Shown here one piece after another: positions 1 to 64,000 of a DNA stretch of 64,000 nt. The number at the start of each line of letters is the position of its first letter. Positions within the stretch are counted from its first letter, which is position 1. Origin of the DNA: Alphaproteobacteria bacterium. Its GTDB lineage: Bacteria; Pseudomonadota; Alphaproteobacteria; UBA828. The position numbers and the translations under genes were made by a program. The stretch lies in contig CAXXVO010000002.1 in NCBI GenBank assembly GCA_963422645.2, forward strand, positions 32,001-96,000. The letters are read 5' to 3'. Below the pieces are notes generated by a model that saw only the letters and a program-made list of their open reading frames with translations, was not told the DNA's origin and did no database searches.

Positions 1-1247
1 CCCTGGCCCGGCGTATTCGAGTTGGGTACTAGACCTCGCACTGTCCCGGGGGCCGAGAGGCAATAGTGCCGTCCATGTCTCGCGGCGTTCCAGTCGGTCG
101 GTAGGGGACCGCACCTGTTCGAATAGTCCGCGATGAGACCCGTCCCTGGGTCCGTTGCGGCGACGGCCAGGGAATGTCCACGTAGCTCGGGAATGTAGTA
201 TGGGAGGTCTGCTCCCAAGCCGGAATAAGGTTGCCCCGAGTTGCCAGCGGCGTAAACAACTATGGTCTTTCGGGCATCGGGGGTTCCAACCTGCAAGACG
301 GCATTCAAGGTCTTCGGCAAGTGCCGCCGGTACCACTGCAATTCGGTGTTGATCTGTGAAGAGGTCACGTCCGGATCGAAGATCTCGACTCCATAAGACC
401 GATTGATAATGTCGAACTCGGCAAAGTCGTCTCGATAGTTGCTTGCGAGTAAATCATCCCACTGACCTCGCTCCGCGGTTGGCAGCAAGGTGATTGCCAA
501 TCGCAACCCCGCGCCTGCCAAGTTTTCCTCCACTTGGTCGTTCGAAAGATTCCTGGCAATCGGAATAATGGTTGCCTCAGGCGCGACACCGAGGTTCTTC
601 CCGGCCGCGAGGGACGCCACTATGGTCCCGTGGTTTCCTTGATCATACGGTGTCGGCACTTCCGACCATCTGACCAACCGTTCAAGTGCATTTTGTTCAC
701 TGTAATACTCGTCAACCACGAATACGGAATCGTCCCTCGTCGGCCAGCCATCCTCGCTCACGAGTTGCCGCACCCAACGGTTGCGCGCTTCAACGTCGCC
801 TTGGCTGTTACCCCGCCAAATTCCGCATGTAGTACTTATGCGGCACAGATCGATTTGACTGAACGGTTCATCACCGAGCGGATGCAAGTATGATAGTTTC
901 GCGCCGTCCGCATCGCGTAGCTTCACCCTGCTCCCGAATTCCGAACCTTGCGTGTAGTCGACGATGGTGTCTTCGATCCCGATCCTCACGCCTCTGCCCG
1001 TCAGACCCTTGGCATAGGCATGGTGCGCCCCAACCTGTTCGAGCACATCGGGCTGGTGAGTCGTGAAACGCGCCGTGCCGAGGTGATACGCCGGGTTGCC
1101 CGATGTTTGAGGTGGACGCGGGGTTCCAGGCTCGGGAGCAGGGCTTGTCATGGATGGGCCGGATCCGCCGCCACCGCCGCCGCAAGCAGCGAGCAGGAAA
1201 ACACCGATGGCGATCGTGACTGTCGCGATACATCTGATCTGGATCAT
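1..1247 (-). CDS. S8 (subtilisin-like) serine peptidase lipoprotein, running off the left edge
   Basis: Hand translation from ATG at 1247 stays open to base 1. Signal peptide and lipobox (GVFLLAAC-GGGGG), catalytic Asp (GRGVRIGIEDT), His (GNHGTIVASLAAG) and oxyanion Asn (VYAAGNSG). Catalytic Ser lies outside the window. Absent from the ORF track because there is no stop. Confidence 0.85.
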   Translation of the reverse strand, partial: MIQIRCIATVTIAIGVFLLAACGGGGGGSGPSMTSPAPEPGTPRPPQTSGNPAYHLGTARFTTHQPDVLEQVGAHHAYAKGLTGRGVRIGIEDTIVDYTQGSEFGSRVKLRDADGAKLSYLHPLGDEPFSQIDLCRISTTCGIWRGNSQGDVEARNRWVRQLVSEDGWPTRDDSVFVVDEYYSEQNALERLVRWSEVPTPYDQGNHGTIVASLAAGKNLGVAPEATIIPIARNLSNDQVEENLAGAGLRLAITLLPTAERGQWDDLLASNYRDDFAEFDIINRSYGVEIFDPDVTSSQINTELQWYRRHLPKTLNAVLQVGTPDARKTIVVYAAGNSGQPYSGLGADLPYYIPELRGHSLAVAATDPGTGLIADYSNRCGPLPTDWNAARHGRHYCLSAPGTVRGLVPNSNTPGQ

Positions 1248-1426
1248 GCGCTCCACCTCACTGGGACCGGCGCCGACTGGTGCCGGGCCGTTGCAGACAT
1301 CGCACGGGTTAAGTGAGAAGCCCCCACTTATTCGCCAAGCGTGGGGAGCGACCCCTCGCCGGATAGCAGGCTGTTGTATTCAGCGGGCGACCCGGGGCTT
1401 ATAGACTAGAGTAACCACGACTCCGA

Positions 1427-1588
1427 TCAGGTATTTTCGTCGTATTCGATCCTCACGTCGCACACGACGGCACGCAGGAGATCCTCGGGCGTGGTGTCGA
1501 TGCCGATGTCTTCCTCCATCTCCGCCTTGCTCGGCTGGTAGGAGGAGGGCTTGAGCCGGACCGCCGGCTTGTCCTTGATCGTCTCCAT
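1427..1588 (-). CDS. 53-aa passenger ORF inside the IS1595 (METIKDKPAVRLKPSSYQPSKAEMEEDIGIDTTPEDLLRAVVCDVRIEYDENT)
   Basis: Hand-translated ATG to TGA ORF between the transposase stop and the TIR, with host-like codon usage. Confidence 0.55.
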   Translation of the reverse strand: METIKDKPAVRLKPSSYQPSKAEMEEDIGIDTTPEDLLRAVVCDVRIEYDENT

Positions 1589-1612
1589 CCGGGTTCTCGC
1601 TTCCCCGTGCTG

Positions 1613-2578
1613 CTACGACGCGGTCAGGTCGGCATAGCTGATCCGCCGCCCGATCATGCCCCGTACGATATTCCCCATCTGGTCGAGCGTGTCGGCCTGC
1701 CGGTCGTTGTGCCGGCCCGCGAACTCCGTCACATAGCGATCCATGTGCTTCGGGCTGATCTTGTGGAATGTCCCCGTATGGGCTCGCTTGAGCATCGCCC
1801 AGAACGACTCGATGCCCTGCGTTCCCGCGTCGCCCCGCACATACTCGCCCTTCGAGTGGTTGACGCTCTCGTGATCGTGGAAGATCAACCCGAGCCAGGA
1901 CGCGTGCTCGTCGGTGTAGACCTTGGCGTCGGCGACGACCCGGTCCTCGACGAAGCTCTGGAGCGTCCAGCCGTCCATGCCCTCGACCACGGCCGCGCTC
2001 ACCTTGTTCGTCCGTCGATCCCTGGCGCCGGCGACGATGGTCTTGCCCGCGAGGGAACCGGCGCCCTTCATCGCCTCGCGCCTGGACTTCGGCATGTTCT
2101 TGCGCTTGCCGCCGATATAGGCCTCGTCGGCCTCGACCGGACCGGCGAACGGATCGCCGACCTCCTTCCACGCCTCGCGAATGCGGTGTGCGAGATACCA
2201 CGCGGACTTCTGGCCGATGCCCAGGTCGCGGTGGAGCTTCATCGACGAAACCCCCTTGAGGTTCGTCGCCACCAGGTAGATCGCGGCGAGCCATGTTCGA
2301 TAGCCGAGCGGCGAGCCCTGCATCACCGTCCCGGTCTTGAGCGAGAACATGCGCCGCTTCGGGCAGTCGCGGCACCGATGCGTCATGGTCGGATGCGCGA
2401 TGCCGCACTGGATATTGCGAGAGCCGCAGTGCGGGCAGTACGGCCCATCCGGCCAGCGCTCCGCCGTGAACCATGCCTCGGCCGCCTCGTCGGTCGGAAA
2501 CATCCGGAAGAGCCGGTCCAGAGACAGACCCTCGCGATATGACTTCCCCGGCCCCTTGCTCATCGATCCTGTCGCCAT
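1613..2578 (-). CDS. IS1595-family transposase
   Basis: Zn-ribbon CPHC...CRDC, HTH (GVSSMKLHRDL), catalytic VEADE, YTDE, TQGIESFW and EF..RHN motifs. Confidence 0.93.
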   Translation of the reverse strand: MATGSMSKGPGKSYREGLSLDRLFRMFPTDEAAEAWFTAERWPDGPYCPHCGSRNIQCGIAHPTMTHRCRDCPKRRMFSLKTGTVMQGSPLGYRTWLAAIYLVATNLKGVSSMKLHRDLGIGQKSAWYLAHRIREAWKEVGDPFAGPVEADEAYIGGKRKNMPKSRREAMKGAGSLAGKTIVAGARDRRTNKVSAAVVEGMDGWTLQSFVEDRVVADAKVYTDEHASWLGLIFHDHESVNHSKGEYVRGDAGTQGIESFWAMLKRAHTGTFHKISPKHMDRYVTEFAGRHNDRQADTLDQMGNIVRGMIGRRISYADLTAS

Positions 2579-2738
2579 CCTGTTACTCTATTGTAAATGA
2601 CGGGATCGCAACACAGAAGCCAGAATTGTTACTCTAGTCTATAAGCCCCGGCGACCCGACTCAGCGGGACCCGTTCGATGTCTGCAATATCGATTAGAGC
2701 ACAGCCGCCCCGACAGTGGTAGCTATTGCCTCAGGTAT

Positions 2739-4007
2739 CAGGGCGAATTTATTGTCCGCCCGTCGAGCAGGGTGAGCTGAAGTCGGGTCTGGCCATTCCG
2801 TTCTCGATGTGGCAGTGTGCCGCTCATGGCGACGCTGCCGGTCCCAGGTTCGTTCATTGATCTGCGCGCGGTCACGGTGCGCCCGACCTGGGGGGGCGCA
2901 GGAGCACCGGCGCTGGGACCGGTTGGTGGAGCAGCACCACTACCTGCGGTTCCACGGCGTCATCGGCAAGGGCCTGCGCCATGTCGCGGTGCATGGCGAG
3001 ACTTGGCTCGCACTGATCGGCTGGCAGCCCGGCGCGTTCAAGCTGGCCGCGCGCGATCGCTGGATCGGGTGGTCGGCGGAGCAGCAGTTCAAGCGCCTTC
3101 ATCTGATCGCCAACAACTCGCGCTTCGTCATCCTGACTGCGCACCGGGTTCCGAACCTGGCCTCGCGGGTGCTGGGGCTGAGCCTGCGGCGGCTGTCTGC
3201 GGATATGCAGGCGGTGCATGGATATCCGGTCTTTCTGGCGGAGACGTTCGTGGATGTCTCGCGATTTGCCGGCACCTGCTACCGCGCGGCCAACTGGCGC
3301 TCGCTGGGGCTGACGCGCGGCTTCGCCCGCGAGCCCGGCGGGGCGGCGCGCTGGCGCCACCACGGCCAGCCCAAGGAGGTCTTCGTGTTCGAACTGACCG
3401 ACGGCGCCGACTGTGCGCTGAGCCGGCCCGAGATGCCGGCACACTGGAACGCCGAGCAACACACCGAGCCGATGGCCGCGCCCCGGCTGCGCAGTCTGTT
3501 CGAGTGTCTGGGCGAGGTGCCCGAGTACCGCCACGCCCGAGGCAAGCGCTATCCGCTCAACACCATTCTGACGCTTGCCGTCGCCGCCCGGCTTGCCGGA
3601 TACCGGGGGGTGAACGCATTCGCCCAGTTCGCCGCCCTGCTCTCCCAGGAGCAGCTCGAGGCGGTGGGCGCCTTCTGGAGCCCTTCCAAACAGCGCTACA
3701 CCCCGCCCGCGATCACCACCTTCCACAACGTCCTTGCCGCGCTTCCGCCAGAGACCCTGGACGACGCCATCGGCCAGTGGACCGGACAGCATGGCAGCGC
3801 GCACGCGCCCGTCGCCATGGACGGAAAGGACCTGCGCGGCGCCTCGAAACAGACCGAGGACGGGCGCAGGATGATGGTCGCGGCGGTGGAGCATGACAGC
3901 GGCGTGGTCCTCGGCCAGGTCGAGGTCGACAGCAAGAGCAACGAAATCCCGGCCGTGCGCGAACTCTCCGGCAGTCTCGACCTCACCGGCCGCATCGTCA
4001 CCATGGA
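2739..4007 (+). pseudogene. ISAs1-family transposase with N-terminal DUF4338/DruA-like domain; frameshifted at a G7 run (2890-2896) and 3'-truncated
   Basis: HHYL, NNSRF.IL..NLASRVL, ETFVD..RF.GTCY.AANW (DUF4338), then ISAs1 motifs (RGKRYPL, DGK.LRG, KSNEIPA, IVTMD) that stop abruptly. CAGGGC-type left end at 2739. Confidence 0.8.
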
Positions 4008-4237
4008 TGGATGGATGCGGACGTGGCTGGAACCCTTGGCGCAAGCGAACCTGGGCGTCCCTCGGCGTCCACGCCGCGTGGCAGAGCGTCCGGTATCAAC
4101 GCAGGGGATCAGCGGACAACACCAGGGCCATCGGAGCAGAGGCGGTGTGATGACCGTAACCATCCGCCGAAGACCGCGGGGTATTTGGGGCTGAGTTTGA
4201 CGGCGGGCAGTGCCGGTTGAAGCGCAGGGGTCTCGGC

Positions 4238-5734
4238 CTATGCAGCCTGATCGTGCCGCTGGCTGTCTTGCCAGTTCCAGGGAAGGAGTTCTTCGAGCCG
4301 GGTCTGCGGCGTCTCCGCGATCCGGCCGAGCACGTCGGCGAGCCAGGCCTGCGGATCGACGTCGTTAGCTTGGCGGTGCCGATGAGGGTGTAGATCGCCG
4401 CCGCGCGCAGGCCGCCGCGGTCGGAGCCGCAGAACAGCCACGACTTTCGGCCCAAAGCGATACCCCTGAGCGCCCTCTCGGCGGCGTTGTTCGTCAGGCA
4501 GATCCGGCCGTCGTCGAGGAAGCGGGCGAACAGCTCCCAGCGCCGGAGCATGTAATCCATCGCCTTGGCCACGGGGGAATGGCGCGACAGCTTCCTGCGC
4601 TCGGCCTGCATCCAGTTCTTGAGATCGGCCAGCACCGGCGCGCTGAGCTCCTTGCGTACGGCAAGGCGATGTTCGGCGGAGTCGCCGACGATCCCGCGCT
4701 CGATGTCGAACAGCACGTCGATCCGCTTCACCGCCTCCAGCGCCGGCGGCGAGATCGGCGGCGCGGTCTTGCCCCGTCGCTTGCTCGTCGCGATGTCGGC
4801 GAGCTCGTAGAACTTCCTCCGTGAATGCGCCCAGCAAGCCCCGCCGATGATGGGCCCAGGCGATCTCCCGGCCACATAGAGGGCGTTGTAGCCGGCGTAG
4901 ATGTCGGCCTGGAGGATGCCGGCGAACGTCTTCAGGTGTTCGACCGGGTGATCGCCGGAACGGTCCCGCGAGTAGCGGAACAGCGCCGCCGGCGGGTCCG
5001 GGCCGCCGAACGGCCTGTCGTCGCGGACATAGACCCACGCCCGGCCGGTGGCGCACTTGCCCTTGGCCAGCACCGGCACCGGGGTGTCGTCGCCGTGCAC
5101 GCGCGCCGCCGCCATGACATGGGCCTCGATCAGATCATGCAGCGGCTTCAGCGCCACCGTGCAGGCGCCGACCTGGTCGGCCAGGGTCGACAGGCTGAGA
5201 TCGACGCCTTCGCGCGCGTAGCGGTCGCGTTGCCGGTTCAACGGCTGGTGCTGGCCATACTTCTCGAACAGGATCATCGCCAGCAGGTTGGGCCCCGCCC
5301 AGCCACGCGGCGTCGCATGAAACGGCGCCGGCGGCTGGCTGATCTTCTCGCAACGCCGGCAGGTGAACTTCTCGCGCACCGTCTGGATCACCTTCCACTG
5401 GCGCGGGACCGCCTCCAGCGTCTCGGTCACGTCCTCGCCGATCTTCGACAGCTTGTCCGAGCCGCAGCACGTGCAGGTCACAGGCCCCGGCACTACCACC
5501 CGCTCGCGCGGAAGATGCGCAGGCAAGGGCTTGCGGACCGGCTTGCGGCGGCTGAACCCCTTGACCCCGGTGGTCTCCGCCGCCGCCTGCTCGGCCGCAA
5601 GCTCGTCCTCGGTCGCGCTTGCCTCGAGCTCGTCGAGCTGGAGCTCCAGCTGGTCGAGAAGCCGCTGCTTGCGCTCCGAGCGCCAGCCATACATCTCGCG
5701 CCGCAGCTTCTCGATGGTAAGCTTGAGGAACGCG
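4238..5734 (-). pseudogene. tnpC: IS66 TnpC transposase, 5'-truncated and frameshifted near the C-terminus (about 4367)
   Basis: G.RSE, Zn-finger CTCCG/CRRCE, HGDDTP, QAD.YAGY, CWAHSRRKF, TNNAAER. The normal tail NDVDPQAWL lies in another frame. Confidence 0.88.
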
Positions 5735-6060
5735 TGTTGATGACGGTCTAAACCCGCGTTTATTCGCTTTTTTGGGGGCGCGTGATTTTGGTGGCGGCGT
5801 GGTTGACGGGTTTATGTTCCCGATGAATTGACCGCTTCTGTTGTTGCTGGACCTGTGGGGAAGTGGTCAGGCGCGGAGCGGCTGTCCACTTGTCCACAGG
5901 CCTCTTGCCGTCGCCCGCTTTTCCCAGCTTCGCCCAACTTCGTACACCTGACATCGAGATCGCCGGGGGTAGACTCGGACCGCTGAGAACGATGCGGCGC
6001 CGGCCCCGTTTGCTTGCCAGCAAGTGCCGACGCCGCACCCCGCGAGCCATGCCGTGCACG
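5735..6060 (-). mobile_element. Probable IS21-family right-end remnant
   Basis: TGTTGATG terminus falls exactly where tnpC is truncated. TGTGGACAAGTGGACAGC...CCACAGG hairpin-like subterminal sequence and a degenerate RRIVLSGPSL (IstB-tail-like). Confidence 0.4.
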
Positions 6061-6188
6061 GCTCAGATGCACAGTATCGTGCGGGATTTAGCGGGGGTCG
6101 AGCCCGTTATCATCGACCGCCGCGATGCAGAACCTCGGCCGCCTGTTCCACTGTCTGAACCGCTCCGGCTTTCCCGGAGGCTCCATCT

Positions 6189-6287
6189 TCAGACTTCCTG
6201 ACCTCGTGATGCTGGCTGTTCTGGGCAGCGTGCCGGGAACTCCTTGAATTCTGATACATTTCGGTTGTTTCAGGCGGTTTTTCGCTG
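6189..6287 (+). repeat. 99-bp exact copy of the IS left end at 34075-34173
   Basis: TCAGACTTCCTGACCTCGTG...GGTTTTTCGCTG is identical at both positions. Confidence 0.9.
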
Positions 6288-6569
6288 ATCTCGGGCCATC
6301 CGTCGGCGCTCTATGACGAGGTGCTGGCGGGATGGCGCCGGCTGGCGCTGCAGGTCACGACCCAGGGTCTGGTGCGAACCGAGGTCGTCTGGTTCAACTA
6401 CGCCCCCGACCGGATGCATTGGGCCAGCCACGCAGGCCGGAACTTCACCGACCGCCAGCGCATCAAGCGCAAGGCAGCCAACTGGGGCCGGCGCTACCAG
6501 GCCTTGCCGCCGGGCGAACGCCTCGCCGTGCTCGCCGCCATGATGGCCGTCGAGGCCGAAGACACGTGA
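6288..6569 (+). pseudogene. C-terminal remnant of a DNA adenine methylase-like gene
   Basis: ISGHPSALYDEVLAGWRR...RTEVVWFNY resembles the C-terminus of Dam/D12-class methylases. The 5' part is missing at the IS-end junction. Confidence 0.55.
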
Positions 6570-6571
6570 CG

Positions 6572-8104
6572 GTGTCGCACTGGCACGAAGACCTCGCCGC
6601 CCGTAACGAGGCCTTCTGCTGCCTGAAGGAGCTTCTCGAGCCATCATCCCTCGCAACCACTGTCGTCGTTGCCGTCCGGGAATGGGGGCAGGGGCTGCTG
6701 CGATCAGCCACCGCGCTCGCCCGGGAAAATGCCGCACTCGAGCAGGAGAACGCGGCCCTGCGCGAGCGCATCGCCGAACTCGAGCGCAGCGCGGCCCTCA
6801 ACAGCACCACAAGCAGCAAGCCCCCCGCCAGCGACGGGCTCAAGAAGAAAAGCGGAGCCCAGAGGCGCACCCAAAGCCAGCGCGGAAAGTCCGGCGGGCC
6901 CAGTGGCGGCCAGCCCGGCCACAAGGGAACCACCCTCGCGCGGAGCGACAGCCCGGACCGTGTCGTCGATCACCACCCCTCCACCTGTTCCGGCTGTGGC
7001 GTCGAGCTCTCGGACGCCGACCGGCAAGGCGCGCCCGCCTGTCGGCAGGTCTTCGACGTACCCGAGCCGCAGCCTCTCGAGGTCACCGAACACCGCGCCC
7101 ATCGCTGCCTCTGCGGCGCATGCGGCACGCTGACACGAGCCGCCTTCCCGCCGGGCGTCACCGCCCCGGTCCAGTACGGCCCTCGCATCACCGCTTGGGT
7201 GAGTTACCTGCTGTACGCCCAGTTCGTGCCCGAGAAGCGTCTGGCCGAACTCATGAGCGACATCTTCGCGGTGTCCATCTCCACTGCCACGATCGCCGCC
7301 ATGGGCCGGCGCACAGCGCAGCGCTTCGAGGGCTTCCTCGACCATGTCGCCGATCTGATCCGCACGCAGGCGCCGGTCAAGCACCTCGACGAGACCGGCC
7401 TGCGTATCGCCGCCCGTACCCGCTGGCTCCATGTGCTGTGCACCCCGTTGCTCACCGTCCTGCGCATCGGCGAGGGACGCGGCGATGTCGAAAAGAACCT
7501 GAAAGGCATCCTCGTCCACGACGACTTCGCCCCCTACTTCACCATCAAGGGCGTCCGCCACGGCGCCTGCAACGCACATCACCTGCGCGAACTCCAGGCC
7601 CTGATCGACATCGAGAAGGAGGAATGGGCGGCGAGCATGCACCGCCTGCTTCAGCGCGCGCGCAGGGCCGCCCGCTTCGCCCGTGAGAAAGACCGTCAAG
7701 TCCCCGCCTCCCTGGTGGCCCGCATCTCAAGGGCATGGGACCGTATCCTCGAAGAAGCCATCGCCTTCCATGAGGCCCAACCGCCGCTCCAGATCGCAAA
7801 GCGAGGGCGAAAGAAACGCCGCATCGGCCACAACCTCGCGCGCCGCCTTCAAAAGCATAAGGAGGGCTGCCTGCGCTTCCTCACCGACCTGCGCACGCCG
7901 TTCACGAATAACGAGGCGGAGCGTGACATCCGTATGAACAAAGTGCATGAGAAGATCTCAGGCGGCTTCCGCTCCCTGCAAGGCGCCTGCAACTTCGCCG
8001 GAATGCGCAGCGTCATCGTCACCGCTCGAAAGCAAGGCTGGAACATCCTGCAAATCCTGGCGCACCCGGAACCGATGCAGCTGATCCCTATACTGCGCTC
8101 CTGA
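6572..8104 (+). CDS. Single-ORF IS66-family transposase (ISBst12-like organisation); right TIR ends at 8269
   Basis: Coiled coil, NS..SSKPP.SD, GGQPGHKG, CSGCG/CLCGACG, HLDETG, VHDD, CNAHHLREL, FTNNEAERD. Terminus CCTGGGCAGTTAC at 8257-8269. Confidence 0.9.
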   Translation: MSHWHEDLAARNEAFCCLKELLEPSSLATTVVVAVREWGQGLLRSATALARENAALEQENAALRERIAELERSAALNSTTSSKPPASDGLKKKSGAQRRTQSQRGKSGGPSGGQPGHKGTTLARSDSPDRVVDHHPSTCSGCGVELSDADRQGAPACRQVFDVPEPQPLEVTEHRAHRCLCGACGTLTRAAFPPGVTAPVQYGPRITAWVSYLLYAQFVPEKRLAELMSDIFAVSISTATIAAMGRRTAQRFEGFLDHVADLIRTQAPVKHLDETGLRIAARTRWLHVLCTPLLTVLRIGEGRGDVEKNLKGILVHDDFAPYFTIKGVRHGACNAHHLRELQALIDIEKEEWAASMHRLLQRARRAARFAREKDRQVPASLVARISRAWDRILEEAIAFHEAQPPLQIAKRGRKKRRIGHNLARRLQKHKEGCLRFLTDLRTPFTNNEAERDIRMNKVHEKISGGFRSLQGACNFAGMRSVIVTARKQGWNILQILAHPEPMQLIPILRS

Positions 8105-8269
8105 ACTTCTCCGGCTCATCCTGAGTATCGCTGTCCTCTCATCTTGTTCGCGACGCGGCGTTCATCATCCTCTCGCGCTCAAGAGAGTAGGCACCCCCGC
8201 GGCGTGGGGGCGTTGACGCAAAAGGAACTGGCTTGTTCCATAAGAGAGAGGGGGTACCTGGGCAGTTAC

Positions 8270-8556
8270 AGGTAACCCAGCTGCGCCGCGCTGATCGACA
8301 CCGCGCCGCCCGACGTCGCCGGCCACTGGAACCGGCCGCGCTCAAGCCGCTTGGCGTAGAGCGACGTCCCGACCCCGTCACTCCAAAGAATCTTGACCAG
8401 GTCGCCTCTGCGTCCCCGAAAAATATAGAGATCGCCCGCATGCGGGTCGTGACCGAGATCCTCCTGGACCTGAAGCGCAAGCGTGTTCATGCCGCGCCGC
8501 ATGTCCGTCACCCCACTCGCCAGCCAGACACGAACCCCGCCCGGAACCGGGATCAT
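8270..8556 (-). pseudogene. tnpB: IS66 TnpB accessory protein, truncated by the single-ORF IS66
   Basis: MIPVP..VRVWLA.G.TDMRRG...KILW.DG.G..LYAKRLERGRF.WP, cut after AQLGYL. Confidence 0.9.
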
Positions 8557-8936
8557 CGCCGTGCCAGGACCGAAAGGACCCGCCCCAGCGCCGTGCCGTC
8601 CACCTCCCGGTCGACAATCACCCGTGCACCGTCCGCCAGCGCGATCTCCATCCGCCCCGCCGCCGGCACGGCGCCGGAACCGGCATCGGGCGGTGACGGC
8701 AGCAGGCGATCCGGCTCGACAACCACCGGCACGAAACCACCCCGCTCGCGAAACCGCCGCCGCCAGGTGAATACCAGGTTGGCGTTCACGTCGTTGCCCC
8801 GGGCCACCACCGAGACCGATACCCCGGGCCGGTAGCTCTCCGCGACGATCCGGCGCTTCTCCGCCTCGCTCCACCGACGCCGGGAGGTCGACGGCCTCGT
8901 CGCCAACCGCGGCGACTTCTCATCTACATCAGACAT
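8553..8936 (-). CDS. tnpA: IS66 TnpA HTH accessory protein
   Basis: RRRWSEAEKRRIVAES..PG.SVS.VAR...VNAN.VFTWRR. ATGA overlap with tnpB. Confidence 0.9.
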   Translation of the reverse strand: MSDVDEKSPRLATRPSTSRRRWSEAEKRRIVAESYRPGVSVSVVARGNDVNANLVFTWRRRFRERGGFVPVVVEPDRLLPSPPDAGSGAVPAAGRMEIALADGARVIVDREVDGTALGRVLSVLARR

Positions 8937-9236
8937 CTGCGATCGTGTCCATTATGGCCTTGGTGGACACCTCCAGGGTGTCCACTCCCAATCGGACAGC
9001 TTCACTCGATCACACTAGACCCGGTAGGCGGCCCACGCCGGAGGCTTACGGAGATCGTCCAAGGACGCCACGTGCGCCAGCAACCGTGAGAACACGCCAT
9101 CCGCCAGATCGACCATCGGTTGCTACCGACGCCGTACCTTCTCCGAGATGGACCGGTTGCACTGATATTGGCTTGTCAGTCACCGGCATGGCGACTTCAC
9201 ATGGTGACCTTCCATCCTGAGCAGGGTGGCTGATCG

Positions 9237-11750
9237 TTAGAGGTCCGGGAGGTAGTAGGCGACGAGCAATCTCGTGAGGATTTCGCCACGGAGCGCCAAA
9301 CGATCAACATCCTCTTTTGGCATGGCTGCGAAGTCGGTTGGGTAGTGCCGGACCTCGTCGCGTGTTGGGAGGTCCGCTGGAATCCAGGGCAAGGCATTGT
9401 CCTTCTGTCCGAGATAGGCCAACGCGAAGCCCGAGAGTTTTCCGTCGTCAGCAAAGTAGTGCAGGCGTTTTCGAGTAGCGTCCTGGACCTTGCGAAAGAC
9501 TGTGAGAAAGGACCGGTACATCCTAGTAGGCCAGCGGGTCGGGTAGCTGTCGGCGTCGAATAGGCCCGCGCCAGCGTCGCAACAAATGATGTACTCGGGG
9601 TCGAAAACATTCGTGCTGATAGAAGCTATCCGCCCAGGCTCCATCGGGTTAACGCCCAGATTCTCGAATACTCCACCATCGGTGAGCAGAACACGAGTCG
9701 GCGTACTGGTTTTCCCGTTCTTGACAAAGCGGTACTTGCGTTCAAGTGCAGGCAGAAAGACCGGATAGGCTGCCGAAGCGGCCACGGCATCGGCGACCAG
9801 AGCGTCTTCGGGGGCAATCGTTCCAAAACGCCAACAGCCGCTATGCCGACTTCCGAACCGGAATGCGGATCCGGTTCGCAGCTCGGTGGCATTGATAACC
9901 GTATCGAGCGATTCCCGGGAGACTTCGCGCACAATGGTATCGCCGAACATGGATTGAGCGATGACTTCCTTGAACGCCTCCGTGCGGCTGAACGTGCGCT
10001 CCACCGGCTGACTCACGCGATCAGGGTTGTTCGATGGGATCGCGACGCGAGCCAGGCGATGAAGTATGCGGGCGATGAAGCACAGACACGCGACAAAATG
10101 AACTCTGACAACCTTGCGGATGGAGCCCTGTAGAAACACCTGGCGAAAGATGTCGCGGTGAAGTCCTTTGTCCAGAAGCTGTAGTGCGCGCGCTTCAAAC
10201 TCCGGGAACGGATCGTCTGAATAGGCATACATTGCGGAGATCACAGAACCGCCAGACACACTCGAAATCACCTGGAGGCGATCAAGCAAATCCAGGTCGT
10301 GCAGAGCACGCAGACATCCCAGGTGAAACGCGATGGCGCGCGATCCCCCGCCGGAGAGCGCGAGCCCCACATTTCTCGGCTTCTGGAGGCGTGGCCCAAG
10401 CTGCGTCGTTGCTGCTGTGTTTCGTTCAATTCGAATGAAATTCTTGTCGGACAGTGTTGTCCTGAATGCATGCGCGCCAAGAATTGGATCGTCGGGATTC
10501 CCGGAGAGGATCAGGATCAAGCAGGTTCTTCGGGCGGAGACCGGGTCGGCTAGGAGCTGTGCGACGGCATCAATGTCGATATCGCTTGGGTGCGGCGAGG
10601 ACGAGGGGTGGGTATGCCAACTGCCGACGCAATCGACCGATCCGCGGAACCGGTCGCGCTTACTTTCGGCAGCCTCTATCATCCCTTTGACTCCGCAGGT
10701 GAAGTGCTCCTCGCTTGCGTCGCTGTCTGGCGGCGGTCCCTCCACCTCCGTGACCCAAAGCACGCCCGCGGCTTCGTTCAACTCACCAAATACCAGCCCG
10801 CCGGTCTCAATTCCTGGTCCCACCGTTCGCGCAGATCGTCTTGCCCATCCGCGCATTTCTCGCGCAGCAGTCGCAGATACCCGGACCGAATAGCCGCGCC
10901 CCTCGTCCCTGAGAGTATGTTCCGGGGGCCACGAAAACTCATGGACAGGTCCGGATTCTTCGCAAGTCCAGCCAAAGCCCGTGTGGCAGTCATCGGTCCC
11001 TTGGATCGCACGAGCGATAGAATTCAGCATGCGCGCTGACAGTCCTGCGAGATCGGCGTTGGAACCGATGAACGTCGGCTCCGAACAGCCAGGTTCTGGT
11101 TGAAATTCCTCGCCTGGCGCCGATCGCGGCCAGAAAGCCTGAAGCGGTCTCGCGAGCTGCGCACTTCGACACGCTTCGAGTTTGAGGCACCGAGTCAGGT
11201 CGAGCGTGCCGCCGCTATGGTTCCCTCGCGAAAGAGTAGCAATGCCGTTGGCGGCCTGACTGTCGATGGCGATGGATGCAATTGGAGGTCGCGTGTCCGG
11301 GGCGTCGCGTAGCACATGCTCCAGGGCCGTCCGAACCGCCATTGAGGCCGTGCAATCGAGCAGAAGGTCGACCATCGGAAGTGGATCGGCGCCTGTTACT
11401 CGTTGAATAAGGTCGCCGGTCGAAGCGACAGCTTCCAGATCGGGATCGATCCTTTTCAAGCGATCGGCCAGCGCGTGAGCCTTGAACCTTCCGATATCGG
11501 CGTCTTCAAAGCCTTGTCGTACTAGGAGACCGGGGGCGACCGTCTTGTTGTCTACAAGCTCTACCGTTCTGGCACCGGCCCGTACGACGCTTTCCGCCAC
11601 GTGGGTCCCTACAGCGCCGCATCCCCAAATCGCCACACGCTTACCGGAAAACCAAGCCATGGGGGATGCTTGATCCCGCCTCCTGGTGACCTCAGGACGC
11701 ATTTCCCTGACTCTGCACCAACCCACATCGGCCAAGACCGACCATTCCAC
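9237..11750 (-). CDS. ThiF/E1 + JAB/MPN peptidase + patatin phospholipase fusion (probably the 3' part of an E2-E1-JAB-patatin gene frameshifted at about 11770)
   Basis: E1: VAIWGCGAVG, VD..TV...LVRQ, DCTAS, PEPGCSEPTF. JAB: ETGG...GSWHTHP......SDID. Patatin: LALSGGGSRA, SSVSGGS, DGGV. Confidence 0.88.
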   Translation of the reverse strand: MEWSVLADVGWCRVREMRPEVTRRRDQASPMAWFSGKRVAIWGCGAVGTHVAESVVRAGARTVELVDNKTVAPGLLVRQGFEDADIGRFKAHALADRLKRIDPDLEAVASTGDLIQRVTGADPLPMVDLLLDCTASMAVRTALEHVLRDAPDTRPPIASIAIDSQAANGIATLSRGNHSGGTLDLTRCLKLEACRSAQLARPLQAFWPRSAPGEEFQPEPGCSEPTFIGSNADLAGLSARMLNSIARAIQGTDDCHTGFGWTCEESGPVHEFSWPPEHTLRDEGRGYSVRVSATAAREMRGWARRSARTVGPGIETGGLVFGELNEAAGVLWVTEVEGPPPDSDASEEHFTCGVKGMIEAAESKRDRFRGSVDCVGSWHTHPSSSPHPSDIDIDAVAQLLADPVSARRTCLILILSGNPDDPILGAHAFRTTLSDKNFIRIERNTAATTQLGPRLQKPRNVGLALSGGGSRAIAFHLGCLRALHDLDLLDRLQVISSVSGGSVISAMYAYSDDPFPEFEARALQLLDKGLHRDIFRQVFLQGSIRKVVRVHFVACLCFIARILHRLARVAIPSNNPDRVSQPVERTFSRTEAFKEVIAQSMFGDTIVREVSRESLDTVINATELRTGSAFRFGSRHSGCWRFGTIAPEDALVADAVAASAAYPVFLPALERKYRFVKNGKTSTPTRVLLTDGGVFENLGVNPMEPGRIASISTNVFDPEYIICCDAGAGLFDADSYPTRWPTRMYRSFLTVFRKVQDATRKRLHYFADDGKLSGFALAYLGQKDNALPWIPADLPTRDEVRHYPTDFAAMPKEDVDRLALRGEILTRLLVAYYLPDL

Positions 11751-11758
11751 GACCGCAA

Positions 11759-12655
11759 CTATCGCTGCACAGCCCGTTGTGCTGGATCATCGGCTGACGA
11801 CGAGACATTCAGCTCTCGCAGCTTGTCTGCGTCGGCAGTAGCGATTTCCCATACTGCGAGATGCTGAAGGGCTCGACCGCCCGGGTCTATTCGGCGCATC
11901 GGGGTACCGAGCACTACGGCCAGCGGGGTCACGGCGCCGCTGTTTCGCGCGTACAGCCCGAGTTGGCGGATGAACGGACCGTAGTCGAGACCGTGAGATT
12001 CCAGCTCTTTCAATAGGGAGTGGACAGTCTTTGGGTATTCGAAAGGCAGGTTCCTATGGAGCAAGATTGCGGGAGCGAAGTGGGCCGGCAGTTCATGACC
12101 ATGCTCCTGCCAGCCGACGATTTCGGTGCGATGGTGTCGTTCACGTAGTTCCGCCAACCCGAACCAAGGCGAGTCGTCAACCGGAGGAGTATCCGCCCTC
12201 GGCACAAATAAGCGGTCAACGATTGGATAGGCGACCGGCGGATGGAGTGGCGCGTCGTCGGGATCGAGGTTGTTGACTGCTGCGTCACGTATCCAGGAGT
12301 CTAACCGCTTGACAAAGCCGTACATCCCGTTTTCCGGGCGCCAGTCGGCGGAACTCCCGTAGAGGCAGAGTTGCCTCCGCCACTGGACGTGATTGAAGCC
12401 GGAGAAGCGAACATGCGGAGTCACGACCAGTGGATGCTCGAACGGGAAGGTAGGAGGTACGAGCACGCAGAAAGCCTCACGTGCTCGCACCGGTAGCCCA
12501 TCCTCGCCCCGCTCCAGGCCGTCGAATCGAATGCTTATCTCGAACAGGCGATAGGCGTCGACAAGCTGAGTGGCTTCGTAGAGCTGTACGGTGCCGTCCG
12601 AGGCATCCGCAATCTCCCTAAGCTGTTCCCAGGCGAGTTCGAAGGCATCGGCCAT
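11759..12655 (-). CDS. Prokaryotic E2 (UBC-like) domain protein, 5' part of the frameshifted fusion
   Basis: VPPTFPFEHP...HVQW.RQLCLY...DWRP...FVKRL..W (E2 with Cys in LCLY). TGATG coupling to the upstream MBL. Confidence 0.8.
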   Translation of the reverse strand: MADAFELAWEQLREIADASDGTVQLYEATQLVDAYRLFEISIRFDGLERGEDGLPVRAREAFCVLVPPTFPFEHPLVVTPHVRFSGFNHVQWRRQLCLYGSSADWRPENGMYGFVKRLDSWIRDAAVNNLDPDDAPLHPPVAYPIVDRLFVPRADTPPVDDSPWFGLAELRERHHRTEIVGWQEHGHELPAHFAPAILLHRNLPFEYPKTVHSLLKELESHGLDYGPFIRQLGLYARNSGAVTPLAVVLGTPMRRIDPGGRALQHLAVWEIATADADKLRELNVSSSADDPAQRAVQR

Positions 12656-13779
12656 CAGGCCCGGCCGTACGTGTGAGCACTTTCGGGAGCTTCGTTTGAG
12701 CCCTTCGCTGCATCGGCGGCTTCCGAAGCGGTCATGGCGGCGGTCGCCACGCCGGCGAGCACGATCTTTCCATCCTTAAGTTCAGCCATGATCGGCTCGT
12801 CCTGATCCATTGTGCAAAGAAAGGACTCGGTGGTCGACTCGTACTGCGTCTTGGCCTTTGCATGGGGAGGGTTGTCACCGGCCTTGTTGGAGGACGGTAC
12901 CGTATTGGAGCTGGATATGACCCGATTGGGTTTCAAAGACGCCTTCTCCATTTCCTCAACGATGTGCTTCTTGAGCTTCTCCTCGTCGTCCCCTTCCTCC
13001 TTCCAGTACATCGCGGCCTTTGAGCAGTGGTGCGGTGCCAGCAGCACGTTCCATGCGAGATCGTCGTCTTCGTTGACGCCAAATATTCTCTTGATGATCG
13101 GGTAGGAAAGATCACCGAGGAGCAGCGCGCGCAGTATCTTGTCTCCGTCGTAAAGCGTGACCTGCATGCCGAGGCTCGTGTCGTTCCGCTCGCCGGCGTC
13201 ATCGTCCTTGAACGGGGCATGGACAAATGCCCGGAACTTGTCAGACACGTCCTTTTCGTCAATCGTGGTCACTTCGTTACCCGGTATCGTCAACCGATCT
13301 TCCGGAAAATCCTTGTAATCGTCCTCTTCCAGCAACTCCGAGTAGCCGAAAATACGCACGCGGTCGCCGGCGCCTGGATCGCCCTTGGCCTCGATCGTCT
13401 TCTTGACGCGCCGTTCCGCCTCCTTCTTGAAATCCTTCGCGTCGTCGCAGAGATCCTTATTATACTCGGCAAAGATTCTGGGCGTGAACCACAACTCGCC
13501 AATATCTACCTTGTCGAGGAGGTCCGAGAAACCCCGGCAATGGTCCTGATCAGGGTGAGTCAGAGCAAACACGGCCAGGTACGGTCGTCCATTGACCTTG
13601 GGCAACCGTTCTGAGAGCTCATCGACAACGGCCCAGCTGGCATCGTCGTCGTCGTCGGACTTTTGCAGATGATTGAGATCAACCTGCAGATACGTCTTCG
13701 AGTCGACAACAATGGATGTGCTGTCGCCATTTGCCACCGGCCAGAAGACCAGTCCGCGGTCAGGAAGTTCGAAGGCCAT
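12655..13779 (-). CDS. Metallo-beta-lactamase-fold hydrolase with a low-complexity C-terminal tail
   Basis: FWPVANGDST, LTHPDQDH, LLGD, APHHCS, ISSS. Ala-rich tail ending SAHTYGRA. Confidence 0.85.
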   Translation of the reverse strand: MAFELPDRGLVFWPVANGDSTSIVVDSKTYLQVDLNHLQKSDDDDDASWAVVDELSERLPKVNGRPYLAVFALTHPDQDHCRGFSDLLDKVDIGELWFTPRIFAEYNKDLCDDAKDFKKEAERRVKKTIEAKGDPGAGDRVRIFGYSELLEEDDYKDFPEDRLTIPGNEVTTIDEKDVSDKFRAFVHAPFKDDDAGERNDTSLGMQVTLYDGDKILRALLLGDLSYPIIKRIFGVNEDDDLAWNVLLAPHHCSKAAMYWKEEGDDEEKLKKHIVEEMEKASLKPNRVISSSNTVPSSNKAGDNPPHAKAKTQYESTTESFLCTMDQDEPIMAELKDGKIVLAGVATAAMTASEAADAAKGSNEAPESAHTYGRA

Positions 13780-13874
13780 GTTTCATGCTCCGTTTGGTTT
13801 TGGTTTTCGTGTTTGGCAAGGTTGATGCAGTGCTGACTTGAACGCGGTCTAATGGTTTCGGGAAGCAAAGATCA

Positions 13875-15755
13875 TCATCGTACACACCGTGTGACAAACC
13901 CATTGCCGCCGCGTGCTGTAAGCAACGACACGCCATCTTCGATGTTTGTTTGAAAGACTTGTCGAGCTACTTTGCCGTACAGCTTGACTGCCTTTGCGTC
14001 TGGATGCCCGTATTGATTGTCGACCCCGGCGCTGATCAAGACCGTGTCCGGGGACACAAGTAGCGCCATTTTGGGATGAGCCGCATTCTTTGAGCCGTGA
14101 TGCGGGGCACTCAAGACGTCGGAAGAAAGACTATTTCCGAACAATCTGGTTAACCGCTTATGCACATGGCTCCGGTTCGATCAACATGCTGTAGGTAAGG
14201 GGTTTTGCATTGGTGGCGATGCGGAAGAGCGAGCGGAAAGCAGCGTGGCGGGTTTTGCGGCGGTTGAAGCGAAAGGCGAACTCATCGAGATAGGCCTGCA
14301 GATGCTTGCGGCGCAGCCCGTGGTAGACGCCTCGCGCCCATCCTTTGAGGTTGGAGAAGACTTGGTGGATCCACGGCAGGACGAGGTGAGCGGCGGTCTT
14401 CCCGACGACATGGACATTGTGGCGATCGGCGGGGACCGCAGCGTAGCCGGACCAGCCGTCGGTTTTCGCGATGGCGTCGGGATCGGCGGCGGTTTCGACG
14501 AAGTGTCCGAGGTCGGCGGCGCCGTAGGAGGAGATTTCGGCCAGCCGCAGGCGGCCCGGGATGGTTCCATCCCCCAGTTCGATGGCGCCGACGATGAGCA
14601 TCTTGCCGTCGTGGCTGCGTCCTTGCCCTCCGGTGGGAGGATCGTCTTTGGTCCGGAATGGAAGGCTGGCCTCGTCGATTTCCACCAGGCCCGACAACGG
14701 GTTGCGCTCGGGGTCGACCATGCTGGCGCGCAGCTTGTGGGCGAGCAGCCAAGCGCTGCGGTAAGAGCCGATACCGAGCTGTTTCTGGAGCTGCAGGGCA
14801 GAGATGCCGTTGGAGTGGGTCGCCATCAGGTAGGCGGCCCAGAACCAGACGGTGAGCGGCAGCTTGCTGGCGTGCAGGATCGTCCCGGCCGTCACCGAGG
14901 TCTGCCGGCGGCAGCCGGCGCACTCGAAGGTGTGTGCTTTTCTGCGCAGCGCCCATCCCTTTTCATGGCCGCACGCGGGACAGACGAAGCCGTCCGGCCA
15001 GCGCATTTCGATCAGCCAGGCGGCGCAGGCGTCATCGTCCGGGAACATGTGCTGGAAGGCGAGGAGGCTGTCGGCGACCTGTTTCATGTGGTGGCTCCGT
15101 CGGCAGGAACGTATAGGCAACATTCTACCCGTTCTCCCGCCCTAACCTCAACCTCAACATCTGGTGGCAAACTCTCGCGACCGGAGCCATGTGCATAAGC
15201 GGTTCTGGTTATTGTGTCCCAGCGGTCGTTTTCCGTATCTCCCGTTATCAGATAAGGAAACCCATTCCCGCCAATTCCCGACAACTTGAGGACTATGCTA
15301 CAGTTGTTGGAATTATCCATGTCTTCACTATGCGGAGAAAACAGCTCATAGGAAAAATACTTGGAAAGCCCATTCAGTTTTCGCGAATGGAGGTCCAACC
15401 GTACCGAGAGCTTCTTTAGGGGCTTTCCTGTATTCCTTCGCCGGCGCTCATGCTTGTTGATAACCTTGAACACGTCGGTGGCATTATCGGTATCCTTGTA
15501 ATACTTCGGATACATGATCCAATTGGGTTTGTACTCTCCCAGAATGTTGTCAACCCCATACGGGTCAGCATGGTCGTTATCGAACCCTGTCAATACGAGG
15601 CCCGCTAAGTCCTGATTGCGGAGAAACACCTGCAATTGCTTCTCGATTGCTTTAGCGTGTTCGTCGGGCCAGCGCGAATCGACGATCACGGCTTCTCCGC
15701 GGTGGCGGATGGCGATCAACTCACCCTGTCCTACGTATACCGTCAGCGTCTGCAT
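13875..15755 (-). pseudogene. ComEC/Rec2-like MBL-fold protein split by an IS1595 insertion
   Basis: 5' part: MQTLTVYVGQGE, TGFDNDH, NSNNCSIVL, ITGDTE..RWDTITR. 3' part: LFGNSL..DVL.APHHGS, ISAG..NQYGHP. Removing the IS and one TSD copy rejoins the halves in frame. Confidence 0.88.
14153..15203 (-). mobile_element. IS1595-family element, complete; transposase at about 14158-15087
   Basis: Perfect 24-bp TIRs ACCGCTTATGCACATGGCTCCGGT and 8-bp TSD TCTGGTTA (14145-14152, 15204-15211). CPAC/CAGC, VEIDE, KTDGW, EFAFRFNRR. Confidence 0.95.
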
Positions 15756-15757
15756 TG

Positions 15758-16684
15758 CTATTGCCCACTCCGTTCGCTGATGGCCCAATACAGCGATTGG
15801 TTCAATTCTCTCTCGAACGCACTCACCGCCTGTGCCGCAGACCCGAACTGCCGTCCGCTGAAGTCCTCGTAGACCCCTGCGCACACGCTTGGCAGCTTCT
15901 TGGCCAGAACTTGGTAATAGGAAGCCTCTCCGTCCTCCGATGTGTCTATTTCGGGGACCGTGACATCTATCGATGACCCGTCAACCAGTTCCAGCTCTCC
16001 CTTCCAATACAGAGTGCCGGCGCGTTTCGACCAGTACGGCTGAAGCGACGGGAAGAGGTCTGGAATGGTCGCACTATCCCTGGTCCGGACTTCCTTGCTG
16101 TGCCCCGCCTCTGTCTTGCTCAGCTCCGGCCTCGATCCAAGGGGCCAAACGGGTGCGTCTCTCGTAAGGGTGACTTTCGCGGGTTCGACCTCGTAAACGG
16201 CATCGTCACCCCGTAACAGGATGTAGTGCCTGACGCTGTAGCGTGACGCCGCCTCTCCACCAGCCAGCCGGGAAACGACGAGTAGTGCATAAAAGAAATC
16301 AAGGTTGTGCTTTTCGTGATTCACTATCCTTCTGTAGGTTGCAATGTCGCCGCCGCTGAGGTTTGGAAATCCATTCACATGATGTGTGTGCCAATTGCCA
16401 AGATGCTCAACTTCAGGGCGCGCGCTCTCGATCTGGCGAAATATCTCCGCTTGGTAGTCGCCGTCCTGGAAGAAACTTGTGGTGGACCTCCGCGCATTCG
16501 GTCCAGCCTCGATGACACCGGTAACCGTGACCTCCAATGAGCCATCGGCGCAGCGCCGAAACCGTCCTACGATCCGCCCACCCGTCTCGTCATGGTCATA
16601 ACGATCGCAGTCATCGAAGATCGACTCCAGTACCAGCGAAGGGATCGATAGCGTAGCGTTGGCATCCTTTAGGTCGCTATTCAT
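15758..16684 (-). CDS. JAB/MPN+ metallopeptidase with an additional C-terminal domain
   Basis: DETGG, LGNWHTHH......SGGD (E, HxH, S, D). RBS GGAGG before the ATG at 16684. About 110 extra residues follow. Confidence 0.85.
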   Translation of the reverse strand: MNSDLKDANATLSIPSLVLESIFDDCDRYDHDETGGRIVGRFRRCADGSLEVTVTGVIEAGPNARRSTTSFFQDGDYQAEIFRQIESARPEVEHLGNWHTHHVNGFPNLSGGDIATYRRIVNHEKHNLDFFYALLVVSRLAGGEAASRYSVRHYILLRGDDAVYEVEPAKVTLTRDAPVWPLGSRPELSKTEAGHSKEVRTRDSATIPDLFPSLQPYWSKRAGTLYWKGELELVDGSSIDVTVPEIDTSEDGEASYYQVLAKKLPSVCAGVYEDFSGRQFGSAAQAVSAFERELNQSLYWAISERSGQ

Positions 16685-17519
16685 TGGAACCTCCACAAAC
16701 TAGGCAACCCTCCTGCCGATGCAGGGTGATTCTTTGCAGCTCGAAGCTCTTGCTGAATGGATGTATCGGTCGATTTCCCCAAACCACGTAATTTTCCGGG
16801 ATAGCGGGAAGAAACGCTGGCCGTTGTGGGGCCAGCCGAGCCAAAGCGTCCATCACATAGCGCACGTGAAAAAGCGTGATGAACCCGATGTCTACCGCGA
16901 GGCCTGGGGAATCCTTTATCTCTTGAGGATCCAATCCGTACATTTGCTCCCGGTCTTCTTCGGAAGCGAGATCAATCTCCCTGACACCGTCTCGGAATTT
17001 AGTTCGTTCGAGAACACCCTCCAGACAAGCAAGACACCCACTCTCGCCCGGACGATAACCAAACACCTCTCCGCCAATCCCGCGGGTGAACACTTTTCCG
17101 ACAACGAATGGTGTTTCATTTCGAACACACAATTCGTTCATTTGAAATCGTGTCGGATCATTGTCGGTGGCAAGTACGACGATGTGGGAGCGTTGGACCT
17201 CACTCTCCAAGCCATGCCACTGCATCAGATCTTCTTCGACTTTCAGTACAGAAATATCTGGGTTTCGATCCTTGAGTACGTCTTCCAGTGCATCAACCTT
17301 CTTGCGACCGACAAATCGAAGTCCGCAAACATGCCGAATCACATTTTCGGATTTCATCACGTCTTTATCGATCAACGTGAAGTGTTTGACGCCTGACATG
17401 ACAAGTTGGAGCGCAACCTGGCCCCCGCCAGACCCGCAACCTGCGATGAGTACACGGGATTCGGCGAAGGCCTCGACGTCAAACAGACCTTCAATTCTCG
17501 CAAATAGGTTTTCGTGCAA
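16677..17519 (-). CDS. ThiF/MoeB-family E1 adenylyltransferase
   Basis: TTG start with GGAGG RBS. FARI, LIAGCGSGG, IDKD.....NVIRH, VGRKKV, ATDN, and Zn pairs CLAC and CLVC. Confidence 0.9.
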   Translation of the reverse strand: MHENLFARIEGLFDVEAFAESRVLIAGCGSGGGQVALQLVMSGVKHFTLIDKDVMKSENVIRHVCGLRFVGRKKVDALEDVLKDRNPDISVLKVEEDLMQWHGLESEVQRSHIVVLATDNDPTRFQMNELCVRNETPFVVGKVFTRGIGGEVFGYRPGESGCLACLEGVLERTKFRDGVREIDLASEEDREQMYGLDPQEIKDSPGLAVDIGFITLFHVRYVMDALARLAPQRPAFLPAIPENYVVWGNRPIHPFSKSFELQRITLHRQEGCLVCGGSNE

Positions 17520-17520
17520 T

Positions 17521-18048
17521 TCAGGTGCCCTCCCGCTCGGGCCAATTGCCGGTAGTGGACCACAATGCATAGCCGCTTAGCCATCGCCGACACAGTTTCA
17601 AGGTATGAACCACATCGTGTCGCCCGGGATTCCAGGTTTCCATGGCGCCAAAAATGCAAAGAGAGCCGTCAAGCCAGAGATGAGGAGATGATGGGTCTAT
17701 CGGATCGGCTGTAACCACCGGGGACTTGTTCGGATACCCGTGGGGTAGCGTGATGCATAAACGGATATCCTTCTCTTGGCCTGGTTCAGTAAGAATTAAT
17801 TGTATTTCCCTATTCTCCGTTATAGATACGCGAAATGGTTCACTTTCGGCAGCAAGACCATCAAGTTCCTGCGATATCCTGTTCGGGGAGATATCAGGCA
17901 GGAAGACGGAAATGGGCACCAGACATGCCTTTTGTTGTCCGCTTCTCTCTACAACATAGGCACGACCGCGTACCGCGACGTCATCCAGAATTTCTCCGGG
18001 TCGGCTGCGGAGATCCATCATGGATAGAGGTTGGAAGTCGATGTGCAT
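17521..18048 (-). CDS. Phd/YefM-like domain fused to an E2 (UBC-like) domain
   Basis: N-term SMMDLRSRPGEILDDV...GRAYVVERSGQQKACLVP (Phd/YefM pattern). C-term LPHGYPNKSP...SPHLW.DGSLCIF...WNP...RWL..Y.LW..TGNWP (E2). Confidence 0.75.
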   Translation of the reverse strand: MHIDFQPLSMMDLRSRPGEILDDVAVRGRAYVVERSGQQKACLVPISVFLPDISPNRISQELDGLAAESEPFRVSITENREIQLILTEPGQEKDIRLCITLPHGYPNKSPVVTADPIDPSSPHLWLDGSLCIFGAMETWNPGRHDVVHTLKLCRRWLSGYALWSTTGNWPEREGT

Positions 18049-18054
18049 GGCAGA

Positions 18055-18429
18055 TCAATGGGCAATGCCCGCACCGGGCCAACGACGCTGAACGCAATAG
18101 ACTTCGTATTTGGCTAGCCATTTGGCCGCTCGCGCAATGACGAAGCGGAGGTCATGACGTCCAGGGTTCCAAAAATTCGGATGCAAGTAGCAAAGTTGAT
18201 TATCGGTGTACCGATGAGGGGAGGGTTGCAGCGCAGGTGTCCGGACGAAAACCTGGGGCATCGCATTCGGGTACGACTGCGGGAACGTTACTGCCAGTGT
18301 GTAGTAGCGGAGCGACGTCTGTAGCGCGACCAAAGCCATCAATCCGCCTGCGTTGGTGGGGTGCGCCTCGACGTAGTCGAAGTGCTGCTGCGCGGTCGCA
18401 ATATCCCGTTGGATTCTTGTCAGATTCAC
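18055..18429 (-). CDS. Stand-alone prokaryotic E2 (UBC-like) protein, 124 aa
   Basis: GTG start overlapping the upstream TGA. FPQSYPNAMP.V...SPHRY.DNQLCY....WNP...KWL.KYEVY.....WPG. Confidence 0.8.
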   Translation of the reverse strand: MNLTRIQRDIATAQQHFDYVEAHPTNAGGLMALVALQTSLRYYTLAVTFPQSYPNAMPQVFVRTPALQPSPHRYTDNQLCYLHPNFWNPGRHDLRFVIARAAKWLAKYEVYCVQRRWPGAGIAH

Positions 18430-18620
18430 CGCGAGTCTCCACGGGCGCTGTATTCGCCTCCTAGGTCTTCCCTCATCGTGATCGGCTTGCGATAGCCGCT
18501 TTCCGCAGCAGCGCTTCCGCCGAGCTCCCGCACCTCGCCGTTGGGCAGGATTTCGATCGGGGAGTCCTCCTCCTCGTCCAAGATCGCCTCGAGTTCGTGG
18601 ATTGTCGGTTTTCTCGCCAT
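18426..18620 (-). CDS. 64-aa acidic peptide, candidate conjugated modifier (...REDLGGEYSARGDSR)
   Basis: First gene of the operon. AGGTGA RBS, GTGA coupling to the E2, GG motif near the C-terminus. Confidence 0.7.
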   Translation of the reverse strand: MARKPTIHELEAILDEEEDSPIEILPNGEVRELGGSAAAESGYRKPITMREDLGGEYSARGDSR

Positions 18621-18644
18621 TTCGCGTCACCTATGAGGATCGTG

Positions 18645-18682
18645 CGGTTATGATAGTTGTACAGTTCATAACCGGCTGTCAA
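18645..18682 (-). promoter_or_regulatory. Promoter (-35 TTGACA) with palindromic operator CGGTTATGA-N12-TCATAACCG and a TGTACA core
   Basis: TGTCAA at 18677-18682, 9-bp inverted arms at 18645-18653 and 18666-18674, TGTACA at 18658-18663. The -10 element is weak or ambiguous. Confidence 0.65.
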
Positions 18683-18889
18683 GGGAAGAAGCCGGCTCTA
18701 GCGGATGGTGTCCTGGGCATCGCGCTACGCGGCACCAAGCCGTGGACATGACGGCGAGCCATGGTCAGGCGTCGTCGAGGGCAAGGCGTTGGAGGAGGGA
18801 GGTGCAGCCCTCCCGCACGATGGCGGGGGCCCGCGCCCGTTTCTGAGGATGGAGGAAGAATCGAGGCGTCGCGGCGAGGCCGGCAAAGG

Positions 18890-19000
18890 TCTACAGGTAC
18901 TCAACCGGATGATCGCCGGACCGATACCGGGAGTAGCGAAACCATGCCTTCGGCAGGTGCGGAGCTTCGAACGGCCCGTCGCCGCGGACATAGACCCGGG
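18890..19000 (-). pseudogene. Degenerate IS66 tnpC fragment
   Basis: RVYVRGDGPFEAPHLPKAWFRYSRYRSGDHPVEYL aligns with WVYVRDDRPFGGPDPPAALFRYSRDRSGDHPVEHL of the tnpC at 4238-5734. Confidence 0.7.
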
Positions 19001-19130
19001 ACCGTACGGTGCTCCCGATCGGGCTGGACCGCTTCGGAATTCCGGATCGTGATTGCGAAGGCGACCGGCATGAAGTACCTCGGTGGCCCTTCGCCGGCCG
19101 GCGGGCCACGAGAGCTTGGTGTGCTCGTCC

Positions 19131-19209
19131 GCAATGTTCGCTGCGCAGCGAATATTGCCAGGTTCTCGAATATCCGCTAGAAGGCATATATTTGCTGCGC
19201 AGCAGAATA
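19131..19209 (+). promoter_or_regulatory. Two GCTGCGCAGC-centred palindromes flanking a TTGCCA-17-TAGAAG promoter (AbiEi operator candidate)
   Basis: GCAATGTTCGCTGCGCAGCGAATATTGC (19131-19158) and TATTTGCTGCGCAGCAGAATA (19189-19209). Confidence 0.65.
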
Positions 19210-19219
19210 GGCTTGAACG

Positions 19220-20317
19220 GTGATGCTTGACTCGGACGTAATGGAAGGACAGCTGGTTGACGGGTTCCTGGAAGCCCTGCGGGAGCTCCCCGATGCGCAG
19301 GCGGAGGTCAGTGAGGCCGAACAGCCGGGCGGCCGCGATCGAGGACATGACGTCCAGGTTGACCTCCGGGTGGGTGGGAAGGCGGCCACCCTGCTGATTG
19401 AGATGAAGAAGGACGTATATCCCCGTGACGTGCGGCAGGTACTTTGGCAGCTCCGCGGCTCCGCACGGAGAAGGCCGCACCCGGAAGAAAAACGGGAAGC
19501 GGTGTTCTTCCTGATCGCCCGATCGATTTCACCTGGAGCCAAGGAGCTGTTGAGGAACGAGCGGGTCGGCTACTACGACAGCGGCGGCAGCCTGTTTCTG
19601 CCCGCCGGCAACATCTACGTGTATGTGGACAAGCCGCCCCCGAAAAGCCTGTCGCGGTCCATCCGTTCCGTGTTTTCGGGCCGTCGTGCGCAAGTGCTGC
19701 ACGCGGTCCTGCTGCGACATCGCGAGTGGTTCGGGGTGAATGACATCGCCAACCAAGCCCGGGTATCGCCCGCGACCGCCTCGCAGGTTCTGATGGAAAT
19801 GGAGAAGTTCGAATGGGTGGTGTCGCGTGGACAGGGGCCAGGAAAAGAACGCCATCTGCAAGAGCCAGGCGCCTTGCTGGATGCATGGGTGAACCAGCAG
19901 GCGGTGATGCGGCCGCTGTCCATGCGGCGTTACTTCGTGCCGTCGGCGGGCGCGGAAGGGCTGGTGGAGAAGTTCGCCGAGGTCTGCGCAGAGAGCAAGG
20001 CCGAATACGCGATCACTCACGAGGCGGCAGGGCAACGGTACGCGCCATTTCTGTCAACTGTCTCCCAGGTGCGTTGCCGGCTGCTGGAGGGCCCGGCAGC
20101 AGATCGGGGTCTTAGCGCAATTGATGCTCGATTCGTGGACCAAGGCGCGAACCTTGCGGTCATCGAGGTCAAGTCGCCGAGCGAGTTGCTGTTTCGCGAA
20201 TTCGTGAACGGGATCTGGCTGGCAAGTGCTGTGCAGGTCTACCTCGACCTGATGCGCAGCGAGGGCCGCGCTAGGGAAATGGCGGAGCACCTGCGCCACG
20301 AAAGGATCGGCTTCTGA
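19220..20317 (+). CDS. Type IV TA antitoxin, AbiEi-like, with central wHTH
   Basis: YYDSGGSLFL, HTH GVNDIANQARVSPATASQVL, LLDAW, GANL, QVYLDL...GRARE.AEHL. Coupled to a nucleotidyltransferase. Confidence 0.8.
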   Translation: MMLDSDVMEGQLVDGFLEALRELPDAQAEVSEAEQPGGRDRGHDVQVDLRVGGKAATLLIEMKKDVYPRDVRQVLWQLRGSARRRPHPEEKREAVFFLIARSISPGAKELLRNERVGYYDSGGSLFLPAGNIYVYVDKPPPKSLSRSIRSVFSGRRAQVLHAVLLRHREWFGVNDIANQARVSPATASQVLMEMEKFEWVVSRGQGPGKERHLQEPGALLDAWVNQQAVMRPLSMRRYFVPSAGAEGLVEKFAEVCAESKAEYAITHEAAGQRYAPFLSTVSQVRCRLLEGPAADRGLSAIDARFVDQGANLAVIEVKSPSELLFREFVNGIWLASAVQVYLDLMRSEGRAREMAEHLRHERIGF

Positions 20318-21231
20318 TGGTGAAGCCCGCGACGTTCGACGGCTACAGCGATCGGTACACGGTCGAATGCGAGCGGGTCCTCGTAACTCTGCTGCGCGGA
20401 CTGGGCCCGTGGAAGGAGTCCGTGTTTCTGGTGGGCGGACTGACTCCCAGATACTTGGTGGCGGCTCGGCCGCCGGAAGTGCCGGCGCATGCCGGCACGC
20501 TCGACGTGGACATCGTCATCGATCTGCAGATCCTGGCTGACACTGCGGGCTATCGCACGCTTGAGGAGAACCTGCGAGCGATGAGGTTCGAGCGGTCGAT
20601 GAACGAGAGAGGCCAGAGGCTTTCATGGCGGTGGCAGACTCGCACCGAAAGCGGTGCGCTGATGGTGGTCGAGCTGCTCGCCGACGCGCCGGACATCGCT
20701 GGTGGCAGGGTCGAACCGCTGCCTACGGAAGGGAACATTTCCGCGCTCAACATCCCGCATTCGTCCATTGTCTTCGAAATGCACCAGGTCGCGGAGATTC
20801 GGGCAGAGCTCCTGGGCGGTGGGGGAAACGCCGTCGAAGTGGTGAGGCACGCCGATTTGGTGAGCTTCACTTGCTTGAAGGCTTTCGCCTTCGACCAGCG
20901 CTTCGAGCGGAAGGACGCCCATGACCTGATGTATTGCATTGAACACGCGGAGCGAGGTCTCGACGGAGCCGCGTACATGTTCCGCGAGGCCTTGGGGGGC
21001 AAGCACGGCGCAGTGATTTGGGACTGTTTGTCAATTCTTCGCAATCGTTTCGCAGGGGACGGCGAAGTCGAGGGGTATCGGAAAGACGGTCCGGTAGCGG
21101 TGGCCCGCTTCGAACTGGGTGAGGGTGACGATGCTGGTCAGCGCGAAGCTCGGTTGCTGAGGCAGCGGGAGGTCAACAGCGTGATGGAGCAACTTCTGGG
21201 TCGGATCGCTTCGGAGGCGGCATGGCGGTAA
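20317..21231 (+). CDS. AbiEii-like nucleotidyltransferase toxin
   Basis: FLVGGL.P, HAGTLDVD, LKAFAF..R...KDAHD. Confidence 0.78.
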   Translation: MVKPATFDGYSDRYTVECERVLVTLLRGLGPWKESVFLVGGLTPRYLVAARPPEVPAHAGTLDVDIVIDLQILADTAGYRTLEENLRAMRFERSMNERGQRLSWRWQTRTESGALMVVELLADAPDIAGGRVEPLPTEGNISALNIPHSSIVFEMHQVAEIRAELLGGGGNAVEVVRHADLVSFTCLKAFAFDQRFERKDAHDLMYCIEHAERGLDGAAYMFREALGGKHGAVIWDCLSILRNRFAGDGEVEGYRKDGPVAVARFELGEGDDAGQREARLLRQREVNSVMEQLLGRIASEAAWR

Positions 21232-21355
21232 AGGCGATTCTTCTCGGGGTCAACAGATTTCCGGATCCCACGATTTCAGAGCTTGGCGGTGCGCGACGAG
21301 ACTGCGCTAGTGCGCTCTGGGCATTGTTCACCGGCACCATCGAGGGGCTGGAGGA
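21222..21355 (+). pseudogene. N-terminal stub of a caspase-like (peptidase C14) domain gene
   Basis: MAVKAILLGVNRFPDPTISELGGARRD..ALWALF matches the first strand and helix of caspase-like domains, then degenerates. Confidence 0.55.
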
Positions 21356-21426
21356 ATGTATCGGAGTCGGTGGGGCATCGCTGTTACAGCCGAAGCCCGG
21401 TATCAAGGGTGGAGCGCTGTGAATTC

Positions 21427-24400
21427 GTAACTGCCCAGGTCGTCTGATTTGTCATTTTGGGCCAGTGGATTGAGGCGTTTCTCGTTCGGAGTTGGTGGAA
21501 AGGGCTTGACGGGAATTTCGGGAAATGACTCAACAACGACATGAGCAATCCCGAGTCGCCGCGCGGCCCTTCGACGGGAGCAGCGCCCGAAACGCCCGCG
21601 CAGAAGATCGCCCGCCTGGAGGAGGAGAACGCCCGGCTTCGGGAGGAAAATGCCTGGCTTCGGCAGCAGAACGCGCGGCTGGAAGAGCAAGTCGCGCGTC
21701 TCGTCGAGCGCATCGAGGAGTTGGAGCGCCGTCTCGGCCTCAACAGCGGCAACAGCGGCAAGCCGCCTTCGAGCGATGGGCTGAGGAAGCCGAATTCGAA
21801 GCGGCGAACCCGAAGCCTGCGCGGCAAATCGGGCCGCAAGCCCGGTGGCCAGCCCGGCCACAAGGGCAAGACGCTGCGCCGCGCCGATCACCCGGATCGG
21901 GTGAAGGATCACGTCCCGGCTTCCTGCAAGGGATGCGGTTCGCCGCTTTCGGACGCGGCCAGGGCGGGAACGCCCGTCGCCCGCCAGGTGTTCGATCTGC
22001 CCGAGCCGAGCCCCCTGGAGGTGACCGAGCACCGGGCGCATGCCAAGTGCTGCGGGCATTGCGGGACGGTGACCCGGGCGGCGTTCCCCGACGGGGTGTC
22101 GGCGCCGGTGCAGTACGGCCCGCGCATTGCCGGGGTGGCGGTCTACCTTCAGCACGCTCACTTCCTGCCGGAGGATCGGCTGTCGCAGGTGATGGCCGAG
22201 CTCTTCGGCGCGCCGGTGACGGCTGCGACGTTGGCGACGATGAGCGAGAGGGCGGCCGAGCGGCTGCGGGACGCGGCCTTGCACATACAGGACCTGGCGG
22301 CGGGCACGGCGCGGGTGAAACACATGGACGAGACCGGCTTGCGGATCGGCGGTCAGACGCAGTGGCTTCATGTCCCAAGTTGGCACTTTTTCCGTTTGTT
22401 CGGGGCCGAATTGGCCAGGTTTTTCCGGCTGACACACCAGATATAGCGTTGACGAGAAGGGCACGCCCCTACATTTGCGATTGCCGTCTCGAACTCCCTT
22501 TGTAGTGCCAGGGAATGGTGGGTTTGCAGGATTTCCCTTGACCCCACCACCAAAGCCGACATATCTGAACCCGCCACGACCAAAACGTGCCGGGCGACAT
22601 GTTCATCAGGGCAACCAAGACCCACACTACCGAAGGCAAGCCGGTCCGCAGCCATCGCCTCGTGCTCTCGCAGCGCATCGGCGACAAGGTCAGGCAGCGC
22701 ACGCTTCTCAACCTCGGCACCGACTATCCGGTGCCGAAGGAGAAATGGCGCGAAGTTGCCGGACTCGCCGAGGCGCTGCTCAACGGCCGCCCGCCGCTGC
22801 TCGAAGCCGCGCCGGACGTGCAGGCCGCAGCCGAGGACATCGTCGCCAAGCTCAGGGCCAGGGGGTTCCGCCCCGAGGCGATACAGGAAGAGGCGCGCAA
22901 GCCCGACATCGCCACCGTCGACCTCGATACCCTGGAGCACGAGAACCCGCGCACGGTCGGCTGCGAGCGCCTGTGCCTCAAGGCCCTCGACGACCTCGGC
23001 TTCGCCGACATCCTCCACGGCCTCGATATCAAGGGCCGCGACGGGCGCATCGCCAGCGCGCTGATCGTCGCCAGGATGGTCCATCCCGCCAGCGAGCGTG
23101 ACACCAGCCGCTGGCTGCGCCGCGACAGCGCGACCGCCGAGCTCCTGGGGCTGGAGGGCGACCGCAAGGCGCTGCGGCGCAAGACGCTCTACCGCATCGG
23201 CGACCTGCTCTGGCGCCACCGGGCCGCCATTCAGCGGGAGCTGTTCAACCGCGAGCGCGCGCTGCTCGACCTGCCCGAAACGATCGCCTTTTACGATCTC
23301 ACCAATGTCCACTACCACGGCCACACCCACGGCCAGCTTCCCAGGTTCGGGCGCTCCAAGCAGAAGCGCGACGACTGTCCGCTGATCACGCTGGCGCTGG
23401 CGCTCGACGGCGCAGGCTTCCCGCGCAGTTGCGAGATCCTGCCGGGCAACGTGAGCGAGCCGGGCACGCTGGAGGACGCGCTGGTCAGGCTCGAGGCGGT
23501 GTGCGGCGGCACGGCGCCGAAGCCCACGGTGGTCATGGACGCGGGCATCGCCACCGAGGAGAACGTCGCGTGGCTGGGCGAGCAGGGCTACGACTGGATC
23601 GCGGTCAGCCGCGGCGCCAGGCCGCCGCTGCCCGAGGGCGGGCCCGAGGCTCTGCTGATCACCAGCGCGCGGCACGAGGTGCGCGCCTGGCGGCTTGCCA
23701 GCGAGGACGGCGAGGCGCGGCTCTACGTCGTCAGCGAGGGCAAGAAGAAGGCCGAGAACGCGATCATCGGCCTCAGGCGGAACCGCTTCGAGGCGGCGCT
23801 GGAAAGGCTCCATAGCGGCCTGCCGGTCAAGGGCCGCCTCAAGCGCTACGACAGGGTGCTGGAGAGCATTGGCCGTCTCAAGCAGCGCTTCTCCACCGTC
23901 GCCAGACACTACGAGGTCACGGTCGAGAAGGCGAAAACCGGCCCCAACGCCGCCGCCGTGCGCTTCAAGCGCAGGCCGCAATACGACGAGGCCGACGAGG
24001 GCGCCGGCGCCTATGTGCTGCGCACCAGCCACGTCGACTGGGATATCGAGACGATCCTGCGGACCTACTGGCGCATCACCGACATCGAGGCCACCTTCCG
24101 CAGCCTGAAATCCGAGCTCGGCCTTCGCCCGATCTGGCACCAGCTCGACCGTCGCATCGCGGCCCACCTGCTGATCGCCGTGCTGGCCTATCACGCCGTG
24201 CATCTGATCCGTACCCGACTGGCCGCGCGGGGCATCCACAAGTGCTGGGCATCGATCCGCGAGGGCATGCGGACCTGGGTGCGGATCACCACGCGACTGC
24301 GCCAGACCGACGGCACCTTGATCGTCAACCGCCAGGACACGCGCCCGGCCGCCGAGGTCGCCCAAATCTCCTCGGCGGCGGGTGTTGACCCCGCCATCCA

Positions 24401-25477
24401 CCGCACGAGGACCCGCCTGACGAGCTGACAGAATCTCACAAAATGTAGTGCCATGTTGGAATCGGCAGAGAAAAATATTGCGCCATATCAAAGCGATAAA
24501 CGACAGCAGAACACAAAAAGTGCCAACCTGGGATGTGATCTGCACGCCGCTGCTGGCGGCGTACCGGGTCAGCGGCAAGCGCGGCGCCCTGCTCTCGGGT
24601 GTCTCCGGCATCGTCGTGCACGATCACTGGAAGCCGTACTTCGCGATGGAAGGGGTGGAGCACGGCCTGTGCAACGCCCATCACCTGCGGGAGTTGCAGG
24701 CGCTGGTGGACATCGAAGGGGAGGCTTGGGCCCGGCGGATGCAGCAGCTCCTGCGCCGAGCCAATCGCGCCGCCCGCATCGCGCTGGACAAGGATATCGC
24801 CGTTCCGGCGAGGCTTGTGGCGCTGATCGAGCGCCGATACGACGAGATCATCGCCGATGCGCTGGCCTTTCACGAGAGCCAACCACCGTTCTCGCCTGGC
24901 AAGAGGAAGAAGCGCCGGAAGCGAAGGATCGGTCACAATCCGGCCTTGAGGCTGCGCGACCACAAATGCGCGGTGCTCCGGTTCCTGATCGACCTCGAGG
25001 TCGGGTTCACGAACAACGAGGCCGAGCGCGACCTTCGGATGATGAAGCTGCGCCAGAAGATCTCCGGGGGCTTCCGGTCCGCGCAGGGGGCCGAGAACTT
25101 CGCCATCCTGCGCAGCGTCATCACCACCGCCAGAAAGCAGGGCTGGAATATCATCGAAGCCCTGACCAGCCCATCGGATCGGCTCATCGCCACCGTCAAG
25201 TGCGCGTAAGCTCACCTGGCACGGGTTCTCCAACAGCGGAGCCATTCTCATAAACGATCATGGTCGACGCCGTGCTGGACCACCCCATAGAATGAAAATC
25301 GGTGCCCGTCGCGCGGGCGGACTTCGGGCCACATCGGGGTAGCTTACCGGTCGCAGTCCGCAAGAGGGGCATCGTGAGCTGTGAAACCCGGCGACCCCAG
25401 AGGAGCACACGGGCGTCGCGTGGGTAGCGTTGTGCCGAATCCCAGAGAATTTTCACAGCAAGAACCTGGGCAGTTAC
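21427..25477 (+). mobile_element. Single-ORF IS66 element copy A (about 1888 bp) interrupted by IS1634
   Basis: TIRs GTAACTGCCCAGG and 8-bp TSD GTGAATTC. Transposase halves at 21541-22373 and 24533-25209. Confidence 0.95.
22374..24532 (+). mobile_element. IS1634-family element; transposase at 22599-24428
   Basis: TIRs CCCA(A/G)GTTGGCACTTTTT, ATGT duplicated on both sides. MFIR..., FYDLTN, FGRSKQKR.DCP, MDAG, IEATFRSLKSELGLRP. Confidence 0.9.
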
Positions 25478-25486
25478 GTGAATTCA

Positions 25487-25859
25487 ATGTCAGACGCCCT
25501 TCTTGGTGCTGCGTCCGAATACGTAGCGCAAACGCGCCGCCTGAACAGCCTCGGCAGCACGACAGAGGAGACATTCTATCCGGCGATCCGCGATCTGCTG
25601 TCGGCCATCCTGCGGACGCAGGACCTGCCCTTCGAGGTGCGTACCGGAACATCGGAAGAAAGGGAGCGCGGCACGGATCGGCCGGATTTCGTACTGGCCG
25701 ATGCGGCGCTCTTCGTCGGCGTCTTCGGCGAGGTCAAGAAGAGCGACGTTTCCATCGGGGAGATTGCGGATTCAACGGACCGGGACGACCAGATCGGCCG
25801 GTACCTGGCACGCACCGGCGTTGTGCTGGTTTCGAATGTCCGGGGTTTCGGCCTCCTGG
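25487..25859 (+). pseudogene. N-terminal nuclease domain of a type IIG/ISP-like restriction-modification enzyme, truncated
   Basis: TEETFYPAIRDLL, RPDF...FGEVK, QIGRY, LVSN (PD-(D/E)xK pattern). Cut at a TGAGCG element end. Confidence 0.65.
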
Positions 25860-26377
25860 TGAGCGCGCGCCCGGTAATTGATGGTGGGGTTTTCGGATTA
25901 TTCGATGGTCGTGATGCGGTGCTCGGTTGATCCGCGAGAGCGGTGAGTGGCGGGTTTTCATCGAGACCGCAGCAGTATCTCGTTCCAGTCCTTGGCGCCG
26001 CCTGGGCGCAGCCTGATCACTCTCGGGTCGTTGGCGGCGAGACGCTCGGCGGCACCGTCACCGGCGCTGTCGGCGTCGTAGGCGCAGATGATGCGCTTTG
26101 GTTCCCAGTCCTCGATCCAGGTCGGGACCGAGCTGGCGATGCCGGCGGCCGAGGCGACGACGGCGCCGTTCTCGCGCGTCCCCTCGACGCGCAGGCTTCG
26201 TGCAGAGATGGCGTCGACGGCGCTCTCGGTGAGGATGACGACGGCAGGCTGGTTTCGGTCGCAGTGGAGCCAGAAGCCGCCACGCGCCTTGCGCGAGCCG
26301 GGCGCCATGGCCCTGAAGCGCTTTGTGCCGGCGTGCGGCGCGGTGCCGAGGATCTCGGCGCCGGTCGTGTGCCCGCT
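25860..26377 (-). repeat. Diverged copy of 27003-27520: element end plus 3' half of a toprim gene
   Basis: High but imperfect identity. Encodes ILTESAVDAIS...AYDAD.AGD...KDWNE. Confidence 0.85.
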
Positions 26378-27002
26378 TGTCAATCGGCTTTCAATACTGA
26401 CCCCCGATCGGCGTGCAAAATTGACCCCCCTGAGTGGCACGGCGGAGGTTGTCCCGGTAGCCAATAGGGGGGACCCGCGCGGCTTCGTGTGGCGCCCTGC
26501 GCTACGCGGAGCGAAGCCGCGTGGGGGGTCCCTGTTGGCCCACCGGGGCAACCGGGCCGCAAGGGAGGCCGGCGGCGGGTCAGGAGCGGTTCTTGAAGCG
26601 CCAGCTCTCGTTGCCGGTCTCGATGATCTCGCAATGATGGGTGAGGCGATCGAGCAGCGCTGTGGTCATCTTGGGGTCGCCGAAGACGGATGGCCATTCG
26701 CCGAAGGCGAGGTTTGTGGTGATGACGATCGAGGTGCGCTCGTAGAGCCGGCTCATCAGATGGAAGAGCAGCTGCCCACCGGCCTGGGCGAAGGGCAGGT
26801 AGCCGAGCTCGTCGAGGATGACGAAGTCGCGGCGGACGAGCTGGTCTGCAGTGCGGCCCTGGCGTCCGGCGCGAAGCTCGGCCTCGAGGAGGTTGACCAG
26901 GTCGACGACGTTGTAGCACCGGCCGCGCGCGCCCTTGCGGATGCAGGACCGCGCGATGGCGACGGCGAGATGGGTCTTGCCGGTACCGGTGCCGCCGACC
27001 AG
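26378..27002 (-). mobile_element. istB: IS21-family right end with 5'-truncated istB (26580-27002)
   Basis: TGTCAATCGG...TGACCCC terminus. [40 protein letters not shown]. Confidence 0.9.
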
Positions 27003-27143
27003 TGAGCGTGCGCCCAGCATTTGATGGTGCGGTTTTCGGATTATTTGATGTTCGTGATGCGGCGCTTGGTTGATCTGCGAGAGCGGTGAGTGGCCTGGCT
27101 TTCATCGAGACCGCAGGAGCATCTCGTTCCAGTCCTTGGCGTG

Positions 27144-27971
27144 TCATGGGCGCAACCTTTTCACCCTTGGATCGTTGAGCACGAGATGCTCGGCGGCAGT
27201 GTCGCCGGCGCTGTCTGCGTCGTAGGCACAGACGATGCGACGTGGCTTCCACTCCTTGATCCAGGGCGGGACCGAGCTGGCGATGCCGGCGGTTGAGGCG
27301 ACGACGGCGCCGTTCTCGCGCGTCCCCTCGACGCGCAGGCTTCGTGCAGAGATGGCGTCGACGGCGCTCTCGGTGAGGATGACGAGGGCGGGCTGGTTTC
27401 GGTCGCAGTGGAGCCAGAAGCCGCCACGCGCCTTGCGCGATCCCGGGGCCATGCCCCTGAAGCGTTTTGTTCCGGGCTGCGGCGCGGTGCCGAGGATCTC
27501 GGCGCCGGTCGTGTGCCCGCTGGCGTTTCGGCAGATGAAGACGGCGTTGATCCTGTCATCGGCGTAGAGGAGGCCTCGGCCGTGGCAGGCTTCGAGCACG
27601 TCGGTGCCGATAGCGCGTTGGCGGATGAGGGCGTCCCGGACCCTGGGCCAGGCGCGGGGACTGGGCCTTGGCAGCCGCAGGCGTCGCGGGGCGGCTGGGA
27701 TGGTGGTGATCTCCCTCCGCCCCTCATGGCTTCCGAGGAAGCGGAGGGCTTCCGGGAAGCGGCATCCCGTCGCATGGATGACGAGGTCGATGGCGCCACC
27801 CCCTCCCGTGCCGCGCAGGTGATCGAAGAACTTCTCGCCGTTGATGCTGATGACCGAGCCCCCGCGCTTGAAGCGCGCCCGGTCGGTCGGGTCTCTGCGG
27901 TAGCCGAGGGCGGCGGCGACCCGGTCGAGGGGGATGTTGCGGCAGGTGGCCAGGGGATCGCCGCCGCTCAT
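27144..27971 (-). pseudogene. DUF3991/toprim primase-like protein with a premature stop just before the KDWN motif
   Basis: FFDH..G.GGGGAIDLV.H, R.I, LYADDR.NAVF, TESAVDA, AYDAD. An in-frame TGA precedes HAKDWNEM, whereas the other copy reads RPGGAKDWNE. Confidence 0.75.
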
Positions 27972-28073
27972 TGCCGGGTCCCGGCGAAGGTCTGCTTGGA
28001 AGGGAGGCTGACGGCGTTCCCGTTCCTGTACCCTTCAACGCTTAAGAGTTCCGGGAACGGGAACGGGAACGCC

Positions 28074-29418
<1,345 letters not shown>

Positions 29419-29835
29419 GGGTGCGTTTTGGATTACGGTAAAGTGCTGTTGAGACGAAGCCAGTGCAAAGCTTATCTCATCGTCGTAATTCGTAGTCAAA
29501 TAGCAAGCAAACGGCCATCGCGCGATTAATTCATAGAGCATTCCCTTCTTTTTCTTTGAGGGGATCAACAATGGTTGAATTAGGTCAATGAGAGCTTGAC
29601 GATTTCCTCCCAAATCACGTTCAATTTGTCGAAAGAGTTCAGCGTACTTGCTGTTATCAAGATACTTTCGGTACGAATTGTCATCAATAGGGACGCCGGA
29701 ATGCGATAGTTGTTGATAGCTCTGTTCTGCGAGCCGATGCCAGGAAGGGTAACCAATTTCGCAAGACAGGCCGGATCCGACGAGGACGAGGCAACGGCCA
29801 GTGTTGATTTTGCGTATGAGATTTTTATCAAGCAT
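29419..29835 (-). pseudogene. N-terminal part of a SIR2-domain defence-type protein, truncated by IS3
   Basis: LVLVGSGLS...YPSW..L and YLTTNYD. AT-rich compared with the flanks. Confidence 0.8.
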
Positions 29836-30104
29836 GAGTTGGCTCGGGACTGAGCTAGAGGCAGATCGGTTTAGTCAGATTGAAGAGAGGATCACAATGG
29901 CCGTGACAATGTGGGTGGTTTGCATTGAGAATGATGATTGGTCTTGTGCGGGAATGAGGCTCGCGATCATCGTGCTGGACATACAGTCGGTTTCACGGCG
30001 GAGGTGGTCGTGGCTCTGTCAGACTTTGGCAGAAGTCTTTCGTGACAGCAACAAGGAATCAATTCGTCGGATTGTTGATGCAGTGCGACGGCTTCCCGAT
30101 CCGG

Positions 30105-31972
30105 GGGGATGACGATGCGTTCGGCATAGACCCGCACGTCGACGGGTCTCGCCGAGCGCGGCGGTACAAGAAGCCCGCGTCCAGCGCGTTCGACAGGAGC
30201 CGCCAGGCCAGCACATAGCGGCTCGCCCAGTCCATGATCGTCACTAGCCCGACTTATTCGTGGGACGCCGCGTTTATCGGTTAAGTTCGAGCGCGCAGGG
30301 GTTGGCGTTCGGCGCCATTTCGGTGCCGGGATCTGAAGTTTTCGGTGTCGGGGTTGGGGGTTGAAGGGTCTCGGGTTCGCGGGGCACGGCGCCCCGGCGA
30401 TCAGGGGCCCGAGGCGGCGAGGCGCCCGGCCAGCAGGCGGAACAGGGCGGCGTCGGGACAGGCCGAAGCGAAGTGGATGCGGATGCGGGCGGCCCTCTCG
30501 ACGACGCGGGCGCCGATCTTGAGCAGGCTTTTCCTGAGGGTCGCGAACTCGGCCCAGGCGAGCGGCATCCTGCGGGGCACGGCATCGCGCAGGGCGAGCA
30601 TCAGCCAGTAGGCCGCGGTGTGCAGGACCAGCCTGAACTGGTTGGCGAGCGGGCTCTGGCAGGAGGTCCGGTCCGAGGCGAGCTGGCCCTTGTGCAGCTT
30701 GATGAGGTTTTCCGCCTGTCCGCGGGCGCAGTAAATATCTTCATAGAGATGGCGGGCGTCACCGCCGAGCGAGGTGACGATGTAGCGGGCGTCGAAGCCG
30801 CGCGCGGTGGCCTCCAGCCGGGCGACGACCCGGCGTTCGCGGTTCCACGAACCGGCGGCGTAGTCGAAGGCGGCGAAGCTCCGCATCTTTTCGGCGCCGG
30901 CCTCGGCGCGGCGCACCTTGAGGTCGTCGGCGACGCCGTATGCGAAGCGGTGCAGCACGGGATTGCCCGCCAGGCCGAAGATGTAGTCGACGCCGTTCTC
31001 CTCGCACCACGCCATGGCCTCGGTCCGGCCGTAGTGGCTGTCCCCCCGGAATGTGAGCCGGGTGCGCGGCCAGTGCCGGCGGATGCGCCGCACCAGGTGC
31101 TTGAGGAGGATGCGGACCTCGGCGCCCGACGGCGTCTTGCCGGGGCGCAGGAGAACCGCCACCGGCTTGCCGCTCTCGACATGGTAGACGTGCACCGGCA
31201 GGAAGCACCGCGTGTCGTAAAAGGCGTTGAACAGCGACAGCTGTTGATGGCCGTGCACCGCGTCGCAGGTGTCGTCGATGTCGAGCGTGATCGCCGCGGG
31301 CGGGCTCGGGAAGGAGCGGCAGAAGATATCGACCAGGGCAGCCGTCATGCGCGCCACCTCGCTGCGCGAGGGCGCGTTCTCCAGCCGACTCATGGTGGGT
31401 TGGGAACAGAGATCGCGGCCGCTCTCCGGCGCCCGGCCCACGGCCAGTTTGAAGAGGGGATCGCCGCGCAGGGCGTCGCAGTCGTCGGCATCCTCATATC
31501 CGCAGGCGATCGCGAACATGCGGAAGCGAAGCATCGCCGGCAGCGTGTGGACCACCCGCTCCGGGTCGCGCCACTCCCGGATGCAGCCCGCCAGCGCCTC
31601 GGCCAGGCCGAGCCGGCGCTCCGCCGCGCGCAGCAGCACCAGCCCGCCGTCCGACGAGATCGACCCGCCCGCGAAATCGGCGGTTACCTTCTTGCGTTGT
31701 ACGGCTGGAAGATCGAACGGGAGAAGAGTATCTTCGGTCATGGCGGCGTGGCGCTTTCGTGGCTTCGGCAGAAATGCGCTGGGAAACGAATTTCTACCCG
31801 ATGCCAACGACTTACGCCACGTTCGCCATCACATCCTCTCGCCGTGACGCATAATGCGGGCTAGGTAGAGGAAGCCGCGGCAAACCGGGATGTAGGTGAT
31901 GTCGCTGCGCCAGACATGGTTCGGTCGCTCGATGTCCAGGCCTCGCAGCAGATACGGGTAAACCGTATCACC
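30105..31972 (-). pseudogene. IS3-family orfB fragment split by IS1380
   Basis: YPYLLRGLDIERPNHVWRSDITYIP...GFLYL | VTIMDWASRYVLAW rejoins across a CTAG duplication. Confidence 0.8.
30248..31860 (-). mobile_element. IS1380-family element; transposase at 30401-31741
   Basis: CCCG termini and CTAG TSD. SSDGGL.LL, GYEDADD, SQPTMSRLEN, LDIDDT, RGDS, RGQAENLIK. Confidence 0.93.
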
Positions 31973-31973
31973 T

Positions 31974-33260
31974 TCAATGGATGATCGCGGCAAGCCGCTC
32001 CTGCAACCCCTCAAATGCCAGATCGTTCATGAATTGCCGTCGCCAGAGTAAACTTTGATCAGCCTCGCTGATTTGAGCCTCGGTACAGACCGCGTCCCAG
32101 TTGGCCGCGATCGCTGCGATCTGGTCCTTCATGATCGCCAGCGCGCGTTCGTCCGTGAGAAGGAACTTGTTGGCGGCGGCGAGGCAGAGCGACAGTTGGC
32201 TGCGGCGCTCGCGTCCGTGGATCTGCATGGCCTGCGAGGCTTCGCGTCCGGTCCTCGATTGTGGGCAAATGTCGTAGGCCGGCGTGAGTGCAAGACTGGC
32301 GCCGTCCCAGAAGGCGGCGTGGTTCCGGGCATGGTCGTCCGTGTTGCCGACAAGAATATTGAAGGTCATGCGCGCGAAAAGTTCCTTCAGCATCTCGGCC
32401 GGAGCGGTGAAGCGCGCCCGGACGATGTCGGCGAGCGCTTCGTAGGACGCGTGGGCTGCGAAGCGCTCGTCGAGGCCGAGCAGGGTCAACGCGGAAACCA
32501 TGGCAAGCCGCTTCCAGCCGCCCTCCGCAGGCTCCCGGTCGAAGCGCCGGATCAGGAGAACATCTTTGTTCATCGCCCGCACGAGCTCGACCGGCGCAAC
32601 ATTTAGGCCGACAGTGCTCGCGAGGCGCATGGCGATGAACTCGGCCTTGACGACGCTGAAGGTGTCGGTCGACGAGGAGAATTTCGCGACATACTTGATG
32701 TCGCCGTCCCGGATGAGCGCCTTCGGCCTCGCTCCCCCGATCGCCGTGCCGTGCTGCAATGCCTCGGCCAGGTCGGGCGCCAGCGGCAGGCCCCGATCGA
32801 CGCGGTCGGCCGAATCCAGCATGCGTTCGAGCGTTTCGTGGTCGGCCTCGCGGGGAACGTAGTCCCTGGGAGAAGCCTGAAAGTCGAGCGCCCCGGTGCG
32901 GTCGGAGCCGGACTGGAGCATGAAGGTGAGCTCGTCGAGGTCGGCAATCTCACTGGCCTCGCCACCCGCTCCGGCGAGGCGATGAGCGATCACCCGGCGC
33001 CCCCAGGCATCCGGCGAGGCGTCGCGTAGGGCATTGGCGATCTCGAGTGGCGGTTCGGGCACGATGGCGCCGGCGCGCAAGGGCAATTCGGGCGCATAGA
33101 CCGGGATCGCGTCTTTCCTGGTCAGATACGAACGACCATAGGTGAAGACGAAGTGATCGTCTTCGGCGTGAATGCGGCCTGCGACCACGGGCACGGTCTT
33201 GCCTGGCAGCCATATCCAGACGAAAGCCTCGCGCGGCCGGGAGGCGTCAGAAGTCATCAT
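31974..33260 (-). CDS. hipA: HipA-family Ser/Thr kinase toxin
   Basis: Couple_hipA N-terminus (F.YG.SY, PELPL, DASPDAWG), GGARPK, RRFDR, GNTDDHARN, LTPAYD. Confidence 0.92.
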   Translation of the reverse strand: MMTSDASRPREAFVWIWLPGKTVPVVAGRIHAEDDHFVFTYGRSYLTRKDAIPVYAPELPLRAGAIVPEPPLEIANALRDASPDAWGRRVIAHRLAGAGGEASEIADLDELTFMLQSGSDRTGALDFQASPRDYVPREADHETLERMLDSADRVDRGLPLAPDLAEALQHGTAIGGARPKALIRDGDIKYVAKFSSSTDTFSVVKAEFIAMRLASTVGLNVAPVELVRAMNKDVLLIRRFDREPAEGGWKRLAMVSALTLLGLDERFAAHASYEALADIVRARFTAPAEMLKELFARMTFNILVGNTDDHARNHAAFWDGASLALTPAYDICPQSRTGREASQAMQIHGRERRSQLSLCLAAANKFLLTDERALAIMKDQIAAIAANWDAVCTEAQISEADQSLLWRRQFMNDLAFEGLQERLAAIIH

Positions 33261-33582
33261 CGACCTCGCGCCGGGACTTGCGGATCGAGCCCGGCATCAG
33301 GGCGAGCTTGTCGTCGGTCCGCTCAAGTTGCGGCGCGAGTGTCGTCGCCTCCGGAACGAACAGATCGACGCCGGTAAGGGTGGCGGCTTCCAGCACTAGG
33401 CCGATCGCGACCGAGGGATTGCCTTTCTCGATGAGCTGCAACGTACTTCGGGCCACTCCGATACGGGCCGCGAGATCGGTTTCGGACATGCGCCGGCGCT
33501 TCCGGGCGAGCCTGACCTGCTTGCCCAGGAGAAGGAGCGCCTCTTCGGTAAGGCGCGAGTAGGAGCGCGGTGTGCTCGGCAT
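33247..33582 (-). CDS. hipB: XRE-family HTH antitoxin (HipB-like)
   Basis: VRLARKRRRMSETDLAARIGVARSTLQLIEKG. Overlaps the hipA start. Confidence 0.85.
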   Translation of the reverse strand: MPSTPRSYSRLTEEALLLLGKQVRLARKRRRMSETDLAARIGVARSTLQLIEKGNPSVAIGLVLEAATLTGVDLFVPEATTLAPQLERTDDKLALMPGSIRKSRREVDDDF

Positions 33583-33592
33583 GGCAAAATGC

Positions 33593-33640
33593 TGACTGAT
33601 TTATCGGTCACTAATCTATATGTGACCGTGTCACTGGTCA
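33593..33640 (-). promoter_or_regulatory. Two 18-bp TGAC(C/T)-N8-GGTCA operators upstream of hipB
   Basis: TGACTGATTTATCGGTCA (33593-33610) and TGACCGTGTCACTGGTCA (33623-33640). Confidence 0.7.
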
Positions 33641-33794
33641 AACGGAATTAGATACCGTTGCCTCCGCAGTCTGCCCCGCCACGCTCCGGGACGTGTCGAA
33701 ACGCAGGTTCCGGCCCAGCCATACCCCGCAGGTCGGTATGTCTCCGTCGGCCGACGGGTCCATCCGCTCCGTCGACTCGGCTATTGGGGAGCTT

Positions 33795-34074
33795 CTATGC
33801 AATTTCCCCCAGTCGATTTTCGGCCGGGTCGCAGGTCGTTTGTCGGATACGGCTGGCAAGCGGCAACTGACGCAGACGCTCCACAACTGTAGTCGTCGGC
33901 GCGCCAAGATCAATTGTCGCGAAACGGATAAGATGTCCCTGAATCTCGGCGGCCTCGTCCACATCGAACTTGATGGCGGGATAGAGAAGCATGCCTTCCG
34001 AATTTAGCGAGCGCGGGTCATCACTGCGTTCCTGGCTGCGAAGGTAGGAATAGAGCTGGTAGATGTGGCTAGTC
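33795..34074 (-). pseudogene. mcrC: C-terminal remnant of McrC (modified-cytosine restriction)
   Basis: HIYQLYSYL...EGMLLYP...IRFATIDL. Cut exactly at the TCAGAC IS end. Confidence 0.7.
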
Positions 34075-35008
34075 TCAGACTTCCTGACCTCGTGATGCTG
34101 GCTGTTCTGGGCAGCGTGCCGGGAACTCCTTGAATTCTGATACATTTCGGTTGTTTCAGGCGGTTTTTCGCTGGGTGTCGCGCCCGAGGTCTGATATTAT
34201 AATTTGATACCAATTGCACGGGGTCTCAACCATGCCCAGTACCCTCCCAATGTGCCCTCCAGAGGCGGTCTCGATCGGCAACAGCTGCTTCGCCGTCCTG
34301 ATCTCGGACGACACCTTCACCTACTTTTCCAACCTCATTCCCTTTGACAGCCACGCCGCCGATGACCGCACGGCCATGCTCTTGCGGATCGGCCGCCTCG
34401 CGGCGATCAGCGCGGTCTCGCCGCAGGAACTGGCTGACGCTTTCGCTGTCTCGCGCGCGACGGTGCAGCGCGCACGACGGCGCTACCTGGCCGAGGGCGA
34501 AGCGGGGTTCATGAAGCCCCGGCGCGGTCGCGGGCCGTCGGTGTTCACTCCGGAGTTGGCGGAGAAGGCGACGGCGTTGCTGGCATCGGGCCTGAGCGGC
34601 TCTGCGGCGGCCCGGGTTCTCGGCGTGTCAGCGCCATCGGTCAACAAGTGGCGCCGTCAGGGACTGATCGGCAACACGGAGGCGGATGGGGAGCCCGGAC
34701 GCTCAGCGCTGGCTGCGCCGCCTGACGCGGGTGCGGCTCCTGAAGGCCGTGTCGATGAAGAGAGTACCGGTGCCCCGGGGCCGGAGACGGCGCCGGGGCT
34801 GGAAGCGCAGCCGCAAACGGATCGCAGCGCGCGCGATCGGCGGGACCGGCAGGCGCCGATGGGGCGTGCGACTTGCGATGTTCCGGCTCGGGTTCTGGCC
34901 AGTTGTGGACAGGCGGGGCCGGTCGAACCGCAGTTCGCCGCCGCCGCCCGCGGTGTCCGCTTCGGCGGCGTGCTCGCCGCCCTGCCGGCCCTGCTGAAGG
35001 AAGGTCTC
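34075..35008 (+). mobile_element. Left end and 5' half of an unclassified transposase with two HTH motifs (ORF starts 34232)
   Basis: ELADAFAVSRATVQR...Y..EGEAGF and SAAARVLGVSAPSVNKW, then GGVLAALPALL, truncated. Confidence 0.6.
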
Positions 35009-35221
35009 TGCCCGCGCCCGGTAGTACCAGCGCTCGATCGTCGAGGCCGCAAAGCGCACCGGCCCCTTGCCCGACGGGTGCTCCCAGTCGCGCTGCGACA
35101 GACGCTCGAACTCGGCCCCCAGCTGGCCTGCAGGCGGCGGTGAAGCCAGAAGCGGCCCCACCACCGCAAAGCGCAGCCGGGCCCACTTCTCGCGCCTGGC
35201 GCCTGCGTCGTCCTTGTCCAT
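35009..35221 (-). pseudogene. N-terminus of an IS481/Mu-like DDE transposase
   Basis: WARLRFAVVGPLLASPP..GQL...W.HP......FAASTIERWYY. Fused head-on to the previous fragment. Confidence 0.6.
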
Positions 35222-35270
35222 TCCGGCATCCCTCCCTCGCCGCATCGGAGAGATGCCCATGTAGAACGCC

Positions 35271-35888
35271 CTATCCGGGCGTGACAGGAACACTTTCTGC
35301 GGGCGGCGCCGAGCCATCGCCGAGCCCGCAATAGCCCGTCCACGGCTTGAACCAGATCAGGCTCAGGAACAGACGCTCACCGAAGCGTCCGCCCCGCATC
35401 TGCCGCAGCACGAAGAGCAGCGGCACCTCCTCGGGTGGCATCACCAGTTCGCCACGCTTCGCTCCCCAGGGCTCCGTCGCCGGGAACGCCTCCAGCCACC
35501 ACTTCCGCCAGCGGCGCAGTGTGGCGACCGAGACCCCCCACTTCCGCTTGATCGTCTGCAACCGCACCCCGCCTCTCAGAACCAGTGCACTCAACAGAAC
35601 GAACAGGGCGCCCAGATAAAAGCGGCGCCCGAAGAATCGTACCGATGGTGGGGTCGCTCGCAGGCGGCAATCCGCGCAGCAGAAGCTGAACCGCCGCGTG
35701 CCCTCTTCCCTCAACTCGGCTGCCAGACCGTACGGCTTGCGCGGATACGTCGCGCTGTGCAGCTTGCCGGGGCAGTGTCGGCAGCCCGCCTCGCGGCAGC
35801 GCGCCGCCTCGGCCTCATCGACCTCGCGCAGCCAGGCCCAGACCAGGGCGTTGCAAAGCATGGAGTGGCGGAAAATGTTGTGCGACAT
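35271..35888 (-). CDS. Cys-rich Zn-finger/HTH accessory protein of the transposon
   Basis: CRHCPGKLH...[34 protein letters not shown]. Lies between the TG end (36038) and the transposase. Confidence 0.6.
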
Positions 35889-36038
35889 TGGGGCCGTCTC
35901 TGGCGATTGTGACCGTCACCACGAGACAAAGCCCCCCGGCGAACTTCTTGCAAGTTCGCCGAGGGGCACCCGCCCCAAAACCTCAACAAATCCGAGCGGA
36001 TCAGGCCCCGATCCCCGCTGAAAGACCGCGCGCGCTCA

Positions 36039-37084
36039 TCGGCACGTTCAGGACGCGGAACCGGGCTGCAAGGCAGGGCCGCAACCCGGCGACGGGCGAG
36101 AGTGTGCGGATACCGGCGTCGAAGGTACCGTCGTTCAAGGCGGCAAAAGGTCTCAGGGAGGCGGTGAAACGGGGCTGGCAACCGGATGCGGCGGTGCCCG
36201 GGGATGACGGCGATGGCGAGCCCGGCAACTCAGGCGCGATGCTGGAGATGTCGGACTGGCCGGGCGGCGTGGAGCCGGTCTGGACCCTGTTGGAGCCGGA
36301 GAGCGCCCGGGCGCTGCGGACGGAACCGGCGGCGGATAACCCGACACTGCGGCTGGCGGCGGACCTGCCGGACGAGGCGTTCGCAGAATCGGCCTTCGTG
36401 CGCAATGCCCTGATCGCGCTCGAACTGATAAGCAACGAGTTCTTGCCGAGGTTCACCGAGAAGGGGCATTTCGGGCGCGAGATGGTCGCGTCGATGCGCG
36501 AGGCGATGACCTGGCCGGGAATGGAGGCGACCGAGCAGTTCCGGACGGGAAAGGCGCTGCGTGAGGGAGACGTCTGGGAGCTTCACCTGCTGCATCGGCT
36601 GATGGACCTGGCCGGGCTCATGGACGGGCAGGCGTTCCTGGGCCAGTTGACCGCGTTGGGGCGCGAGATGCGCGAACCCGGACGACGGGGCGCCCTCCAG
36701 GCGCTGCTGTTCAGACACCTCTTCTGGCGCGCGGACCTCTCGGAGTTCGTGGAGACGTTTCCGCGAGGGCTGCCGGGCCGGTGGCCGCAGGACGATACCG
36801 GCGTGATCCTCTGGGGGCTCTCGAACGTGGCCGGAGAGTGGCAGAGCGCGGACACGCTCAGGACGCTGACCACGGTTCGCGACGATTCTGTGGCGGGACT
36901 GCACTGGAACGCGGAGGGCACGATGTTCGCGGGCCGCGTTCTGCAACCTTTGCGCTGGTTCGGGCTGCTCGAATACCACGGGCCTCCGGAGAGGTTCGAG
37001 GTGGGCTGGCGCAAGACCCCCCTCTTCGACCGCTTCCTGTCGTTCGATGTGAGGCTCGCGAAGGACCGGGGGACGGGTCACTGA
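36039..37084 (+). pseudogene. HU/IHF domain fused to a ~300-aa unknown domain; 5' end removed by the transposon end
   Basis: [42 protein letters not shown], followed in frame by a long helical domain. Confidence 0.7.
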
Positions 37085-37332
37085 GCGCGCATTGCCGGGA
37101 GGACGGCCGCACCGCGCGGGGGTGATCGAGGTGTCGGGCCTGGGTGCAGGTTGCTGCGATGGCTGCGGCAGCGGCACAGGGTTCGCACGGGCCGATGATG
37201 GATCGCCCCGTATGAGGCGCGTGGCCGCCGCCGTCTCTCCGCGCACCGAAGACGAGGGATGGGCGGTTCTTACGGGGCTGCCGATCTCTCCCGTACGGAA
37301 TCGGTCCGCGCCGACCGGCCGGCGTGGAAGCG

Positions 37333-39426
37333 CTAGGCCTCGTTGGGAAGGTTGAGGGAGGAGACGCGCATCCGCTTCCTCCGTTCGAAGAAGATCGGGA
37401 GATCGGCGCGAGCCGCGGGGCCGGACGGCTCGCCGCCGGCGAGAGCGGTGAGCAGGGACAGCGCGGGGTAGTCCTCGATTTCGAGCTCGTCTCTCGGCCA
37501 GTCGTCGTCGAGGATGCGCACCCCCTGAGCGAATCCTCGCGCCCAGGTCGTCAGCTCGCCGTCGCCGAGAGCGGCGAGCGCGTCCGCGGCGAAGCCGCTC
37601 TCTCCGATACCGCGGTCGAACTCGTTGTGGCGCTCCGGTGCGCGGCGCAGGAACTCCCCGGTCCCCTCGCCGCCGATGCCCCGGACCCCGTCCGCGAGCG
37701 CGTGCAGCCATTCCGCGGGACGGGGCTCCCGGGGCGCGAGCACCGCGGCCGCGACGTAGCCGTCGAGCCAGGCCAGCGAAGCAGCGCAATGCAGGTCCCC
37801 CTCCGGCCACGCCGCCGCCTCGGCAAGGGCGGCCAACGGGTCCGGACGCCCTGCGTCGCCGGCGCGAAGCCGGCGTTCCTCCTCGTGCCAGACGTCGACG
37901 GTGGCGAGGAAGATGCTATCCATGATCGGGATGCCCTTGAGCGCGCGTCCGTCGAGCAGGGCCGAGGCCACGGCGGCGAAGGAGCGCCAGTCGGCGTCGC
38001 CGGCGGCCTTCAGGACATGGGCGGCGCGCAGCACGAGAAGGGCCCAGTCGCCGCGCCTCTCTTCGAGGCGCGCCCGGAAAGCTTCGAGCGTCTGCCGTGG
38101 ACCGTCAGCGGCCTTCAGCGATTCGTCCAGCAGCGCCGTGCCCTCGAACCATGTGTCCATGATCGGCCGGTCGTCGGGCCACGCAGAGCTGCGGCGGATC
38201 AGCTCGTCCCGCTCCGCGTCGGGCAGGCCGGCGATCGCGCCTCCCGGGTCGAGTTCCGTGAGCCAGTCGGGCGCCGTCATCGCCCGCGGGCGCAGCTCGG
38301 AAAGGCCAAAGCCGGCGGCGACGTCGATCAGATAGGCCGGTGGAGGCCGCCCTTCGGCAAGTCCGTCCGCGAGCGCGGCGGAAAGCGCGGTCTCGAAGGC
38401 TTCGAACGGTACGTCGAGCGCCCCCAGCTCGTCCTCCAGGTTGCACGCGGCACTCAGGGCTTCGTCGTCCCGGAAGATGCGCGCGATGGTGACGCCGTGG
38501 CCGGCCTTGACCACCACCACCGCGCAAGCGGGTCCGTCCGCAGGGTCGAGCATGGCGGCGAGATGCTGCATGCTCGAGCCGGCCGGCAGGGCGGCGAGGA
38601 AACGCGTCGGACGGCCCGCGGGGCGCGCCATCGGGTGGAAGCGGCCCCGCAGCCGGGTCTCGCGCAGGGCGGTATCCAGCAAGGGACGCGCGGAATCCGC
38701 CGGCATCCAGTTCCGGATGAGCGGCACGAGCGCCGGCAGGGCGGGCTCCATGGCGTCGCCCCGCACCCGGCCGGAGAGGCCGCTGGCGGCCGCCAGGCGA
38801 ACCTCGGGCGAGCGGTCCAGCAGCCAGTAGAGGGCGGCGCGGCCGTACCGCTCCTCTTCGCGCCCCGAAACATGGTGGACGAAGGTCGGCCTGAACTCGG
38901 ACGGAAGGACCGCCATCAGGTTGGCGAGGAGGTCGTGCAGCAGATGATCGTCGCCGCCCGCATGGCGCGCGAGACGGTCGATCTCCCCGTCCAGCAGGCC
39001 GGGAAACGCGGCAAGCGCCTGGCCGGTGCCGGGTTCGCCGGCGAAGATCGGGAAGAGGCATTCCGGCGCATCCAGGCCTGCGCGGATGAAGGCGCGTGCC
39101 AGACCGAGCGCGGCGTGGTCCGGGAGGTCGCCGCGGGCGGCCAGGGTATCGATGGCGCCGCGCGCCTCGGCGAGGAAGGGCTCGCCGAAGCGGCGTCGGT
39201 TCTCGGCATCGCGTTGCGCCCGTTCGACCAGGACCCCGAACAGGTCGAGCGGAGCGTTGCGCTCCGAGTCCGCGGTCCGCGCGATGCGGGCGGCGAGCAT
39301 GGAAGCCATGCCCGTCCTGCCGAGAAGCACCGGCGCGTGCTGCTCCGCCAGCTCCCTTCGGTCGAGGAAGTCGTCGAAGCCGTCGAGCTCGTCGAGGCAG
39401 GCTTGCAGAAGATCGGCTTCGGGCAT
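37333..39426 (-). CDS. Large helical protein with a C-terminal UPF0149/YecA-like domain
   Basis: Host-like codon usage from MPEADLLQ. C-terminal LDGYVAAAVLAP...PAEWL and WARGF.QG. Confidence 0.6.
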   Translation of the reverse strand: MPEADLLQACLDELDGFDDFLDRRELAEQHAPVLLGRTGMASMLAARIARTADSERNAPLDLFGVLVERAQRDAENRRRFGEPFLAEARGAIDTLAARGDLPDHAALGLARAFIRAGLDAPECLFPIFAGEPGTGQALAAFPGLLDGEIDRLARHAGGDDHLLHDLLANLMAVLPSEFRPTFVHHVSGREEERYGRAALYWLLDRSPEVRLAAASGLSGRVRGDAMEPALPALVPLIRNWMPADSARPLLDTALRETRLRGRFHPMARPAGRPTRFLAALPAGSSMQHLAAMLDPADGPACAVVVVKAGHGVTIARIFRDDEALSAACNLEDELGALDVPFEAFETALSAALADGLAEGRPPPAYLIDVAAGFGLSELRPRAMTAPDWLTELDPGGAIAGLPDAERDELIRRSSAWPDDRPIMDTWFEGTALLDESLKAADGPRQTLEAFRARLEERRGDWALLVLRAAHVLKAAGDADWRSFAAVASALLDGRALKGIPIMDSIFLATVDVWHEEERRLRAGDAGRPDPLAALAEAAAWPEGDLHCAASLAWLDGYVAAAVLAPREPRPAEWLHALADGVRGIGGEGTGEFLRRAPERHNEFDRGIGESGFAADALAALGDGELTTWARGFAQGVRILDDDWPRDELEIEDYPALSLLTALAGGEPSGPAARADLPIFFERRKRMRVSSLNLPNEA

Positions 39427-40390
39427 GGTCGTGTCCGGGATAGAGGGCTGATGCCGGGGATCGAGACGCATCGTGCCATGGCGAGCCCGGTCGTTGAAGA
39501 CGGCAGGGAGAGACGAAGAGGCGGCGGGGCGCCCGCAGCGGACACCCCGCCGACGGTGGATCAGCGGCGCCGGGCGTCGACGAAAATGCCCGCCGCGTAG
39601 CTCCCCCACATTTGCATGCCCGAGTCCGTCAGGTTGACCCCGGTGCAGACGATGACCTCGTGGCGCTCGGGCCGCAGCCGCTGAACGGCCCGCAAGCTCA
39701 TCGCCTTGCGCGCCTGCTTGCGTCCGCCCTTCGATCCCTTGCCGGGCCGCCAGGGCCGGATCTGGCCCTAGTAGTCGGACAGGTACCGCTCGACCACGTA
39801 GCGCTGGTCATCGAGCCCTTGCCCGAACAGGTGGGTGAGGTAGGTTCGGGCGTTTCCATGGAGTGTGCCGTTGATCTGCATGTGCCGCCTCCCGCTAGCC
39901 TGTGAGTGGAAGCGGCGAGGACGCCTCTCGCCGGACGCCGCACGCCGCGCCCCGCTTCAGGCCGGGCTCTCCCTCCTGCCGGCGTGAGGGCGCCGGCGCG
40001 GAGCAAGGATCGTGATGCGGGTTGAAGGCGGGGGGCCGCACGCCGCCGGGCCGGGCGGCCCTGCGGCGCCGCCGAGGCCCGGATGGGCGACGGCATGGCT
40101 GGGCCGTGCGCGGCTGCGGAGGACGGGGCGGCGATCCCGCTGCCGGGGTTTCCGCGGGCTTTTGAGGTCAGGAGTGGTCTGGAGTTTACTTCGGGGTGGT
40201 TACTGGGTGATTATTTTCCTCGTTCCGGCGTCGGGCGCACGCTCGTGTCTTCTCCCAAGCTATTGAAATGAAATGGTTATGCGCGACGGCGCGCCCAACC
40301 GTGTTGGTGGTGAGAAATGCGGGCTAGGCGTACGGGGCAATGCGCGTCGCGTGTGCCGCCGCGGGTCGCAATCCTGGAGAGGCGTCGGGG

Positions 40391-43387
40391 CTAACGGTTG
40401 GCGAGCTTCGTGATCACCGGCACCTCTGCGAGCAGGATCGTGATCTTCTGTACCTGCGCCTGGTACTCGGCCAACTCGTGGCCCTTTAGCTTGCGGCCGG
40501 AGGGCAGCTTGAGCGTCATCGGGTTGATCCGCTTGTTGCCCCGCATCACCTCGTAGTGGAGGTGCGGCCCGGTCGACATTCCGGTGGAGCCGACGTAGGC
40601 GATGACTTGCCCCTGGCGCACCCGCTTGCCCTTCTTTATGCCCTTGGCGTAGCCGCTAAGGTGGGCATAGCCGGTGCTGTAGGTGCTGTTGTGCCGAATT
40701 CGGAGGTATTTGCCGTAGTTGCCGTGGCGGCCCTTCATCGTGATCGTCCCGTCGCCACCAGCGTAGATCGGCGTGCCCATAGGCGCCGCGAAATCGACCC
40801 CTAAGTGCTTCTTGTTGTAGCCGAGGATCGGGTGCTTGCGCACGCCGTAGCCCGATGAGAGCCGAGCGCCGTTGATCGGCGTGCGCATCAGCGCCTTGCG
40901 CACGCTCGCACCCGCAGCATCGAGATAGTCCGCCGGCCCCTCGTCGGGCTCGTAGCGGAATAGTTCCACCTCGCGCTCGCCGACCTCGAGCTTCGCGTAG
41001 AGGATGGGGCCGTTCTCCACGAACTCGCCGTCCCTGTTGAACACTGCCTCGTAAAGGACCTCGAAGCGATTGCCGCGCTGAATTTCGCGCTGGAAGTCCA
41101 CATCGAAGCTGAAGATGTGCACCATCTCCATGAGAACCTGGTTCGGCATTCCCGCGGCGCGCGCCGAGACGTAGAGACTGGAATCGATTGTCCCCGCCGT
41201 CCGTTGCAGAACGCGGTCGAGCGGCCGGTCCACGACGCTCGGCAGAAATGCGCCATCCTCGCTGCGGGTGACCACGACGTCGCGGTCCGCCGCCACATCG
41301 AGGGCGAGTGCGGCGAGCCTCGGGGTGCCGTTCGATTCGTTCTCCGGCTCGAACGCGAGGGAGAGCGTCTGGCCGACCCGCAATTTGCGCGGATTGTGAA
41401 CCTCGCGGAAGGCGACGATTGCGGCCTCCGCCTCCTCGCGGGTGCCGCCGGCCCGGGTCAACGCTACCGATAGCGTGTCCCCGCTGCGAATGACCACCGC
41501 CTTGCGTACCAAGCCGTCGTTTCCGTCGAGCGGAGTGCTGGCGAGGTCGTTGAAGGCACCGTTGACGGTGCCCTTGATGACGGGAAGGACGGTCCCGTTG
41601 ACGGTGCCGCCATGGGGATCCGCAGCGCCTTGCGGCTCAAGCCCGGAGGAGAGGGTGGCGAACGGTGCGGCGGCGGCGACGAAGGCGCCCGTCATCACCT
41701 GGCCGCGATCGGCCACGCTTGCCCGGTCGCGCTGCGGTTTGTCGTCCGGCGGCGTGGCAACTGTGGCGACACGCGTCAGTGGGGAGGTCATGAGCCCGAG
41801 CCGATCAACCTCTGCCGCGTCGAAGTAGCCGCTCGCGACGCGGCTTACCTTAACGTAGCGGTCGTCGCCGACCCGCAGCGCCACGGCCTTGAGGGTGTCC
41901 GCGCCCGTCTCGTCGATGCCCGTTACCAGGGTAATTTCCTGCCCGACGCGAAGCCGCCTAAGGTTGAATAGCTTGCGGGTCGCTTGAATGGCGCGGTCCG
42001 CCTCGACACGGTCGATCCCGTGGCGCCGCAACACCGCCATGAGCGTATCGCCCGACCGCACCGTGATCCGTGTGGCGGAGGGCGGCAGGGCGTCGGCTGG
42101 CGTGGCCGGTGCTGCGATCGGCTCCGTTCGGTCTACCTCTGCGGCAATGGCCACCGCGCGCGGCTCGGCGGGCGCCGGTGGCTCTTTCGTAATGCGACTG
42201 GAGAAACGTCCCTTCTCCCCGCGCTCCACGACAATGTGCCGTCCTTTCGGGAGCTCGATGTCGAGCAAAGCGATGCGCGGCTCGAAGCCCTCCACCGGTT
42301 TCTTGGTCACACGCACGGTAACGCCCGCGGGAAGGCGCCGCGGGTTGAACACGCGCCGCAGGCTTTGTACGAGCGCATCCGCTTCGGGTCTGCGCACGTC
42401 TGCATCCAGCAGCACATCCATCAGAGTGCGACCCGAGCGCAGTGTACGGCTCAGCTCAATGAAGTTTGGCTCGACGGTGCGCTGCGGGCCGTCGTAGGGA
42501 GGGGTGTCGGCGCCAAGCTGGTCCGCGATCTCGGCTCCGGTCTCGACCGTCTCACGGGTCGGCTTCTGCAGCGGAATGGCCTCCTCCGCGGCCGGTGCAG
42601 CGGCAGTTTGTAGTCCTGCAGCGCGGAGCGCGGAGGCCGTGGCGCGACGCGAGGCGAAGCCGCCGCCATCAGTGCGGACGACCGCCACCGCCTCGTCGTC
42701 GTCGAGGTAGACCGCAACACCGGTCAAATGGGGAGCACCGTTCGCGTCGCGCCCTGCCACAAGCGTAATCTTGTGGCCCGGCATCAGGTCGCGCGGGTCA
42801 AAGTTCGCCTGTAGTGCGCCCGTAACGGCGTCCACGGTCTCCCTGTCGACGCCGTTGCGGCGCAGGATGCCGCTGATCGTTTCATTGCGTCGTACGGTAA
42901 TGGTGCGTCCGTCGCGCTCGAACGCGACCTCGGAGAGCGAGACTGGCTGAGTGAGGGGGATACTGGTCTGCCGCGCACTGTAGCCGCCCTTCGCCGTACG
43001 GGTTGCCTCGACGTAGTGCCCCGTCTGCGTCTCCACGCTGACCGCGATTGGAACGCGACGTTGCTCCCCTTCAGCCCTGAACAGGAACCGCACCTCGCGG
43101 CCGACCGACATGCGCCGCAGATTCGTTCTTTTCCGGATCGCCTTGATGATTCGGTCGGCGTCGACAGCGTGCACGCCCGACCGGTTAAGCAAGACCGACA
43201 GACTGTCGCCGCGCCCGAATCGAAGGGTCTCCAGTTCCGTTTCGGCTTCAACCGATGCAAGTGCTGTCTGGATTGGCGCGGCCAGGGCCACGGCAACTGC
43301 CGCGATCAGCGCGAGCGCCGCTATTGAGCCTATCCAACGGCGAGATCCTCGATCCATACCCCGAATCAGTCCCCGTGAATCATGCAC
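40391..43387 (-). CDS. M23 (MepM/Csd3-like) peptidoglycan DD-endopeptidase with five LysM/OapA-like repeats
   Basis: N-terminal TM/signal, FSFDVDFQREI, HLGVDFAAP.GTP, YAHL, STGPHLHYE. Confidence 0.88.
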   Translation of the reverse strand: MHDSRGLIRGMDRGSRRWIGSIAALALIAAVAVALAAPIQTALASVEAETELETLRFGRGDSLSVLLNRSGVHAVDADRIIKAIRKRTNLRRMSVGREVRFLFRAEGEQRRVPIAVSVETQTGHYVEATRTAKGGYSARQTSIPLTQPVSLSEVAFERDGRTITVRRNETISGILRRNGVDRETVDAVTGALQANFDPRDLMPGHKITLVAGRDANGAPHLTGVAVYLDDDEAVAVVRTDGGGFASRRATASALRAAGLQTAAAPAAEEAIPLQKPTRETVETGAEIADQLGADTPPYDGPQRTVEPNFIELSRTLRSGRTLMDVLLDADVRRPEADALVQSLRRVFNPRRLPAGVTVRVTKKPVEGFEPRIALLDIELPKGRHIVVERGEKGRFSSRITKEPPAPAEPRAVAIAAEVDRTEPIAAPATPADALPPSATRITVRSGDTLMAVLRRHGIDRVEADRAIQATRKLFNLRRLRVGQEITLVTGIDETGADTLKAVALRVGDDRYVKVSRVASGYFDAAEVDRLGLMTSPLTRVATVATPPDDKPQRDRASVADRGQVMTGAFVAAAAPFATLSSGLEPQGAADPHGGTVNGTVLPVIKGTVNGAFNDLASTPLDGNDGLVRKAVVIRSGDTLSVALTRAGGTREEAEAAIVAFREVHNPRKLRVGQTLSLAFEPENESNGTPRLAALALDVAADRDVVVTRSEDGAFLPSVVDRPLDRVLQRTAGTIDSSLYVSARAAGMPNQVLMEMVHIFSFDVDFQREIQRGNRFEVLYEAVFNRDGEFVENGPILYAKLEVGEREVELFRYEPDEGPADYLDAAGASVRKALMRTPINGARLSSGYGVRKHPILGYNKKHLGVDFAAPMGTPIYAGGDGTITMKGRHGNYGKYLRIRHNSTYSTGYAHLSGYAKGIKKGKRVRQGQVIAYVGSTGMSTGPHLHYEVMRGNKRINPMTLKLPSGRKLKGHELAEYQAQVQKITILLAEVPVITKLANR

Positions 43388-43478
43388 GTGCCCGTCGATT
43401 CGTTAGTTAGAATCGGCAGGCGACTGCCGACCCTGATGCTACGAGGGCGCCCTGTCAATCACGACATGAACATTTCCA

Positions 43479-45367
43479 GTAACTGCCCAGGTTCTTGCTG
43501 TGAAAATTCTCTGGGATTCGGCACAACGCTACCCACGCGACGCCCGTGTGCTCCTCTGGGGTCGCCGGGTTTCACAGCTCACGATGCCCCTCTTGCGGAC
43601 TGCGACCGGTAAGCTACCCCGATGTGGCCCGAAGTCCGCCCGCGCGACGGGCACCGATTTTCATTCTATGGGGTGGTCCAGCACGGCGTCGACCATGATC
43701 GTTTATGAGAATGGCTCCGCTGTTGGAGAACCCGTGCCAGGTGAGCTTACGCGCACTTGACGGTGGCGATGAGCCGATCCGATGGGCTGGTCAGGGCTTC
43801 GATGATATTCCAGCCCTGCTTTCTGGCGGTGGTGATGACGCTGCGCAGGATGGCGAAGTTCTCGGCCCCCTGCGCGGACCGGAAGCCCCCGGAGATCTTC
43901 TGGCGCAGCTTCATCATCCGAAGGTCGCGCTCGGCCTCGTTGTTCGTGAACCCGACCTCGAGGTCGATCAGGAACCGGAGCACCGCGCATTTGTGGTCGC
44001 GCAGCCTCAAGGCCAGATTGTGACCGATCCTTCGCTTCCGGCGCTTCTTCCTCTTGCCAGGCGAGAACGGTGGTTGGCTCTCGTGAAAGGCCAGCGCATC
44101 GGCGATGACCTCGTCGTATCGGCGCTCGATCAGCGCCACAAGCCTCGCCGGAACGGCGATATCCTTGTCCAGCGCGATGCGGGCGGCGCGATTGGCTCGG
44201 CGCAGGAGCTGCTGCATCCGCCGGGCCCAAGCCTCCCCTTCGATGTCCACCAGCGCCTGCAACTCCCGCAGGTGATGGGCGTTGCACAGGCCGTGCTCCA
44301 CCCCTTCCATCGCGAAGTACGGCTTCCAGTGATCGTGCACGACGATGCCGGAGACACCCGAGAGCAGGGCGCCGCGCTTGCCGCTGACCCGGTACGCCGC
44401 CAGCAGCGGCGTGCAGATCACATGAAGCCACTGCGTCTGACCGCCGATCCGCAAGCCGGTCTCGTCCATGTGTTTCACCCGCGCCGTGCCCGCCGCCAGG
44501 TCCTGTATGTGCAAGGCCGCGTCCCGCAAGCCGCTCGGCCGCCCTCTCGCTCATCGTCGCCAACGTCGCAGCCGTCACCGGCGCGCCGAAGAGCTCGGCC
44601 ATCACCTGCGACAGCCGATCCTCCGGCAGGAAGTGAGCGTGCTGAAGGTAGACCGCCACCCCGGCAATGCGCGGGCCGTACTGCACCGGCGCCGACACCC
44701 CGTCGGGGAACGCCGCCCGGGTCACCGTCCCGCAATGCCCGCAGCACTTGGCATGCGCCCGGTGCTCGGTCACCTCCAGGGGGCTCGGCTCGGGCAGATC
44801 GAACACCTGGCGGGCGACGGGCGTTCCCGCCCTGGCCGCGTCCGAAAGCGGCGAACCGCATCCCTTGCAGGAAGCCGGGACGTGATCCTTCACCCGATCC
44901 GGGTGATCGGCGCGGCGCAGCGTCTTGCCCTTGTGGCCGGGCTGGCCACCGGGCTTGCGGCCCGATTTGCCGCGCAGGCTTCGGGTTCGCCGCTTCGAAT
45001 TCGGCTTCCTCAGCCCATCGCTCGAAGGCGGCTTGACGCTGTTGCCGCTGTTGAGGCCGAGACGGCGCTCCAACTCCTCGATGCGCTCGACGAGACGCGC
45101 GACTTGCTCTTCCAGCCGCGCGTTCTGCTGCCGAAGCCAGGCATTTTCCTCCCGAAGCCGGGCGTTCTCCTCCTCCAGGCGGGCGATCTTCTGCGCGGGC
45201 GTTTCGGGCGCTGCTCCCGTCGAAGGGCCGCGCGGCGACTCGGGATTGCTCATGTCGTTGTTGAGTCATTTCCCGAAATTCCCGTCAAGCCCTTTCCACC
45301 AACTCCGAACGAGAAACGCCTCAATCCACTGGCCCAAAATGACAAATCAGACGACCTGGGCAGTTAC
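43479..45367 (-). mobile_element. IS66 element copy B; transposase has a +1 frameshift at about 44528
   Basis: TIRs GTAACTGCCCAGG, TSD CATTTCCA. One extra A compared with copy C. Confidence 0.95.
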
Positions 45368-45441
45368 CATTTCCAACCGAAATATCCTGCATTCCGGCAT
45401 GGAAATGCTCCGTCGGTGCTCACCGCCGGCTTGAGGCGGTT

Positions 45442-45690
45442 CTAGCGCCGACAGTGGGCGCCCGAGCGACGGTCTTCACCCGTCGCAGCCCTTCGCAACC
45501 GTGTTATTTCGTCCTTTACCTTGAGTTTTCGTCGCTTCAGGTGGGTTAGAGACAGTCCGTCGGGCGCCGGCCGGCAGGCCTCTTCCTGGATAGCCCGTTC
45601 GAGTCCGGCGTGCCTCGCGGCAAGCGTAGCGAGATAGTCATCGACCCCAATTTCAAAGGCCAGCGTGGCAGGGTCGAGCCGCGAGTACAT
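45442..45690 (-). CDS. DUF465/YdcH-family small coiled-coil protein
   Basis: LAARHAGLERAIQEE..RPAPD...L..LKRRKLKVKDEI. Confidence 0.75.
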   Translation of the reverse strand: MYSRLDPATLAFEIGVDDYLATLAARHAGLERAIQEEACRPAPDGLSLTHLKRRKLKVKDEITRLRRAATGEDRRSGAHCRR

Positions 45691-45856
45691 CAGTTAATGG
45701 ACCTCACTGGGACAATCTCGTTGAAGCAGTCTAGAAGGCGAACCGGGGCAACCGTGAATCTGCCACCACTATGTCATATCGCGCGCCCTGCCGCCACGCC
45801 GTATCACGTTGTATCGCGTCGGATGTGAATGAGTCGGCAAGTTCCCTCGTCTAAAC

Positions 45857-47743
45857 GTAACCGCCCAGGTTCTTGCTGTGAAAATTCTCTGGGATTCGGC
45901 ACAACGCTACCCACGCGACGCCCGTGTGCTCCTCTGGGGTCGCCGGGTTTCACAGCTCACGATGCCCCTCTTGCGGACTGCGACCGGTAAGCTACCCCGA
46001 TGTGGCCCGAAGTCCGCCCGCGCGACGGGCACCGATTTCATTCTATGGGGTGGTCCAGCACGGCGTCGACCATGATCGTTTATGAGAATGGCTCCGCTGT
46101 TGGAGAACCCGTGCCAGGTGAGCTTACGCGCACTTGACGGTGGCGATGAGCCGATCCGATGGGCTGGTCAGGGCTTCGATGATATTCCAGCCCTGCTTTC
46201 TGGCGGTGGTGATGACGCTGCGCAGGATGGCGAAGTTCTCGGCCCCCTGCGCGGACCGGAAGCCCCCGGAGATCTTCTGGCGCAGCTTCATCATCCGAAG
46301 GTCGCGCTCGGCCTCGTTGTTCGTGAACCCGACCTCGAGGTCGATCAGGAACCGGAGCACCGCGCATTTGTGGTCGCGCAGCCTCAAGGCCAGATTGTGA
46401 CCGATCCTTCGCTTCCGGCGCTTCTTCCTCTTGCCAGGCGAGAACGGTGGTTGGCTCTCGTGAAAGGCCAGCGCATCGGCGATGATCTCGTCGTATCGGC
46501 GCTCGATCAGCGCCACAAGCCTCGCCGGAACGGCGATATCCTTGTCCAGCGCGATGCGGGCGGCGCGATTGGCTCGGCGCAGGAGCTGCTGCATCCGCCG
46601 GGCCCAAGCCTCCCCTTCGATGTCCACCAGCGCCTGCAACTCCCGCAGGTGATGGGCGTTGCACAGGCCGTGCTCCACCCCTTCCATCGCGAAGTACGGC
46701 TTCCAGTGATCGTGCACGACGATGCCGGAGACACCCGAGAGCAGGGCGCCGCGCTTGCCGCTGACCCGGTACGCCGCCAGCAGCGGCGTGCAGATCACAT
46801 GAAGCCACTGCGTCTGACCGCCGATCCGCAAGCCGGTCTCGTCCATGTGTTTCACCCGCGCCGTGCCCGCCGCCAGGTCCTGTATGTGCAAGGCCGCGTC
46901 CCGCAGCCGCTCGGCCGCCCTCTCGCTCATCGTCGCCAACGTCGCAGCCGTCACCGGCGCGCCGAAGAGCTCGGCCATCACCTGCGACAGCCGATCCTCC
47001 GGCAGGAAGTGAGCGTGCTGAAGGTAGACCGCCACCCCGGCAATGCGCGGGCCGTACTGCACCGGCGCCGACACCCCGTCGGGGAACGCCGCCCGGGTCA
47101 CCGTCCCGCAATGCCCGCAGCACTTGGCATGCGCCCGGTGCTCGGTCACCTCCAGGGGGCTCGGCTCGGGCAGATCGAACACCTGGCGGGCGACGGGCGT
47201 TCCCGCCCTGGCCGCGTCCGAAAGCGGCGAACCGCATCCCTTGCAGGAAGCCGGGACGTGATCCTTCACCCGATCCGGGTGATCGGCGCGGCGCAGCGTC
47301 TTGCCCTTGTGGCCGGGCTGGCCACCGGGCTTGCGGCCCGATTTGCCGCGCAGGCTTCGGGTTCGCCGCTTCGAATTCGGCTTCCTCAGCCCATCGCTCG
47401 AAGGCGGCTTGACGCTGTTGCCGCTGTTGAGGCCGAGACGGCGCTCCAACTCCTCGATGCGCTCGACGAGACGCGCGACTTGCTCTTCCAGCCGCGCGTT
47501 CTGCTGCCGAAGCCAGGCATTTTCCTCCCGAAGCCGGGCGTTCTCCTCCTCCAGGCGGGCGATCTTCTGCGCGGGCGTTTCGGGCGCTGCTCCCGTCGAA
47601 GGGCCGCGCGGCGACTCGGGATTGCTCATGTCGTTGTTGAGTCATTTCCCGAAATTCCCGTCAAGCCCTTTCCACCAACTCCGAACGAGAAACGCCTCAA
47701 TCCACTGGCCCAAAATGACAAATCAGACGACCTGGGCAGTTAC
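45857..47743 (-). mobile_element. IS66 element copy C with an intact 501-aa transposase (46124-47629)
   Basis: TSD GTCTAAAC. One TIR has a T>C change (GTAACCGCCC). Confidence 0.95.
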
Positions 47744-47824
47744 GTCTAAACTTCTCAATGCTCACCTTTGATACGACCATTCGGACTACTCCAGTGTGGA
47801 GGCAAGGGTAATGACGGGTGATGG

Positions 47825-48871
47825 GTGGCCAGCGAATACGGCGCCCCGATGGACGCGGTGAGTCTCACGGCATCCCTCGCGGCGGGCGGTGCGAGCGTGG
47901 TGGTTGTGGCAGCACTGACCGGTCTGGCGCGAGCGCTACTGCGGCGCCACGGTGTCATGGATCGGCCCAGCGAGCGTTCGAGCCACCAGACCGCAATACC
48001 GCGTGGCGGCGGCATCGTCGTTATCGGAGTCCTGCTCGCAGCATGGCTCGCGCTTTGGCTCTCGGGCGCGTCGGCAAGCTCAGAGGCGCACTTCTGGATT
48101 GCGCTCGTTGGCGCGCTCGGGCTCGCTGCGGTCTCCTGGCTCGATGACCTGCGCGGTGGCCTATCGGTCTTCCTGCGACTTGGGGTGCAGGTGCTGGCGG
48201 TTGGCGCCGGTATCGCCTCGCTCCCCGGCGACGGGCTCATTCTCCAGGGTACCGTTCCGGCCCTCGTCGATCACGCGCTGGCGGCTGCGGCTTGGCTCTG
48301 GTTCGTGAACCTGTTCAACTTCATGGACGGGATCGATGGGCTCAGTGGCACCGAGGGCGCGAGCCTCGGCTTTGGCGCGTTCCTGCTCGCACTACTCGGT
48401 ACCGTACCTGCCGGGCTCGGGCCGCTCGGGCTGGCGCTTGCTGGCGTCTCGCTGGGCTTTCTGTTCTGGAACTGGCATCCCGCCAGGATTTTTCTCGGCG
48501 ATGTAGGGAGTGTCCCGCTCGGCTATCTGGCCGGATGGCTCTTGCTGGCGCTGGCAGCGGCGGGTGCATGGCAGGCGGCGTTGCTGTTGCCGGCCTACTA
48601 CTTGGCCGACGCGACAGTCACGTTGGTTCGTCGTCTGCTGCGCGGCCGGTGCGTGTGGCAGGCGCATCGCGAGCACTTCTATCAGCGCGTGGTGGCGACC
48701 GGCTGGAGCCATGGACGTACAGCCGCAGTGATCGGCAGCCACAATCTGCTACTAATGGGGCTTGCGCTCGCCTCCCAGCAAAGTTGGGCCGCTGCAGCGG
48801 CGGCACTCGCGGCGGGGGCGATGCTCGTCGCAACGCTGCTGTGGTATCTTCACGCCGCCGCTCGGGCATGA
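47825..48871 (+). CDS. MraY/WecA-family (GT4) undecaprenyl-phosphate glycosylphosphotransferase
   Basis: D.P.ERSSH...PRGGG, WLDD, NLFNFMDGIDG, IFLGDVGS, AHREHFYQ. Confidence 0.92.
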   Translation: MASEYGAPMDAVSLTASLAAGGASVVVVAALTGLARALLRRHGVMDRPSERSSHQTAIPRGGGIVVIGVLLAAWLALWLSGASASSEAHFWIALVGALGLAAVSWLDDLRGGLSVFLRLGVQVLAVGAGIASLPGDGLILQGTVPALVDHALAAAAWLWFVNLFNFMDGIDGLSGTEGASLGFGAFLLALLGTVPAGLGPLGLALAGVSLGFLFWNWHPARIFLGDVGSVPLGYLAGWLLLALAAAGAWQAALLLPAYYLADATVTLVRRLLRGRCVWQAHREHFYQRVVATGWSHGRTAAVIGSHNLLLMGLALASQQSWAAAAAALAAGAMLVATLLWYLHAAARA

Positions 48872-48896
48872 TGCGGCGCATCGAAACGGGCGTGAC

Positions 48897-50845
48897 ATGC
48901 GGCGCATCCGGACAGGTTTGATTGTCAAACGCGCGTACCTGGTCGCGGCTCACGACGTGGCCATGGCCGGCGCGTCGTTCGCACTTGCCCTGCTGCTCCG
49001 CCACGGGTTCGGCGCGTTCTGGGAGATGTCGAGCGGCTTCGTCGTCGAGGGAGCACTGCTGTTCTCGGCGGTCTCGACGCTGGTTTTCTGGCATATGCGA
49101 ATCTACCGGGGGGTTTGGCGCTACACGGCGCTGAGCGACGTCGTGCTCATTGCGCAGGCCGTAAGTCTCGCGGTGCTGGTGTTCGTGCCAATCCTCTTCG
49201 CGCTGACGCGGCTGGAGGGCTATCCCCGCTCGGCGCTCCTCATCAACTGGTTTATCCTGATCGTACTCCTGGTGGGGCCGCGCGTGATCTACCGTGCGGT
49301 TCTGGATGGTGGCCTCGGCGGTGTGCTGCGGCGCGGCGGCGCGGCGGCGCGGCAGGACGAGTACCCGTCCTGCTGCTCGAGGCGGGAGATCGGGCCGAGC
49401 TCTTCATCAGCGCCACCACCAGCGGCTCCGCCTCGAGCTATCGCGTCGTCGGCATCGTGGACGACGACGAAAGCCAGGCGAGGCGACACATCCGCGGCAT
49501 CCGCATTCTGGGCACAACGGCCGAGCTGCCGGCGATCGTGCGCGGGCTCAGCGCCCGAGGGGCGGCACCGCAGCGCGCGGTGCTCGCGACACCCTATCCG
49601 AACCCCGACCGCCTCGGCGCCCTGCTGGCGGCGTGTGAGGAGGTTGGACTGCCACTCTCCCGCCTGCCGGAGCTGACCGATTTCCGCCCCGGCGTCGAAC
49701 GCGACATCGACGTGCGGCCGATCTGCCTCGAGGACCTGCTCGGTCGCCCACAGGTCGCGCCTGACCGCGCCGCCATGCGCGCCCTGGTCAACGGCCGGCG
49801 GGTCTGCATCACCGGCGCCGGCGGCACCATTGGCGCTGAGCTCGCACGTCAGATCGCCGACGATGGGCCCGCGCACCTGACCCTGATCGACAACGCCGAA
49901 TACAACCTCTACCGGATCGATCTCGAGCTTGAGGAGGCGCATCCGGACCTTTCGCGCAGCGCCGTGCTCGGTGATGTGCGTGACCCAGGCAGCATCGCTG
50001 AGACCTTCTCCAGCGTGCGCCCAGAGCTGGTGTTTCATGCGGCCGCGCTCAAGCACGTCCACATGGTCGAGACCAATCCCAACGATGGCGTGCTCACCAA
50101 TGCCGTGGGCACCCGCAATGTCGCCGATGCCTGCATTGTCTTCGGTGTCCAGTTGATGGTGCTGGTTTCGACCGACAAGTCGGTCGACCCCACCAGCGTC
50201 ATGGGCGCGACGAAGCGTATTGCCGAAATCTATTGCCAGGCGCTCACCGACGCGCCGGCGGCCGGGAGCTTGCGGCTGGTGACGGTGCGCTTCGGCAATG
50301 TGATTGGCTCCTCCGGCTCAGTGGTGCCGCGCTTCCAGCGTCAGATTGCCGCCGGCGGACCGGTGACCGTCACCGACCCCGACGCGGCGCGCTACTTCAT
50401 GACGACGCGGGAAGCGGTGCAGCTCCTGCTTCAGGCGTCAGCGCTCGGAACAGGCGAAGAAAGCGGTGGCATCTACGTGCTCGACATGGGCAAGCCCATC
50501 AAGATCGTTGACCTAGCGCGGCAGATGATCCGGCTCGCGGGCCTCACGCCAGACAAGGAAATCGAGATCGTCTTCACCGGGCTGCGCCCGGGTGAGAGGA
50601 GGGACGAGAGCCTGTTCCATCCGGGCGAGCCCATGCTCGTGACCGAGACGCCGGGCATTTTCAGGGCCCGCTCACGCTCAGCCGATGTCGCCCTCATGCG
50701 GCGCCGGCTCGACCAGCTCGCGGGCGCCGCGCGCGACCGGCGCACCGCGGATGCGCTGGCGCTAATGGCGACGCTGGTGCCTGAGTATGAGCCGAGCGAC
50801 AGTGTTCTCTCGGCCGTCCCGGCGAACGCCGGCCTCGCGCTATAG
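48897..50845 (+). pseudogene. CapD/WbpM/PglF-type nucleotide-sugar 4,6-dehydratase, frameshifted at about 49350
   Basis: Four TM segments with YRGVWRY in one frame. TGAGGTIG, HAAALKHV, STDK, MGATK, RFGNV.GS.GSV, GLRPGE in the next frame. Confidence 0.85.
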
Positions 50846-50877
50846 CCGGCCACAACGCCGCATCAGGGGGTAGCTCA

Positions 50878-52467
50878 ATGTCCGATACGCCAGGCCGGCC
50901 CATTGCACGCGCGCTCGTCTCCGTCTCTGACAAGACCGGCCTCGAAGAGTTCGCGTCCTCGCTCGCGCGCCATAACGTCGCCATCCTGTCCACCGGCGGC
51001 ACTGCACGGGTCTTGCGGGAGGCCGGCATTACGGTCACCGATGTCTCGGACCACACCGGCTTTCCCGAGATCATGGACGGTCGGGTGAAGACCCTGCACC
51101 CGGCGATTCACGGCGGAATTCTGGCCCGCAGGGACGACGCCGGCCATTGCGCGGCCATGGAGACGCATGGAATCGCGGGCATCGACCTGGTTGTGGTCAA
51201 CCTTTACCCCTTCGAGGAGGCGGTGCGCGACGGTGCCGCGCTCGACGCCTGCATCGAGACCATCGATATCGGCGGCCCGGCGATGATCCGGGCGGCGGCC
51301 AAGAACCACGAGGACGTGACCGTGCTGGTGCAGCCCTCGGACTACGCCGCGGTGATGAAAGAGATGGAGGCGCTGGGCGGCGCCACCAGCCTCGAGCTCC
51401 GCCGCCGTCTGGCGGCAACCGCTTTTGCGCGCACGGCCAGCTACGACGCCGCCATCGCCCGCCGTCTCACCGCCGAGGCCGAGAACGGCTCGCCGCCTCC
51501 CCGCTTCGTGTTCGGCGGCTCTCGAAGCAGGGTGCTGCGCTACGGCGAGAATCCCCATCAGAGCGCCGCTCTTTACGTCGATCCAACGGCACCGCCCGGC
51601 GTGGCGCAGGCCGTGCTCATCCAGGGCAAGGAGCCGAGCTACAACAACCTGGCCGATGCCGACGCGGCTCATGGGCTGGTGCGCGAGTTCCACCCGCCCG
51701 CGATCGCCATCATCAAGCACGGCAACCCCTGCGGCGTCGGCCTGGGCGGCACCCTCGCGAAGGCGTACGAGAAGGCCAGGGCGTGCGATCCGGTGAGCGC
51801 CTTTGGCGGCGTGGTCGCAGTGAACCGACCGCTCGACGGAGCGACCGCGCGCGCCATTGCCGGCCTCTTCACAGAGGTCGTGATCGCCCCTGAGGCCGAT
51901 GAGGAGGCACGTGCTGCTCTTTCCGCCAAGGCCGACCTGCGCCTGCTCCTGACCGGAGCAACCGTCGATGACAGCGGCGAGCGGCTCATGGTCCGCACCC
52001 TGGACGATGGTTTTCTGGTGCAAACGACGGATACCGCGCGGGTGACGGCCCAGTCGCTCAAGACCGTGACCAAGCGGGCGCCGACGGATCAGGAACGCAC
52101 GGACCTCCTGTTCGCCTTCACGGTCGCCAAGCACGTCAAATCGAACGCCATCGTCTACGCCAAGGACGGCGCCACGGTCGGCATCGGCGCAGGCCAGATG
52201 AGCCGCGTCGACTCCTCCCGGATCGCGGCGCAGAAGGCCGCGGACGCCTCCGCTGCCGCCGGCGAGGACCGGTCGCGGGCGGAAGGCTGCGTGGTCGCCT
52301 CCGACGCGTTCTTTCCCTTTGCCGACGGGCTCTTGGCTGCTGCCGCAGCGGGCGCCACCGCCGTAATTCAGCCAGGTGGATCCAAACGGGACGACGAGGT
52401 CATCGCTGCGGCGGACGAGCAGGGCCTCGCCATGGTCTTCACCTGCCTTCGTCACTTCCGTCACTAG
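50878..52467 (+). CDS. purH: Bifunctional AICAR transformylase/IMP cyclohydrolase
   Basis: [58 protein letters not shown]. Confidence 0.98.
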
Positions 52468-52479
52468 GGAGTCGCGCCA

Positions 52480-53418
52480 ATGATCGTCGTCTTCGGATCG
52501 ATCAACGCCGATCTCCTGTTCGCGGTCGACGCCCTGCCGCGTGCGGGCGAGACGGTGCTCTGCCCCGGCCATCGCGCCGTGGCCGGCGGCAAGGGCCTCA
52601 ATCAGGCGGTCGCCGCTGCCCAGGCGGCGACCGACCCGGCGGCCGCAGTGCAGATGGTCGGCCGCGTCGGCCCCGACGGCTTCGCCCCGCTCGCACTCCA
52701 AGCCCTGAAGGACGCCGGCGTCGGGATGGAGGCGATCACTGAGAGCGCGCTGCCGACCGGCTGCGCCGCGGTAATAGTTGACCGCATGGGCGAGAATCAG
52801 ATCACCGTGGCAAGCGGCGCCAACACGGACCTGCCGCCGGAGGCGCTGCCGGACGACTGGCTCGGGCCGGAGACGGTGCTCGTTCTACAGATGGAGGTCC
52901 CGCTGGAGTCGAACTGGGCGGTGGTGGAGCGGGCCAAGGCGCGGGGCGCCCGCGTCGTGCTCAATCTAGCCCCGGCCAAGCCGGTGCCGGCCGAACTGCT
53001 TCCCGAGTTGGACCTTGTTGTATTCAACGAGGTCGAGGCCGAGATGCTCGCCCGCGCGCGAGCACTGGATGCCGCCGCGGGCGAGGACACGGCTCGCGCC
53101 ATCGCTGCGCGCTATGGTGTGACGACGGTGGTGAGCCTGGGCAGCGCCGGCGCGGCGGCCTTCACGCCCAATGAGGCCTGGCGCTGCGGCGCGCTCGCGA
53201 TCGAACCCGTGGACACGGTGGGGGCCGGCGATGCCTTTGTCGCCGGCCTTGCGCTCGGGCTCGAAGCGGGTGCGGCGCTGCCCCCGATACTGCACCGAGC
53301 GAGCGTCATGGGCGGCCTCGCCTGCCTGCGTGGGGGCGCGGCACCCGCGATGCCGTCTGCAGCCGAGATCGAGGCGCGGCTCAGCGACCTTCCGCCCGCA
53401 GAGCCTATGGCGCTATGA
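52480..53418 (+). CDS. PfkB-family ribokinase-like kinase
   Basis: GSINAD, GGKGLNQA, GENQI, NEVE, DTVGAGDAF. Confidence 0.9.
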   Translation: MIVVFGSINADLLFAVDALPRAGETVLCPGHRAVAGGKGLNQAVAAAQAATDPAAAVQMVGRVGPDGFAPLALQALKDAGVGMEAITESALPTGCAAVIVDRMGENQITVASGANTDLPPEALPDDWLGPETVLVLQMEVPLESNWAVVERAKARGARVVLNLAPAKPVPAELLPELDLVVFNEVEAEMLARARALDAAAGEDTARAIAARYGVTTVVSLGSAGAAAFTPNEAWRCGALAIEPVDTVGAGDAFVAGLALGLEAGAALPPILHRASVMGGLACLRGGAAPAMPSAAEIEARLSDLPPAEPMAL

Positions 53419-54516
53419 CGAGGATACCTCGGCTGCGCGGTCTGGGAACAGCGTAAGCAGGCCCTTCTCGGAGGCTTCGCAGACGCCGCGATCGGTGATG
53501 AGCGCGGTCACGAGCCGCGCAGGTGTCACGTCGAAGGCGTAATTCGCCGCACGACTGCCGGGGGGCGTTAGCGACACCTTCGTTTCCTGGCCCGCCTCGT
53601 CGCGCCCGGTGATCGTCAGCACCTCGTCCTCGTCCCGCTGCTCGATGGGGGTGTCGGCGCCGTCCGCCAAGGACCAGTCGATGGTCGGATGGGGCAGTGC
53701 AACGTAGAAGGGGATGTCGTTGTCGCTGGCGGCGAGCGCCTTCAGATAGGTGCCGATCTTGTTGCAGACATCGCCGCGTGCGGTGGTGCGGTCGGTGCCG
53801 GTGATGCAGAGGTCGACCATGCCGCACTGCATCAGGTGACCGCCGGCGTTGTCCACGATCAACGTGTGCGGCACCCCGTGGCGCGCCAGCTCCCACGCTG
53901 TCAGCGCAGCGCCCTGGTTGCGCGGCCTGGTCTCGTCGACCCAGACGTGAACCGGAATGGCTTTGTCGTGAGCCATGTAAAGTGGCGCTAGCGCCGTGCC
54001 CCAGTCGACCGTGGCGAGCCAGCCGGCGTTGCAATGGGTGAGCACATTGACGGGGCTGTCCTTGCCCTCCGCCGCCTTTTCCACCAACGCGAGCCCGTTC
54101 TCTCCAATCGCCCGGTTGATGGCAACGTCCTCGTCACAAATCTCGCCCGCTCGCCGGTAGGCGGCGGCGGCGCGTTGCTCGGCAGCCAAGGGGCGGAGCC
54201 GGCGACCGAGATCCTCCAGCGCCCAGCGCAGGTTGACCGCTGTCGGCCGGGTCCCGGCCAAGAGCGTGATCGCGTTCTCCAGGTTCGCATCGCTCGGATC
54301 CTCTGAGAGCGCGAGGGCCACGCCGTAAGCCGCCGTCGCGCCGATCAGCGGCGCGCCGCGCACCACCATCGTGCTGATGGCATGCGCCGCCTCTTCGACC
54401 GTGTGGAGCCGGCGTGTCCCAAATCTGTGAGGAAGCCTCGTCTGGTCGATGACGATGACGGTGCGGCCGTCCTCGTCCAACCAGATACTCCTGTAGAGCC
54501 GGCCGTCGATTCTCAT
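53413..54516 (-). CDS. mtnA: S-methyl-5-thioribose-1-phosphate isomerase
   Basis: DQTRLP, MVVRGAPLIG, RPTAVNL, LTHCNAG.LA, DETRPRNQG, NKIGTY, FDVTP. Confidence 0.96.
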   Translation of the reverse strand: MRIDGRLYRSIWLDEDGRTVIVIDQTRLPHRFGTRRLHTVEEAAHAISTMVVRGAPLIGATAAYGVALALSEDPSDANLENAITLLAGTRPTAVNLRWALEDLGRRLRPLAAEQRAAAAYRRAGEICDEDVAINRAIGENGLALVEKAAEGKDSPVNVLTHCNAGWLATVDWGTALAPLYMAHDKAIPVHVWVDETRPRNQGAALTAWELARHGVPHTLIVDNAGGHLMQCGMVDLCITGTDRTTARGDVCNKIGTYLKALAASDNDIPFYVALPHPTIDWSLADGADTPIEQRDEDEVLTITGRDEAGQETKVSLTPPGSRAANYAFDVTPARLVTALITDRGVCEASEKGLLTLFPDRAAEVSSS

Positions 54517-55196
54517 TTGCCACCACCCGCCTTGGTCATCATATCGTAGCGTACCCGGTCGTGGGCCTCCACCGGGTCCACGCCCTGGCGTACGGCCTCG
54601 ATTATACCTTCCTCGATGTTCTTGAAGAGTGTCGCGTGCTCCAGCACCTCGGCCGCGCTGGCACGGGGGATGACGCAGACCCCGTTCTCGTCTGCGACGA
54701 CGATGTCGCCACGGTCGACCGGCACGCCGCCCAGACGCACGGGAATACCATAGCCGGCACAGGCGCAGCGGTTGCGGATCGACTGCTGGATGAAGCCCCG
54801 GCCGTAGACCGGCAGGTTGAGCGCCTTGTATTCGTCGATGTCGCGGGTGACGCCGTCGATCACCGTGCCGACGAGGCCGAAGTGCCGGGTGGTGAAGCCG
54901 GCGACGCCGCCATAGCTGTTCACGTCCATGCGCCCGCCCTGGTCGATCACCAGAACGTCGCCGGGGTTGCCCAGCTTCACCGCCTCCAGCGTGCCGAGCA
55001 CCGGCGATTCCTCCGCTTCGCCCACGGGCACCAGCTTCAGTGTCGCGGCGGGGCCCACGATCTTGGCGCAGCTGTCCCACAGCGGGCCGATGCCGTGCGG
55101 CGCGCCGGCGATCCCGGCCCGGTCGAGACCGTCCGACACGTTAGCGGTGGAAAGCCCTCGGTAACCCTCGACCAGTTCCTTGAGGTCGGCTGCCAT
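54513..55196 (-). CDS. RraA/HMG-aldolase family protein
   Basis: STANVSD, GPA.T, GDVLVID.GG, DG.TRD, GDIVVADENGV. Confidence 0.85.
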   Translation of the reverse strand: MAADLKELVEGYRGLSTANVSDGLDRAGIAGAPHGIGPLWDSCAKIVGPAATLKLVPVGEAEESPVLGTLEAVKLGNPGDVLVIDQGGRMDVNSYGGVAGFTTRHFGLVGTVIDGVTRDIDEYKALNLPVYGRGFIQQSIRNRCACAGYGIPVRLGGVPVDRGDIVVADENGVCVIPRASAAEVLEHATLFKNIEEGIIEAVRQGVDPVEAHDRVRYDMMTKAGGGK

Positions 55197-55207
55197 GGTT
55201 GCTCTCA

Positions 55208-56143
55208 CTACGAATTCTGCGGCGTCTCGAAGCCCGTTTCCTTGGCCCGGATCAGCGCCGAGACGAGCGTGTTGTAGGGCGCTTCCAGGCCGAGCGCCAG
55301 AGCCTCCGGCGGGATCGCGCCGTTGATCGCGTCGATCTCCGAAGGGCGACCGGCGAGATGATCCAGCAGCATCGAGGGGCGAGCACCGGGGATCTTGGCG
55401 CCGAAGTCGTGCACGTAGGCGACCGGGTCCTCGAAATCGAGCCGGATGCCCTTGGCGCGCGCGACACGATAGGCCTCCGTGGCGCAGCCGGAGGCGATAG
55501 GCCAGGCGGCGGCGTCCGCCATGATCTTGCCCACAGTCAGCCCCGTCAGCGTCGCCGTGCCGCTGTAGCAGACGTTGCAAATGAGCTTCTCCCAGACGAG
55601 CTGGTCGATATCGTCGAAGCATTTGACCCTGAAGCCCGACTCCTGCCAGAGTGCGGCGATGCGCTCGAGCCTTGGCGTCACCGCACCATGCGCCTCACCG
55701 AGCCGGACCAGCTCCATGCCGTTGTGGTGGGCGTGGCCCGGCGCCACGATCGAGGCGCCGAAGCCCCCGACCACGCCGACGATGACGCGCTCCTCGCCCA
55801 GGATGCGGGCCACCTTCGCGGCGCTGCCGAGGCCGTTCTGGATGGTCAGCACCGGGGTCTCGGGGCCGAGCAGGGCGCGTGCGCCGGCGGCTGCAGTCTC
55901 CACCTGCGGCGCCTTGGTCGCGACGATGACGAGGTCGCAGGCGCCAACGGTCGCAGGGTCGCTAGTCGCACCCAGTGTTACCGTTCGGTCACCGCTCGCA
56001 CCTTCGAGCCGGAGCCCCTTTGTGGCGATCGCGTCGACATGCGCCTGCCAAGTGTCGACCGCCCAGACCTCGTTGCCGGCATCGGCCATGAGCGCCGCAT
56101 AGACGCAGCCCATGGCGCCGGCGCCAACGATTCCGATCTTCAT
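55208..56143 (-). CDS. panE: 2-dehydropantoate 2-reductase family
   Basis: GAGAMG, TKA, QNG, WEKL..N, SML.D...GR.SEIDAING. Confidence 0.88.
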   Translation of the reverse strand: MKIGIVGAGAMGCVYAALMADAGNEVWAVDTWQAHVDAIATKGLRLEGASGDRTVTLGATSDPATVGACDLVIVATKAPQVETAAAGARALLGPETPVLTIQNGLGSAAKVARILGEERVIVGVVGGFGASIVAPGHAHHNGMELVRLGEAHGAVTPRLERIAALWQESGFRVKCFDDIDQLVWEKLICNVCYSGTATLTGLTVGKIMADAAAWPIASGCATEAYRVARAKGIRLDFEDPVAYVHDFGAKIPGARPSMLLDHLAGRPSEIDAINGAIPPEALALGLEAPYNTLVSALIRAKETGFETPQNS

Positions 56144-56163
56144 GGCTCGATGCTCCGTTGGTT

Positions 56164-56898
56164 TCAGCCGCGGGCGGGAGCGCCTGACGCTGGGCCGATG
56201 CGCACGCCGTGCTGCTGGCAGGACGCTTCGGCCAGCGAGACGAACGGCTCGGTCACCTCATCCGGCGCGGGCAGCTTGCTCGCATCTTCGCCCGGATAGG
56301 CGCGGCGGCGGAGCTCCGTTGCCACCGGGCCAGGGTCGAGCAGGTTTACCCGGAGCGCGCTGCGCCGGGTTTCCGCCGCATAGCAGCGCACCAGCGCCTC
56401 AAGTCCGGCCTTGCTCGCCGCGTAGGGACCCCAGAAGGCGGGCGCGGTCCCGGCTGCAGCGGCGGTGACGAAGATCGCCCGGCCCGCAGGCGAGGCCCGA
56501 AGGAGCGGGTCGAGGCTGCGGATCAAGCGCCAGTTGGCACCGAGGTTGAGCGCAAGCGTCTGTTCCCAGTCCTCGGGCGCGTAGTGCCCCACCGGGCTCA
56601 ACTGCCCCAACGTGCCGGCGTTGGCGACGAGGATATCCAGGCGGCCGAAGCGCGCGGCCAGCGCGCCACCCAGCCGGTCGATCTGCTCGCCGTCGCGCAG
56701 GTCCATCGGCACCAGCGTCGCGGGCTCGCCCGATGCGCGCTGCACGGCGTCGTCCACCTCCTCCAGCCCGCCCGTGGTACGGGCAACGAGGATGAGCCGC
56801 GCGCCTTCGGCGGCGAAGCGGCGAGCGACAGCCGCGCCAATGCCGCGCGAGGCACCGGTCACGAGCGCGATCCGGCCTTCGAGGCGCGGCGGCGCCAC
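56164..56898 (-). CDS. SDR oxidoreductase (YciK-like)
   Basis: TGASRGIG, NAG, YAASK. Usual position after purF. Confidence 0.9.
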   Translation of the reverse strand: MAPPRLEGRIALVTGASRGIGAAVARRFAAEGARLILVARTTGGLEEVDDAVQRASGEPATLVPMDLRDGEQIDRLGGALAARFGRLDILVANAGTLGQLSPVGHYAPEDWEQTLALNLGANWRLIRSLDPLLRASPAGRAIFVTAAAAGTAPAFWGPYAASKAGLEALVRCYAAETRRSALRVNLLDPGPVATELRRRAYPGEDASKLPAPDEVTEPFVSLAEASCQQHGVRIGPASGAPARG

Positions 56899-56906
56899 GG
56901 CGGCGC

Positions 56907-58385
56907 CTACCCTGAATCCGCCAGCAGGGAGAGCTGCGCAGGCGGCTCGCCAACCTGTTGATCGGAAAGCGGGATCGGATAGTCGCCGGAGAAGCAGGCG
57001 TCGCAGTAGCGCGGACGCGCCGGGTCACGCCCCGGCTCGCCCATCGCCCGGTAGAGCCCGTCGATCGTGAGGAAGGCGAGGCTGTCGACTCCGATGGAGC
57101 GCGCCATGGCGTCCACGTCGTACCGCGCGGCGAGCAGCTTCTCGCGCGCCGGCGTATCGACGCCATAGAAGCAAGAATGGGCGGTCGGCGGGCTCGCGAT
57201 CCGCATGTGGACCGTTGCCGCGCCTGCCGCACGCACCATCTCCACGATCTTGGTGGAGGTGGTGCCGCGCACGATGCTGTCGTCGACGAGCACGACCCGC
57301 CGGCCTTCGATGACGCTGCGATTGGCGTTGTGCTTGAGCTTGACGCCGAGGTGCCTGATCCGGTCCGTCGGCTCGATGAAGGTGCGCCCGATGTAGTGGT
57401 TGCGAATGATGCCGAGCTCGAAGGGCAGGCCGGCTTGCGCGGCATAGCCGATCGCCGCTGGCACGCCCGAATCGGGCACCGGCACCACCACGTCGGCAGG
57501 TGCCGGCGCCTCTCGGGCGAGCTCGGCGCCGATTCGCTGCCTGGCCTCGTAGACGCCGATCCCTTCGGAGACGCTGTCGGGCCGCGCGAAGTAGATGTAT
57601 TCGAATATGCAGAATCTCTGCTGGGTGGGGCGGAAGGGCCTGATGCTCTCCACCCCTGCTCTCGAAATGATGACCAACTCGCCCGGCTCGATGTCGCGCA
57701 CGTACTGGGCGCCGATGATGTCGAACGCCACCGTCTCCGACGCCAGAATCATGGCGCCGTCGAGCTGGCCCAGCACCAAGGGGCGCACGCCGTAAGGGTC
57801 GCGCACGCCGATCAGCGAGTCCTTGGTCAGCGCCACCAGCGAATAGGCGCCCCGCACCCGGCCCAGCGCCTCGATCACGCGCTCCACCACGCGCGGGCGC
57901 CGACTGATGGCGATCAGGTGGACGATCACCTCGGTATCGGAGGTGGATTGGAATATGCAGCCATGGTTGACGAGACCGGCGCGCAGCGAGAGCGCGTTGG
58001 TCAGGTTGCCGTTGTGCGCGATGCTGAGCCCGCCGAAGGCGAGGTCGGCGAAGAGTGGCTGAATGTTGCGCACCTCGGGCGCGCCCAGGGTGGAATAGCG
58101 GTTGTGACCGATTGCGGCGCGACCTTCCAGCGCGTCGATTACCTCGCCCGAAGAGAAGATGTCCCCGACTCGCCCAAGCGCCCGGTGCGAATGGAAGAGT
58201 GTGCCGTCCGTGCTGACGATGCCGGCCGATTCCTGCCCCCGATGCTGCAGCGCGTGCAGGCCGAGCGCCGCATGGGCGGCGGCGTCGGGGTGCCCGAAGA
58301 TGCCGAAGACCCCGCACTCCTCCCGCAATTTGTCGTCTTCCGGCGCAATGCCCGCCGACACGATGTGAGGTTCGCCTGCCGCCAT
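56907..58385 (-). CDS. purF: Amidophosphoribosyltransferase
   Basis: EECGVFG, LQHRGQE, HNRYST, HNGN, VVLVDDSIVRGTT, CFYG. Confidence 0.98.
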   Translation of the reverse strand: MAAGEPHIVSAGIAPEDDKLREECGVFGIFGHPDAAAHAALGLHALQHRGQESAGIVSTDGTLFHSHRALGRVGDIFSSGEVIDALEGRAAIGHNRYSTLGAPEVRNIQPLFADLAFGGLSIAHNGNLTNALSLRAGLVNHGCIFQSTSDTEVIVHLIAISRRPRVVERVIEALGRVRGAYSLVALTKDSLIGVRDPYGVRPLVLGQLDGAMILASETVAFDIIGAQYVRDIEPGELVIISRAGVESIRPFRPTQQRFCIFEYIYFARPDSVSEGIGVYEARQRIGAELAREAPAPADVVVPVPDSGVPAAIGYAAQAGLPFELGIIRNHYIGRTFIEPTDRIRHLGVKLKHNANRSVIEGRRVVLVDDSIVRGTTSTKIVEMVRAAGAATVHMRIASPPTAHSCFYGVDTPAREKLLAARYDVDAMARSIGVDSLAFLTIDGLYRAMGEPGRDPARPRYCDACFSGDYPIPLSDQQVGEPPAQLSLLADSG

Positions 58386-59047
58386 CACTCGACGCTTTCG
58401 CTCAAGCCGTCGAGCTGGTTGCGCTCGCGGTCGCTGTAGCCGGTCTCGCCGTCCTCTTCGCTCCGCTCGACGGGCACGGGCTCGGTCAGCTCCTTCACGC
58501 TTCGCTCCCGGCCATCCTCGAAGGTCTCCTCGATGTGTCGGGTGCCTTCCTCGGCGACCTCCTCGGGAACCACCTCGCGCAACGCGGCGACGCCCTGCTT
58601 GATATACGGCAAGGTCCGGGCCTCGTCGACCCAGGGCGGCCAATCGCTTTGCTGCACCACCGAGCCGAACAGCATGTAGGCGATGCAGACCAGCGCCGCA
58701 CCGCGCAGGATGCCGAAGATGAATCCGAGAGTGCGGTCCAGCGCCCCGCCGCGGCTCCGCTGGATGCGGCCGGAGATGATCTGGTTGATGATCGTGAGGA
58801 TCACCAGCACGACGACGAAGACCGCGACGCCTGCGACCACATCCGCGATCAGCATGGAGTCGGGGATCAGGTCGCGGGCGATGGGCCTTGCATGGGGGAA
58901 GGCAAAGAAGGTCGCAATACCCGCGCCGACCCAGGCGCCGATGCCGAGAATCTCTCGCGCTGCCCCTCGGCCGAAGGCGAGCAGCGCCGAGATGATGATG
59001 ATCAGCGCCACCAGAATGTCGATTAGATTGACCGGCAGGTCTTCCAT
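58385..59047 (-). CDS. cvpA: CvpA family membrane protein
   Basis: NLID, RG..REI, DRTLGFIFG..RG. Lies between radA and purF. Confidence 0.9.
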   Translation of the reverse strand: MEDLPVNLIDILVALIIIISALLAFGRGAAREILGIGAWVGAGIATFFAFPHARPIARDLIPDSMLIADVVAGVAVFVVVLVILTIINQIISGRIQRSRGGALDRTLGFIFGILRGAALVCIAYMLFGSVVQQSDWPPWVDEARTLPYIKQGVAALREVVPEEVAEEGTRHIEETFEDGRERSVKELTEPVPVERSEEDGETGYSDRERNQLDGLSESVE

Positions 59048-59060
59048 TCTCTCGCGATCG

Positions 59061-60446
59061 TCAAGCCATGGGCGTCGCCGGGGGGAAGAGCGCCACCAGG
59101 TCGCGCACATGGGTGAGCCGCCGAACCGTGATCCCCTGGCCCACTCCCTCGCCTCCCTTGGCGCGGTCCGGCACAGGTGCAAGCGCATGGGTAAAGCCGA
59201 GCTTCGCGGCCTCCTTGAGGCGCGCCTCGCCCTGACTTACCGGCCGGACCTCACCGGCGAGACCCACTTCGCCGAAGATGACCGCGCCGTGATCTAGCAC
59301 GCGGTCCGCTGCCGATGAGGCGAGCGCGGCGGCAACCGCGAGGTCCGCCGCGGGCTCGGTGATACGCAAGCCGCCGGCGACGTTGAGATAGACGTCGCAG
59401 ACGCTGAGCCGGAGCCCCGCGCGGGCCTCCAGCACGGCGAGCACCATGGCGAGGCGGCCCGCGTCCCAGCCCACCACGGTGCGGCGGGGCGAGCCCGCCG
59501 GCCCCGGCGCCACCAGGGCCTGAATCTCGACCAGGACCGGCCGCGAGCCTTCGACGCCGGCGAACACCGCAGCTCCCGGCACGGGGCCCCGCTCGGGGTC
59601 CACGAACAGGCTCGACGGGTTGGGGATCTCCACGAGGCCGCGGTCGGTCATCTCGAAGACGCCGATCTCGTCGGTCGGCCCGAAGCGGTTCTTGATGGCG
59701 CGCACGATGCGGAACTGGTGGCCGCGCTCGCCCTCGAAATAGAGCACGCAGTCCACCATGTGCTCGAGCACGCGGGGGCCCGCGATCTGCCCCTCCTTGG
59801 TGACGTGGCCGACGAGCACCAGGACAGTGCCGGTGCGCTTGGCGAGCCGGATCAGCTCCTGGGCGGAGCCACGCACCTGAGCGACCGTCCCCGGCGCCGA
59901 ATCTAGGGTGTCGAGATACATGGTCTGGATCGAATCGATCACCACCATGTCGGGCGGCGTCTCGTCCTCCACGCTGGTTACGACATCGCGTACGTCGATG
60001 GCCGCCGCGAGCCCCACCGGTGCACCGGCGAGGCCGAGCCGGGCTGCGCGCATGCGGATCTGCTCCAGGCCCTCTTCGCCCGAGATGTAGGCGATCCGCC
60101 CGCCGCGCCCGGCCAAGGCTGCTGCCGCCTGCAGCAGGAGGGTCGACTTGCCGATGCCCGGATCGCCCGCAAGCAGGACCACCGATCCCGGCACGAAGCC
60201 GCCGCCCACGACCCGATCGATCTCGCCAATGCCGCAGGGCCGCCGGGCGAGCACGCCGCCCGGCCCGTCGAGGGGCAGAAAGTCGATGACCCGGCCCTTG
60301 CCGCCGCCCAGGCCGCGCGGCGGTGCGGTGCGCGGCATCTCCTCGGAGATACTGTTCCAGGCGCCGCAGGCGTCGCAGCGGCCGGCCCAACGCGGCCGGG
60401 CGGCGCCGCAATCGTTACAGATAAAGCGCTTTTCTGCCCGTGCCAT
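59061..60446 (-). CDS. radA: DNA repair protein RadA/Sms
   Basis: C..C/C..C, GDPGIGKST, KNRFG, Lon-like C-terminus. Confidence 0.97.
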   Translation of the reverse strand: MARAEKRFICNDCGAARPRWAGRCDACGAWNSISEEMPRTAPPRGLGGGKGRVIDFLPLDGPGGVLARRPCGIGEIDRVVGGGFVPGSVVLLAGDPGIGKSTLLLQAAAALAGRGGRIAYISGEEGLEQIRMRAARLGLAGAPVGLAAAIDVRDVVTSVEDETPPDMVVIDSIQTMYLDTLDSAPGTVAQVRGSAQELIRLAKRTGTVLVLVGHVTKEGQIAGPRVLEHMVDCVLYFEGERGHQFRIVRAIKNRFGPTDEIGVFEMTDRGLVEIPNPSSLFVDPERGPVPGAAVFAGVEGSRPVLVEIQALVAPGPAGSPRRTVVGWDAGRLAMVLAVLEARAGLRLSVCDVYLNVAGGLRITEPAADLAVAAALASSAADRVLDHGAVIFGEVGLAGEVRPVSQGEARLKEAAKLGFTHALAPVPDRAKGGEGVGQGITVRRLTHVRDLVALFPPATPMA

Positions 60447-60488
60447 AAACTCTCTTATCCAGCCCGCAGCGTCGGCGCAGCGCGCCGC

Positions 60489-61304
60489 TTAGCCCGCCGC
60501 GGCATGGGCGACCGCGAGCTGAATCGGCCCCTCAGACCGTCCGTTGATGAACTGCTGCACATGCTCATTCCCGCTGATGTCGATCTCGCCGGCAGGCCCC
60601 TGCCAGATGATCGTGCCGTCGTGGATCATCGCGATCCGGTCGGCAATCTTGCGAGCGCTCCTCATGTCGTGGGTGATGGTGAGCGTGGTCGCGCCGAGCT
60701 CGTGCGTGCAGGCGACGATCAGGTCGTCGATGACATCGGCCATGATCGGGTCGAGCCCCGTCGTCGGCTCGTCGAAGAGGATGATCTCGGGCTTGGTTGC
60801 GATCGCGCGGGCGAGCCCCACCCGCTTGCGCATCCCGCCGGAGAGCGCGGCGGGGTAGAGGTCGGCCGAGTCCGCGTCGAGGCCCACCTGGGCCAGGGTC
60901 TTGATGGCGACCCCACGTGCCTCCCGACGAGGCATGCCCTGCGCCTGGATCAGGCCAAAGGCGACGTTCTCCCACACCGAGAGGCTGTCGAAGAGCGCTG
61001 CGTTCTGGAACAGCATGCCGATCTTGCGCATGGCGTCCTCGCGAACCCTGCGGTTGCGGGAGGTCTCCTCGCCTTCGATGGTCACGCTGCCGGCGTCTGG
61101 GCGCAGCAGGCCGAGCAGGCACTTGAGCATGACCGACTTGCCGACCCCGGAGCAGCCGATGACCACCACCGATTCCCCGGTTCCGATCTCGAGGTCGAGG
61201 CCGTCGAGCACCACCGCGCCGCCGAACGTCTTGTGCAGGCCGCGCAGGGCGATCTTGGGCTGGTTGGTGCCGTGCCCCTTGTGAGCGCTCACCGGCGTGC
61301 TCAT
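60489..61304 (-). CDS. mlaF: MlaF-like ABC ATPase
   Basis: GCSGVGKS, LSGGMRKRV, DEPTTGLDP. Confidence 0.88.
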   Translation of the reverse strand: MSTPVSAHKGHGTNQPKIALRGLHKTFGGAVVLDGLDLEIGTGESVVVIGCSGVGKSVMLKCLLGLLRPDAGSVTIEGEETSRNRRVREDAMRKIGMLFQNAALFDSLSVWENVAFGLIQAQGMPRREARGVAIKTLAQVGLDADSADLYPAALSGGMRKRVGLARAIATKPEIILFDEPTTGLDPIMADVIDDLIVACTHELGATTLTITHDMRSARKIADRIAMIHDGTIIWQGPAGEIDISGNEHVQQFINGRSEGPIQLAVAHAAAG

Positions 61305-62080
61305 TGGGCGAAGAACGCTTCGGTAATGATGTAGTTGAAGATCAGCACCAGGATCGCGCCGGTCACGACAGCGTTGGTGGTGGCCTTGCCCACGCCCTGG
61401 GCGCCACCCTTGGAGTGGAAGCCGTGGTAGCAGCCCATCAGCGCGATCAGGTATCCGAAGACGGCGGCTTTGACGACGCCCGAAGCCACGTCCATTACTT
61501 CCAGATATTCGAGGGTGTTGTTGATATAGGCATCCGGGTTAAAGCCGAGCTTGAAGACGCTCACCAGATAGCCACCGCCCACGCCGATGATGTCGGTGAC
61601 GATGACCAGGAACGGGAGCATCAGAAAGCCGGCGACGAGGCGCGGCACGATCAGGTACTTGTGCGGATTGGTGGACAGCGTGGTGAGCGCGTCGATCTGT
61701 TCGGTGACCCGCATGGTGCCGATTTCCGCCGCCATCGCGGCGCCGACCCGGCCCGCGACCATGAGCCCAGCCAGCACCGGCCCGAGCTCGCGGGTGATCG
61801 AGAGCACCACGACGGTGGGGATCGTGCTCTCGGCCGAGAAGCGGGAGAAGCCGGTGTAGCTCTGCAGCGCCAGCACCATGCCGGCAAAGAGGCCGGTCAG
61901 CCCCACCACCGGCAGCGAGTAGAAGCCGATCTCGACCATCTGGCGCAGGAGAAGGCGCGGATAGAAGGGTGGCCTCGCGCAGTGCGAGGTTGCTTCGAGC
62001 GCGAAGAGGGAGAGCCGCCCGATGGCCCCGAACAGCGCCAGGACGCCATGGCCGATCGCCTGTAGCGGATTGCTCTTCAC
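61301..62080 (-). CDS. mlaE: MlaE-family permease
   Basis: RELGPVL, GRVG..MAAEIGTMRVTEQIDAL, GVGKATT.AVV. Confidence 0.92.
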   Translation of the reverse strand: MKSNPLQAIGHGVLALFGAIGRLSLFALEATSHCARPPFYPRLLLRQMVEIGFYSLPVVGLTGLFAGMVLALQSYTGFSRFSAESTIPTVVVLSITRELGPVLAGLMVAGRVGAAMAAEIGTMRVTEQIDALTTLSTNPHKYLIVPRLVAGFLMLPFLVIVTDIIGVGGGYLVSVFKLGFNPDAYINNTLEYLEVMDVASGVVKAAVFGYLIALMGCYHGFHSKGGAQGVGKATTNAVVTGAILVLIFNYIITEAFFAQ

Positions 62081-62225
62081 GCAGCGTTCCCGTTGATGAC
62101 GCCTCCGGGCCGACCCGCCCTGGCTGCGACTCGGCGCCAAGCGCGGGGAACTCTAGTCAACGAGTCGGCTGCGGTAAACGCGTTGAGGCCGAATGCCTTT
62201 CTTCTGCTCAAGCGGGTTTCGATCC

Positions 62226-63722
62226 TCAGAATGGCGGATCGTCCCCCGCCTCATGCATTCTGTCGAGGTTGTCGAATTTGGTCAGCAACGCGTTGAAGTG
62301 GAGCTCCACCTTGCCAATCGGCCCATGGCGCTGCTTGGCGATGATGACTTCGGCCTTGTTGTGGACCTTGTCCATCTTCTCCTGCCACTCGGCATGGTCG
62401 GCGGTGCCCTCTTCCGGCTCCTTGCGCCCGAGGTAGTACTGCTCGCGGTAGATGAACATGACCACGTCCGCGTCCTGCTCGATGGAGCCCGACTCGCGCA
62501 GATCCGCGAGCTGGGGCCGCTTGTCGTCGCGTTGCTCCACGGCACGGCTGAGCTGCGCCACCGCGAGCACCGGCAGGTTGAGGTCCTTGGCGAGCGCCTT
62601 GAGTCCCTGGGTCACCTCGGAGACCTCCTGGACGCGGTTGTTGAGCCGCATGCTCGTGGTCGGGCGCAAGAGCTGCAGGTAGTCGACCACGATCATCGAG
62701 ATGCCGTGGCGGCGCTTGAGGCGGCGGGCGCGGGCGCGCAGGCCCGCGATGGTGAGCGCGGGCGAATCGTCGATGAAGAGCGGCAGCGCCTCCATTGACT
62801 GGCTCGCGCGGACGATCCTGACGAAGTCGGCGTCGCGCACCTCGCCGCGCCGGAGCTTGTCGGACGAAATTTCAGTCTGCTCGGCGAGGATCCGTGTCGC
62901 AAGCTGCTCGGCCGACATCTCGAGGGAGAAGAAAGCGGCCTTGGCGCCATCGGGCGACTGTGTGCCATCCGGCCCCTCCCCGCCGGCACTGAAGCGCGAT
63001 GCGGCGTTGAAGGCAATGTTGGTGGCAAGCGCCGTCTTTCCCATGCCGGGTCGCCCGGCCAGGATGATGAGGTCGGAGGCGTGCAAGCCGCCCAGCAGGC
63101 GGTCGAGATCGACGAAGCCGGTGGGCGCGCCGGTCAGCGGCCGGTCGCGTTTGTAGGCCTGCTCGATCATCTCAACCGCGCTGGCGAGCGGCGCGGCGAA
63201 CTGCTGCCCGCCCGGGTCGACCCGGCCCTCTTCGGCAAGCTGGTAGAGCCTGTGCTCCGCCCCCTCGATCTGCTCCGATGCCGGCTGGTCGAGCGGCCCG
63301 TCGTAGGCGTCGTTCACCACCTCCTCGCCGATGGTGACGAGAGAGCGTCGCAGCGCCAGGTCATGGATGGCTCGCCCATAGTGCTCGGCGTTGATCACCG
63401 TCACGGCGGAGCCGGCGAGCCTGGCCAAATACTGGCCGCCGCCGGCCTCCTCCAGCGCCTCGTCTCGCTCGAAATAGTGCTTGAGAGTCACGGGGTTGGC
63501 GATCTGCCCGCGCTCGACCATGCGCAAGATGGCGTCGTAGATGCGGCCATGCACCGGCAGGAAGAAATGCTCCGGCAGCAGGAAGGCGCCGACCAGGCTG
63601 GTGGCCTCGTTGTTGACGAGCAGCGCGCCGAGCAGCGCCTGTTCGGCTTCCAGGTTGCTGGGCGGCGAGCGGTAGCCCGGCGTCTCGGCCGACGCCTCTT
63701 GGAGGGGGATTCGAGTGGCCAT
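62226..63722 (-). CDS. dnaB: Replicative DNA helicase
   Basis: EAEQALLG, GRPGMGKT, FSLEM, DYLQL, QLSR, DLRESGSIEQDAD, KQRHGP. Confidence 0.98.
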   Translation of the reverse strand: MATRIPLQEASAETPGYRSPPSNLEAEQALLGALLVNNEATSLVGAFLLPEHFFLPVHGRIYDAILRMVERGQIANPVTLKHYFERDEALEEAGGGQYLARLAGSAVTVINAEHYGRAIHDLALRRSLVTIGEEVVNDAYDGPLDQPASEQIEGAEHRLYQLAEEGRVDPGGQQFAAPLASAVEMIEQAYKRDRPLTGAPTGFVDLDRLLGGLHASDLIILAGRPGMGKTALATNIAFNAASRFSAGGEGPDGTQSPDGAKAAFFSLEMSAEQLATRILAEQTEISSDKLRRGEVRDADFVRIVRASQSMEALPLFIDDSPALTIAGLRARARRLKRRHGISMIVVDYLQLLRPTTSMRLNNRVQEVSEVTQGLKALAKDLNLPVLAVAQLSRAVEQRDDKRPQLADLRESGSIEQDADVVMFIYREQYYLGRKEPEEGTADHAEWQEKMDKVHNKAEVIIAKQRHGPIGKVELHFNALLTKFDNLDRMHEAGDDPPF

Positions 63723-63799
63723 CAACGCACTATGACATGTACGTGACGGGCGGCTCTACGCAGCTCCGCCCGTGAAAATCGGGGAAATCGGGGAAATTC

Positions 63800-64000
63800 G
63801 TAACTGCCCAGGTCGTCTGATTTGTCATTTTGGGCCAGTGGATTGAGGCGTTTCTCGTTCGGAGTTGGTGGAAAGGGCTTGACGGGAATTTCGGGAAATG
63901 ACTCAACAACGACATGAGCAATCCCGAGTCGCCGCGCGGCCCTTCGACGGGAGCAGCGCCCGAAACGCCCGCGCAGAAGATCGCCCGCCTGGAGGAGGAG
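63800..64000 (+). mobile_element. IS66 element copy D, left end, running off the window
   Basis: Matches the sequence from 21427 onward. Confidence 0.93.

Follow-up and report, generated by a model that had tools for sequence, protein, structure and literature searches.

Eight ORFs, all on the minus strand, lie at 9237–18620 of the window, by which we mean the whole 64,000-nucleotide stretch of alphaproteobacterial DNA analysed here, and together they encode three E2-fold, two E1 and two JAB domains, a tally that an earlier sequence-only reading had given and that matches in Pfam, PADLOC and NCBIfam bear out. The eight co-oriented genes of that reading are better read as seven, one of them split by a frameshift. 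They form two modules. Module A comprises six genes at 13875–18620, encoding a 64-aa protein, an E2 (E2a), a Phd-UEV protein (PhdE2), an E1 (E1a), a JAB-plus-domain protein (JABx) and a ComEC-like MBL (MBL1); module B, at 9237–13779, comprises a second MBL (MBL2) and an E2-E1-JAB protein fused to patatin. The translational coupling claimed earlier is evident: the stop of the peptide gene overlaps the GTG start of the E2a gene (GTGA), E2a and PhdE2 are separated by 6 nt, the E1a and JABx genes overlap, MBL1 follows JABx after 2 nt, and MBL2, 95 nt beyond MBL1, overlaps the module B E2 gene (ATGA). The claim of one promoter fared less well; a perfect TTGACA hexamer at 18676–18681 (minus strand), 5' of gene 1, may be a -35 element, yet a consensus scan called no promoter 5' of the peptide gene.

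The genes of module A

Gene 1 (18426–18620) encodes the 64-aa mini-protein, for which Pfam, PADLOC and NCBIfam hold no family and which matches 587 representative clusters at E ≤ 1e-3. An alignment of 67 sequences has 17 invariant columns, including L53, G54, G55, E56 and Y57; LGGEY is kept in 67/67 and is followed by 0–14 unconserved residues, with 19 sequences terminating exactly at GGEY and the others carrying 1–14 extra unconserved residues. Here, the protein ends ...DLGGEY and then a 7-residue tail. A single-sequence AF2 model (pLDDT 67) gives one helix and one hairpin, and no beta-grasp is seen in it, at low confidence; the earlier statement that there is no ubiquitin fold is, for a low-confidence model of this kind, not proven.

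E2a (gene 2, 18055–18429, 124 aa) has an E2 fold, its best match among the PADLOC E2 models being 4.8e-11, and a catalytic-type Cys80 that is kept in 67/67 sequences. PhdE2 (gene 3, 17521–18048, 175 aa) joins a Phd/YefM-like N-terminal domain to a UEV/E2-fold domain. In an AF2 model made with 66 sequences (pLDDT 92.5), residues 4–45 resemble the RelB2 antitoxin (42 residues at an rmsd of 1.2 Å, Z 7.0) and, at Z 6.9, the N-terminal domain of VapB46, and residues 44–175 resemble a Bub E2-fold protein, the Tsg101/Vps23 UEV domains, UFC1 and CdnG-E2 (Z 8.8–10.4); at the Cys position, 48 of the 66 sequences have Cys, 15 have Ser and 3 have neither. The sole cyclase-model matches are weak ones (PDLC00816) to the E2-fold regions of E2a and PhdE2, and the absence of a CD-NTase stands as claimed.

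E1a (gene 4, 16677–17570; Pfam ThiF, 1.3e-30) is a small single-domain adenylating enzyme of the ThiF/MoeB/MccB type, whose true start probably lies later than 17570, judging from relatives that align from about residue 13–21. Its GxGxxG motif and both CxxC pairs show little or no variation, with C160 and C163 fixed throughout and C270 and C273 kept in at least 90% of sequences. ThiF-type enzymes have their Cys between the two CxxC pairs; the E1a sequence has no Cys there, and it is therefore uncertain whether E1a goes through a thioester. JABx (gene 5, 15758–16684) has a conserved ATG start at 16684, an ORF of 312 aa, and a JAMM peptidase domain (about residues 1–165; Prok-JAB 1.3e-4, PADLOC JAB 1.5e-14) in which E37, H103, H105, S114 and D117 are invariant among 19 sequences. 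The domain that follows is conserved as well; this C-terminal half of the protein gave no PDB sequence match and no Atlas lead. At E ≤ 1e-3, JABx has 1491 relatives, and nearly all of the best 120 are 298–315 aa long.

Gene 6, MBL1, has a ComEC-type MBL fold and is found in two parts, a 5' part at 15204–15755 (TIGR00361 ComEC_Rec2, 2e-11) and a 3' part at 13875–14152 (TIGR00361, 5.3e-10, model positions 592–660) that aligns with the C-terminal 93 residues of its relatives. Intact relatives are 273–290 aa long. In the PDB, a profile built from 63 relatives finds ComEC/Rec2 chains and no others (1.3e-16 to 9.1e-13). Between the parts lies, as had been noted, an insertion sequence of the IS1595 family (14153–15203, minus strand, 1,051 bp), with 24-bp terminal inverted repeats, an 8-bp target duplication (TCTGGTTA, at 14145–14152 and 15204–15211) and a transposase matching DDE_Tnp_IS1595 (5.7e-26) and Zn_ribbon_IS1595 (1e-12) in Pfam. 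In sequencing runs X2 and X3, the depth of the IS contig is about 85 to 310x that of the flanks, and contigs stop at the IS ends.

Module B is a 6A-MBL system

By its sequence, module B belongs to the 6A-MBL anti-phage system and carries a fused patatin lipase, in agreement with its earlier placement in the MBL-associated E1-E2-JAB group. MBL2 (12655–13779, minus strand) matches NCBIfam NF058524, a model named for anti-phage 6A-MBL, at 2.1e-86 and 290.2 bits (cut-off 220). The second gene is in two pieces, both on the minus strand. Piece 1 (11759–12655), the Prok-E2_A front of a Cap2_3-type protein (PF14457, 1.2e-18), covers positions 4–254 of NF058523 (80.9 bits), and piece 2 (9237–11750, 837 aa) covers positions 271–653 (253.2 bits), with Pfam matches to ThiF (3.8e-18), Prok-JAB (5.2e-8) and Patatin (9.9e-20, residues 463–701). 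The frameshift reported earlier is a 2-bp (TG) insertion near 11768–11771 (minus strand), as alignment with three relatives (L002, L004 and L068) shows; there the gene is a single ORF of 1136–1138 aa, and two further loci (L005 and L007) have ORFs of 1180 aa. Contigs from four runs of two studies (X1, X2, X3 and X5), one of which may be the source sample, are identical at the insertion site with no indels listed. Because the IS cuts MBL1 and the frameshift splits the module B fusion, the copy in the present genome is probably impaired.

A horizontally acquired block

Both modules arrived together as one AT-richer, horizontally acquired block (9050–18741, minus strand), although they are still separable. 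In blastn, the block is 88.8% identical over 14150–9050 and 89.4% identical over 18741–15205 to the corresponding block of L002, an unrelated Paracoccaceae MAG (89% DNA identity overall); homology to L002 was not found past either end, and the L002 block is missing the IS. The GC content is 0.54–0.58 vs 0.65 for the window, as the sequence-only reading had seen, and the module A JAB protein is found in 0/43 further genomes from the host's family. What surrounds the block is mostly transposases (IS66, IS1595, IS4-like and IS3). Of the defence neighbours listed earlier, hipBA is present at 31977–33582, but AbiE, R-M, SIR2 and McrC gave no match at E ≤ 1e-3 to Pfam, PADLOC or NCBIfam models in the flanking ORFs tested, among which no defence genes other than hipBA were found.

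Module A in other genomes and in viruses

Module A genes occur together elsewhere, and often, whereas the sequence-only reading had named a failure to co-occur as one thing that would refute it: with a JABx profile, 74 loci were collected, and the gene order is the same across them, in Pseudomonadota, Acidobacteriota, Binatota, Gemmatimonadota, Nitrospirota, Planctomycetota, Verrucomicrobiota, Chloroflexota, Elusimicrobiota and a single archaeon of the Methanosarcinales. Of the 68 loci that extend 2.1 kb or more upstream, 64 have the mini-protein ORF (tblastn adds a 65th, L037, where the copy is truncated), 67 have E2a, 67 have E1a and 63 have a separate PhdE2, with 4 loci missing it; MBL1 is present in 66 of the 69 loci that extend 0.9 kb or more downstream. 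The slot behind MBL1 is variable, holding patatin (31 loci), a protein of 254 aa that has four hydrophobic segments (14), MBL2 (12), a 226-aa membrane protein (9) or other MBLs (7 and 7), and on a quick JABx tree the slot label changes 31 times vs a minimum of 6. The tree does not track host phyla, and integrases and transposases are found in the flanks; the distribution of module A is sporadic and mobile. PADLOC matches in 145 flanking ORFs, for which there is no control set, included two CD-NTase cyclases, two SoFic, one DrmD and one pAgo-associated TIR.

Orphan mini-protein genes are present in 16 viral contigs, 13 of which retain GGEY, and 0/16 have cassette enzymes near the orphan (within up to 8 kb). 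A portal gene lies directly 5' of the orphan in two contigs (L078 and L083), with one small ORF in between in a third (L084). GenBank phages gave no copy of the mini-protein. Plausibly, the phage orphan copies are decoys.

A proposed tagging pathway

We favor, with a probability of roughly 0.58, a reading in which, during phage defence, the E1, E2 and JAB proteins of module A attach the mini-protein as a tag, the gene behind the MBL supplies an exchangeable effector, and module B is a separable 6A-MBL system. We infer every step of the following mechanism for module A. The 57–64-aa product of the first gene would be the tag; JABx would cut off the variable tail past the invariant ...LGGEY end; E1a, small and MccB/ThiF-like, would activate the freed C-terminus with ATP; and the tag would pass to the invariant Cys80 of E2a and then to target lysines, perhaps on a phage head-module protein or on the cassette's own effector. 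PhdE2 would serve as a non-catalytic partner or regulator. The response might come from the ComEC-type, nuclease-like MBL together with the swappable downstream gene, be it a patatin, a membrane protein or, at the present locus, a whole 6A-MBL unit, and JABx could reverse the tagging too. What residue would be activated? As the conserved end is ...GGEY and 19/67 sequences stop after Tyr, it would be either the Tyr itself or a residue exposed by prior removal of EY; to our knowledge, neither is known for an E1.

As the sequence-only reading proposed, the strongest candidate for the moiety that is conjugated is the mini-protein, in view of its invariant LGGEY and its presence in 64/68 loci. Complex prediction for E1a with the mini-protein gave a median of 0.56 vs 0.00 for the best control, with contact agreement of at least 66% and partner pLDDT of at least 61 across runs. 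The verdict was weak support: the mark is passed by 58/80 solved complexes and 2/110 mismatched pairs, and those passing at 0.60 or under comprise 7/80 solved complexes and both of the passing mismatches.

Might the conjugated moiety instead be MBL1, as in CBASS type II and 6A-MBL, with the mini-protein a regulator, an inhibitor or an antitoxin-like partner of PhdE2? Known relatives conjugate the enzyme itself, according to a preprint (PMC11601596), PhdE2 bears an antitoxin-type N-terminal domain, and the predicted complex of E1a with the mini-protein is weakly supported. However, across 64 relatives, MBL1 C-termini are unconserved, variable in length and without a terminal Gly; the conserved Gly of module B is on MBL2, in keeping with the known paradigm; and an invariant LGGEY followed by a variable tail is the pattern of a processed modifier. 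We consider this exchange of roles improbable. More doubtful still is a microcin-C-like or RiPP-like pathway, in which an E1-like enzyme would modify a precursor C-terminus to give a toxin or signal. The best PDB match of the E1a profile is indeed MccB (2.8e-19), and the operon opens with a small precursor-like gene and includes a hydrolase, but MoeB (5.6e-18) and ThiF (2.1e-17) score nearly as well, and since the match aligns MccB residues 111–264, the adenylation domain alone, with E1a 26–179, E1a is without the N-terminal peptide-binding region of MccB. Module A also encodes a JAMM isopeptidase and two proteins of the E2 fold, in one of which the Cys never varies; its recurrent neighbours include no transporter that we could find; and conservation covers all 57 residues of the peptide, more than a core.

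An unlikely reading, yet one that carries more weight with us than either of these, is that the two modules are one integrated system, with module A controlling the module B enzymes or module B serving as its dedicated effector arm. MBL2 and the E2-E1-JAB gene lie behind MBL1 on the same strand in 11/74 loci, in 10 of them directly (gaps of 17–155 nt) and in one (L048) with a patatin gene in between. Two 6A-MBL subtypes are linked in this way, a fused 1136–1180-aa patatin form and a form of about 740 aa with a separate patatin; the 6A-MBL-patatin unit is rare (2/400 other genomes of the phylum), which makes chance adjacency unlikely; and the pair has been transferred whole between phyla. Against this, 63/74 loci have other genes in the slot and no same-strand 6A-MBL pair directly behind (in three of these, L011, L026 and L033, an MBL2-like ORF is on the opposite strand), and module B stands alone in two genomes (G276 and G049), where about 8 kb around it is free of module A genes. 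Module B brings an E1, an E2, a JAB and a substrate with a C-terminal Gly of its own, and 12/13 of the 6A-MBL-linked rows fall within a single JABx clade (24 rows); the association is therefore inherited in part. We give least credence to the idea that module A is a housekeeping, Pup-like tagging pathway that serves degradation or regulation and has no part in phage defence. Pup is similar in size to the candidate tag of module A, which is itself small, has a GG-containing end and is probably disordered for the most part, and the defence context within the present window is weak; sporadic distribution (including 0/43 other genomes in the host's family), transfer across phyla and domains, exchangeable partners such as patatin and membrane proteins, recurrent 6A-MBL linkage and orphan tag copies in phage genomes all speak against it.

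Relation to known systems

Taken together, the observations of the sequence-only reading were confirmed in part and its interpretation was supported in part. Of the new two-module system that it proposed, the module B half has been described already, which leaves module A alone as a candidate for something new, and the modules are separable and do not form one obligate system. As that reading expected, module A falls outside the named systems: PADLOC v2 and NCBIfam 20.0 hold no specific model for it and return generic E1, E2 and JAB matches only, and we found no published description. The closest solved relative of E1a, MccB, is a peptide-modifying rather than a protein-tagging enzyme. A review describes 6A-MBL as confirmed to be anti-phage (PMC13276650), and a preprint describes MBL pathways that conjugate their own enzyme by means of a fused E2-E1 (PMC11601596). 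Unlike MBL1 of module A, MBL2 of module B has the conserved near-C-terminal Gly that the 6A-MBL paradigm would lead one to expect; among the 17 MBL2-type ORFs listed, 15 have the Gly 0–4 residues from the C-terminus, and the ending at the present locus is ...HTYG-RA.

Two modules in one locus

The locus combines two modules of different standing: module A is a real and widespread variation on the ubiquitin-type defence of bacteria, apparently undescribed and equipped with an unusual candidate mini-tag, and module B is a known 6A-MBL system in a variant to which a patatin has been added. The sequence-only reading had proposed the whole as a candidate new defence system, a proposal that stands for module A and falls for module B. 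All genes lie on the minus strand. First in order of transcription is an ORF for a 64-aa peptide (18620-18426), followed by the E2 protein E2a (124 aa, 18429-18055), whose GTG start overlaps the peptide stop; PhdE2 (175 aa, 18048-17521), which combines a Phd-like N-terminus with an E2 fold; the ThiF-type E1 protein E1a (17570-16677); JABx, a JAB peptidase extended at its C-terminus (16684-15758); and the ComEC-like MBL-fold protein MBL1, which is in two pieces (15755-15204 and 14152-13875). Module B consists of a second MBL, MBL2 (13779-12655), a Prok-E2_A protein, E2b (12655-11759), and an 837-aa E1-JAB-patatin protein (11750-9237).

Domain calls of the locus ORFs are concordant across Pfam, PADLOC and NCBIfam, and the count of three E2, two E1 and two JAB domains made from the sequence was upheld in these libraries. 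Likewise, PADLOC found no cyclase among the locus ORFs, as had been claimed; the only match to a cyclase model, PDLC00816 (positions 453-542), falls on E2-fold regions, those of E2a (1.8e-6) and PhdE2 (5.2e-5). A promoter scan returned no consensus promoter before the peptide gene, against the single promoter that had been proposed. The surroundings are also less rich in defence genes than they had seemed: the hipBA pair is present (31977-33582, minus strand; HipA_C at 2.5e-50 with a Y4mF/HipB-type antitoxin upstream), but AbiE, restriction-modification, SIR2 and McrC genes were found nowhere among the flanking ORFs tested with the three libraries at E ≤ 1e-3. Six ORFs with coding-like GC3 (365, 304, 326, 266, 166 and 305 aa) occupy 19220-27005 and match no Pfam, PADLOC or NCBIfam family at that threshold; the first two, which overlap stop to start, are the pair that had been taken for AbiE. 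Elsewhere in the window, a 461-aa ORF (2809-4194, plus strand) is an odd fusion, with a match to DruA of Druantia (1.6e-21) together with DDE_Tnp_1-associated and DDE transposase domains. On the whole, the original observation is largely confirmed.

Module B is identified through its MBL gene in the first place. MBL2 scores 290.2 bits against NF058524 ("anti-phage 6A-MBL system MBL-fold protein"; cut-off 220) over positions 1-330 of 346, in agreement with the earlier placement of the module in the MBL-associated group. Against NF058523 (665 positions, cut-off 320) the two Cap2_3 pieces, parted by a 2-bp insertion, reach 80.9 bits over positions 4-254 and 253.2 bits over 271-653; each stays below the cut-off, and the simple sum is 334. 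MBL2 and E2b overlap, stop on start, at 12655, so that an MBL gene adjoins an E2-E1-JAB gene, and row 6a of Table 1 in Iyer, Burroughs & Aravind 2006 lists just such an E2-E1-JAB triple-module protein adjoining an MBL. The trio of MBL2, E2-E1-JAB and patatin also occurs without module A, namely in 2 of 400 other genomes of the phylum (G276 and G049). A conserved glycine lies 0-4 residues from the C-terminus in 15 of the 17 MBL2-type ORFs listed, in keeping with a preprint (PMC11601596) in which MBL pathways conjugate their enzyme via the fused E2-E1. The review PMC13276650, where it touches on the system, credits van den Berg et al. 2024 with experimental confirmation of 6A-MBL as anti-phage, and one passage of a preprint names 6A-MBL among jumbo-phage defences. 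By analogy with these other members, module B may have an anti-phage role as well.

Module A as a conserved cassette

At E ≤ 1e-3, 1491 proteins are related to JABx; among the best 120, nearly all have a length of 298-315 aa and no name is informative. A search with the JABx profile, taking one genome per species, yielded 74 module A loci in which the order peptide, E2a, PhdE2, E1a, JABx, MBL1 is retained on one strand; in other words, the gene set recurs elsewhere. Where upstream sequence suffices (68 loci), the peptide ORF is present in 64, E2a in 67, E1a in 67 and a separate PhdE2 in 63; the peptide exceptions comprise one truncated copy (L037) and three degraded loci (L005, L056 and L074), and PhdE2 is missing in L029, L055, L062 and L067, which represent a five-gene form of the cassette. 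MBL1 is found in 66 of the 69 loci with enough downstream sequence. At one locus, L052, JABx and MBL1 are fused in a single 617-aa ORF.

The hosts span at least ten phyla, including a Methanosarcinales archaeon, and the topology of the JABx tree, a quick tree with SH-aLRT support, does not track them. The archaeal MAG carries the full six-gene cassette (L035, 8037-11754), which nests among bacterial rows on that tree, a placement that suggests inter-domain transfer or a binning error. No model in PADLOC v2 or NCBIfam 20.0 is specific for any module A protein, and we found no description of the module in the literature, Burroughs 2011 (PMC5938088) and van den Berg et al. 2024 being the sources that may yet hold one.

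The cassette is constant, but the slot behind it is not. Patatin takes up the position after MBL1 in 31 loci and 6A-MBL in 12; a 254-aa protein with four hydrophobic segments accounts for 14, a 226-aa membrane protein for 9, and other MBLs for 7 and a further 7. This label changes at least 31 times on the quick JABx tree, a count to be read in the light of some imperfect effector labels (L023, for example, has a patatin ORF yet is labelled MBLx2). The arrangement of the window, with MBL2 and E2-E1-JAB on the same strand after MBL1, is seen in 11 of the 74 loci and involves two different 6A-MBL subtypes. Integrases and transposases are among the flanking genes, and a scan of 145 flanking ORFs, which had no control set, returned as known defence genes two CD-NTases, two SoFic, DrmD and a pAgo-associated TIR. 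The two CD-NTases are cyclases (alignment A7; best E 5.8e-137), and therefore some module A cassettes adjoin CBASS.

The peptide and the module A enzymes

The peptide is strongly conserved, with 17 invariant columns in 67 sequences, among them the motif ILPNGE and the end L-G-G-E-Y. In 19 of the 67 the protein stops right after the tyrosine; the rest carry 1-14 unconserved residues, of which the first is most often G, A or S. LGGEY followed by a variable tail is, at the level of sequence, the pattern of a putative modifier precursor that a peptidase trims. Across the whole library 587 clusters match at E ≤ 1e-3, mostly short proteins, and a profile search of the PDB found no relative at E ≤ 10. 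The single-sequence AlphaFold2 model, of low confidence (pLDDT 67), consists of one helix and one hairpin and contains no beta-grasp; the peptide may lack a ubiquitin fold, as had been read from the sequence. To our knowledge, all free-standing modifiers known to be activated by an E1 are beta-grasp proteins. A predicted complex of E1a with the peptide has a median score of 0.56 against 0.00 for the best control, which weakly favours an interaction; scores near 0.56 are wrong more often than right unless the guess was likely from the start.

Among the enzymes, E2a keeps its cysteine in 67 of 67 sequences. The model of PhdE2 is of high confidence (pLDDT 92.5). Its C-terminal part resembles UEV domains, UFC1, a CBASS E2 and a Bub chain (Z 8.8-10.4); at the N-terminus, residues 4-45 can be superposed on chain 3g5o_D of the RelB2 antitoxin, which we take to be of Phd/YefM type, with an rmsd of 1.2 Å over 42 residues (Z 7.0), as well as on the VapB46 N-terminal domain (Z 6.9). 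By model superposition the N-terminus therefore has the Phd/YefM-type beta-alpha-alpha-beta-beta fold; the Pfam sequence match to Phd/YefM, at 16.8 bits, is under the cut-off of 29.8, and no toxin partner was found. Because the cysteine is replaced in 18 of 66 sequences, PhdE2 is probably a non-catalytic partner.

E1a is a single ThiF domain of 280-297 aa whose best solved relatives are MccB, MoeB and ThiF. The first of its CxxC pairs is invariant and the second is present in at least 90% of 69 sequences; between the pairs there is no cysteine, and an invariant DSPGL motif stands there instead (alignment A3). JABx has an intact JAMM motif. Its PDB profile search matched only one JAB peptidase (residues 27-116) and nothing over the C-terminal half, for which an Atlas search with residues 170-308 gave a best score of 0.76, below the level of a usable lead. 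The PDB matches of MBL1 are ComEC/Rec2 MBL domains only; it retains metal-ligand-type residues, and its C-terminus, unlike that of MBL2, is unconserved.

Peptide relatives in phage genomes

The peptide had no match among GenBank phages by tblastn. Among IMG/VR viral contigs, 16 loci carry a relative (L075-L090), and none of the 16 has a cassette enzyme within up to 8 kb. These loci can be taken as phage genomes because of their PHROG matches; of the ORFs tested, two in L088 and one in L082 had no PHROG family at 1e-5. The peptide copy of L078 (7995-9065) is fused to a 294-aa extension, which has a hydrophobic segment and likewise no PHROG family. GGEY is kept in 13 of the 16 viral copies; in each of these a G or A comes next, and then a short tail. 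A portal gene lies directly upstream of the copy in L078 and L083 (8001-8174) and one small ORF away in L084 (7977-8180); in some other contigs, genes for terminase, major head, scaffold, polymerase, primase or helicase are close by.

Origin and decay of the block

The block at 9050-18741 was acquired horizontally. With its insertion sequence removed, it shares 89% DNA identity with a block of a Paracoccaceae MAG (L002), homology ends at both edges, its GC content is 0.54-0.58 against 0.65 for the window, and none of 43 further genomes from the host's own family has the JAB protein. Around it lie chiefly insertion sequences (IS66, IS1595, IS4-like and IS3) and a primase-like gene.

MBL1 is interrupted by a 1,051-bp element of the IS1595 family (14153-15203) with 24-bp terminal inverted repeats and an 8-bp target duplication. 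The depth of its contigs is about 85 to 310 times that of the flanks in two of the public sequencing runs compared (X2 and X3) and contigs stop at its ends, from which we infer that it is multi-copy; it is highly multiplied in the organism or the community. Loose contig ends show the element with many different flanks. A joint from 14176 to 15180 was set aside as a repeat-end artefact, one of its sides being 25 letters only. A second IS1595-type transposase (1613-2578) is not the same element by blastn.

Module B is damaged too. Relatives carry the E2-E1-JAB-patatin gene as one ORF, which measures 1136-1138 aa in L002, L004 and L068 and 1180 aa in L005 and L007; in the window a 2-bp TG insertion near 11768-11771 splits it. 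Might this be an error of one assembly? The site has the same letters, with no indel, in contigs of four runs (X1, X2, X3 and X5, all compared as contigs) from two studies, and this agreement rules such an error out, though one of the four is possibly the source sample. RNA runs contain small shares only (0.14-0.16). A GTG start follows 9 nt after the new stop, and therefore two polypeptides might still arise from the split gene. The window thus holds a transferred defence block already in decay, with an insertion sequence in one gene and a frameshift in another; since both modules are damaged, the value of this copy is as a pointer to the family.

A proposed tagging pathway

How might the cassette work? 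In the pathway that we propose, JABx would trim the peptide tag; E1a would activate its C-terminus, at Tyr57 or, once EY is removed, at Gly55; and E2a would carry the tag on Cys80 and hand it to target lysines, with PhdE2 assisting or regulating. MBL1 and the variable partner would be the effectors, JABx could also reverse the tagging, and the phage orphan copies might act as decoys. Our joint reading, to which we give a probability of roughly 0.4, is that E1 and E2 conjugate the 57-residue ...LGGEY protein as a modifier of a new class, one without the ubiquitin beta-grasp fold, that it serves as the mini-tag of a widespread antiviral cassette of bacteria and archaea which phages counter with orphan decoys beside portal and head genes, and that the Phd-UEV protein couples the tagging state to regulation. 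If this is true, the cassette would solve protein tagging in a new way, with a dedicated, tiny, non-beta-grasp tag and an E1, an E2, a UEV-like protein and a JAB that are all separate. The cassette is directly testable: it is small, intact natural copies exist, and the phage orphan copies are ready-made candidate inhibitors.

Comparison with known systems

Among bacterial defence pathways in published work, some attach their own enzyme (CBASS type II, Pycsar type II and 6A-MBL) and others use beta-grasp Ubls (Bil and Bub). Module B shares with 6A-MBL the MBL enzyme and then E2-E1-JAB, in that order, and differs in the C-terminal patatin of its Cap2_3 and in the frameshift split. Module A shares E1, E2 and JAB paired with an MBL-fold protein but falls outside 6A-MBL, having no 6A-type MBL (MBL1 reaches 17.1 bits against NF058524, cut-off 220) and no fused E2-E1-JAB (57.1 bits for E1a and 45.6 for JABx against NF058523, cut-off 320). 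Its small E1, E2 and JAB are separate genes, joined by a second, UEV-like E2 with a Phd domain and a dedicated LGGEY mini-protein, and its MBL is of ComEC type with an unconserved C-terminus.

Type II CBASS, composed of a CD-NTase, the E2-E1 protein Cap2, the JAB protein Cap3 and an effector such as patatin, resembles the locus in that the E1, E2 and JAB proteins match PADLOC Cap2, Cap3 and E2 models, patatin effectors are frequent partners and the substrate would not be beta-grasp. It differs in its cyclase, whose absence here means that no nucleotide signal is evident, and in that module A's E1 and E2 are unfused. Bil (BilABCD: Ubl, E2, JAB and E1) comes closer in layout, with separate E1, E2 and JAB genes, a small modifier gene first and the same proposed logic, the tagging of phage structural proteins. 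However, Bil has a beta-grasp Ubl as its modifier and tandem adenylation domains in its E1, as stated in a passage of PMC11601596, whereas the candidate modifier of module A is modelled as one helix and one hairpin with a conserved end GGEY, not G, and E1a is single-domain. With Bub (6E/DUF6527) module A has in common a diverged bacterial set of E1, E2 and peptidase, and the best structural match of the PhdE2 E2 fold is a chain of the Citrobacter Bub complex (Z 10.4). Additionally, Bub uses serine intermediates according to the same source, and the DSPGL motif that E1a has in place of a cysteine makes a similar serine intermediate a lead, by analogy with the Bub enzymes. Unlike Bub, module A has no DUF6527 protease (no Pfam match in any ORF) and, going by the low-confidence peptide model, no beta-grasp Ubl, and its E2a keeps the catalytic cysteine that the Bub E2 lacks.

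Pup and the candidate modifier of module A are alike in size, about 60 aa, and in having GG close to the end, and the module A protein is probably mostly unstructured, as Pup is; but no PafA/Dop-type ligase is present among the eight ORFs by Pfam or NCBIfam, and the enzymes are E1, E2 and JAB. MccB, the microcin C7 synthetase, is the best solved sequence relative of E1a. E1a lacks the MccB N-terminal region, and the module A operon has an E2 and a JAB and no export genes; both enzymes would nonetheless activate the C-terminus of a non-beta-grasp peptide.

Follow-up and report, generated by a model that had tools for sequence, protein, structure and literature searches.

A patatin-bearing 6A-MBL operon, probably inactivated by a recent two-nucleotide insertion between its E2 and E1 domains

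Type II CBASS systems consist of a CD-NTase, Cap2, Cap3 and an effector, for example the patatin CapV/CapE. The Ledvina preprint shows that the cGAS enzymes of CBASS carry a conserved disordered tail, which Cap2 adenylates and Cap3 cleaves. A different partner enzyme, of the metallo-beta-lactamase (MBL) fold, is paired with an E2-E1-JAB protein in the operon type 6a (Iyer, Burroughs and Aravind, 2006). Later papers call this pair MBL or 6A-MBL and describe it as a tested anti-phage system, the test being that of van den Berg et al. (2024); reviews report phage protection by the 6A-MBL systems of Pseudomonas aeruginosa. A literature search that covered sources other than the text of the primary test study found no mechanism for 6A-MBL. 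Bil and Bub, found in defence-island contexts, likewise rely on E1, E2 and JAB-type enzymes and conjugate a beta-grasp ubiquitin-like protein; in Bil, a peptidase trims the precursor and exposes its C-terminal Gly.

The locus described here lies on the minus strand of the window, i.e., the whole stretch of 64,000 nucleotides that was analysed. Judged from its sequence, it is a two-gene 6A-MBL operon of a subtype that carries a patatin phospholipase on the C-terminus of cap2_3, the Cap2/Cap3-like E2-E1-JAB protein. The first gene encodes the MBL-fold protein (12655-13779, 374 aa) and its stop overlaps the start of the E2 reading frame by one base. This protein scores 290.2 bits on the NCBIfam model NF058524.1 ('6A-MBL_enzyme'), above the cut-off of 220. 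The second gene corresponds to NF058523.1 ('6A-MBL_cap2_3', cut-off 320); the intact homologue P0001 reaches 345.5 bits on this model and aligns to positions 5-653 of its 665. The window holds this profile in two halves, positions 4-254 in the E2 ORF (80.9 bits) and positions 271-653 in the downstream frame (253.2 bits); each ORF alone falls under the cut-off and both together span the profile. The gene order, with the MBL-fold gene ahead of one that encodes E2, E1 and JAB in a single protein, the stop/start overlap and a sporadic, mobile distribution are shared with described 6A-MBL systems. Two features differ. The profile ends, at position 665, on residue 703 of P0001, and cap2_3 of this subtype continues with about 385 extra residues that form the patatin lipase. 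In addition, E2, E1 and JAB lie in one uninterrupted polypeptide in 6A-MBL systems and in the homologues of this locus, whereas the copy in the window is interrupted by a frameshift. The initial annotation had captured the domain architecture and had overlooked both the named, tested system and the state of the surrounding DNA.

The surrounding island is decaying and ridden with insertion sequences. An IS1595-type element, present in at least 18 identical full copies in the genome, interrupts the MBL gene of a neighbouring system in the window, and nested IS66 elements adjoin the 3' end of the operon. The GC content of the window is lowest at 10-18 kb (0.54-0.60).

The E2 (UBC-like) reading frame spans 11759-12655 (298 aa) and ends at a TAG (11761-11759). 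The downstream frame (9237-11786) is already open from 11786, which gives a frame overlap of about 27 nt; its earliest start codon is a GTG at 11750, 8 nt past the E2 stop, from which an E1-JAB-patatin ORF of 837 aa runs to the stop at 9237-9239. Intact homologues are one protein of about 1,137 aa, and the closest, P0001, is 95% identical. At the protein level the junction aligns to them as ...DDPAQRA / AAIVAVVEW. At the DNA level it is 50 nt long in the window and 48 nt in the homologues, and a 2-nt gap stands opposite TGTG (11768-11771) in 4/4 homologous loci (L020, L036, L010 and L011). The last three residues of the E2 ORF (VQR) and the TAG are thus out-of-frame products of the insertion. 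The E2 ORF and the E1-JAB-patatin ORF are two halves of one gene. The proposal that a single four-domain polypeptide of about 1,140 aa is broken by a 2-nt frameshift is therefore borne out by the intact homologues and by the DNA alignment. Full-length fusions, a search for which had been proposed as a check, are common: 103 of the best 120 matches measure 1,106-1,143 aa. A consistent split of homologues at this site had been named as what would speak against the proposal, and a break at the E2/E1 junction was found in 0 of 77 related loci.

Frameshifts in short repeats are a common type of error, and one reading is that the true gene is intact and the break comes from sequencing or assembly. 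The same may apply to other fragments of this clade that metagenome assemblies contain. The break was examined in Logan contigs of four runs, three of which (X15, X17 and X18) are three samples of one study and the fourth (X19) belongs to a second study. All four carry the insertion and match 11620-11848 without a single differing letter or gap (word depths about 5 to 51), although one of the four runs, the best-matching one, may be the source of the window itself, and contigs drop rare variants. Because independent contigs of four runs are identical, the extra two bases are present in real DNA, and we consider an error very improbable. The site could also be a programmed frameshift by which E2 alone and the full-length protein are made in a set ratio, as the frame overlap and the TGTG repeat that the insertion yields would suggest. 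However, in the four homologous DNAs the two bases are missing and the frame continues uninterrupted, 29 of the 77 loci have the fusion in one ORF and none has a frame change between E2 and E1, and no slippery heptamer was seen in the sequence. This reading is extremely improbable.

Most likely, the copy in the window was recently inactivated, within a horizontally acquired, IS-ridden island. No second copy of the gene was found elsewhere in the genome. Several observations speak against inactivation. The gene shows no other damage, and its two ORFs retain 137/137 of the positions that do not vary among 34 aligned fused homologues, among them the E2 Cys, the JAB H-x-H and the patatin Ser and Asp; the catalytic residues are thus intact, as the initial annotation had stated. 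The E2 part is 86.9% identical to P0001 (residues 1-290), and E2 is likewise more divergent among intact homologues (81.7% identity, P0001 vs P0002). Re-initiation could occur at the GTG. These observations also bear on a tolerated split, in which the second polypeptide is re-initiated at GTG 11750 and both pieces, with all invariant positions retained, still cooperate as a 6A-MBL system. Situated at the E2/E1 boundary, the break leaves the domains whole except for residues 297-301, the GTG is very close to the stop, and the sequence is identical in runs from two studies. The neighbouring system of the window has E1 and E2 as separate proteins, and so do many related systems, as described for Bil and Bub. 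On the other hand, no related locus is broken at this junction, and the protein database holds only 39 short fragments, mostly singletons of scattered length that are broken at varying places. The insertion also falls within a helix (residues 291-307) predicted in an AF2 model of intact P0001, no Shine-Dalgarno-like motif was seen ahead of the GTG on inspection of the sequence, and the surrounding island is in decay. The docking site modelled for the MBL protein would moreover lie on an E2 piece that is untethered from E1, JAB and patatin. A tolerated split is, on balance, rather unlikely. We consider it likely that the account as a whole holds, namely that this is a patatin-fused 6A-MBL operon that works in a CBASS-like manner and was recently inactivated by the 2-nt insertion.

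The E2 half matches Prok-E2_A (PF14457, E 1.2e-18 in Pfam) and carries a candidate catalytic Cys97 (12365-12367, codon checked). The E1 (ThiF/adenylation) domain follows at 10929-11741 (PF00899, E 3.8e-18), with a Rossmann G-x-G-x-x-G that begins at 11622-11624. An invariant Cys in its PEPGCSEP loop (11085-11087, equivalent to C523 of P0001) is a candidate for the catalytic Cys of E1; the loop (516-526) has low pLDDT in the AF2 model of P0001. The solved relatives of E1 that are closest by sequence are the Cap2 chains 7tsq, 7tsx and 7to3. The E2-E1 portion as a whole resembles type II CBASS Cap2, both in the PADLOC model PDLC00857 (E 1.4e-88, residues 10-553 of P0001) and in its Foldseek top match, 7to3_A (E 2.2e-20). 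The JAB/JAMM metallopeptidase domain (10449-10916; PF14464, Prok-JAB, E 5.2e-8) has its Glu at 10806-10808, H-x-H at 10608-10616, Ser at 10584-10586 and Asp at 10575-10577, with codons checked. Its fold resembles Cap3 (9ild_A, TMt 0.74), and PADLOC CBASS JAB models match P0001 with E-values down to 1.1e-16.

The C-terminal end of the gene is the patatin-like phospholipase domain (9240-10391; PF01734, E 9.9e-20, 72 bits vs a cut-off of 27.7). The oxyanion G-G-G-x-R lies at 10338-10352, the nucleophile Ser at 10254-10256 and the Asp of D-G-G at 9678-9680. These motifs (G768-G-G-x-R772, S800 and D992-G-G) are invariant in 34/34 aligned fused homologues and are kept in the window; in the G-x-S-x-G-like turn of the nucleophile the leading Gly is replaced by Ser. 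By fold, the domain matches the CBASS CapE filament 9ion_C (TMt 0.68), and also patatin (4pkb/1oxw) and PlpD (5fya) in Foldseek. Its match to the PADLOC CBASS phospholipase effectors is weak (E 1.9e-4). ExoU-type patatin phospholipases are activated by ubiquitin, and an analogy with them had been drawn for this locus. The analogy does not carry far: the catalytic motifs are shared, the profile match to the ExoU chain 4qmk_A (E 4.3e-6) is confined to residues 753-814, roughly 60 positions that surround the oxyanion and Ser motifs, and no beta-grasp or ubiquitin-fold gene was identified in the operon.

The MBL protein has no Pfam match. Its best fold match in the PDB is the beta-lactamase-like domain of ComEC (9ic4, E 1.5e-10), and its metal-binding motif H75-x-D77-x-D79-H80 (13540-13557, codons checked) is invariant in 40/40 aligned sequences. 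In contrast to type II CBASS, an MBL hydrolase thus stands in the place of the CD-NTase, and Cap2, Cap3 and effector are combined in one chain. No CD-NTase family match was found on the ORFs scanned between 9.2 and 18.6 kb, and no cyclic-nucleotide sensor domain was found. The likeness to type II CD-NTases lies in the tail, which is conserved in the alignment and disordered in the AF2 model. Unlike in Bil and Bub, the moiety predicted to be conjugated here is the MBL enzyme itself.

Gly372, near the end of this tail (12664-12666), is followed by RA and the stop and is invariant in 40/40 aligned MBL sequences. The tail motif P-x(4-9)-[Y/F/W]-G plus 0-6 residues is present in 71/72 MBL proteins, the one exception being truncated; 15 of the 71 have no residue behind the Gly and 30 have two. 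In the AF2 model of the MBL protein (pLDDT 85.9), residues 348-353 and 367-374 fall under 50. With a conserved Gly, a flexible end and a short variable extension, the tail appears similar to that of a ubiquitin-type precursor. A complex model of E2-E1 (residues 1-575) with the MBL protein supports binding between the two, with an ipSAE of 0.72 vs 0.00 for the best of 3 controls. The ipSAE mark was reached by 58/80 solved complexes and 2/110 mismatched pairs, counts that hold roughly here because the analysis used its own alignments. The runs share at least 92% of contacts, and partner pLDDT is at least 86. The modelled interface joins E2 residues 11-24, 41-46, 57-61 and 109-120 to MBL residues 287-320 and 344-361. 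In this model the tail helix of the MBL protein docks on E2; the terminal Gly is not placed in the E1 site, and the last residues are placed without confidence. The docking result may partly be memory, because the like complex Cap2-CdnD (7to3) is already solved; this caveat is tempered by the MBL protein being unrelated to the CD-NTase. The suggestion in the initial annotation that the MBL tail is conjugated gains plausibility from the tail motif, the predicted disorder and the controlled complex model.

Of the 77 related loci, 71 have an MBL homologue immediately upstream; the whole fusion is in one ORF in 29, a separate patatin gene abuts E2-E1-JAB in 32 and the patatin is one gene beyond in 2, a share of patatin that is biased upward because the loci were retrieved with E1 motifs from patatin-bearing proteins. 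In an evenly drawn sample of 400 genomes of the phylum, cap2_3 was above the cut-off in 9. Seven of these nine frames measure 744-815 aa without a patatin; of the others, one has a separate patatin gene and one is ended by the contig end. Behind cap2_3, four of the nine genomes have a gene for a protein with four hydrophobic segments, one has a patatin and one a second MBL. The patatin most likely occupies an effector slot, because it is fused or downstream in relatives and a four-segment membrane protein is often there in operons without it. The operon position thus backs the earlier proposal that the patatin may serve as the effector.

The whole fusion occurs in at least 29 distinct clusters at 50% identity, and copies with 60-91% identity occur in MAGs whose names place them in many phyla, which points to recent horizontal spread. 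Patatin-like lipases of other bacteria act in host interaction. This precedent, together with the copies in MAGs of many phyla, would fit a role of the patatin-bearing form in the host interaction or lipid metabolism of symbionts rather than in phage defence. Such a role is improbable, given that both genes pass curated anti-phage models (the fusion being judged on intact P0001), that the operon mirrors type II CBASS domain by domain and that patatins and four-segment membrane proteins alternate in one slot like CBASS effectors. The distribution is moreover sporadic (3/60 relatives and 2/400 genomes of the phylum sample), 20 records of copies are plasmid-borne, and the operon has neither a secretion signal nor the context of a secretion system.

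The defence system would, by analogy with type II CBASS, work as follows. The ComEC-like MBL enzyme would present its disordered C-terminal tail with the invariant [Y/F]-Gly. The JAB domain would trim the 0-6 residues past the Gly and could also reverse conjugation. The E1 domain would adenylate the tail and pass it as a thioester to the E2 Cys, which would conjugate the MBL protein onto a target. The patatin domain, in effector position, would then attack membrane lipids, so that the infected cell is killed or arrested. The lipase may be gated by conjugation, as the initial annotation had also proposed; since effector and conjugation machinery form one protein, the switch is probably protein contact or conjugation and not a diffusible messenger. 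A more tentative and rather unlikely proposal is that the patatin-bearing 6A-MBL is a messenger-free relative of CBASS. The E2-E1-JAB-patatin protein would then be a self-contained switch in which covalent attachment of the MBL Gly-tail, or its release under control of JAB, activates the lipase. The attachment point could be the fusion protein itself or a partner. A messenger-free system is compatible with the joining of effector and conjugation machinery in one protein, with the way patatin and four-segment proteins alternate in the slot and with the lack of any cyclase among the genes found. In a bolder and quite improbable form, machinery like Atg7/Atg3 would join the tail to a membrane lipid on which the patatin acts; Atg8 lipidation is a precedent for the attachment of a tail to lipid.

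The 6A-MBL system is already named, and what is unusual here is the patatin domain, which marks a little-described subtype. The copy in the window is of limited value, as it is broken and lies within a decaying island; the patatin-fused family itself is easy to obtain, given its many clusters. With a membrane-acting effector slot behind cap2_3, the MBL enzyme would seem to stand in for the CD-NTase and not to be the killer. The fusion also speaks for physical contact between the effector and the E2-E1-JAB machinery. From the invariant [Y/F]-Gly and the variable extension behind it, a precise, mutable site of trimming and conjugation is predicted. If the messenger-free proposal is true, conjugation would replace the cyclic-nucleotide signal in this family.

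The MBL and E2-E1-JAB pair of the window is an already known and named system, 6A-MBL. An MBL-fold ORF of 374 aa (12655-13779, minus strand) has no Pfam match and overlaps with its stop, by 1 base, the start of an E2 ORF of 298 aa (11759-12655, minus; Prok-E2_A, E 1.2e-18). The E1, JAB and patatin domains follow in an ORF of 837 aa (9237-11750, minus; ThiF/E1 E 3.8e-18, Prok-JAB E 5.2e-8, Patatin E 9.9e-20). The 374-aa protein passes the model NF058524.1 'anti-phage 6A-MBL system MBL-fold protein' with 290.2 bits (cut-off 220). P0001, an intact fused homologue, passes NF058523.1 'anti-phage 6A-MBL system cap2_3 protein' with 345.5 bits (cut-off 320), and the two ORFs of the window match the two halves of the same model. 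In two later papers 6A-MBL (or 6A_MBL) is given as a defence with ubiquitin-related components, and a preprint counts it among the known jumbo-phage defences of Pseudomonas aeruginosa. The word patatin is absent from Iyer 2006 and from the Ledvina preprint, and also from two relevant papers naming 6A-MBL that were searched for it. Literature searches gave no paper combining at least four of JAB, Cap2, metallo-beta-lactamase, patatin and ubiquitin-like, and none combining Cap2, Cap3 and metallo-beta-lactamase. A patatin-bearing 6A-MBL was not found described in the literature searched; van den Berg et al. 2024, Ledvina et al. 2023 (Nature version) and supplements lie outside that scope and may list such operons.

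The operon resembles type II CBASS. Its E2-E1 part matches the PADLOC CBASS E1-E2 model PDLC00857 (E 1.4e-88, residues 10-553) and its JAB domain matches CBASS JAB models. The best fold match is Cap2 (7to3_A, E 2.2e-20), Cap2 chains are the best solved relatives by sequence, and Atg7 is among the best fold matches of the fusion. Fold matches were also obtained to Cap3 (9ild_A, TMt 0.74), to the patatin structures 4pkb and 1oxw and to the CBASS lipase CapE (9ion_C, TMt 0.68). Unlike CBASS, the operon contains no CD-NTase, and the MBL protein stands in its place. The model of this protein (pLDDT 85.9) is closest to the nuclease-type beta-lactamase domain of ComEC (9ic4, E 1.5e-10).

The initial annotation described an E2 ORF that stops in front of a downstream frame already open, and this description is correct: the E2 frame ends with TAG at 11761-11759, and the frame of the E1-JAB-patatin ORF is open from 11786. 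Across the junction one frame gives ...DDPAQRA and the other AAIVAVVEW..., over 50 nt in the window against 48 in aligned homologues. In the DNA alignment, the window's TGTG at 11768-11771 faces a two-column gap in all four related loci. The break falls inside helix 291-307, the E2-E1 connector, in an AF2 model of P0001 (pLDDT 79.8, pTM 0.71). Programmed frameshifting was ruled out, as the two bases are absent from the homologous DNAs and the same frame change occurs in no relative. An assembly artefact could also have produced such a junction. Contigs assembled independently from four public sequencing runs of two studies carry the insertion with 0 differences and 0 gaps against the window, although one of the four runs may have supplied the window itself and rare variants are not visible in contigs. 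Those of X15 and X17 cover 9000-14178, those of X18 cover 10980-13126, and those of X19, from the second study, cover 11620-11848. These matching contigs led us to reject the artefact: the 2-nt insertion is real and an error in the window assembly is very unlikely. Only 5-19% of sampled words were present in 14 further runs (X1-X14). A promoter and terminator scan of 9000-14300 returned one promoter-like and two terminator-like sites, not above shuffles.

The 837-aa ORF as query retrieved 849 proteins at E <= 0.001 among 8,000 candidates scored. Full-length fusions are plentiful: the best 120 of the 849 (64-95% identity) comprise 103 proteins of 1,106-1,143 aa and 17 of 885-1,072 aa, none near 837 aa, and nearly all with all four Pfam domains. 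The 298-aa E2 ORF retrieved only 39 proteins of 163-522 aa, mostly singletons of scattered length; in five that were inspected, break points differ or the protein is simply cut short. Related loci from species-representative genomes (77) were classed by architecture. The whole fusion is a single ORF in 29, has a truncated N-terminus in two and is broken elsewhere in two; E2-E1-JAB and patatin are two abutting or overlapping genes in 32. E2-E1-JAB lacks an adjacent patatin in 11 loci, two of which have one a gene further on, and one locus has E2-E1 only. Homologues are therefore not consistently split at the E2/E1 junction (0/77), and the reading of the gene as one broken polypeptide stands. 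Among the best 150 of 558 representatives of 50%-identity clusters at E <= 1e-30, at least 29 are 1,118-1,181 aa long and match in one stretch, from residues about 3-49 to about 1,131-1,138, at 38-61% identity. The fusion is common in public data. Two distant versions were seen in the window's genus, one with E2-E1-JAB and patatin in separate frames (G012:C6:2909986-2913409) and one whose two parts lie 4.7 kb apart, one part being interrupted by a TAG (G011:C1:2128745-2136940).

All 137 positions invariant in 34 fused proteins are kept across the window's two ORFs by alignment, and the catalytic codons were confirmed one by one; the catalytic residues are thus intact, as first proposed. Identity to P0001 is 86.9% for E2, 98.5% for E1, 94.9% for JAB and 92.2% for patatin. 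Extra decay of the E2 piece was ruled out, since intact homologues show the same gradient among themselves. The genome has no second copy of the fused gene. The main rival to inactivation is that the split operon, its catalytic residues all in place, still functions as two pieces, which we consider unlikely. Recent inactivation is the likeliest reading, and judged from sequence it is probably the right one, because the surroundings are ridden with IS elements, the neighbouring MBL gene is cut and other members of the clade are broken.

Directly beyond the 3' end of the operon come nested IS66-family elements (4096-8936), with TnpA/TnpB-like ORFs (8266-8936, minus), an IS66 transposase (4096-5694, minus) and, between these two, another IS66-type transposase with DUF6444 (6332-8104, plus). 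A 461-aa ORF (2809-4194, plus) matches a DruA (Druantia) domain (E 1.6e-21) and then DDE_Tnp_1-associated and DDE transposase models. Broken members of the clade include the proteins P0121, P0122, P0136 and P0141 and the loci L032, L037, L024, L036 and L025. Their damage comprises frameshifts (near residues 150, 160, 301 and 370), genes in several pieces, truncated N-termini and one truncated MBL, and reflects either recurrent decay or metagenome assembly errors.

A second ubiquitin-like/MBL system stands directly upstream in the same orientation (13875-18630, minus). It has two ORFs with weak RWD/E2-like matches (18055-18630 and 17521-18048, minus; E 0.005-0.008), a ThiF E1 (16677-17570, minus), a JAB peptidase (15758-16696, minus) and a split ComEC-like MBL gene (15084-15884 and 13875-14165, minus). 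This MBL gene is cut by an IS1595-family element at about 14152-15180 (transposase 14158-15123). Both systems occur in tandem, with the second MBL gene whole, in 3 of the 77 loci, from a Paracoccaceae (L020), a Terriglobia (L010) and a Binatia (L012) MAG. The element has at least 18 full-length copies in the genome at 100% identity (40 of 99 candidates scored), and in four runs its word depth reaches thousands where the flanks have 5-56, which indicates recent expansion. In X15 and in X17 a single contig skips the element and runs from 14176 straight to 15180, as a possible IS-free allele would; only 25 letters lie on the shorter side, too few to count as bridging support.

An MBL homologue lies directly upstream in 71 of the 77 loci; in the other six, upstream DNA is short or absent or the N-terminus is truncated. 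The C-terminus is P-x(4-9)-[Y/F/W]-G, followed by 0-6 unconserved residues, in 71 of 72 MBL proteins, including that of the window, and the sole exception is a truncated gene. The extension is absent in 15 proteins and has one residue in 10, two in 30, three in 10, four in five and six in one. Gly372, Pro365 and the metal motif H-x-D-x-D-H are invariant in 40 of 40 aligned sequences, and the tail has low confidence in the structure model. The tail thus shows the pattern of a ubiquitin-type precursor. The Ledvina preprint describes conserved disordered C-termini of type II CBASS cGAS enzymes that are adenylated by Cap2 and cleaved by Cap3, and the MBL tail parallels them. JAB would trim the extension (RA in the window), and Gly372 is predicted to be the residue activated. 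The true last residue of MBL could be used instead, because Enterobacter CdnD ends in Ala.

A complex model of E2-E1 residues 1-575 with MBL (alignments A3 and A4) gave a score of 0.72, where the best of three controls got 0.00. Solved complexes reach this mark in 58 of 80 cases and mismatched pairs in 2 of 110, figures that apply only roughly because the model used our own alignments; a solved like complex (Cap2-CdnD) exists, and part of the score may be memory. Runs share at least 92% of contacts, with partner pLDDT at least 86. MBL contacts E2 confidently through residues 287-320 and through the conserved tail helix (344-361), on the E2 side at 11-24, 41-46, 57-61 and 109-120, and the last tail residues are unplaced. 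The model supports probable binding of MBL to E2-E1. If it is right, the frameshift would leave E1, JAB and patatin on a different chain from the E2 Cys and the site where MBL docks.

Copies 55-91% identical to P0001 (loci L010-L037), with MBL partners 64-94% identical, occur in MAGs titled Terriglobia, Arenicellales, Binatia, Spirochaetia, Longimicrobiales, Actinomycetes, Paracoccaceae, Gemmatimonadota, Chloroflexota, Myxococcota and Defluviicoccus, about ten phyla or classes altogether. Within the window's genus, just 3 of the 20 further species have a relative (40-51% identity), and none of 40 genomes outside the genus does. A phylum sample gave 2 genomes out of 400, and a set of 72,556 plasmid records gave 20; on a Streptomyces plasmid the parts are four genes of their own. 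GC in the window is lowest at 10-18 kb (0.54-0.60). The spread across phyla, the rarity in its own genus and the low GC indicate that the operon was acquired horizontally, and recent cross-phylum transfer is suggested.

Of the 77 loci, 67 have a patatin that is fused to cap2_3, abuts it or lies one gene away; this share is biased upward, since motifs of patatin-bearing proteins were used to find the loci. Nine genomes in an evenly drawn set of 400 others from the phylum have a cap2_3 above the curated cut-off; its open frame measures 744-815 aa, and in one of the nine a contig end cuts it. The gene behind cap2_3 in these nine, by a simple ORF finder and a Kyte-Doolittle scan for hydrophobic segments, encodes patatin in one, a protein with four hydrophobic segments in four, one with two such segments in one and a second MBL in one; two have no clear candidate. 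Three of the four four-segment proteins are homologues of one another (E 1e-27 to 1e-32), and third genes from patatin-less loci are related to them as well. In patatin-less operons the end of cap2_3 is often overlapped by such a third gene, which encodes 207-271 aa with three or four hydrophobic segments (L088:656-1450(-), L090:3642-4388, L091:3630-4427, L054:6194-6886, L073:6189-7004, L075:6181-6981, L095:3588-4211). Six of these seven are mutually related (E 1e-5 to 6e-55), and the third-gene proteins match no Pfam or NCBIfam family. They are candidate membrane effectors of 6A-MBL. Because such varied genes stand behind cap2_3, the slot looks like a variable effector position holding mostly membrane-acting proteins, as in CBASS. 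Patatin looks like one filling of it, and fusion to cap2_3 like a further step.

None of the patatin catalytic residues varies among the 34 fused proteins. The MBL metal site is retained both with and without patatin; patatin is therefore an addition and no substitute for the MBL enzyme. In the patatin domain, a long helix and then a low-confidence, poorly conserved segment separate the Ser motif from the Asp motif (P0001 residues about 842-889, window about 9990-10130); this may be a lid or membrane-binding element. The matching part of a separate patatin in genome G293 is hydrophobic (segment 110-128). By Rosetta-stone reasoning, the fusion argues that effector and conjugation machinery interact physically. 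From this implied contact only, we infer that conjugation might gate the lipase; of the initial reading, the architecture, the intact catalytic residues and the conjugated MBL tail are well founded, whereas the gating stays at that level. The mechanism of 6A-MBL could well be approached through the patatin-bearing family, of which the window holds a broken copy.

Follow-up and report, generated by a model that had tools for sequence, protein, structure and literature searches.

The operon and its distribution

The 64,000-nucleotide stretch of DNA analysed here (the window) carries a widespread, defence-like operon of a conserved order that begins with a small peptide of 57-66 aa with an LGGEY end, followed by a stand-alone E2 (E2a), a protein in which a Phd/YefM-type domain is fused to an E2 fold (Phd-E2), a ThiF-type E1, a JAB peptidase, and an MBL-fold protein. 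The coordinates of these genes, of the two domains of Phd-E2, and of the promoter features are given in Table 1.

Table 1. Positions of the genes, domains, and promoter features in the window
Feature	Position	Strand	Basis or remark
-35-like hexamer TTGACA	18677..18682	-	read from sequence
Perfect inverted repeat CGGTTATGA-N12-TCATAACCG	18645..18674		arms of 9 bp, 100% complementary
Box 1, TGTACAAC (YGYRCRAY), contains TGTACA	18656..18663	-	starts 19 nt past the start of TTGAC
Box 2, CGCACGAT (YGYRCRAY)	18639..18646	-	17 bp downstream of box 1, just 5' of the AGGTGA ribosome-binding site
Peptide gene, 64 aa, ends REDLGGEY plus an 8-residue tail	18426..18620	-	ORF; candidate modifier
E2a, stand-alone E2, 124 aa, Cys in NQLCYL	18055..18429	-	PADLOC PDLC00862, E 4.7e-11
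Phd-E2 fusion ORF, 175 aa	17521..18048	-	ORF list
Phd/YefM-type N-domain, residues 1-50, b1-a1-a2-b2-b3	17899..18048	-	PF02604, predicted fold
E2/UBC-fold domain, residues 55-175 and stop codon	17521..17885	-	Foldseek, UBE2A alignment, PADLOC E2 E 7.6e-9
ThiF-type E1	16677..17570	-	PF00899, E 1.3e-30
JAB/MPN peptidase	15758..16696	-	PADLOC JAB, E 1.5e-14; Prok-JAB, E 1.3e-4
MBL-fold gene, N-terminal part	15204..15755	-	59% identity to L005 MBL residues 1-185, E 4e-80
IS1595-family transposase inside the MBL gene	14158..15123	-	PF12762, E 5.7e-26; PF12760, E 1e-12
MBL-fold gene, C-terminal part	13875..14165	-	67% identity to L005 MBL residues 182-274, E 3e-44

Relatives amount to 667 proteins and 351 metagenome stretches, and the fusion is kept in hundreds of homologues, which is above chance, while its own genome has one copy of the fusion gene. 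The operon occurs in MAGs labelled Binatia, Paracoccaceae, Gemmatimonadetes, Gammaproteobacteria, Holophagales, and Terriglobia, the hundreds of family members come from soil, sediment, and sponge-associated bacteria, and the neighbouring genes upstream vary from locus to locus. The peptide gene lies 5' of E2a in 73 of the 76 loci with sufficient upstream sequence. LGGEY is found in all 77 distinct peptides, with an exact GGEY terminus in 22, and scans of the 64-aa peptide against Pfam, PADLOC, and NCBIfam gave zero matches. The GTG start of E2a, placed with the help of homologues, overlaps the stop codon of the peptide gene by 4 nt, and 97% of 78 homologues retain the E2a Cys. In 67 of 67 loci with sufficient downstream sequence, Phd-E2 is followed by an ORF that has a glycine motif of the ThiF type; the true start of the E1 in the window may be downstream of its first ATG. 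The C-terminal extension of the JAB protein (about 170 aa) matches no recognised family. The MBL gene is split by a transposase, and its two parts were identified by reference to the intact homologue at locus L005. No second DNA-binding domain was recognisable in the conserved operon by the Pfam, PADLOC, and NCBIfam scans. Short metatranscriptome contigs that are 95-99% alike cover 18218-18552, 18374-18581, and 16806-16956. They come from four runs, in which the X1/X2 pieces and the X3/X4 pieces are identical and look like two data sets filed twice, and they are too weak as RNA evidence for transcription or a start site, as they show neither strand nor start and may reflect DNA carry-over.

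The Phd/YefM domain and its predicted dimer

Going by its predicted fold, the N-terminal part of Phd-E2 (residues 1-50) is a Phd/YefM domain fused to a UBC/E2 fold, and the fusion that the initial annotation had proposed was borne out by Pfam matches, by the predicted fold, and by a predicted dimer. With the 175-aa protein as query, PF02604 (PhdYeFM_antitox) matched residues 9-47 with an E value of 0.0059 and 16.8 bits, and residues 1-54 alone matched it with an E value of 6e-4 and 20 bits, so that the N-domain of the window itself scores below the Pfam cutoff of 29.8 bits. In the family, all 32 N-domains that were scanned matched PF02604 with E values of at most 0.01, the best being 2.4e-10, and among the 120 homologues listed 41 had a precomputed PF02604 match. 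A phmmer search with the 175-aa protein also reached the stand-alone proteins P0220 and P0235 of about 105 aa, which scored 40.8 and 41.9 bits, respectively, against PF02604 and are thus above the cutoff.

A profile of the N-domain gave no significant match to PDB sequences, the best Phd-like row being 2odk with an E value of 1.5, and therefore a comparison of folds was needed. The AF2 model of residues 1-54 has a pLDDT of 93.3 and the order b1-a1-a2-b2-b3. The best solved structures found with Foldseek were Phd, YefM, and their relatives, with E values of 0.0095-0.1 and TM up to 0.8, and they include DNA-bound Phd (4zm0, 4zm2) and YoeB-YefM (6l8e, 7v6w). Superposition of the N-domain model on 4zlx by Foldseek gave TM 0.71/0.80 and an rmsd of 1.4 over 44 columns. 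With VIA the same pair gave Z 6.9 and an rmsd of 2.2 over 47 aligned residues, and the best 23 rows were all antitoxins of the Phd/YefM family (Z 4.8-6.9), the next row being at Z 3.5. The N-domain is also the most conserved part of Phd-E2, with a mean column identity of 76% compared to 57% for the 175-aa protein. Representatives of 100-140 aa that appear to be 'N-domain only' or 'E2 only' share 60-70% identity with the domains of the fusion and are probably fragments from short contigs.

Phd-E2 was predicted to form a homodimer with a score of 0.47, whereas the best of three controls scored 0.00. Of proteins whose solved structure is a pair of one chain, 20 of 30 attain that mark, compared to 1 of 23 among those with a single-chain structure. 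As the Phd and YefM dimers are solved structures, the prediction shows likeness and the predictor may have drawn on them. Between dimer runs the contact agreement was at least 98% and the partner pLDDT was at least 85. The predicted interface corresponds to the canonical b3-b3 dimer; it lies in residues 1-49, is symmetric at 43-43, and in addition takes in residues 62-66 and 73-80, which belong to the E2 region.

The E2 domain and its cysteine

The fold of the second domain matched UFC1, CDC34, UBE2G1, UBE2N, and CdnG-E2 (8hsb) in Foldseek with E values from 1.2e-4 to 1.3e-3, the UEV domain of Vps23 (1uzx, 3r3q) is among the fold matches, and PF26395 'E2-CBASS' is precomputed on most homologues. 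The cysteine in GSLCIF, which had been reported as retained, is indeed there (Cys131) and aligns with the DGSIC cysteine of UBE2A/Rad6. The SPH of the fused E2 aligns with the classical HPN, with His at the position of the Asn. Iyer et al. 2006 (PMC1779556) note, in their row 6d, bacterial E2-like proteins without the classical histidine, and the absence of HPN is by itself no proof of inactivity.

Of the full-length homologues, 53 of 85 have the Cys of the fused E2, as do at least 90% of the 35 closer homologues. In the other 32 it is replaced in 29, by Ser in 19, by Ala in 6, and by Gly, Gln, Glu, and Pro in one each, and in 3 the position was unmatched by the search pattern. The window copy keeps both the Cys and the preceding His, as do two of the three large clades, whereas in one clade of 29 loci the Cys is kept in only 2 and the preceding His varies too. 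The Cys of E2a is intact in all 29 checkable loci whose fused E2 shows no Cys, and the clades without the Cys still have the Phd domain and the operon as well as the boxes described below. Since 32 of 85 homologues show no Cys at this position while E2a keeps its own, a role of the fused E2 that is common to the whole family cannot require a thioester. This weakens the earlier proposal that transcription is set by the charging state of the E2.

The palindrome and the conserved boxes in the promoter

The perfect palindrome with arms of 9 bp, the TGTACA inside it, and the adjoining TTGACA are all present as the initial annotation had described them, with 2 nt between TTGACA and the inverted repeat and with TGTACA at 18658-18663, offset by 1 bp from the centre of the palindrome. 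That annotation had taken the palindrome for the operator and had named its absence upstream of homologous operons as counting against this. None of the 72 other non-redundant promoters of homologous operons contains either arm or the 8-mers of an arm, and the arms are absent even from relatives L001 and L002, whose Phd-E2 is 96% identical. By this comparison the palindrome is a lineage-specific and not a conserved element. The window holds 17 perfect inverted repeats of 9 nt with loops of up to 20, compared to 9.6 ± 3.7 in block shuffles, and one such repeat per about 4 kb is therefore background. A reading of the palindrome as an RNA hairpin was rejected because its left arm starts 2 nt past the -35 hexamer and so lies in the promoter spacer. 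A simple sigma-70 scan of 18400-19300 returned no promoter, with no -10 element at 16-18 nt from TTGACA, and of the -10 candidates seen by eye, TATCAT at 21 nt and TACAAC at 15 nt from TTGACA, neither is convincing.

What is conserved is a shorter element. A 6-mer count that presupposed no motif, made on the 73 non-redundant upstream regions of homologous operons gave only three features, namely a -35 element, a ribosome-binding site, and a box. The -35 6-mers CTTGAC and TTGACA were the most enriched (27 of 73, compared to about 2 in shuffles), the ribosome-binding site appeared as AGGAGG in 20 of 73 (again about 2 in shuffles), and the box appeared as TGCAAT in 25, GCACGA in 22, GTGCAA in 22, and CGCACG in 19 of the 73, each compared to about 2 in shuffles. 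The box can be written as YGYRCRAY, which occurs exactly in 51 of 73 promoters at -67..-1 and in 1 of 73 control segments of real DNA at -150..-84, although the pattern was written after viewing the same 73 promoters, a bias that is lessened but not removed by the 6-mer count and by the control on real DNA. At least two boxes are present in 18 of the 73 promoters, whereas the shuffle maximum was one. The boxes lie between the -35 and the ribosome-binding site, 41 of 43 being at +7 to +61 nt when counted from where TTGAC starts, and they are spaced by 17-18 bp or by 8 bp. Nine of the 73 promoters have a perfect inverted repeat whose arms measure at least 9 nt (mean of 0.4 in shuffles), and at L062, L065, L066, and L090 the arms of the palindrome are made of the box itself. 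Thus, the earlier claim of a TGTACA-type, operator-like element over the promoter stands, with the boxes as the part that is conserved upstream of homologous operons.

In the window both boxes are exact. The core of box 1 is kept in a three-way alignment with L001 and L002, and a large clade of homologous promoters has the 8-mer of box 2 in tandem copies. Box 2 had been overlooked in the initial annotation. The exact box is missing at -120..-1 from 21 of the 73 promoters, among them that of the close relative L001, in which box 1 has one mismatch and box 2 is decayed. CGA boxes accompany proteins with MT-type N-termini (19 of 20), and CAA boxes or none accompany those with MM-type N-termini. 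Co-evolution of protein and box was tested on the tree; the tree has a single MT/MM change and thus one independent pair (p = 1), and the pairing is therefore not independent evidence of co-evolution. Elsewhere in the window there is one other pair of boxes, at 34454-34478, in GC-rich sequence.

Phd-E2 as a probable autorepressor

The conserved boxes over the promoter together with the antitoxin-type domain suggest self-repression of the operon, and the explanation that we favour, with a probability of roughly 60%, is that Phd-E2 is a dimeric autorepressor of its own operon. The Phd/YefM domain would dimerise through strand b3, the dimer would bind YGYRCRAY boxes, here TGTACAAC and CGCACGAT at a distance of 17 bp, and as these lie between the -35 and the ribosome-binding site a bound dimer would occlude RNA polymerase. 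The E2 fold would occupy the place of the toxin-binding tail of a classical antitoxin, where it most likely senses or binds partners (E2a, E1, or the peptide) non-covalently and so tunes repression, rather than being an obligatory thioester carrier. It is a tentative and somewhat doubtful extension that the repressor is part of its own cascade, such that loading with LGGEY in the lineages with the Cys, or capture by E2a, E1, or the peptide in every lineage, alters its hold on the boxes. If this is true, conjugation flux would feed back on the transcription of an immune operon, and this would amount to conditional cooperativity as in toxin-antitoxin modules, but with a pathway enzyme replacing the toxin.

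The presence of an aligned catalytic Cys in a majority of the homologues, its retention with the preceding His in the window and in two large clades, and an E1, a JAB protein, and a GG-bearing peptide encoded in the same operon are all what would be expected if the repressor were a working E2 whose DNA binding is switched when it is charged with the peptide through a thioester, or when it conjugates itself, so that transcription would mirror the state of the cascade. Clades that have lost the Cys keep their N-domain, operon, and boxes, however, and therefore the conserved role needs no thioester, which makes the charging switch unlikely. It is also improbable that the Phd/YefM domain is a mere dimerisation scaffold which pairs the E2-like domains, with the boxes being promoter elements or sites of a host factor and the fusion having no part in transcriptional control. 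The predicted b3-b3 interface, with its contacts between parts of the E2 regions, and the promoters that have no exact box would fit a scaffold, and DNA binding by Phd-E2, like its repression and its input signal, is something that we infer. Against a scaffold, the boxes resemble the operator of the Phd/YefM family and are located where a repressor would act; the N-domain is better conserved than the rest of the protein; and a host-encoded factor is unlikely because the operon spans varied MAG lineages with varying neighbours.

We regard it as very unlikely that the palindrome CGGTTATGA-N12-TCATAACCG is the operator in this lineage or an extra site for another regulator. It is a perfect repeat that covers the promoter spacer, few such repeats are expected per promoter-sized stretch, and homologous promoters are enriched in palindromes, but other loci build their arms from the box and not from unrelated sequence, its centre is 1 bp off the TGTACA, and its absence from the other promoters, including those of the closest relatives, and the number of similar repeats in the window argue against it. 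Finally, clusters of the ESM Atlas are automatically named Phd/YefM or prevent-host-death antitoxin, as they would be if Phd-E2 were a classical type II antitoxin that neutralises a toxin. A folded E2 takes the place of the toxin-binding C-terminal tail, however, the operon has no gene of the YoeB or Doc type, and in all loci examined the neighbours are E2a and E1; therefore, although the DNA-binding domain of that family is present, Phd-E2 is not a classical antitoxin, and such a role is extremely unlikely.

Comparison with known systems

Phd-E2 has in common with YefM-YoeB of E. coli and Phd-Doc of phage P1 the N-terminal fold and the predicted dimer formed by b3, and differs from them in having a folded E2 in place of the disordered toxin-binding tail and in an operon that has no toxin gene and in which the regulated genes are a conjugation cascade. 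According to the YefM study (PMC1802561), the sites that YefM protects in E. coli are paired palindromes with TGTACA at their cores, in agreement with what had been stated about this operator; the protected region spans the -10, the L repeat is TCATTGTACAATGA, and in yefM-yoeB homologues paired boxes are common at less than 80 bp from the start codon. Paired TGTACA-type boxes over the promoter at less than 80 bp from the start codon are also found here, and box 1 differs by one base from TGTACAAT inside the YefM L repeat as it is given in that text. The spacing of the boxes is 17-18 or 8 bp in the Phd-E2 promoters and, by the same account, 12 bp in E. coli YefM.

UEV proteins such as Mms2 and Vps23/Tsg101, which have the E2 fold but no catalytic Cys, act through binding. 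The fused E2 resembles them in one clade, where it is without the Cys in 27 of 29 loci and its partner E2a has the Cys intact, but the Phd-E2 copy in the window, unlike a UEV protein, retains both Cys and His. The likeness to Cap2/Cap3 CBASS and to E2-only CBASS (CdnG-E2) lies in the fused E2, which belongs to PF26395 'E2-CBASS' and matches PADLOC CBASS E2 models and 8hsb_B, and in the JAB protein, which matches Cap3-type models. In contrast to type II CBASS, a CD-NTase gene was absent among the six operon genes in Pfam, PADLOC, and NCBIfam scans, and a small, dedicated peptide is presumed to serve as the substrate. The PADLOC 'Cyclase' matches of both E2 proteins cover only the last 85-90 positions of PDLC00816 (453-542 of 542) and lie over the E2 fold. 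A full-text literature search found no CBASS E2 that bears a Phd/YefM domain.

The 6A-MBL anti-phage system, which is row 6a of Iyer et al. 2006 (PMC1779556) and is covered by NCBIfam NF058523 and NF058524, likewise has E2, E1, and JAB activities beside an MBL-fold protein. In 6A-MBL these are fused in a single Cap2_3, whereas in the Phd-E2 operon they are separate genes with the E2 duplicated, the gene of the LGGEY peptide comes first, and one E2 copy bears the Phd domain. With the 6A-MBL models, the E1 and the JAB protein of the Phd-E2 operon scored 57.1 and 45.6 bits, respectively, against a cutoff of 320, and the MBL protein scored 17.1 bits against a cutoff of 220. The operon is a split, distant relative of 6A-MBL and not a member. 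Directly downstream of the operon, at 12655-13779, there is an MBL gene that is of the 6A-MBL type (290 bits, cutoff 220) and has its own E2 and E1-JAB genes alongside.

The bacterial ubiquitin-like systems (CBASS Cap2/3, Bil, Bub, and 6A-MBL) are a fast-moving field. To our knowledge, how they are silenced is understood solely for separate regulators, for example CapH/CapP and CapW. CapH/CapP and CapW/BrxR are dedicated repressors under which immune operons stay silent in the absence of a signal (PMC10557695, PMC11601596). They are separate HTH or WYL proteins encoded by genes upstream. In the Phd-E2 family, unlike in these, an antitoxin-type DNA-binding domain is fused to a component of the pathway and is thereby wired straight onto an E2-like domain. 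A full-text literature search found no published description of this fusion, so that the earlier remark that no example is described holds for the literature but less so for databases, where automatic annotation already shows both Pfam families. The two 8-bp boxes, the domain of 54 residues, and the natural Cys-plus and Cys-minus forms of the fused E2 make up a testable set of promoter, operator, and repressor, in which the clade that has lost the Cys offers a natural experiment on whether catalysis matters for regulation. The peptide of 57-66 aa with its invariant LGGEY end, which is undescribed, may be among the smallest modifiers handled by an E1 and an E2.

Phd-E2 is widespread and its operon is conserved

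The span 17521-18682 covers the operon promoter and the first three genes on the minus strand, and three further genes follow (see the table). An intact homologue aligned with the N-part of the split MBL gene over its residues 1-185 and with the C-part over its residues 182-274, and with this gene interrupted the system encoded by the operon probably does not function in this genome.

Features of the Phd-E2 operon and its promoter (window positions)
Feature	Position	Strand	Remark
Box TGTACAAC	18656-18663	-	seen in the initial annotation
Box CGCACGAT	18639-18646	-	missed in the initial annotation
Leading peptide gene, 64 aa	18426-18620	-	first gene of the operon
E2a, 124-aa E2	18055-18429	-	GTG start; 4-nt overlap with the peptide stop codon
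Phd-E2, 175 aa	17521-18048	-	third gene of the operon
ThiF-type E1	16677-17570	-	PF00899, E 1.3e-30
JAB peptidase	15758-16696	-	PADLOC JAB, E 1.5e-14
MBL-fold gene, split by IS	13875-15755	-	IS1595-family element inside
IS1595-family transposase gene	14158-15123	-	between N-part and C-part of the MBL gene

When a collection of 5.8 billion proteins was searched, 667 relatives of Phd-E2 were found at E 0.001 or better, and among the 120 matches listed nearly all were 165-200 aa long with a query coverage of 91-100%. A scan of 50%-identity representatives matched 119 clusters, nine of which reached E 1e-30 or below. The relatives are encoded at 17 genome loci and on 351 metagenome stretches, 80 of which were kept. 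The gene order is conserved across loci: the peptide gene was present in 73 of the 76 loci where over 650 nt of upstream sequence was available, E2a lay directly upstream of Phd-E2 in 78 of 87, and all 67 loci extending over 950 nt downstream had an ORF with a ThiF-type glycine motif. The MAG labels of the loci include Binatia, Paracoccaceae, Gemmatimonadetes, Gammaproteobacteria, Holophagales and Terriglobia. That Phd-E2 proteins 96% identical to that of the window occur in a Binatia-labelled MAG (locus L001) and in a Paracoccaceae-labelled MAG (locus L002) points to recent horizontal transfer. At these two loci the promoters are more diverged from that of the window than the proteins are, and the comparison is consistent with such transfer.

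The leading peptide is 57-66 aa long and highly conserved across the homologous loci L001-L097 (...PIEILPNGE[IV]R...KP[LI]TMRE[DN]LGGEY). LGGEY is present in all 77 distinct peptides, 22 of which stop exactly at GGEY while the rest extend beyond it by variable tails of 2-11 residues, overlapping the start of E2a. The peptide matched no family in Pfam, PADLOC or NCBIfam. It may be a very small modifier handled by the E1 and E2, with its end trimmed by the JAB peptidase.

The two domains of Phd-E2

Phd-E2 of the window scored 16.8 and 20 bits against PF02604, under the Pfam cutoff of 29.8, and this family was matched by all 32 N-terminal domains taken from diverse loci (best E 2.4e-10) and, as a precomputed match, by 41 of the 120 homologues among the matches listed. 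With the whole protein as query, phmmer also reached stand-alone proteins about 105 aa long with scores above the PF02604 cutoff. The AlphaFold pLDDT was 88.9 for the whole protein and 93.3 for residues 1-54, and both AlphaFold models gave the order b1(5-9)-a1-a2-b2-b3(38-43). The top Foldseek matches of this domain were antitoxins of the Phd/YefM family, the short length of the domain limiting the E values to 0.0095-0.1; the N-terminal domain of Phd (4zlx) matched with TM 0.71/0.80 and rmsd 1.4, and operator-bound Phd (4zm0, 4zm2) and DNA-bound YoeB-YefM (6l8e, 7v6w) were also among the matches. VIA-align listed 23 consecutive members of the family at Z 4.8-6.9 before CBS domains appeared at Z 3.5. 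A search of PDB sequences with the N-domain profile gave no significant match. By predicted fold and by the profile matches of its homologues, the N-terminal domain is a Phd/YefM domain.

The C-terminal domain is predicted to have an E2 fold, with Foldseek matches to UFC1, CDC34, UBE2G1, UBE2N and the CBASS CdnG-E2 at E values of about 1e-4 to 1e-3, and its precomputed Pfam family is PF26395, named 'E2-CBASS' in the Atlas output. The Cys that the initial annotation saw retained in GSLCIF is Cys131, which aligned to the Cys of the UBE2A DGSIC motif; SPH replaces HPN in this alignment. The fusion of Phd/YefM to E2 proposed there is real and widespread, as hundreds of relatives, the Pfam matches across the family and the predicted folds bear out. 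The view that no example had been described also stands within the full-text literature searched, as queries joining YefM with ubiquitin-like, JAB, ThiF or ubiquitin-conjugating and queries on regulators of bacterial ubiquitination returned no description of such a fusion. In the accessible parts of the Bil and Bub preprints the only regulators mentioned are CapH/CapP and CapW/BrxR.

The predicted Phd-E2 homodimer scored 0.47 against 0.00 for the best of three controls, with contact agreement of at least 98% and partner pLDDT of at least 85; of proteins solved as one-chain pairs, 20 of 30 attain the mark used, compared with 1 of 23 of those solved as single chains. The predicted interface is a symmetric b3-b3 contact typical of the Phd/YefM family, and since dimers of this family have already been solved, the pass indicates likeness and is no proof of binding. 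Strand b3 contains Cys42 (KACLVP), which contacts its symmetry mate in the predicted dimer (42-42, expected error 1.6 A). All 78 distinct full-length homologues keep Cys42, whereas more than a third of the homologues lack the active-site Cys of the E2. A redox or acyl-transfer role for Cys42 is conceivable.

Paired boxes in the operon promoters

The promoter set was taken from 79 loci, 73 of them non-redundant, as the 120 nt that precede the peptide start. In the non-redundant promoters 6-mers were counted without a prior motif and compared with shuffles. The enriched 6-mers were a -35 group (CTTGAC and TTGACA, 27/73 promoters), an RBS group (AGGAGG, 20/73) and a third group, namely TGCAAT (25), GCACGA (22), GTGCAA (22), CGCACG (19) and TGTGCA (17), for which about 2 each were expected from shuffles. 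This third group reduces to the 8-mer YGYRCRAY, here called the box, whose hexamer core YGYRCR is self-complementary, as is TGTACA. Forward boxes occurred 72 times in the 73 promoters compared to 3.5 +/- 1.9 in shuffles, and 51 promoters had the box at -67 to -1 whereas only 1 of 73 real-DNA controls had it at -150 to -84. At least two boxes were present in 18 promoters while the shuffle maximum was one. Relative to the start of TTGAC, 41 of 43 boxes lie at +7 to +61, a zone that comprises the spacer, -10, start site and leader. The boxes come in two flavours: those of the TGTGCAAT type form direct or inverted pairs spaced by 15-18 bp, and those of the CGCACGAT type recur every 8 bp in tandem arrays. 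One of each type is present in the window and in L002, at a distance of 17 bp; the box with TGTACA had been noted initially but its partner was overlooked.

In the part of Kedzierska et al. (2007; PMC1802561) available to us, two elements are protected by YefM, the long palindrome TCATTGTACAATGA and a short repeat, which have TGTACA cores with centres 12 bp apart, the protection extends over the -10, and paired TGTACA boxes recur upstream of yefM-yoeB homologues at most 80 bp from the start codon. This agrees with the TGTACA core ascribed to the YefM operator in the initial annotation. The box of the Phd-E2 promoters is essentially half of the long repeat, and this is the main reason for attributing the box to the Phd/YefM domain. 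A further reason is that this is the sole recognisable DNA-binding domain of the conserved operon, no other being found when its genes were searched against families, and that the neighbours upstream of the operon differ between loci. From these comparisons, a YefM-like paired-box operator in the operon promoters is well supported, and the best explanation, to which we assign a probability of about 60%, is that Phd-E2 is the autorepressor of its own operon.

The operator had originally been placed at the perfect palindrome at 18645-18674, which is present exactly as described, with TGTACA inside, and the other sequence facts given were also right. The 65%-GC window contains 17 perfect 9-nt inverted repeats with loops of up to 20 nt compared to 9.6 +/- 3.7 in block shuffles. 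Conservation upstream of homologous operons, named beforehand as a test, went against the palindrome, as its arms and arm 8-mers occur in none of the 72 other non-redundant promoters, and in a three-way alignment of the window, L001 and L002 the invariant positions were TTGACA, ACTnTnCAA and scattered bases only. The TGTACA is also displaced by 1 bp from the palindrome centre. The abundance of such repeats, the unconserved arms and this offset argue against the palindrome as operator; it is a local feature unsupported by the relatives. Perfect palindromes with arms of at least 9 nt were found in 9 of the 73 promoters (shuffle mean 0.4), and at four homologous loci (L062, L065, L066 and L090) the arms are formed from the box itself.

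In sponge-metagenome RNA-seq, short contigs 95-99% alike covered 16806-16956, which is part of the E1 gene, and lay within 18218-18581, at the peptide/E2a junction. RNA-seq sets X1 and X2 gave identical pieces and likewise X3 and X4, so that these are apparently two data sets, each filed twice. The contigs hint that a close relative of the operon is transcribed in situ but are no proof of it.

Does repression depend on E2 charging?

It had been proposed that, the repressor itself being an E2, transcription could depend on its charging state. The active-site Cys of the fused domain looked near-invariant in an alignment of closer homologues. Among 85 full-length proteins from the loci it is kept in 53, substituted in 29 (by Ser in 19, by Ala in 6 and by Gly, Gln, Glu or Pro in one each) and unmatched by the search pattern in three. 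The losses are clustered in one clade of 29 loci in which just two keep the Cys and in which the preceding His is also variable. The Cys of E2a is present in all 29 checkable loci whose fused domain is Cys-less and in 97% of 78 homologues overall, and because it is kept where that of the fused domain is lost, E2a would be the constant catalytic E2 of the operon. A charging-dependent switch is possible in the lineage of the window, but we consider it unlikely, and it does not hold as a general mechanism, as clades with a Cys-less fused domain keep the Phd domain, the operon and the boxes. With all of these retained, the fused domain can apparently serve as a Cys-less UEV-like module, and its conserved role would most simply be binding. 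Where the Cys is kept, as in the lineage of the window, charging may still provide additional control.

Relation to 6A-MBL and neighbouring genes

The neighbouring gene at 12655-13779 is a '6A-MBL system MBL-fold protein' by NCBIfam (290 bits, cutoff 220), and sub-cutoff matches to '6A-MBL cap2_3' were given by the neighbouring E2 (11759-12655) and by the E1 and JAB of the Phd-E2 operon. In the parts of the sources available, 6A-MBL corresponds to row 6a in Iyer et al. 2006 (PMC1779556), and a 2026 review (PMC13276650) reports it as an anti-phage system with reference to van den Berg et al. 2024. The Phd-E2 operon falls under both NCBIfam 6A-MBL cutoffs by a wide margin, and unlike 6A-MBL it has split genes, two E2s, a Phd domain and a peptide. 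By these sequence comparisons it is a relative of 6A-MBL and not a member.

Directly downstream, at 9237-13779 on the minus strand, lies a second E2/E1/JAB and MBL system, whose MBL protein is the one above the 6A-MBL cutoff. It has a separate gene for a Prok-E2_A protein and encodes an 837-aa protein with ThiF, JAB and patatin-like phospholipase domains. The two related systems are in tandem within an IS-rich island that has IS66-type and DDE_Tnp_1 transposases. Divergent to the operon, at 19220-21231 on the plus strand, are two genes encoding 365 aa and 304 aa. The 304-aa product gave no clear family match, and the 365-aa product matched an HTH family weakly and AbiEi_2 very weakly (E 0.082). 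The two might be an AbiE-like pair.

What the first reader, a model, noticed from the sequence alone, without database searches (positions are those of the whole stretch)
18426..18620. 64-aa acidic peptide as a non-beta-grasp protein modifier
Seen: MARKPTIHELEAILDEEEDSPIEILPNGEVRELGGSAAAESGYRKPITMREDLGGEYSARGDSR. It is first in the operon, has an RBS and GTGA coupling, looks too short and low-complexity for a ubiquitin fold, and contains (E/D)LGG twice. Established: Ubls end in GG after peptidase trimming, Cap2-type substrates end in aromatic-small residue pairs, and Pup is a disordered peptide ending GGE/Q that is ligated by PafA rather than E1/E2. Inference: the JAB exposes either ...LGG or ...GGEYS, giving a Pup-sized tag routed through E1/E2 chemistry. 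The two LGG sites could allow alternative processing.
Basis: partly seen in the sequence, partly recalled or inferred. Interest (0 to 1): 0.85.

Follow-up and report, generated by a model that had tools for sequence, protein, structure and literature searches.

The report
Conserved mini-peptide tag for bacterial E1/E2
A real, widely conserved 57-64 residue peptide that is not ubiquitin-shaped opens a bacterial ubiquitin-like enzyme operon and is most likely the tag those enzymes attach to other proteins, which would make it a new, much smaller kind of protein modifier.

Summary
The 64-aa ORF (18426-18620, minus strand) is a real gene. It has 408 database clusters of homologues. Codon position 3 varies about three times more than position 2. 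It heads a conserved operon: peptide, E2a, Phd-E2b, E1, JAB, MBL hydrolase. All six genes are present in 50 of 58 loci with enough flank, spread over many phyla. Conservation ends exactly at ...KP(L/I)TMRE(D/N)LGGEY. A variable tail of 0-14 residues follows, and several natural homologues are fused in frame to E2a. The peptide alone models as a helix, a hairpin and coil, not a beta-grasp, and has no Pfam, NCBIfam, PHROG, PADLOC or PDB relative. A complex model places its hairpin strand on the last E1 strand and its LGGEY tail at the ATP loop (ipSAE 0.79, best control 0.00). The best reading is a non-beta-grasp modifier activated by E1, passed to E2 and processed by JAB. Whether the mature end is GG or GGEY stays open. 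The first LGG is not conserved, so alternative processing is unsupported. Here an IS element splits the MBL gene. Phage contigs carry solo copies. My literature searches found no description. Everything rests on computation.

The parts
18426..18620 (-). 64-aa peptide gene (P0001). Conserved core is residues 1-57, ending ...LGGEY. Residues 58-64 (SARGDSR) are a non-conserved tail that carries the overlap with the next gene.
18627..18632 (-). Shine-Dalgarno AGGTGA, 6 nt upstream of the ATG.
   Evidence: read from the sequence
18639..18682 (-). Upstream control region. It holds a TTGACA -35-like hexamer (18677-18682) and an inverted repeat CGGTTATGA-N12-TCATAACCG (18645-18674). It also holds a CGCACGAT box (18639-18646). 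Similar GTGCAAT/CGCACGA boxes recur upstream of the peptide gene in many loci. This is a possible operator.
   Evidence: the promoter scan found no full sigma-70 site
18055..18429 (-). E2a: a 124-aa UBC-fold protein with conserved His72 and Cys80. Its GTG start overlaps the peptide's stop codon.
17521..18048 (-). E2b: a paralogous UBC-like domain with the same His/Cys motif, preceded by a Phd/YefM-like N-terminal domain (weak Pfam hit).
16677..17570 (-). E1: a ThiF-family adenylation enzyme of 297 aa with a GxGxxG loop at residues 44-49 and Asp136. Four Cys (179, 182, 289, 292) are arranged as two CxxC pairs. No conserved Cys lies between 183 and 288. Tyr211 is invariant.
15758..16696 (-). JAB/JAMM peptidase of 312 aa. 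An HxH...SxxD motif is visible in the translation. It has an extra C-terminal half of unknown fold.
15205..15755 (-). 5' fragment of the MBL-fold (ComEC-like) hydrolase gene, cut by an IS. The start at 15755 is inferred from homologues.
14151..15204 (.). 1054-bp IS1595-family insertion (transposase ORF 14158-15123) that splits the MBL gene.
13875..14150 (-). 3' fragment of the same MBL gene.

Best explanation
The 64-aa ORF encodes the modifier ('tag') of a ubiquitin-like conjugation system that does not use a beta-grasp protein. Proposed mechanism, with each step marked as shown or inferred. (1) The peptide is translated first and is translationally coupled to E2a (shown in the sequence). In some lineages it is made as an in-frame peptide-E2a pre-protein (shown in database sequences). 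(2) The JAB peptidase removes whatever follows the conserved core: a tail of 0-14 residues or the fused E2a (inferred, by analogy with the BubAB cleavage described in PMC11601596). The cut is either after Gly55 or after Tyr57, and I rate these about even. (3) The peptide docks on the ThiF-type E1 by adding its strand 21-28 (P-IEILPNG) to the last E1 strand (277-287). It threads residues 46-57 to the ATP loop and Asp136 region, where its C-terminal carboxylate is adenylated (supported by a structure model only). (4) The E1 has no conserved crossover-loop cysteine. The acyl group therefore probably passes straight to the conserved Cys of E2b and/or E2a, perhaps by way of invariant Tyr211 (inferred). 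(5) An E2 transfers the peptide to a lysine of an unknown target, either a phage protein or the operon's own MBL hydrolase (inferred). JAB also reverses the conjugation (inferred). The setting is anti-phage defence. The enzymes are nearest to CBASS/6A-MBL Cap2/Cap3-type proteins. The locus is accessory and sits beside a bona fide 6A-MBL system. In this particular genome the MBL gene is broken by an IS, so the full system may not work here.
For: It is a real gene under protein-level selection. Synteny: of 58 loci with at least 3.8 kb downstream, 56 have E2a, 56 E1, 56 JAB and 54 MBL; 53 have all four and 50 have all six genes. The peptide is often the best-conserved protein of the operon. In L013 it is 72% identical, against 47-63% for E2a, E2b, E1 and JAB. 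In the 131-sequence alignment G54 and G55 are the only invariant columns, and L53, E56 and Y57 are at least 90% conserved. Conservation ends at Y57, followed by tails of 0-14 residues; 12 of 64 loci end exactly at EY. Six natural in-frame peptide-E2a fusions exist (P0144, P0258, P0272, P0276-P0278). This parallels the Ubl-E2 pre-protein BubAB, which a JAB domain cleaves after its conserved Gly (passages of PMC11601596). Complex model of E1 + ATP + Mg + peptide 1-57: ipSAE 0.79/0.79/0.81, best of 3 controls 0.00. That mark was reached by 58 of 80 solved complexes and 2 of 110 mismatched pairs. These counts hold only roughly, because my own alignments were used and ligands rode along. The runs agree in at least 91% of contacts and the partner's pLDDT is at least 69. 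Interface residues are peptide 19, 21-28 and 46-57 against E1 44, 46-49, 134-136, 138, 158-168, 183-190 and 277-287. The pass is unlikely to come from memory of the peptide, which has no relative among solved chains. E2a and E2b have a UBC fold with conserved His and Cys. E1, E2 and JAB hit the PADLOC CBASS E1-E2, E2 and JAB models. Weak sign of transcription: two metatranscriptome contigs from one study cover 18218-18552 and 18374-18581 at 95-99% identity, and the first bridges the peptide/E2a junction. Minimal four-gene variants (peptide-E2a-E1-JAB) show that the peptide travels with the conjugation enzymes and not with the MBL.
Against: No experiment shows cleavage, adenylation, thioester formation or conjugation. 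The complex score is the model's own confidence, and its E1 side resembles solved E1-Ubl complexes. None of 260 homologues with an xGG motif ends at GG, and 252 continue with EY. This is unlike ubiquitin-type precursors, whose residues after GG vary, so either a C-terminal Tyr is activated (unusual for an E1) or EY has another role. The E1 has no conserved catalytic Cys in the crossover region. In the folded natural fusion the peptide part does not gain confidence (pLDDT 57-80, as when alone) while E2a scores 93-98, so no peptide-E2a docking is seen. No target is known. The RNA contigs may contain DNA and come from a close relative, not from this exact genome. The MBL gene of this copy is disrupted.
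Confidence: 0.6

Rival explanations
1. Non-conjugated regulatory subunit or pseudo-substrate. The peptide binds the E1 and occupies its active site as an inhibitor or assembly factor, in the manner of an antitoxin. It is removed or outcompeted on infection. The phage-borne copies would then be E1 blockers.
For: The model supports binding to E1 but says nothing of chemistry. The invariant EY after GG could act as a cap that prevents adenylation. Phage contigs carry solo homologues that keep both E1-contact elements. The operon also holds a Phd/YefM-like antitoxin-type domain on E2b.
Against: An inhibitor does not explain why GG is the only invariant pair. It also does not explain a junk tail that varies freely after Y57, or repeated in-frame fusion to the N-terminus of E2a. 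With no other modifier encoded, two Cys-bearing E2s and a JAB would have no substrate. The MBL C-terminus is not conserved, unlike the ...AHTYG-xx tail of the neighbouring 6A-MBL enzyme.
Confidence: 0.15
2. Adaptor that recruits E2a to the E1, or an acceptor (for example through invariant Lys45) on which something else is built. It would not be a C-terminally activated tag.
For: Natural peptide-E2a fusions would tether E2a to the E1 through the peptide's docking strand. Lys45 is conserved in 64 of 65 sequences. The E1 has no UFD-like E2-binding domain detectable by Pfam.
Against: Most loci encode the peptide separately (64 of 64 genome loci). The fold of the fusion shows no docking on E2a. The tail is modelled at the adenylation site, which an adaptor would block. 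The pattern of GG invariance and a variable tail is that of a processed C-terminus.
Confidence: 0.1
3. RiPP-like precursor. The E1 adenylates the peptide's C-terminus, or a Glu side chain, to make a modified peptide product. MccB does this on MccA and PaaA on PaaP.
For: The E1 profile's best solved relatives by sequence are MccB (3.3e-19), marginally ahead of MoeB (3.4e-18) and ThiF (1.3e-17). PaaA also matches (2.5e-11). The substrate is a short, non-globular peptide.
Against: The match to MccB starts at E1 residue 29 against MccB residue 111-114, so the N-terminal peptide-clamp region of MccB is not matched. Two UBC-fold E2s with conserved Cys and a JAB isopeptidase have no role in RiPP pathways. 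The operon genes searched with Pfam and NCBIfam show no exporter or immunity protein. The E-value difference from MoeB/ThiF is negligible.
Confidence: 0.05

Closest known systems
Type I Bub (6E) pathway: BubAB pre-protein, BubCD JAB-E1 (PMC11601596, passages read)
   Same: The modifier is encoded next to, and sometimes fused in frame to, an E2. A JAB peptidase is available to expose the C-terminus. The E1 lacks a crossover-loop cysteine and has an invariant Tyr in that region. The context is defence.
   Different: BubA is a beta-grasp Ubl with one to three domains that ends in Gly after cleavage. The Bub E2 uses Ser, whereas these E2s keep Cys. Here the modifier is a 57-residue helix-hairpin-tail peptide ending in GGEY, there are two E2 paralogues, and there is no DUF6527 protease.
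Type II CBASS and 6A-MBL (Cap2 E2-E1 fusion, Cap3 JAB; NCBIfam NF058523/NF058524)
   Same: The E1, E2 and JAB are nearest to these families in PADLOC, with weak NCBIfam hits for E1 and JAB. An MBL-fold enzyme is the associated effector. The conjugated moiety is not a beta-grasp. A true 6A-MBL system lies directly downstream in this window.
   Different: In CBASS and 6A-MBL the enzyme's own C-terminus is what gets conjugated (statement in PMC11601596). The neighbouring 6A-MBL enzyme indeed has a conserved ...AHTYG-xx tail. Here the MBL tail is not conserved and a separate peptide is present. E2, E1 and JAB are separate genes. All NCBIfam scores are far below cut-off: 57.1 and 45.6 against 320, and 36.2 against 220.
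Pup / pupylation (recalled from general knowledge; no call)
   Same: Similar size (about 60 residues) and largely unstructured when alone. There is a Gly-Gly-Glu near the C-terminus, and the peptide presumably folds on binding its enzyme.
   Different: Pup ends in GGQ/GGE and is ligated through the Glu side chain by PafA, a glutamine-synthetase-like ligase, with Dop as deamidase. Here the operon genes searched show no PafA/Dop-type protein, the motif is GGEY, and the machinery is E1/E2/JAB. No Pfam family matches the peptide at E <= 1.
Bil (BilA-D) anti-phage ubiquitin-like system (as summarised in PMC11601603 and PMC11601596)
   Same: A four-gene logic of modifier + E2 + JAB + E1 without an E3. 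The minimal variants L026 and L047 have exactly this content. By analogy the likely outcome is tagging of phage proteins.
   Different: BilA is a beta-grasp, ISG15-like Ubl. The Bil E1 has IAD-AAD-CYS domains, whereas here it is a single ThiF-type adenylation domain of about 297 aa.
MccA/MccB (microcin C7) and PaaP/PaaA
   Same: A ThiF-type adenylating enzyme acts on a short ribosomal peptide. MccB is the top solved sequence relative of the E1.
   Different: There is no peptide-clamp region, no C-terminal Asn and no exporter. E2s and a JAB are present.

Membership tests
Beta-grasp ubiquitin-like modifiers (Ub, ThiS/MoaD, SAMP, BilA, BubA) | Beta-grasp fold (mixed sheet of 4-5 strands gripping a helix) | tested here: not met
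   The AF2 model with 131 sequences has helix 7-16, one hairpin (22-24/30-32) and the rest coil; pLDDT 66.7, pTM 0.26. Foldseek against the PDB gave 0 matches at E <= 0.001 and none to a Ubl. The core is only 57 residues.
Beta-grasp ubiquitin-like modifiers | C-terminal Gly(-Gly) that is, or becomes, the free end | tested here: inconclusive
   G54 and G55 are invariant, but 0 of 260 homologues end at GG and 252 continue with EY. Processing was not testable here.
Beta-grasp ubiquitin-like modifiers | Activated by an E1 adenylation domain with the tail in the ATP site | tested here: inconclusive
   The model supports binding: ipSAE 0.79 against a best control of 0.00, with the tail touching E1 residues 44, 46-49 and 134-136. 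No biochemistry.
Beta-grasp ubiquitin-like modifiers | Gene neighbourhood with E1, E2 and JAB | tested here: met
   E2a, E1 and JAB are each present in 56 of 58 loci with enough flank.
Pup / UBact | C-terminal GGQ or GGE as the last residues | tested here: not met
   The motif is LGGEY followed by 0-14 more residues. Glu is never the last residue in the 64 loci.
Pup / UBact | PafA/Dop ligase-deamidase partners | tested here: not met
   The operon genes are E2, E2, E1 (ThiF), JAB and MBL by Pfam, PADLOC and NCBIfam. The rest of the genome was not searched for PafA.
Pup / UBact | Sequence membership (Pfam Pup family) | tested here: not met
   No Pfam family at E <= 1 for P0001.
6A-MBL / type II CBASS (Cap2-Cap3) | Fused E2-E1(-JAB) protein that passes the NCBIfam cut-off | tested here: not met
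   The genes are separate. NF058523 scores are 57.1 (E1) and 45.6 (JAB) against a cut-off of 320.
6A-MBL / type II CBASS (Cap2-Cap3) | The conjugated moiety is the conserved C-terminal tail of the associated enzyme | tested here: not met
   The C-termini of this operon's MBL vary in sequence and length over 54 loci. The neighbouring true 6A-MBL enzyme ends in a conserved AHTYG-xx in 4 of 4 sequences.
MccB-type peptide adenylation (RiPP) | N-terminal peptide-clamp domain on the E1-like enzyme, and a heptapeptide ending in Asn | tested here: not met
   The profile match covers E1 29-182 against MccB 111-264, so no clamp region is matched. The peptide ends in GGEY.
UBC/E2 superfamily (for E2a and E2b, the peptide's presumed carriers) | UBC fold with a conserved catalytic Cys | tested here: met
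   The profile hits eukaryotic E2s at 6e-7. The E2a part of the model has pLDDT 93-98 and matches Ube2W, UFC1, Ubc9 and a CBASS CdnG-E2 at probability 1.00. Cys80 is at least 90% conserved and His72 invariant in 26 sequences. Pfam hits alone are below cut-off.

The most novel reading that the evidence does not exclude
This is a third kind of prokaryotic protein tag. It is a ~57-residue 'mini-ubiquitin' reduced to an E1-docking beta-strand plus a C-terminal tail. It is activated by a cysteine-less ThiF-type E1 and handed to two E2s. Its mature end is ...GGEY, so an E1 would activate a C-terminal tyrosine (or, more radically, the Glu56 side chain, Pup-fashion). The tag is used in anti-phage defence, and phages carry solo copies as decoys that compete for the host E1.
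Probability: 0.25. Interest if true: 0.92.

Novelty: new variant of a known kind. Interest (0 to 1): 0.8.

Why it matters
According to the sources I read, every E1/E2-handled modifier is either a beta-grasp protein or, in CBASS and 6A-MBL, the tail of a whole enzyme. If a free 57-residue peptide does the same job, the beta-grasp fold is not needed for E1/E2 chemistry. A docking strand and a flexible tail would be enough. That bears on how ubiquitin signalling arose. It would also fill the gap between Pup-like disordered tags and ubiquitin-like cascades. The family is large: 408 clusters at 90% identity. It spreads across many bacterial phyla and occurs in one archaeal MAG. It is missing from the Pfam, NCBIfam, PHROG and PADLOC copies searched, so genome annotation overlooks it. 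The operon is small and has clear mutational handles: GG, EY, ILPNGE, the E2 cysteines, E1 Asp136 and Tyr211. This makes the question directly testable. Solo copies in phages suggest a new counter-defence route.

Tried and rejected
Family libraries gave nothing for the peptide: Pfam at E <= 1, PADLOC, NCBIfam and PHROGs. The protein atlas gave no usable hit. The profile search of solved structures gave one chance hit at E 0.83. Foldseek of the solo model gave nothing at E <= 0.001.

The sigma-70 and terminator scan of 18000-19300 found 0 sites. I therefore make no promoter claim beyond a -35-like hexamer.

I considered that the MBL enzyme, as in 6A-MBL, is the conjugated moiety and the peptide its acceptor. 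I rejected this as the main reading because the MBL C-terminus is not conserved.

I considered that the peptide packs on E2a as a domain. The fold of the natural fusion P0278 gave no gain in confidence for the peptide part. That tool returns no inter-domain error, so this is a weak negative.

I considered a fixed structural role for the phage homologues, because L070 and L072 place them in head modules. L067, L069 and L071 place them among replication, DNA-modification or unknown genes, so no fixed role follows.

P0175 (965 aa, 12 matched stretches, no LGG) was not followed up; it may be a repeat or low-complexity artefact. P0271 is a frameshifted read-through and not a fusion.

Literature: seven searches found no paper describing a peptide modifier in an E2-E2-E1-JAB-MBL operon. 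Burroughs et al. 2009 and 2011 are not held, and van den Berg et al. 2024 was seen only through a review passage. Supplements are closed. A prior description in any of these cannot be excluded. The Pfam label PF26395 precomputed on the fusion proteins could not be looked up. It appears only on proteins that contain E2a, so I take it to cover E2a and not the peptide.

RNA: parts of 17500-18800 without contig cover say nothing.

The search of 40 relatives found no copy in those searched. Completeness of these genomes ranges from 62 to 100%.

Full report
OBSERVATION. AGGTGA lies 6 nt before its ATG. Its TGA stop overlaps the GTG start of the next gene as GTGA. Nucleotide homology to the nearest related locus starts only about 120 bp upstream, and the neighbouring upstream ORF is divergent. 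The peptide gene is therefore first in its operon. The sigma-70 scan found no full promoter.

IS IT A GENE? Yes. A word-indexed search found 408 clusters with E <= 0.01 among 409 candidates; the listed hits are nearly all 58-73 residues long. An exhaustive HMMER search of 1.84 billion representatives found 276 with E <= 0.001 and 58 with E <= 1e-10. In a codon alignment of 65 sequences the mean entropy at codon positions 1/2/3 is 0.69/0.49/1.52 bits. Invariant residues such as P26, G28, T48 and G55 have nearly saturated third positions. That is selection on a protein. Two metatranscriptome contigs from one study cover 18218-18552 and 18374-18581 at 95-99% identity, and the first bridges the junction with the next gene. 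This is a weak hint of co-transcription, because DNA carry-over cannot be excluded.

CONTEXT. A scan of one genome per species returned 66 loci. Their record titles name Alpha- and Gammaproteobacteria, Acidobacteriota, Binatia, Gemmatimonadota, Myxococcota, Planctomycetota, Verrucomicrobiota, Elusimicrobiota, Armatimonadota, Nitrospirales, Thermodesulfobacteriota and one Methanosarcinales MAG. tblastn with the window's proteins shows the same gene order in nearly all of them: peptide, E2a, E2b with a Phd/YefM-like N-domain, ThiF-type E1, JAB, MBL hydrolase. Of the 58 loci with at least 3.8 kb downstream, 50 have all six genes and 53 have E2a+E1+JAB+MBL. L004 and L015 lack E2b. L026 and L047 are four-gene forms (peptide-E2a-E1-JAB) after which the gene direction changes. 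L054 keeps only the peptide and E2a. L066 has only an N-terminal look-alike. The peptide gene is single-copy in its own genome. It was not found in the 40 relatives searched, 20 of them of the same genus. It is therefore accessory.

THE ENZYMES. The E1 matches Pfam ThiF at 1.3e-30. E2a and E2b are paralogues sharing YPN...PH(R/L)(Y/W)...C...WNPGxH(D/N). Their Pfam hits are below cut-off. A profile of the two hits eukaryotic E2s at 6e-7. The E2a part of a natural fusion folds with pLDDT 93-98 and matches Ube2W, UFC1, Ubc9 and a CBASS CdnG-E2 structure at probability 1.00. E1, E2 and JAB hit the CBASS E1-E2, E2 and JAB models of PADLOC. The MBL hits the MBL effectors of Lamassu, DRT, Avs1a and PDC-M48 there, and the ComEC MBL domain in NCBIfam. 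Between E1 residues 183 and 288, no cysteine occurs in 10% or more of 52 sequences, while Tyr211 is invariant. This recalls the cysteine-less Bub E1 with its invariant crossover-loop tyrosine (PMC11601596, passages). In this window a 1054-bp IS1595 element (14151-15204) splits the MBL gene.

THE PEPTIDE. In 131 diverse sequences only G54 and G55 are invariant. L10, E11, L14, I24-E29 (ILPNGE), K45, P46, T48, E51, L53, E56 and Y57 are at least 90% conserved. Conservation stops at Y57. In 64 loci the motif is LGGEY 63 times and LGGEH once. The tail after it is 0-14 residues long and of no fixed sequence, and 12 peptides end exactly at EY. In 26 of 63 loci the E2a start overlaps the peptide's stop by 4 nt, which explains why a tail exists at all. 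Among 260 database homologues with an xGG motif, 252 continue with EY, none ends at GG and 14 end two residues after GG. The first LGG of this copy is present in only 18 of 64 loci, so the 'two sites' idea fails. Six different proteins are in-frame peptide-E2a fusions. Others carry Cys-rich or unknown C-terminal extensions, and one (P0240) has a Lar-like zinc ribbon before the module. The peptide alone models as helix 7-16, a hairpin at 22-24/30-32 and coil (pLDDT 66.7, pTM 0.26). It has no structural match and no family in Pfam, NCBIfam, PHROGs or PADLOC. It has no relative among solved chains.

DOES IT MEET THE E1? A complex model of the E1 (52-row alignment), ATP, Mg and peptide 1-57 (131-row alignment) scored ipSAE 0.79, 0.79 and 0.81. 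Three controls scored 0.00. The mark was reached by 58 of 80 solved complexes and 2 of 110 mismatched pairs. These counts hold only roughly here, because my own alignments were used and ligands rode along. The runs agree in at least 91% of contacts, and the partner's pLDDT is at least 69. Peptide residues 19 and 21-28 lie along E1 277-287 with the lowest errors. Peptide 46-57 touches E1 44 and 46-49 (the GxGxxG loop), 134-136, 138, 158-168 and 183-190. From general knowledge of ThiF/MoeB enzymes, which I recall rather than tested, that loop and the conserved Asp hold ATP-Mg. The tail is therefore placed as a substrate for adenylation would be. The model supports binding; it does not show it.

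MECHANISM. I read the peptide as the system's modifier. It is made first, sometimes as a pre-protein with E2a. JAB trims it. It docks on E1 by strand addition and is adenylated at its C-terminus. It then passes to the E2 cysteines, perhaps directly, as the E1 has no cysteine for it. Finally it is attached to a target, with JAB reversing the bond. Shown: gene order, conservation pattern, fusions, folds of the enzymes. Modelled: E1 binding. Inferred: every chemical step and the target. The Bub precedent of a Ubl-E2 pre-protein cut by a JAB domain after its conserved Gly is the closest documented parallel.

The mature end is open. GG is the most invariant element, and JAMM enzymes and E1s usually act at Gly. 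On the other hand the conservation boundary is at Y57, EY is kept in 252 of 260 homologues, and no homologue ends at GG. I rate the two about even.

RIVALS. The three rivals are a non-conjugated E1-binding regulator, an adaptor or acceptor, and a RiPP-like substrate. On the last, MccB is nominally the best solved relative of the E1 (3.3e-19), against 3.4e-18 for MoeB. Each rival explains the binding. None explains the invariant GG with a free-varying tail, the E2 fusions, and the presence of two Cys-E2s plus a JAB with no other substrate. The MBL tail is not conserved, unlike the ...AHTYG-xx tail of the adjacent 6A-MBL enzyme.

COMPARISON AND NOVELTY. The papers I could read list type II CBASS/Pycsar/MBL, Bil types I and II, and Bub types I and II as the bacterial ubiquitination-like operon families. 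Their modifiers are beta-grasp Ubls or the enzyme's own tail. 6A-MBL is named as an anti-phage system in a review passage and a preprint's methods and in NCBIfam. The present operon shares the enzyme families but fails the membership tests for each named system. Seven literature searches found no description of its peptide. Two older Aravind-group papers and the 6A-MBL discovery paper were not available, and supplements are closed. I therefore class it as a new variant of a known kind, not as categorically new.

SIDE OBSERVATIONS. Directly downstream lies a true 6A-MBL system: the MBL scores 290 bits against a cut-off of 220. Its Cap2_3 is split into an E2 gene and an E1-JAB-patatin gene. This pairing recurs in L001, L003 and L023, and L021 has weaker matches to both genes. 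Seven IMG/VR contigs carry peptide homologues that keep ILPNGE and, in six of seven, LGGEY. They have no E2, E1, JAB or MBL within the 12 kb or less of sequence fetched around the gene. Their neighbours are head genes in two contigs and replication, DNA-modification or unknown genes in others. Upstream of the peptide gene many loci show GTGCAAT/CGCACGA-type boxes between a TTGACA and the SD. The two E2b-less loci L004 and L015 instead share a different palindrome. This suggests that the Phd-like domain of E2b is the operator-binding autoregulator.

VERDICT. The peptide is a docking-strand-plus-tail tag. Its conservation ends at GGEY. It recurs as a natural E2a fusion. A model places it on its E1.

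Noticed in passing
window 14151-15204: A 1054-bp IS1595-family element (transposase ORF 14158-15123) is inserted in the operon's MBL hydrolase gene. The closest relative, L001, is 88-89% identical on both flanks and has the gene intact. The effector of this copy is therefore probably dead.
   Followed up: yes
window 9237-13779 (minus strand): Directly downstream lies a true 6A-MBL anti-phage system. Its MBL enzyme (12655-13779) passes the NF058524 cut-off. Its Cap2_3 is split into an E2 gene (11759-12655) and an 837-aa E1-JAB protein with a C-terminal patatin phospholipase domain (9237-11750). The MBL ends in a conserved ...AHTYG plus 2-3 residues in 4 of 4 sequences. The same pairing with the peptide operon recurs in L001, L003 and L023; L021 has weaker matches to both genes.
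   Followed up: partly
L067-L073 (IMG/VR contigs); protein P0240: Phage contigs carry solo homologues of the peptide that keep ILPNGE and, in six of seven, ...LGGEY. None has an E2, E1, JAB or MBL within the 12 kb or less of sequence fetched around the gene. In L070 the module heads a 356-aa ORF between the portal and scaffold genes. In L072 it lies between the major head and neck genes. In L069 it lies near a nucleoside deoxyribosyltransferase, a DNA methyltransferase and terminase. P0240 joins a Lar-like restriction-alleviation zinc ribbon to the module. These are candidate decoys or counter-defence genes.
   Followed up: partly
proteins P0144, P0258, P0272, P0276, P0277, P0278: These are natural in-frame fusions of the peptide to E2a, with 1-13 linker residues after ...LGGEY. 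They are analogous to the BubAB Ubl-E2 pre-protein. The precomputed Pfam label PF26395 appears only on four of these fusions (P0272, P0276-P0278) and could not be looked up.
   Followed up: partly
window 18639-18682; the 110 nt upstream of the peptide gene in L001-L065: Repeated GTGCAAT/CGCACGA-type boxes lie between a TTGACA hexamer and the SD in many loci. In the window there is an inverted repeat CGGTTATGA-N12-TCATAACCG. Two loci that lack the Phd-E2b gene (L004, L015) share a different palindrome, GTGTTTCAC-GG-GTGAAACAC. This suggests autoregulation by the Phd/YefM-like domain of E2b.
   Followed up: partly
window 16677-17570 (E1): In 52 sequences the E1 has no cysteine in 10% or more of them between residues 183 and 288, the crossover-loop region. 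Tyr211 is invariant. This resembles the cysteine-less Bub E1, which uses a tyrosine oxyester, yet both E2s here keep their cysteine.
   Followed up: partly
L026 8001-10190; L047 8001-10379: These are minimal four-gene variants (peptide-E2a-E1-JAB) without E2b or MBL, followed by genes on the other strand. The conjugation module can stand alone, as in Bil systems.
   Followed up: partly
L025 (Methanosarcinales MAG): An archaeal MAG contig carries the complete six-gene operon, with the peptide 65% identical to the window's. This points to transfer between domains, or to a binning error.
   Followed up: no
window 2809-8104 and 19220-25250: The operon sits in a patch of mobile elements: IS66-family transposases (4096-5694, 6332-8104, 21541-22446), a DDE_Tnp_1 transposase (22587-24428), and a DruA-like domain fused to a transposase-associated domain (2809-4194). 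The divergent upstream ORF 19220-20317 has only weak HTH/AbiEi-type hits, and ORF 20317-21231 has no Pfam family.
   Followed up: no
L066 7992-8498: A 168-aa ORF begins with a look-alike of the peptide's first ~48 residues, including EILPNGEIR. It lacks the KPLTMRExLGGEY end and any E2, E1, JAB or MBL neighbour. The N-terminal module may have a life of its own.
   Followed up: no
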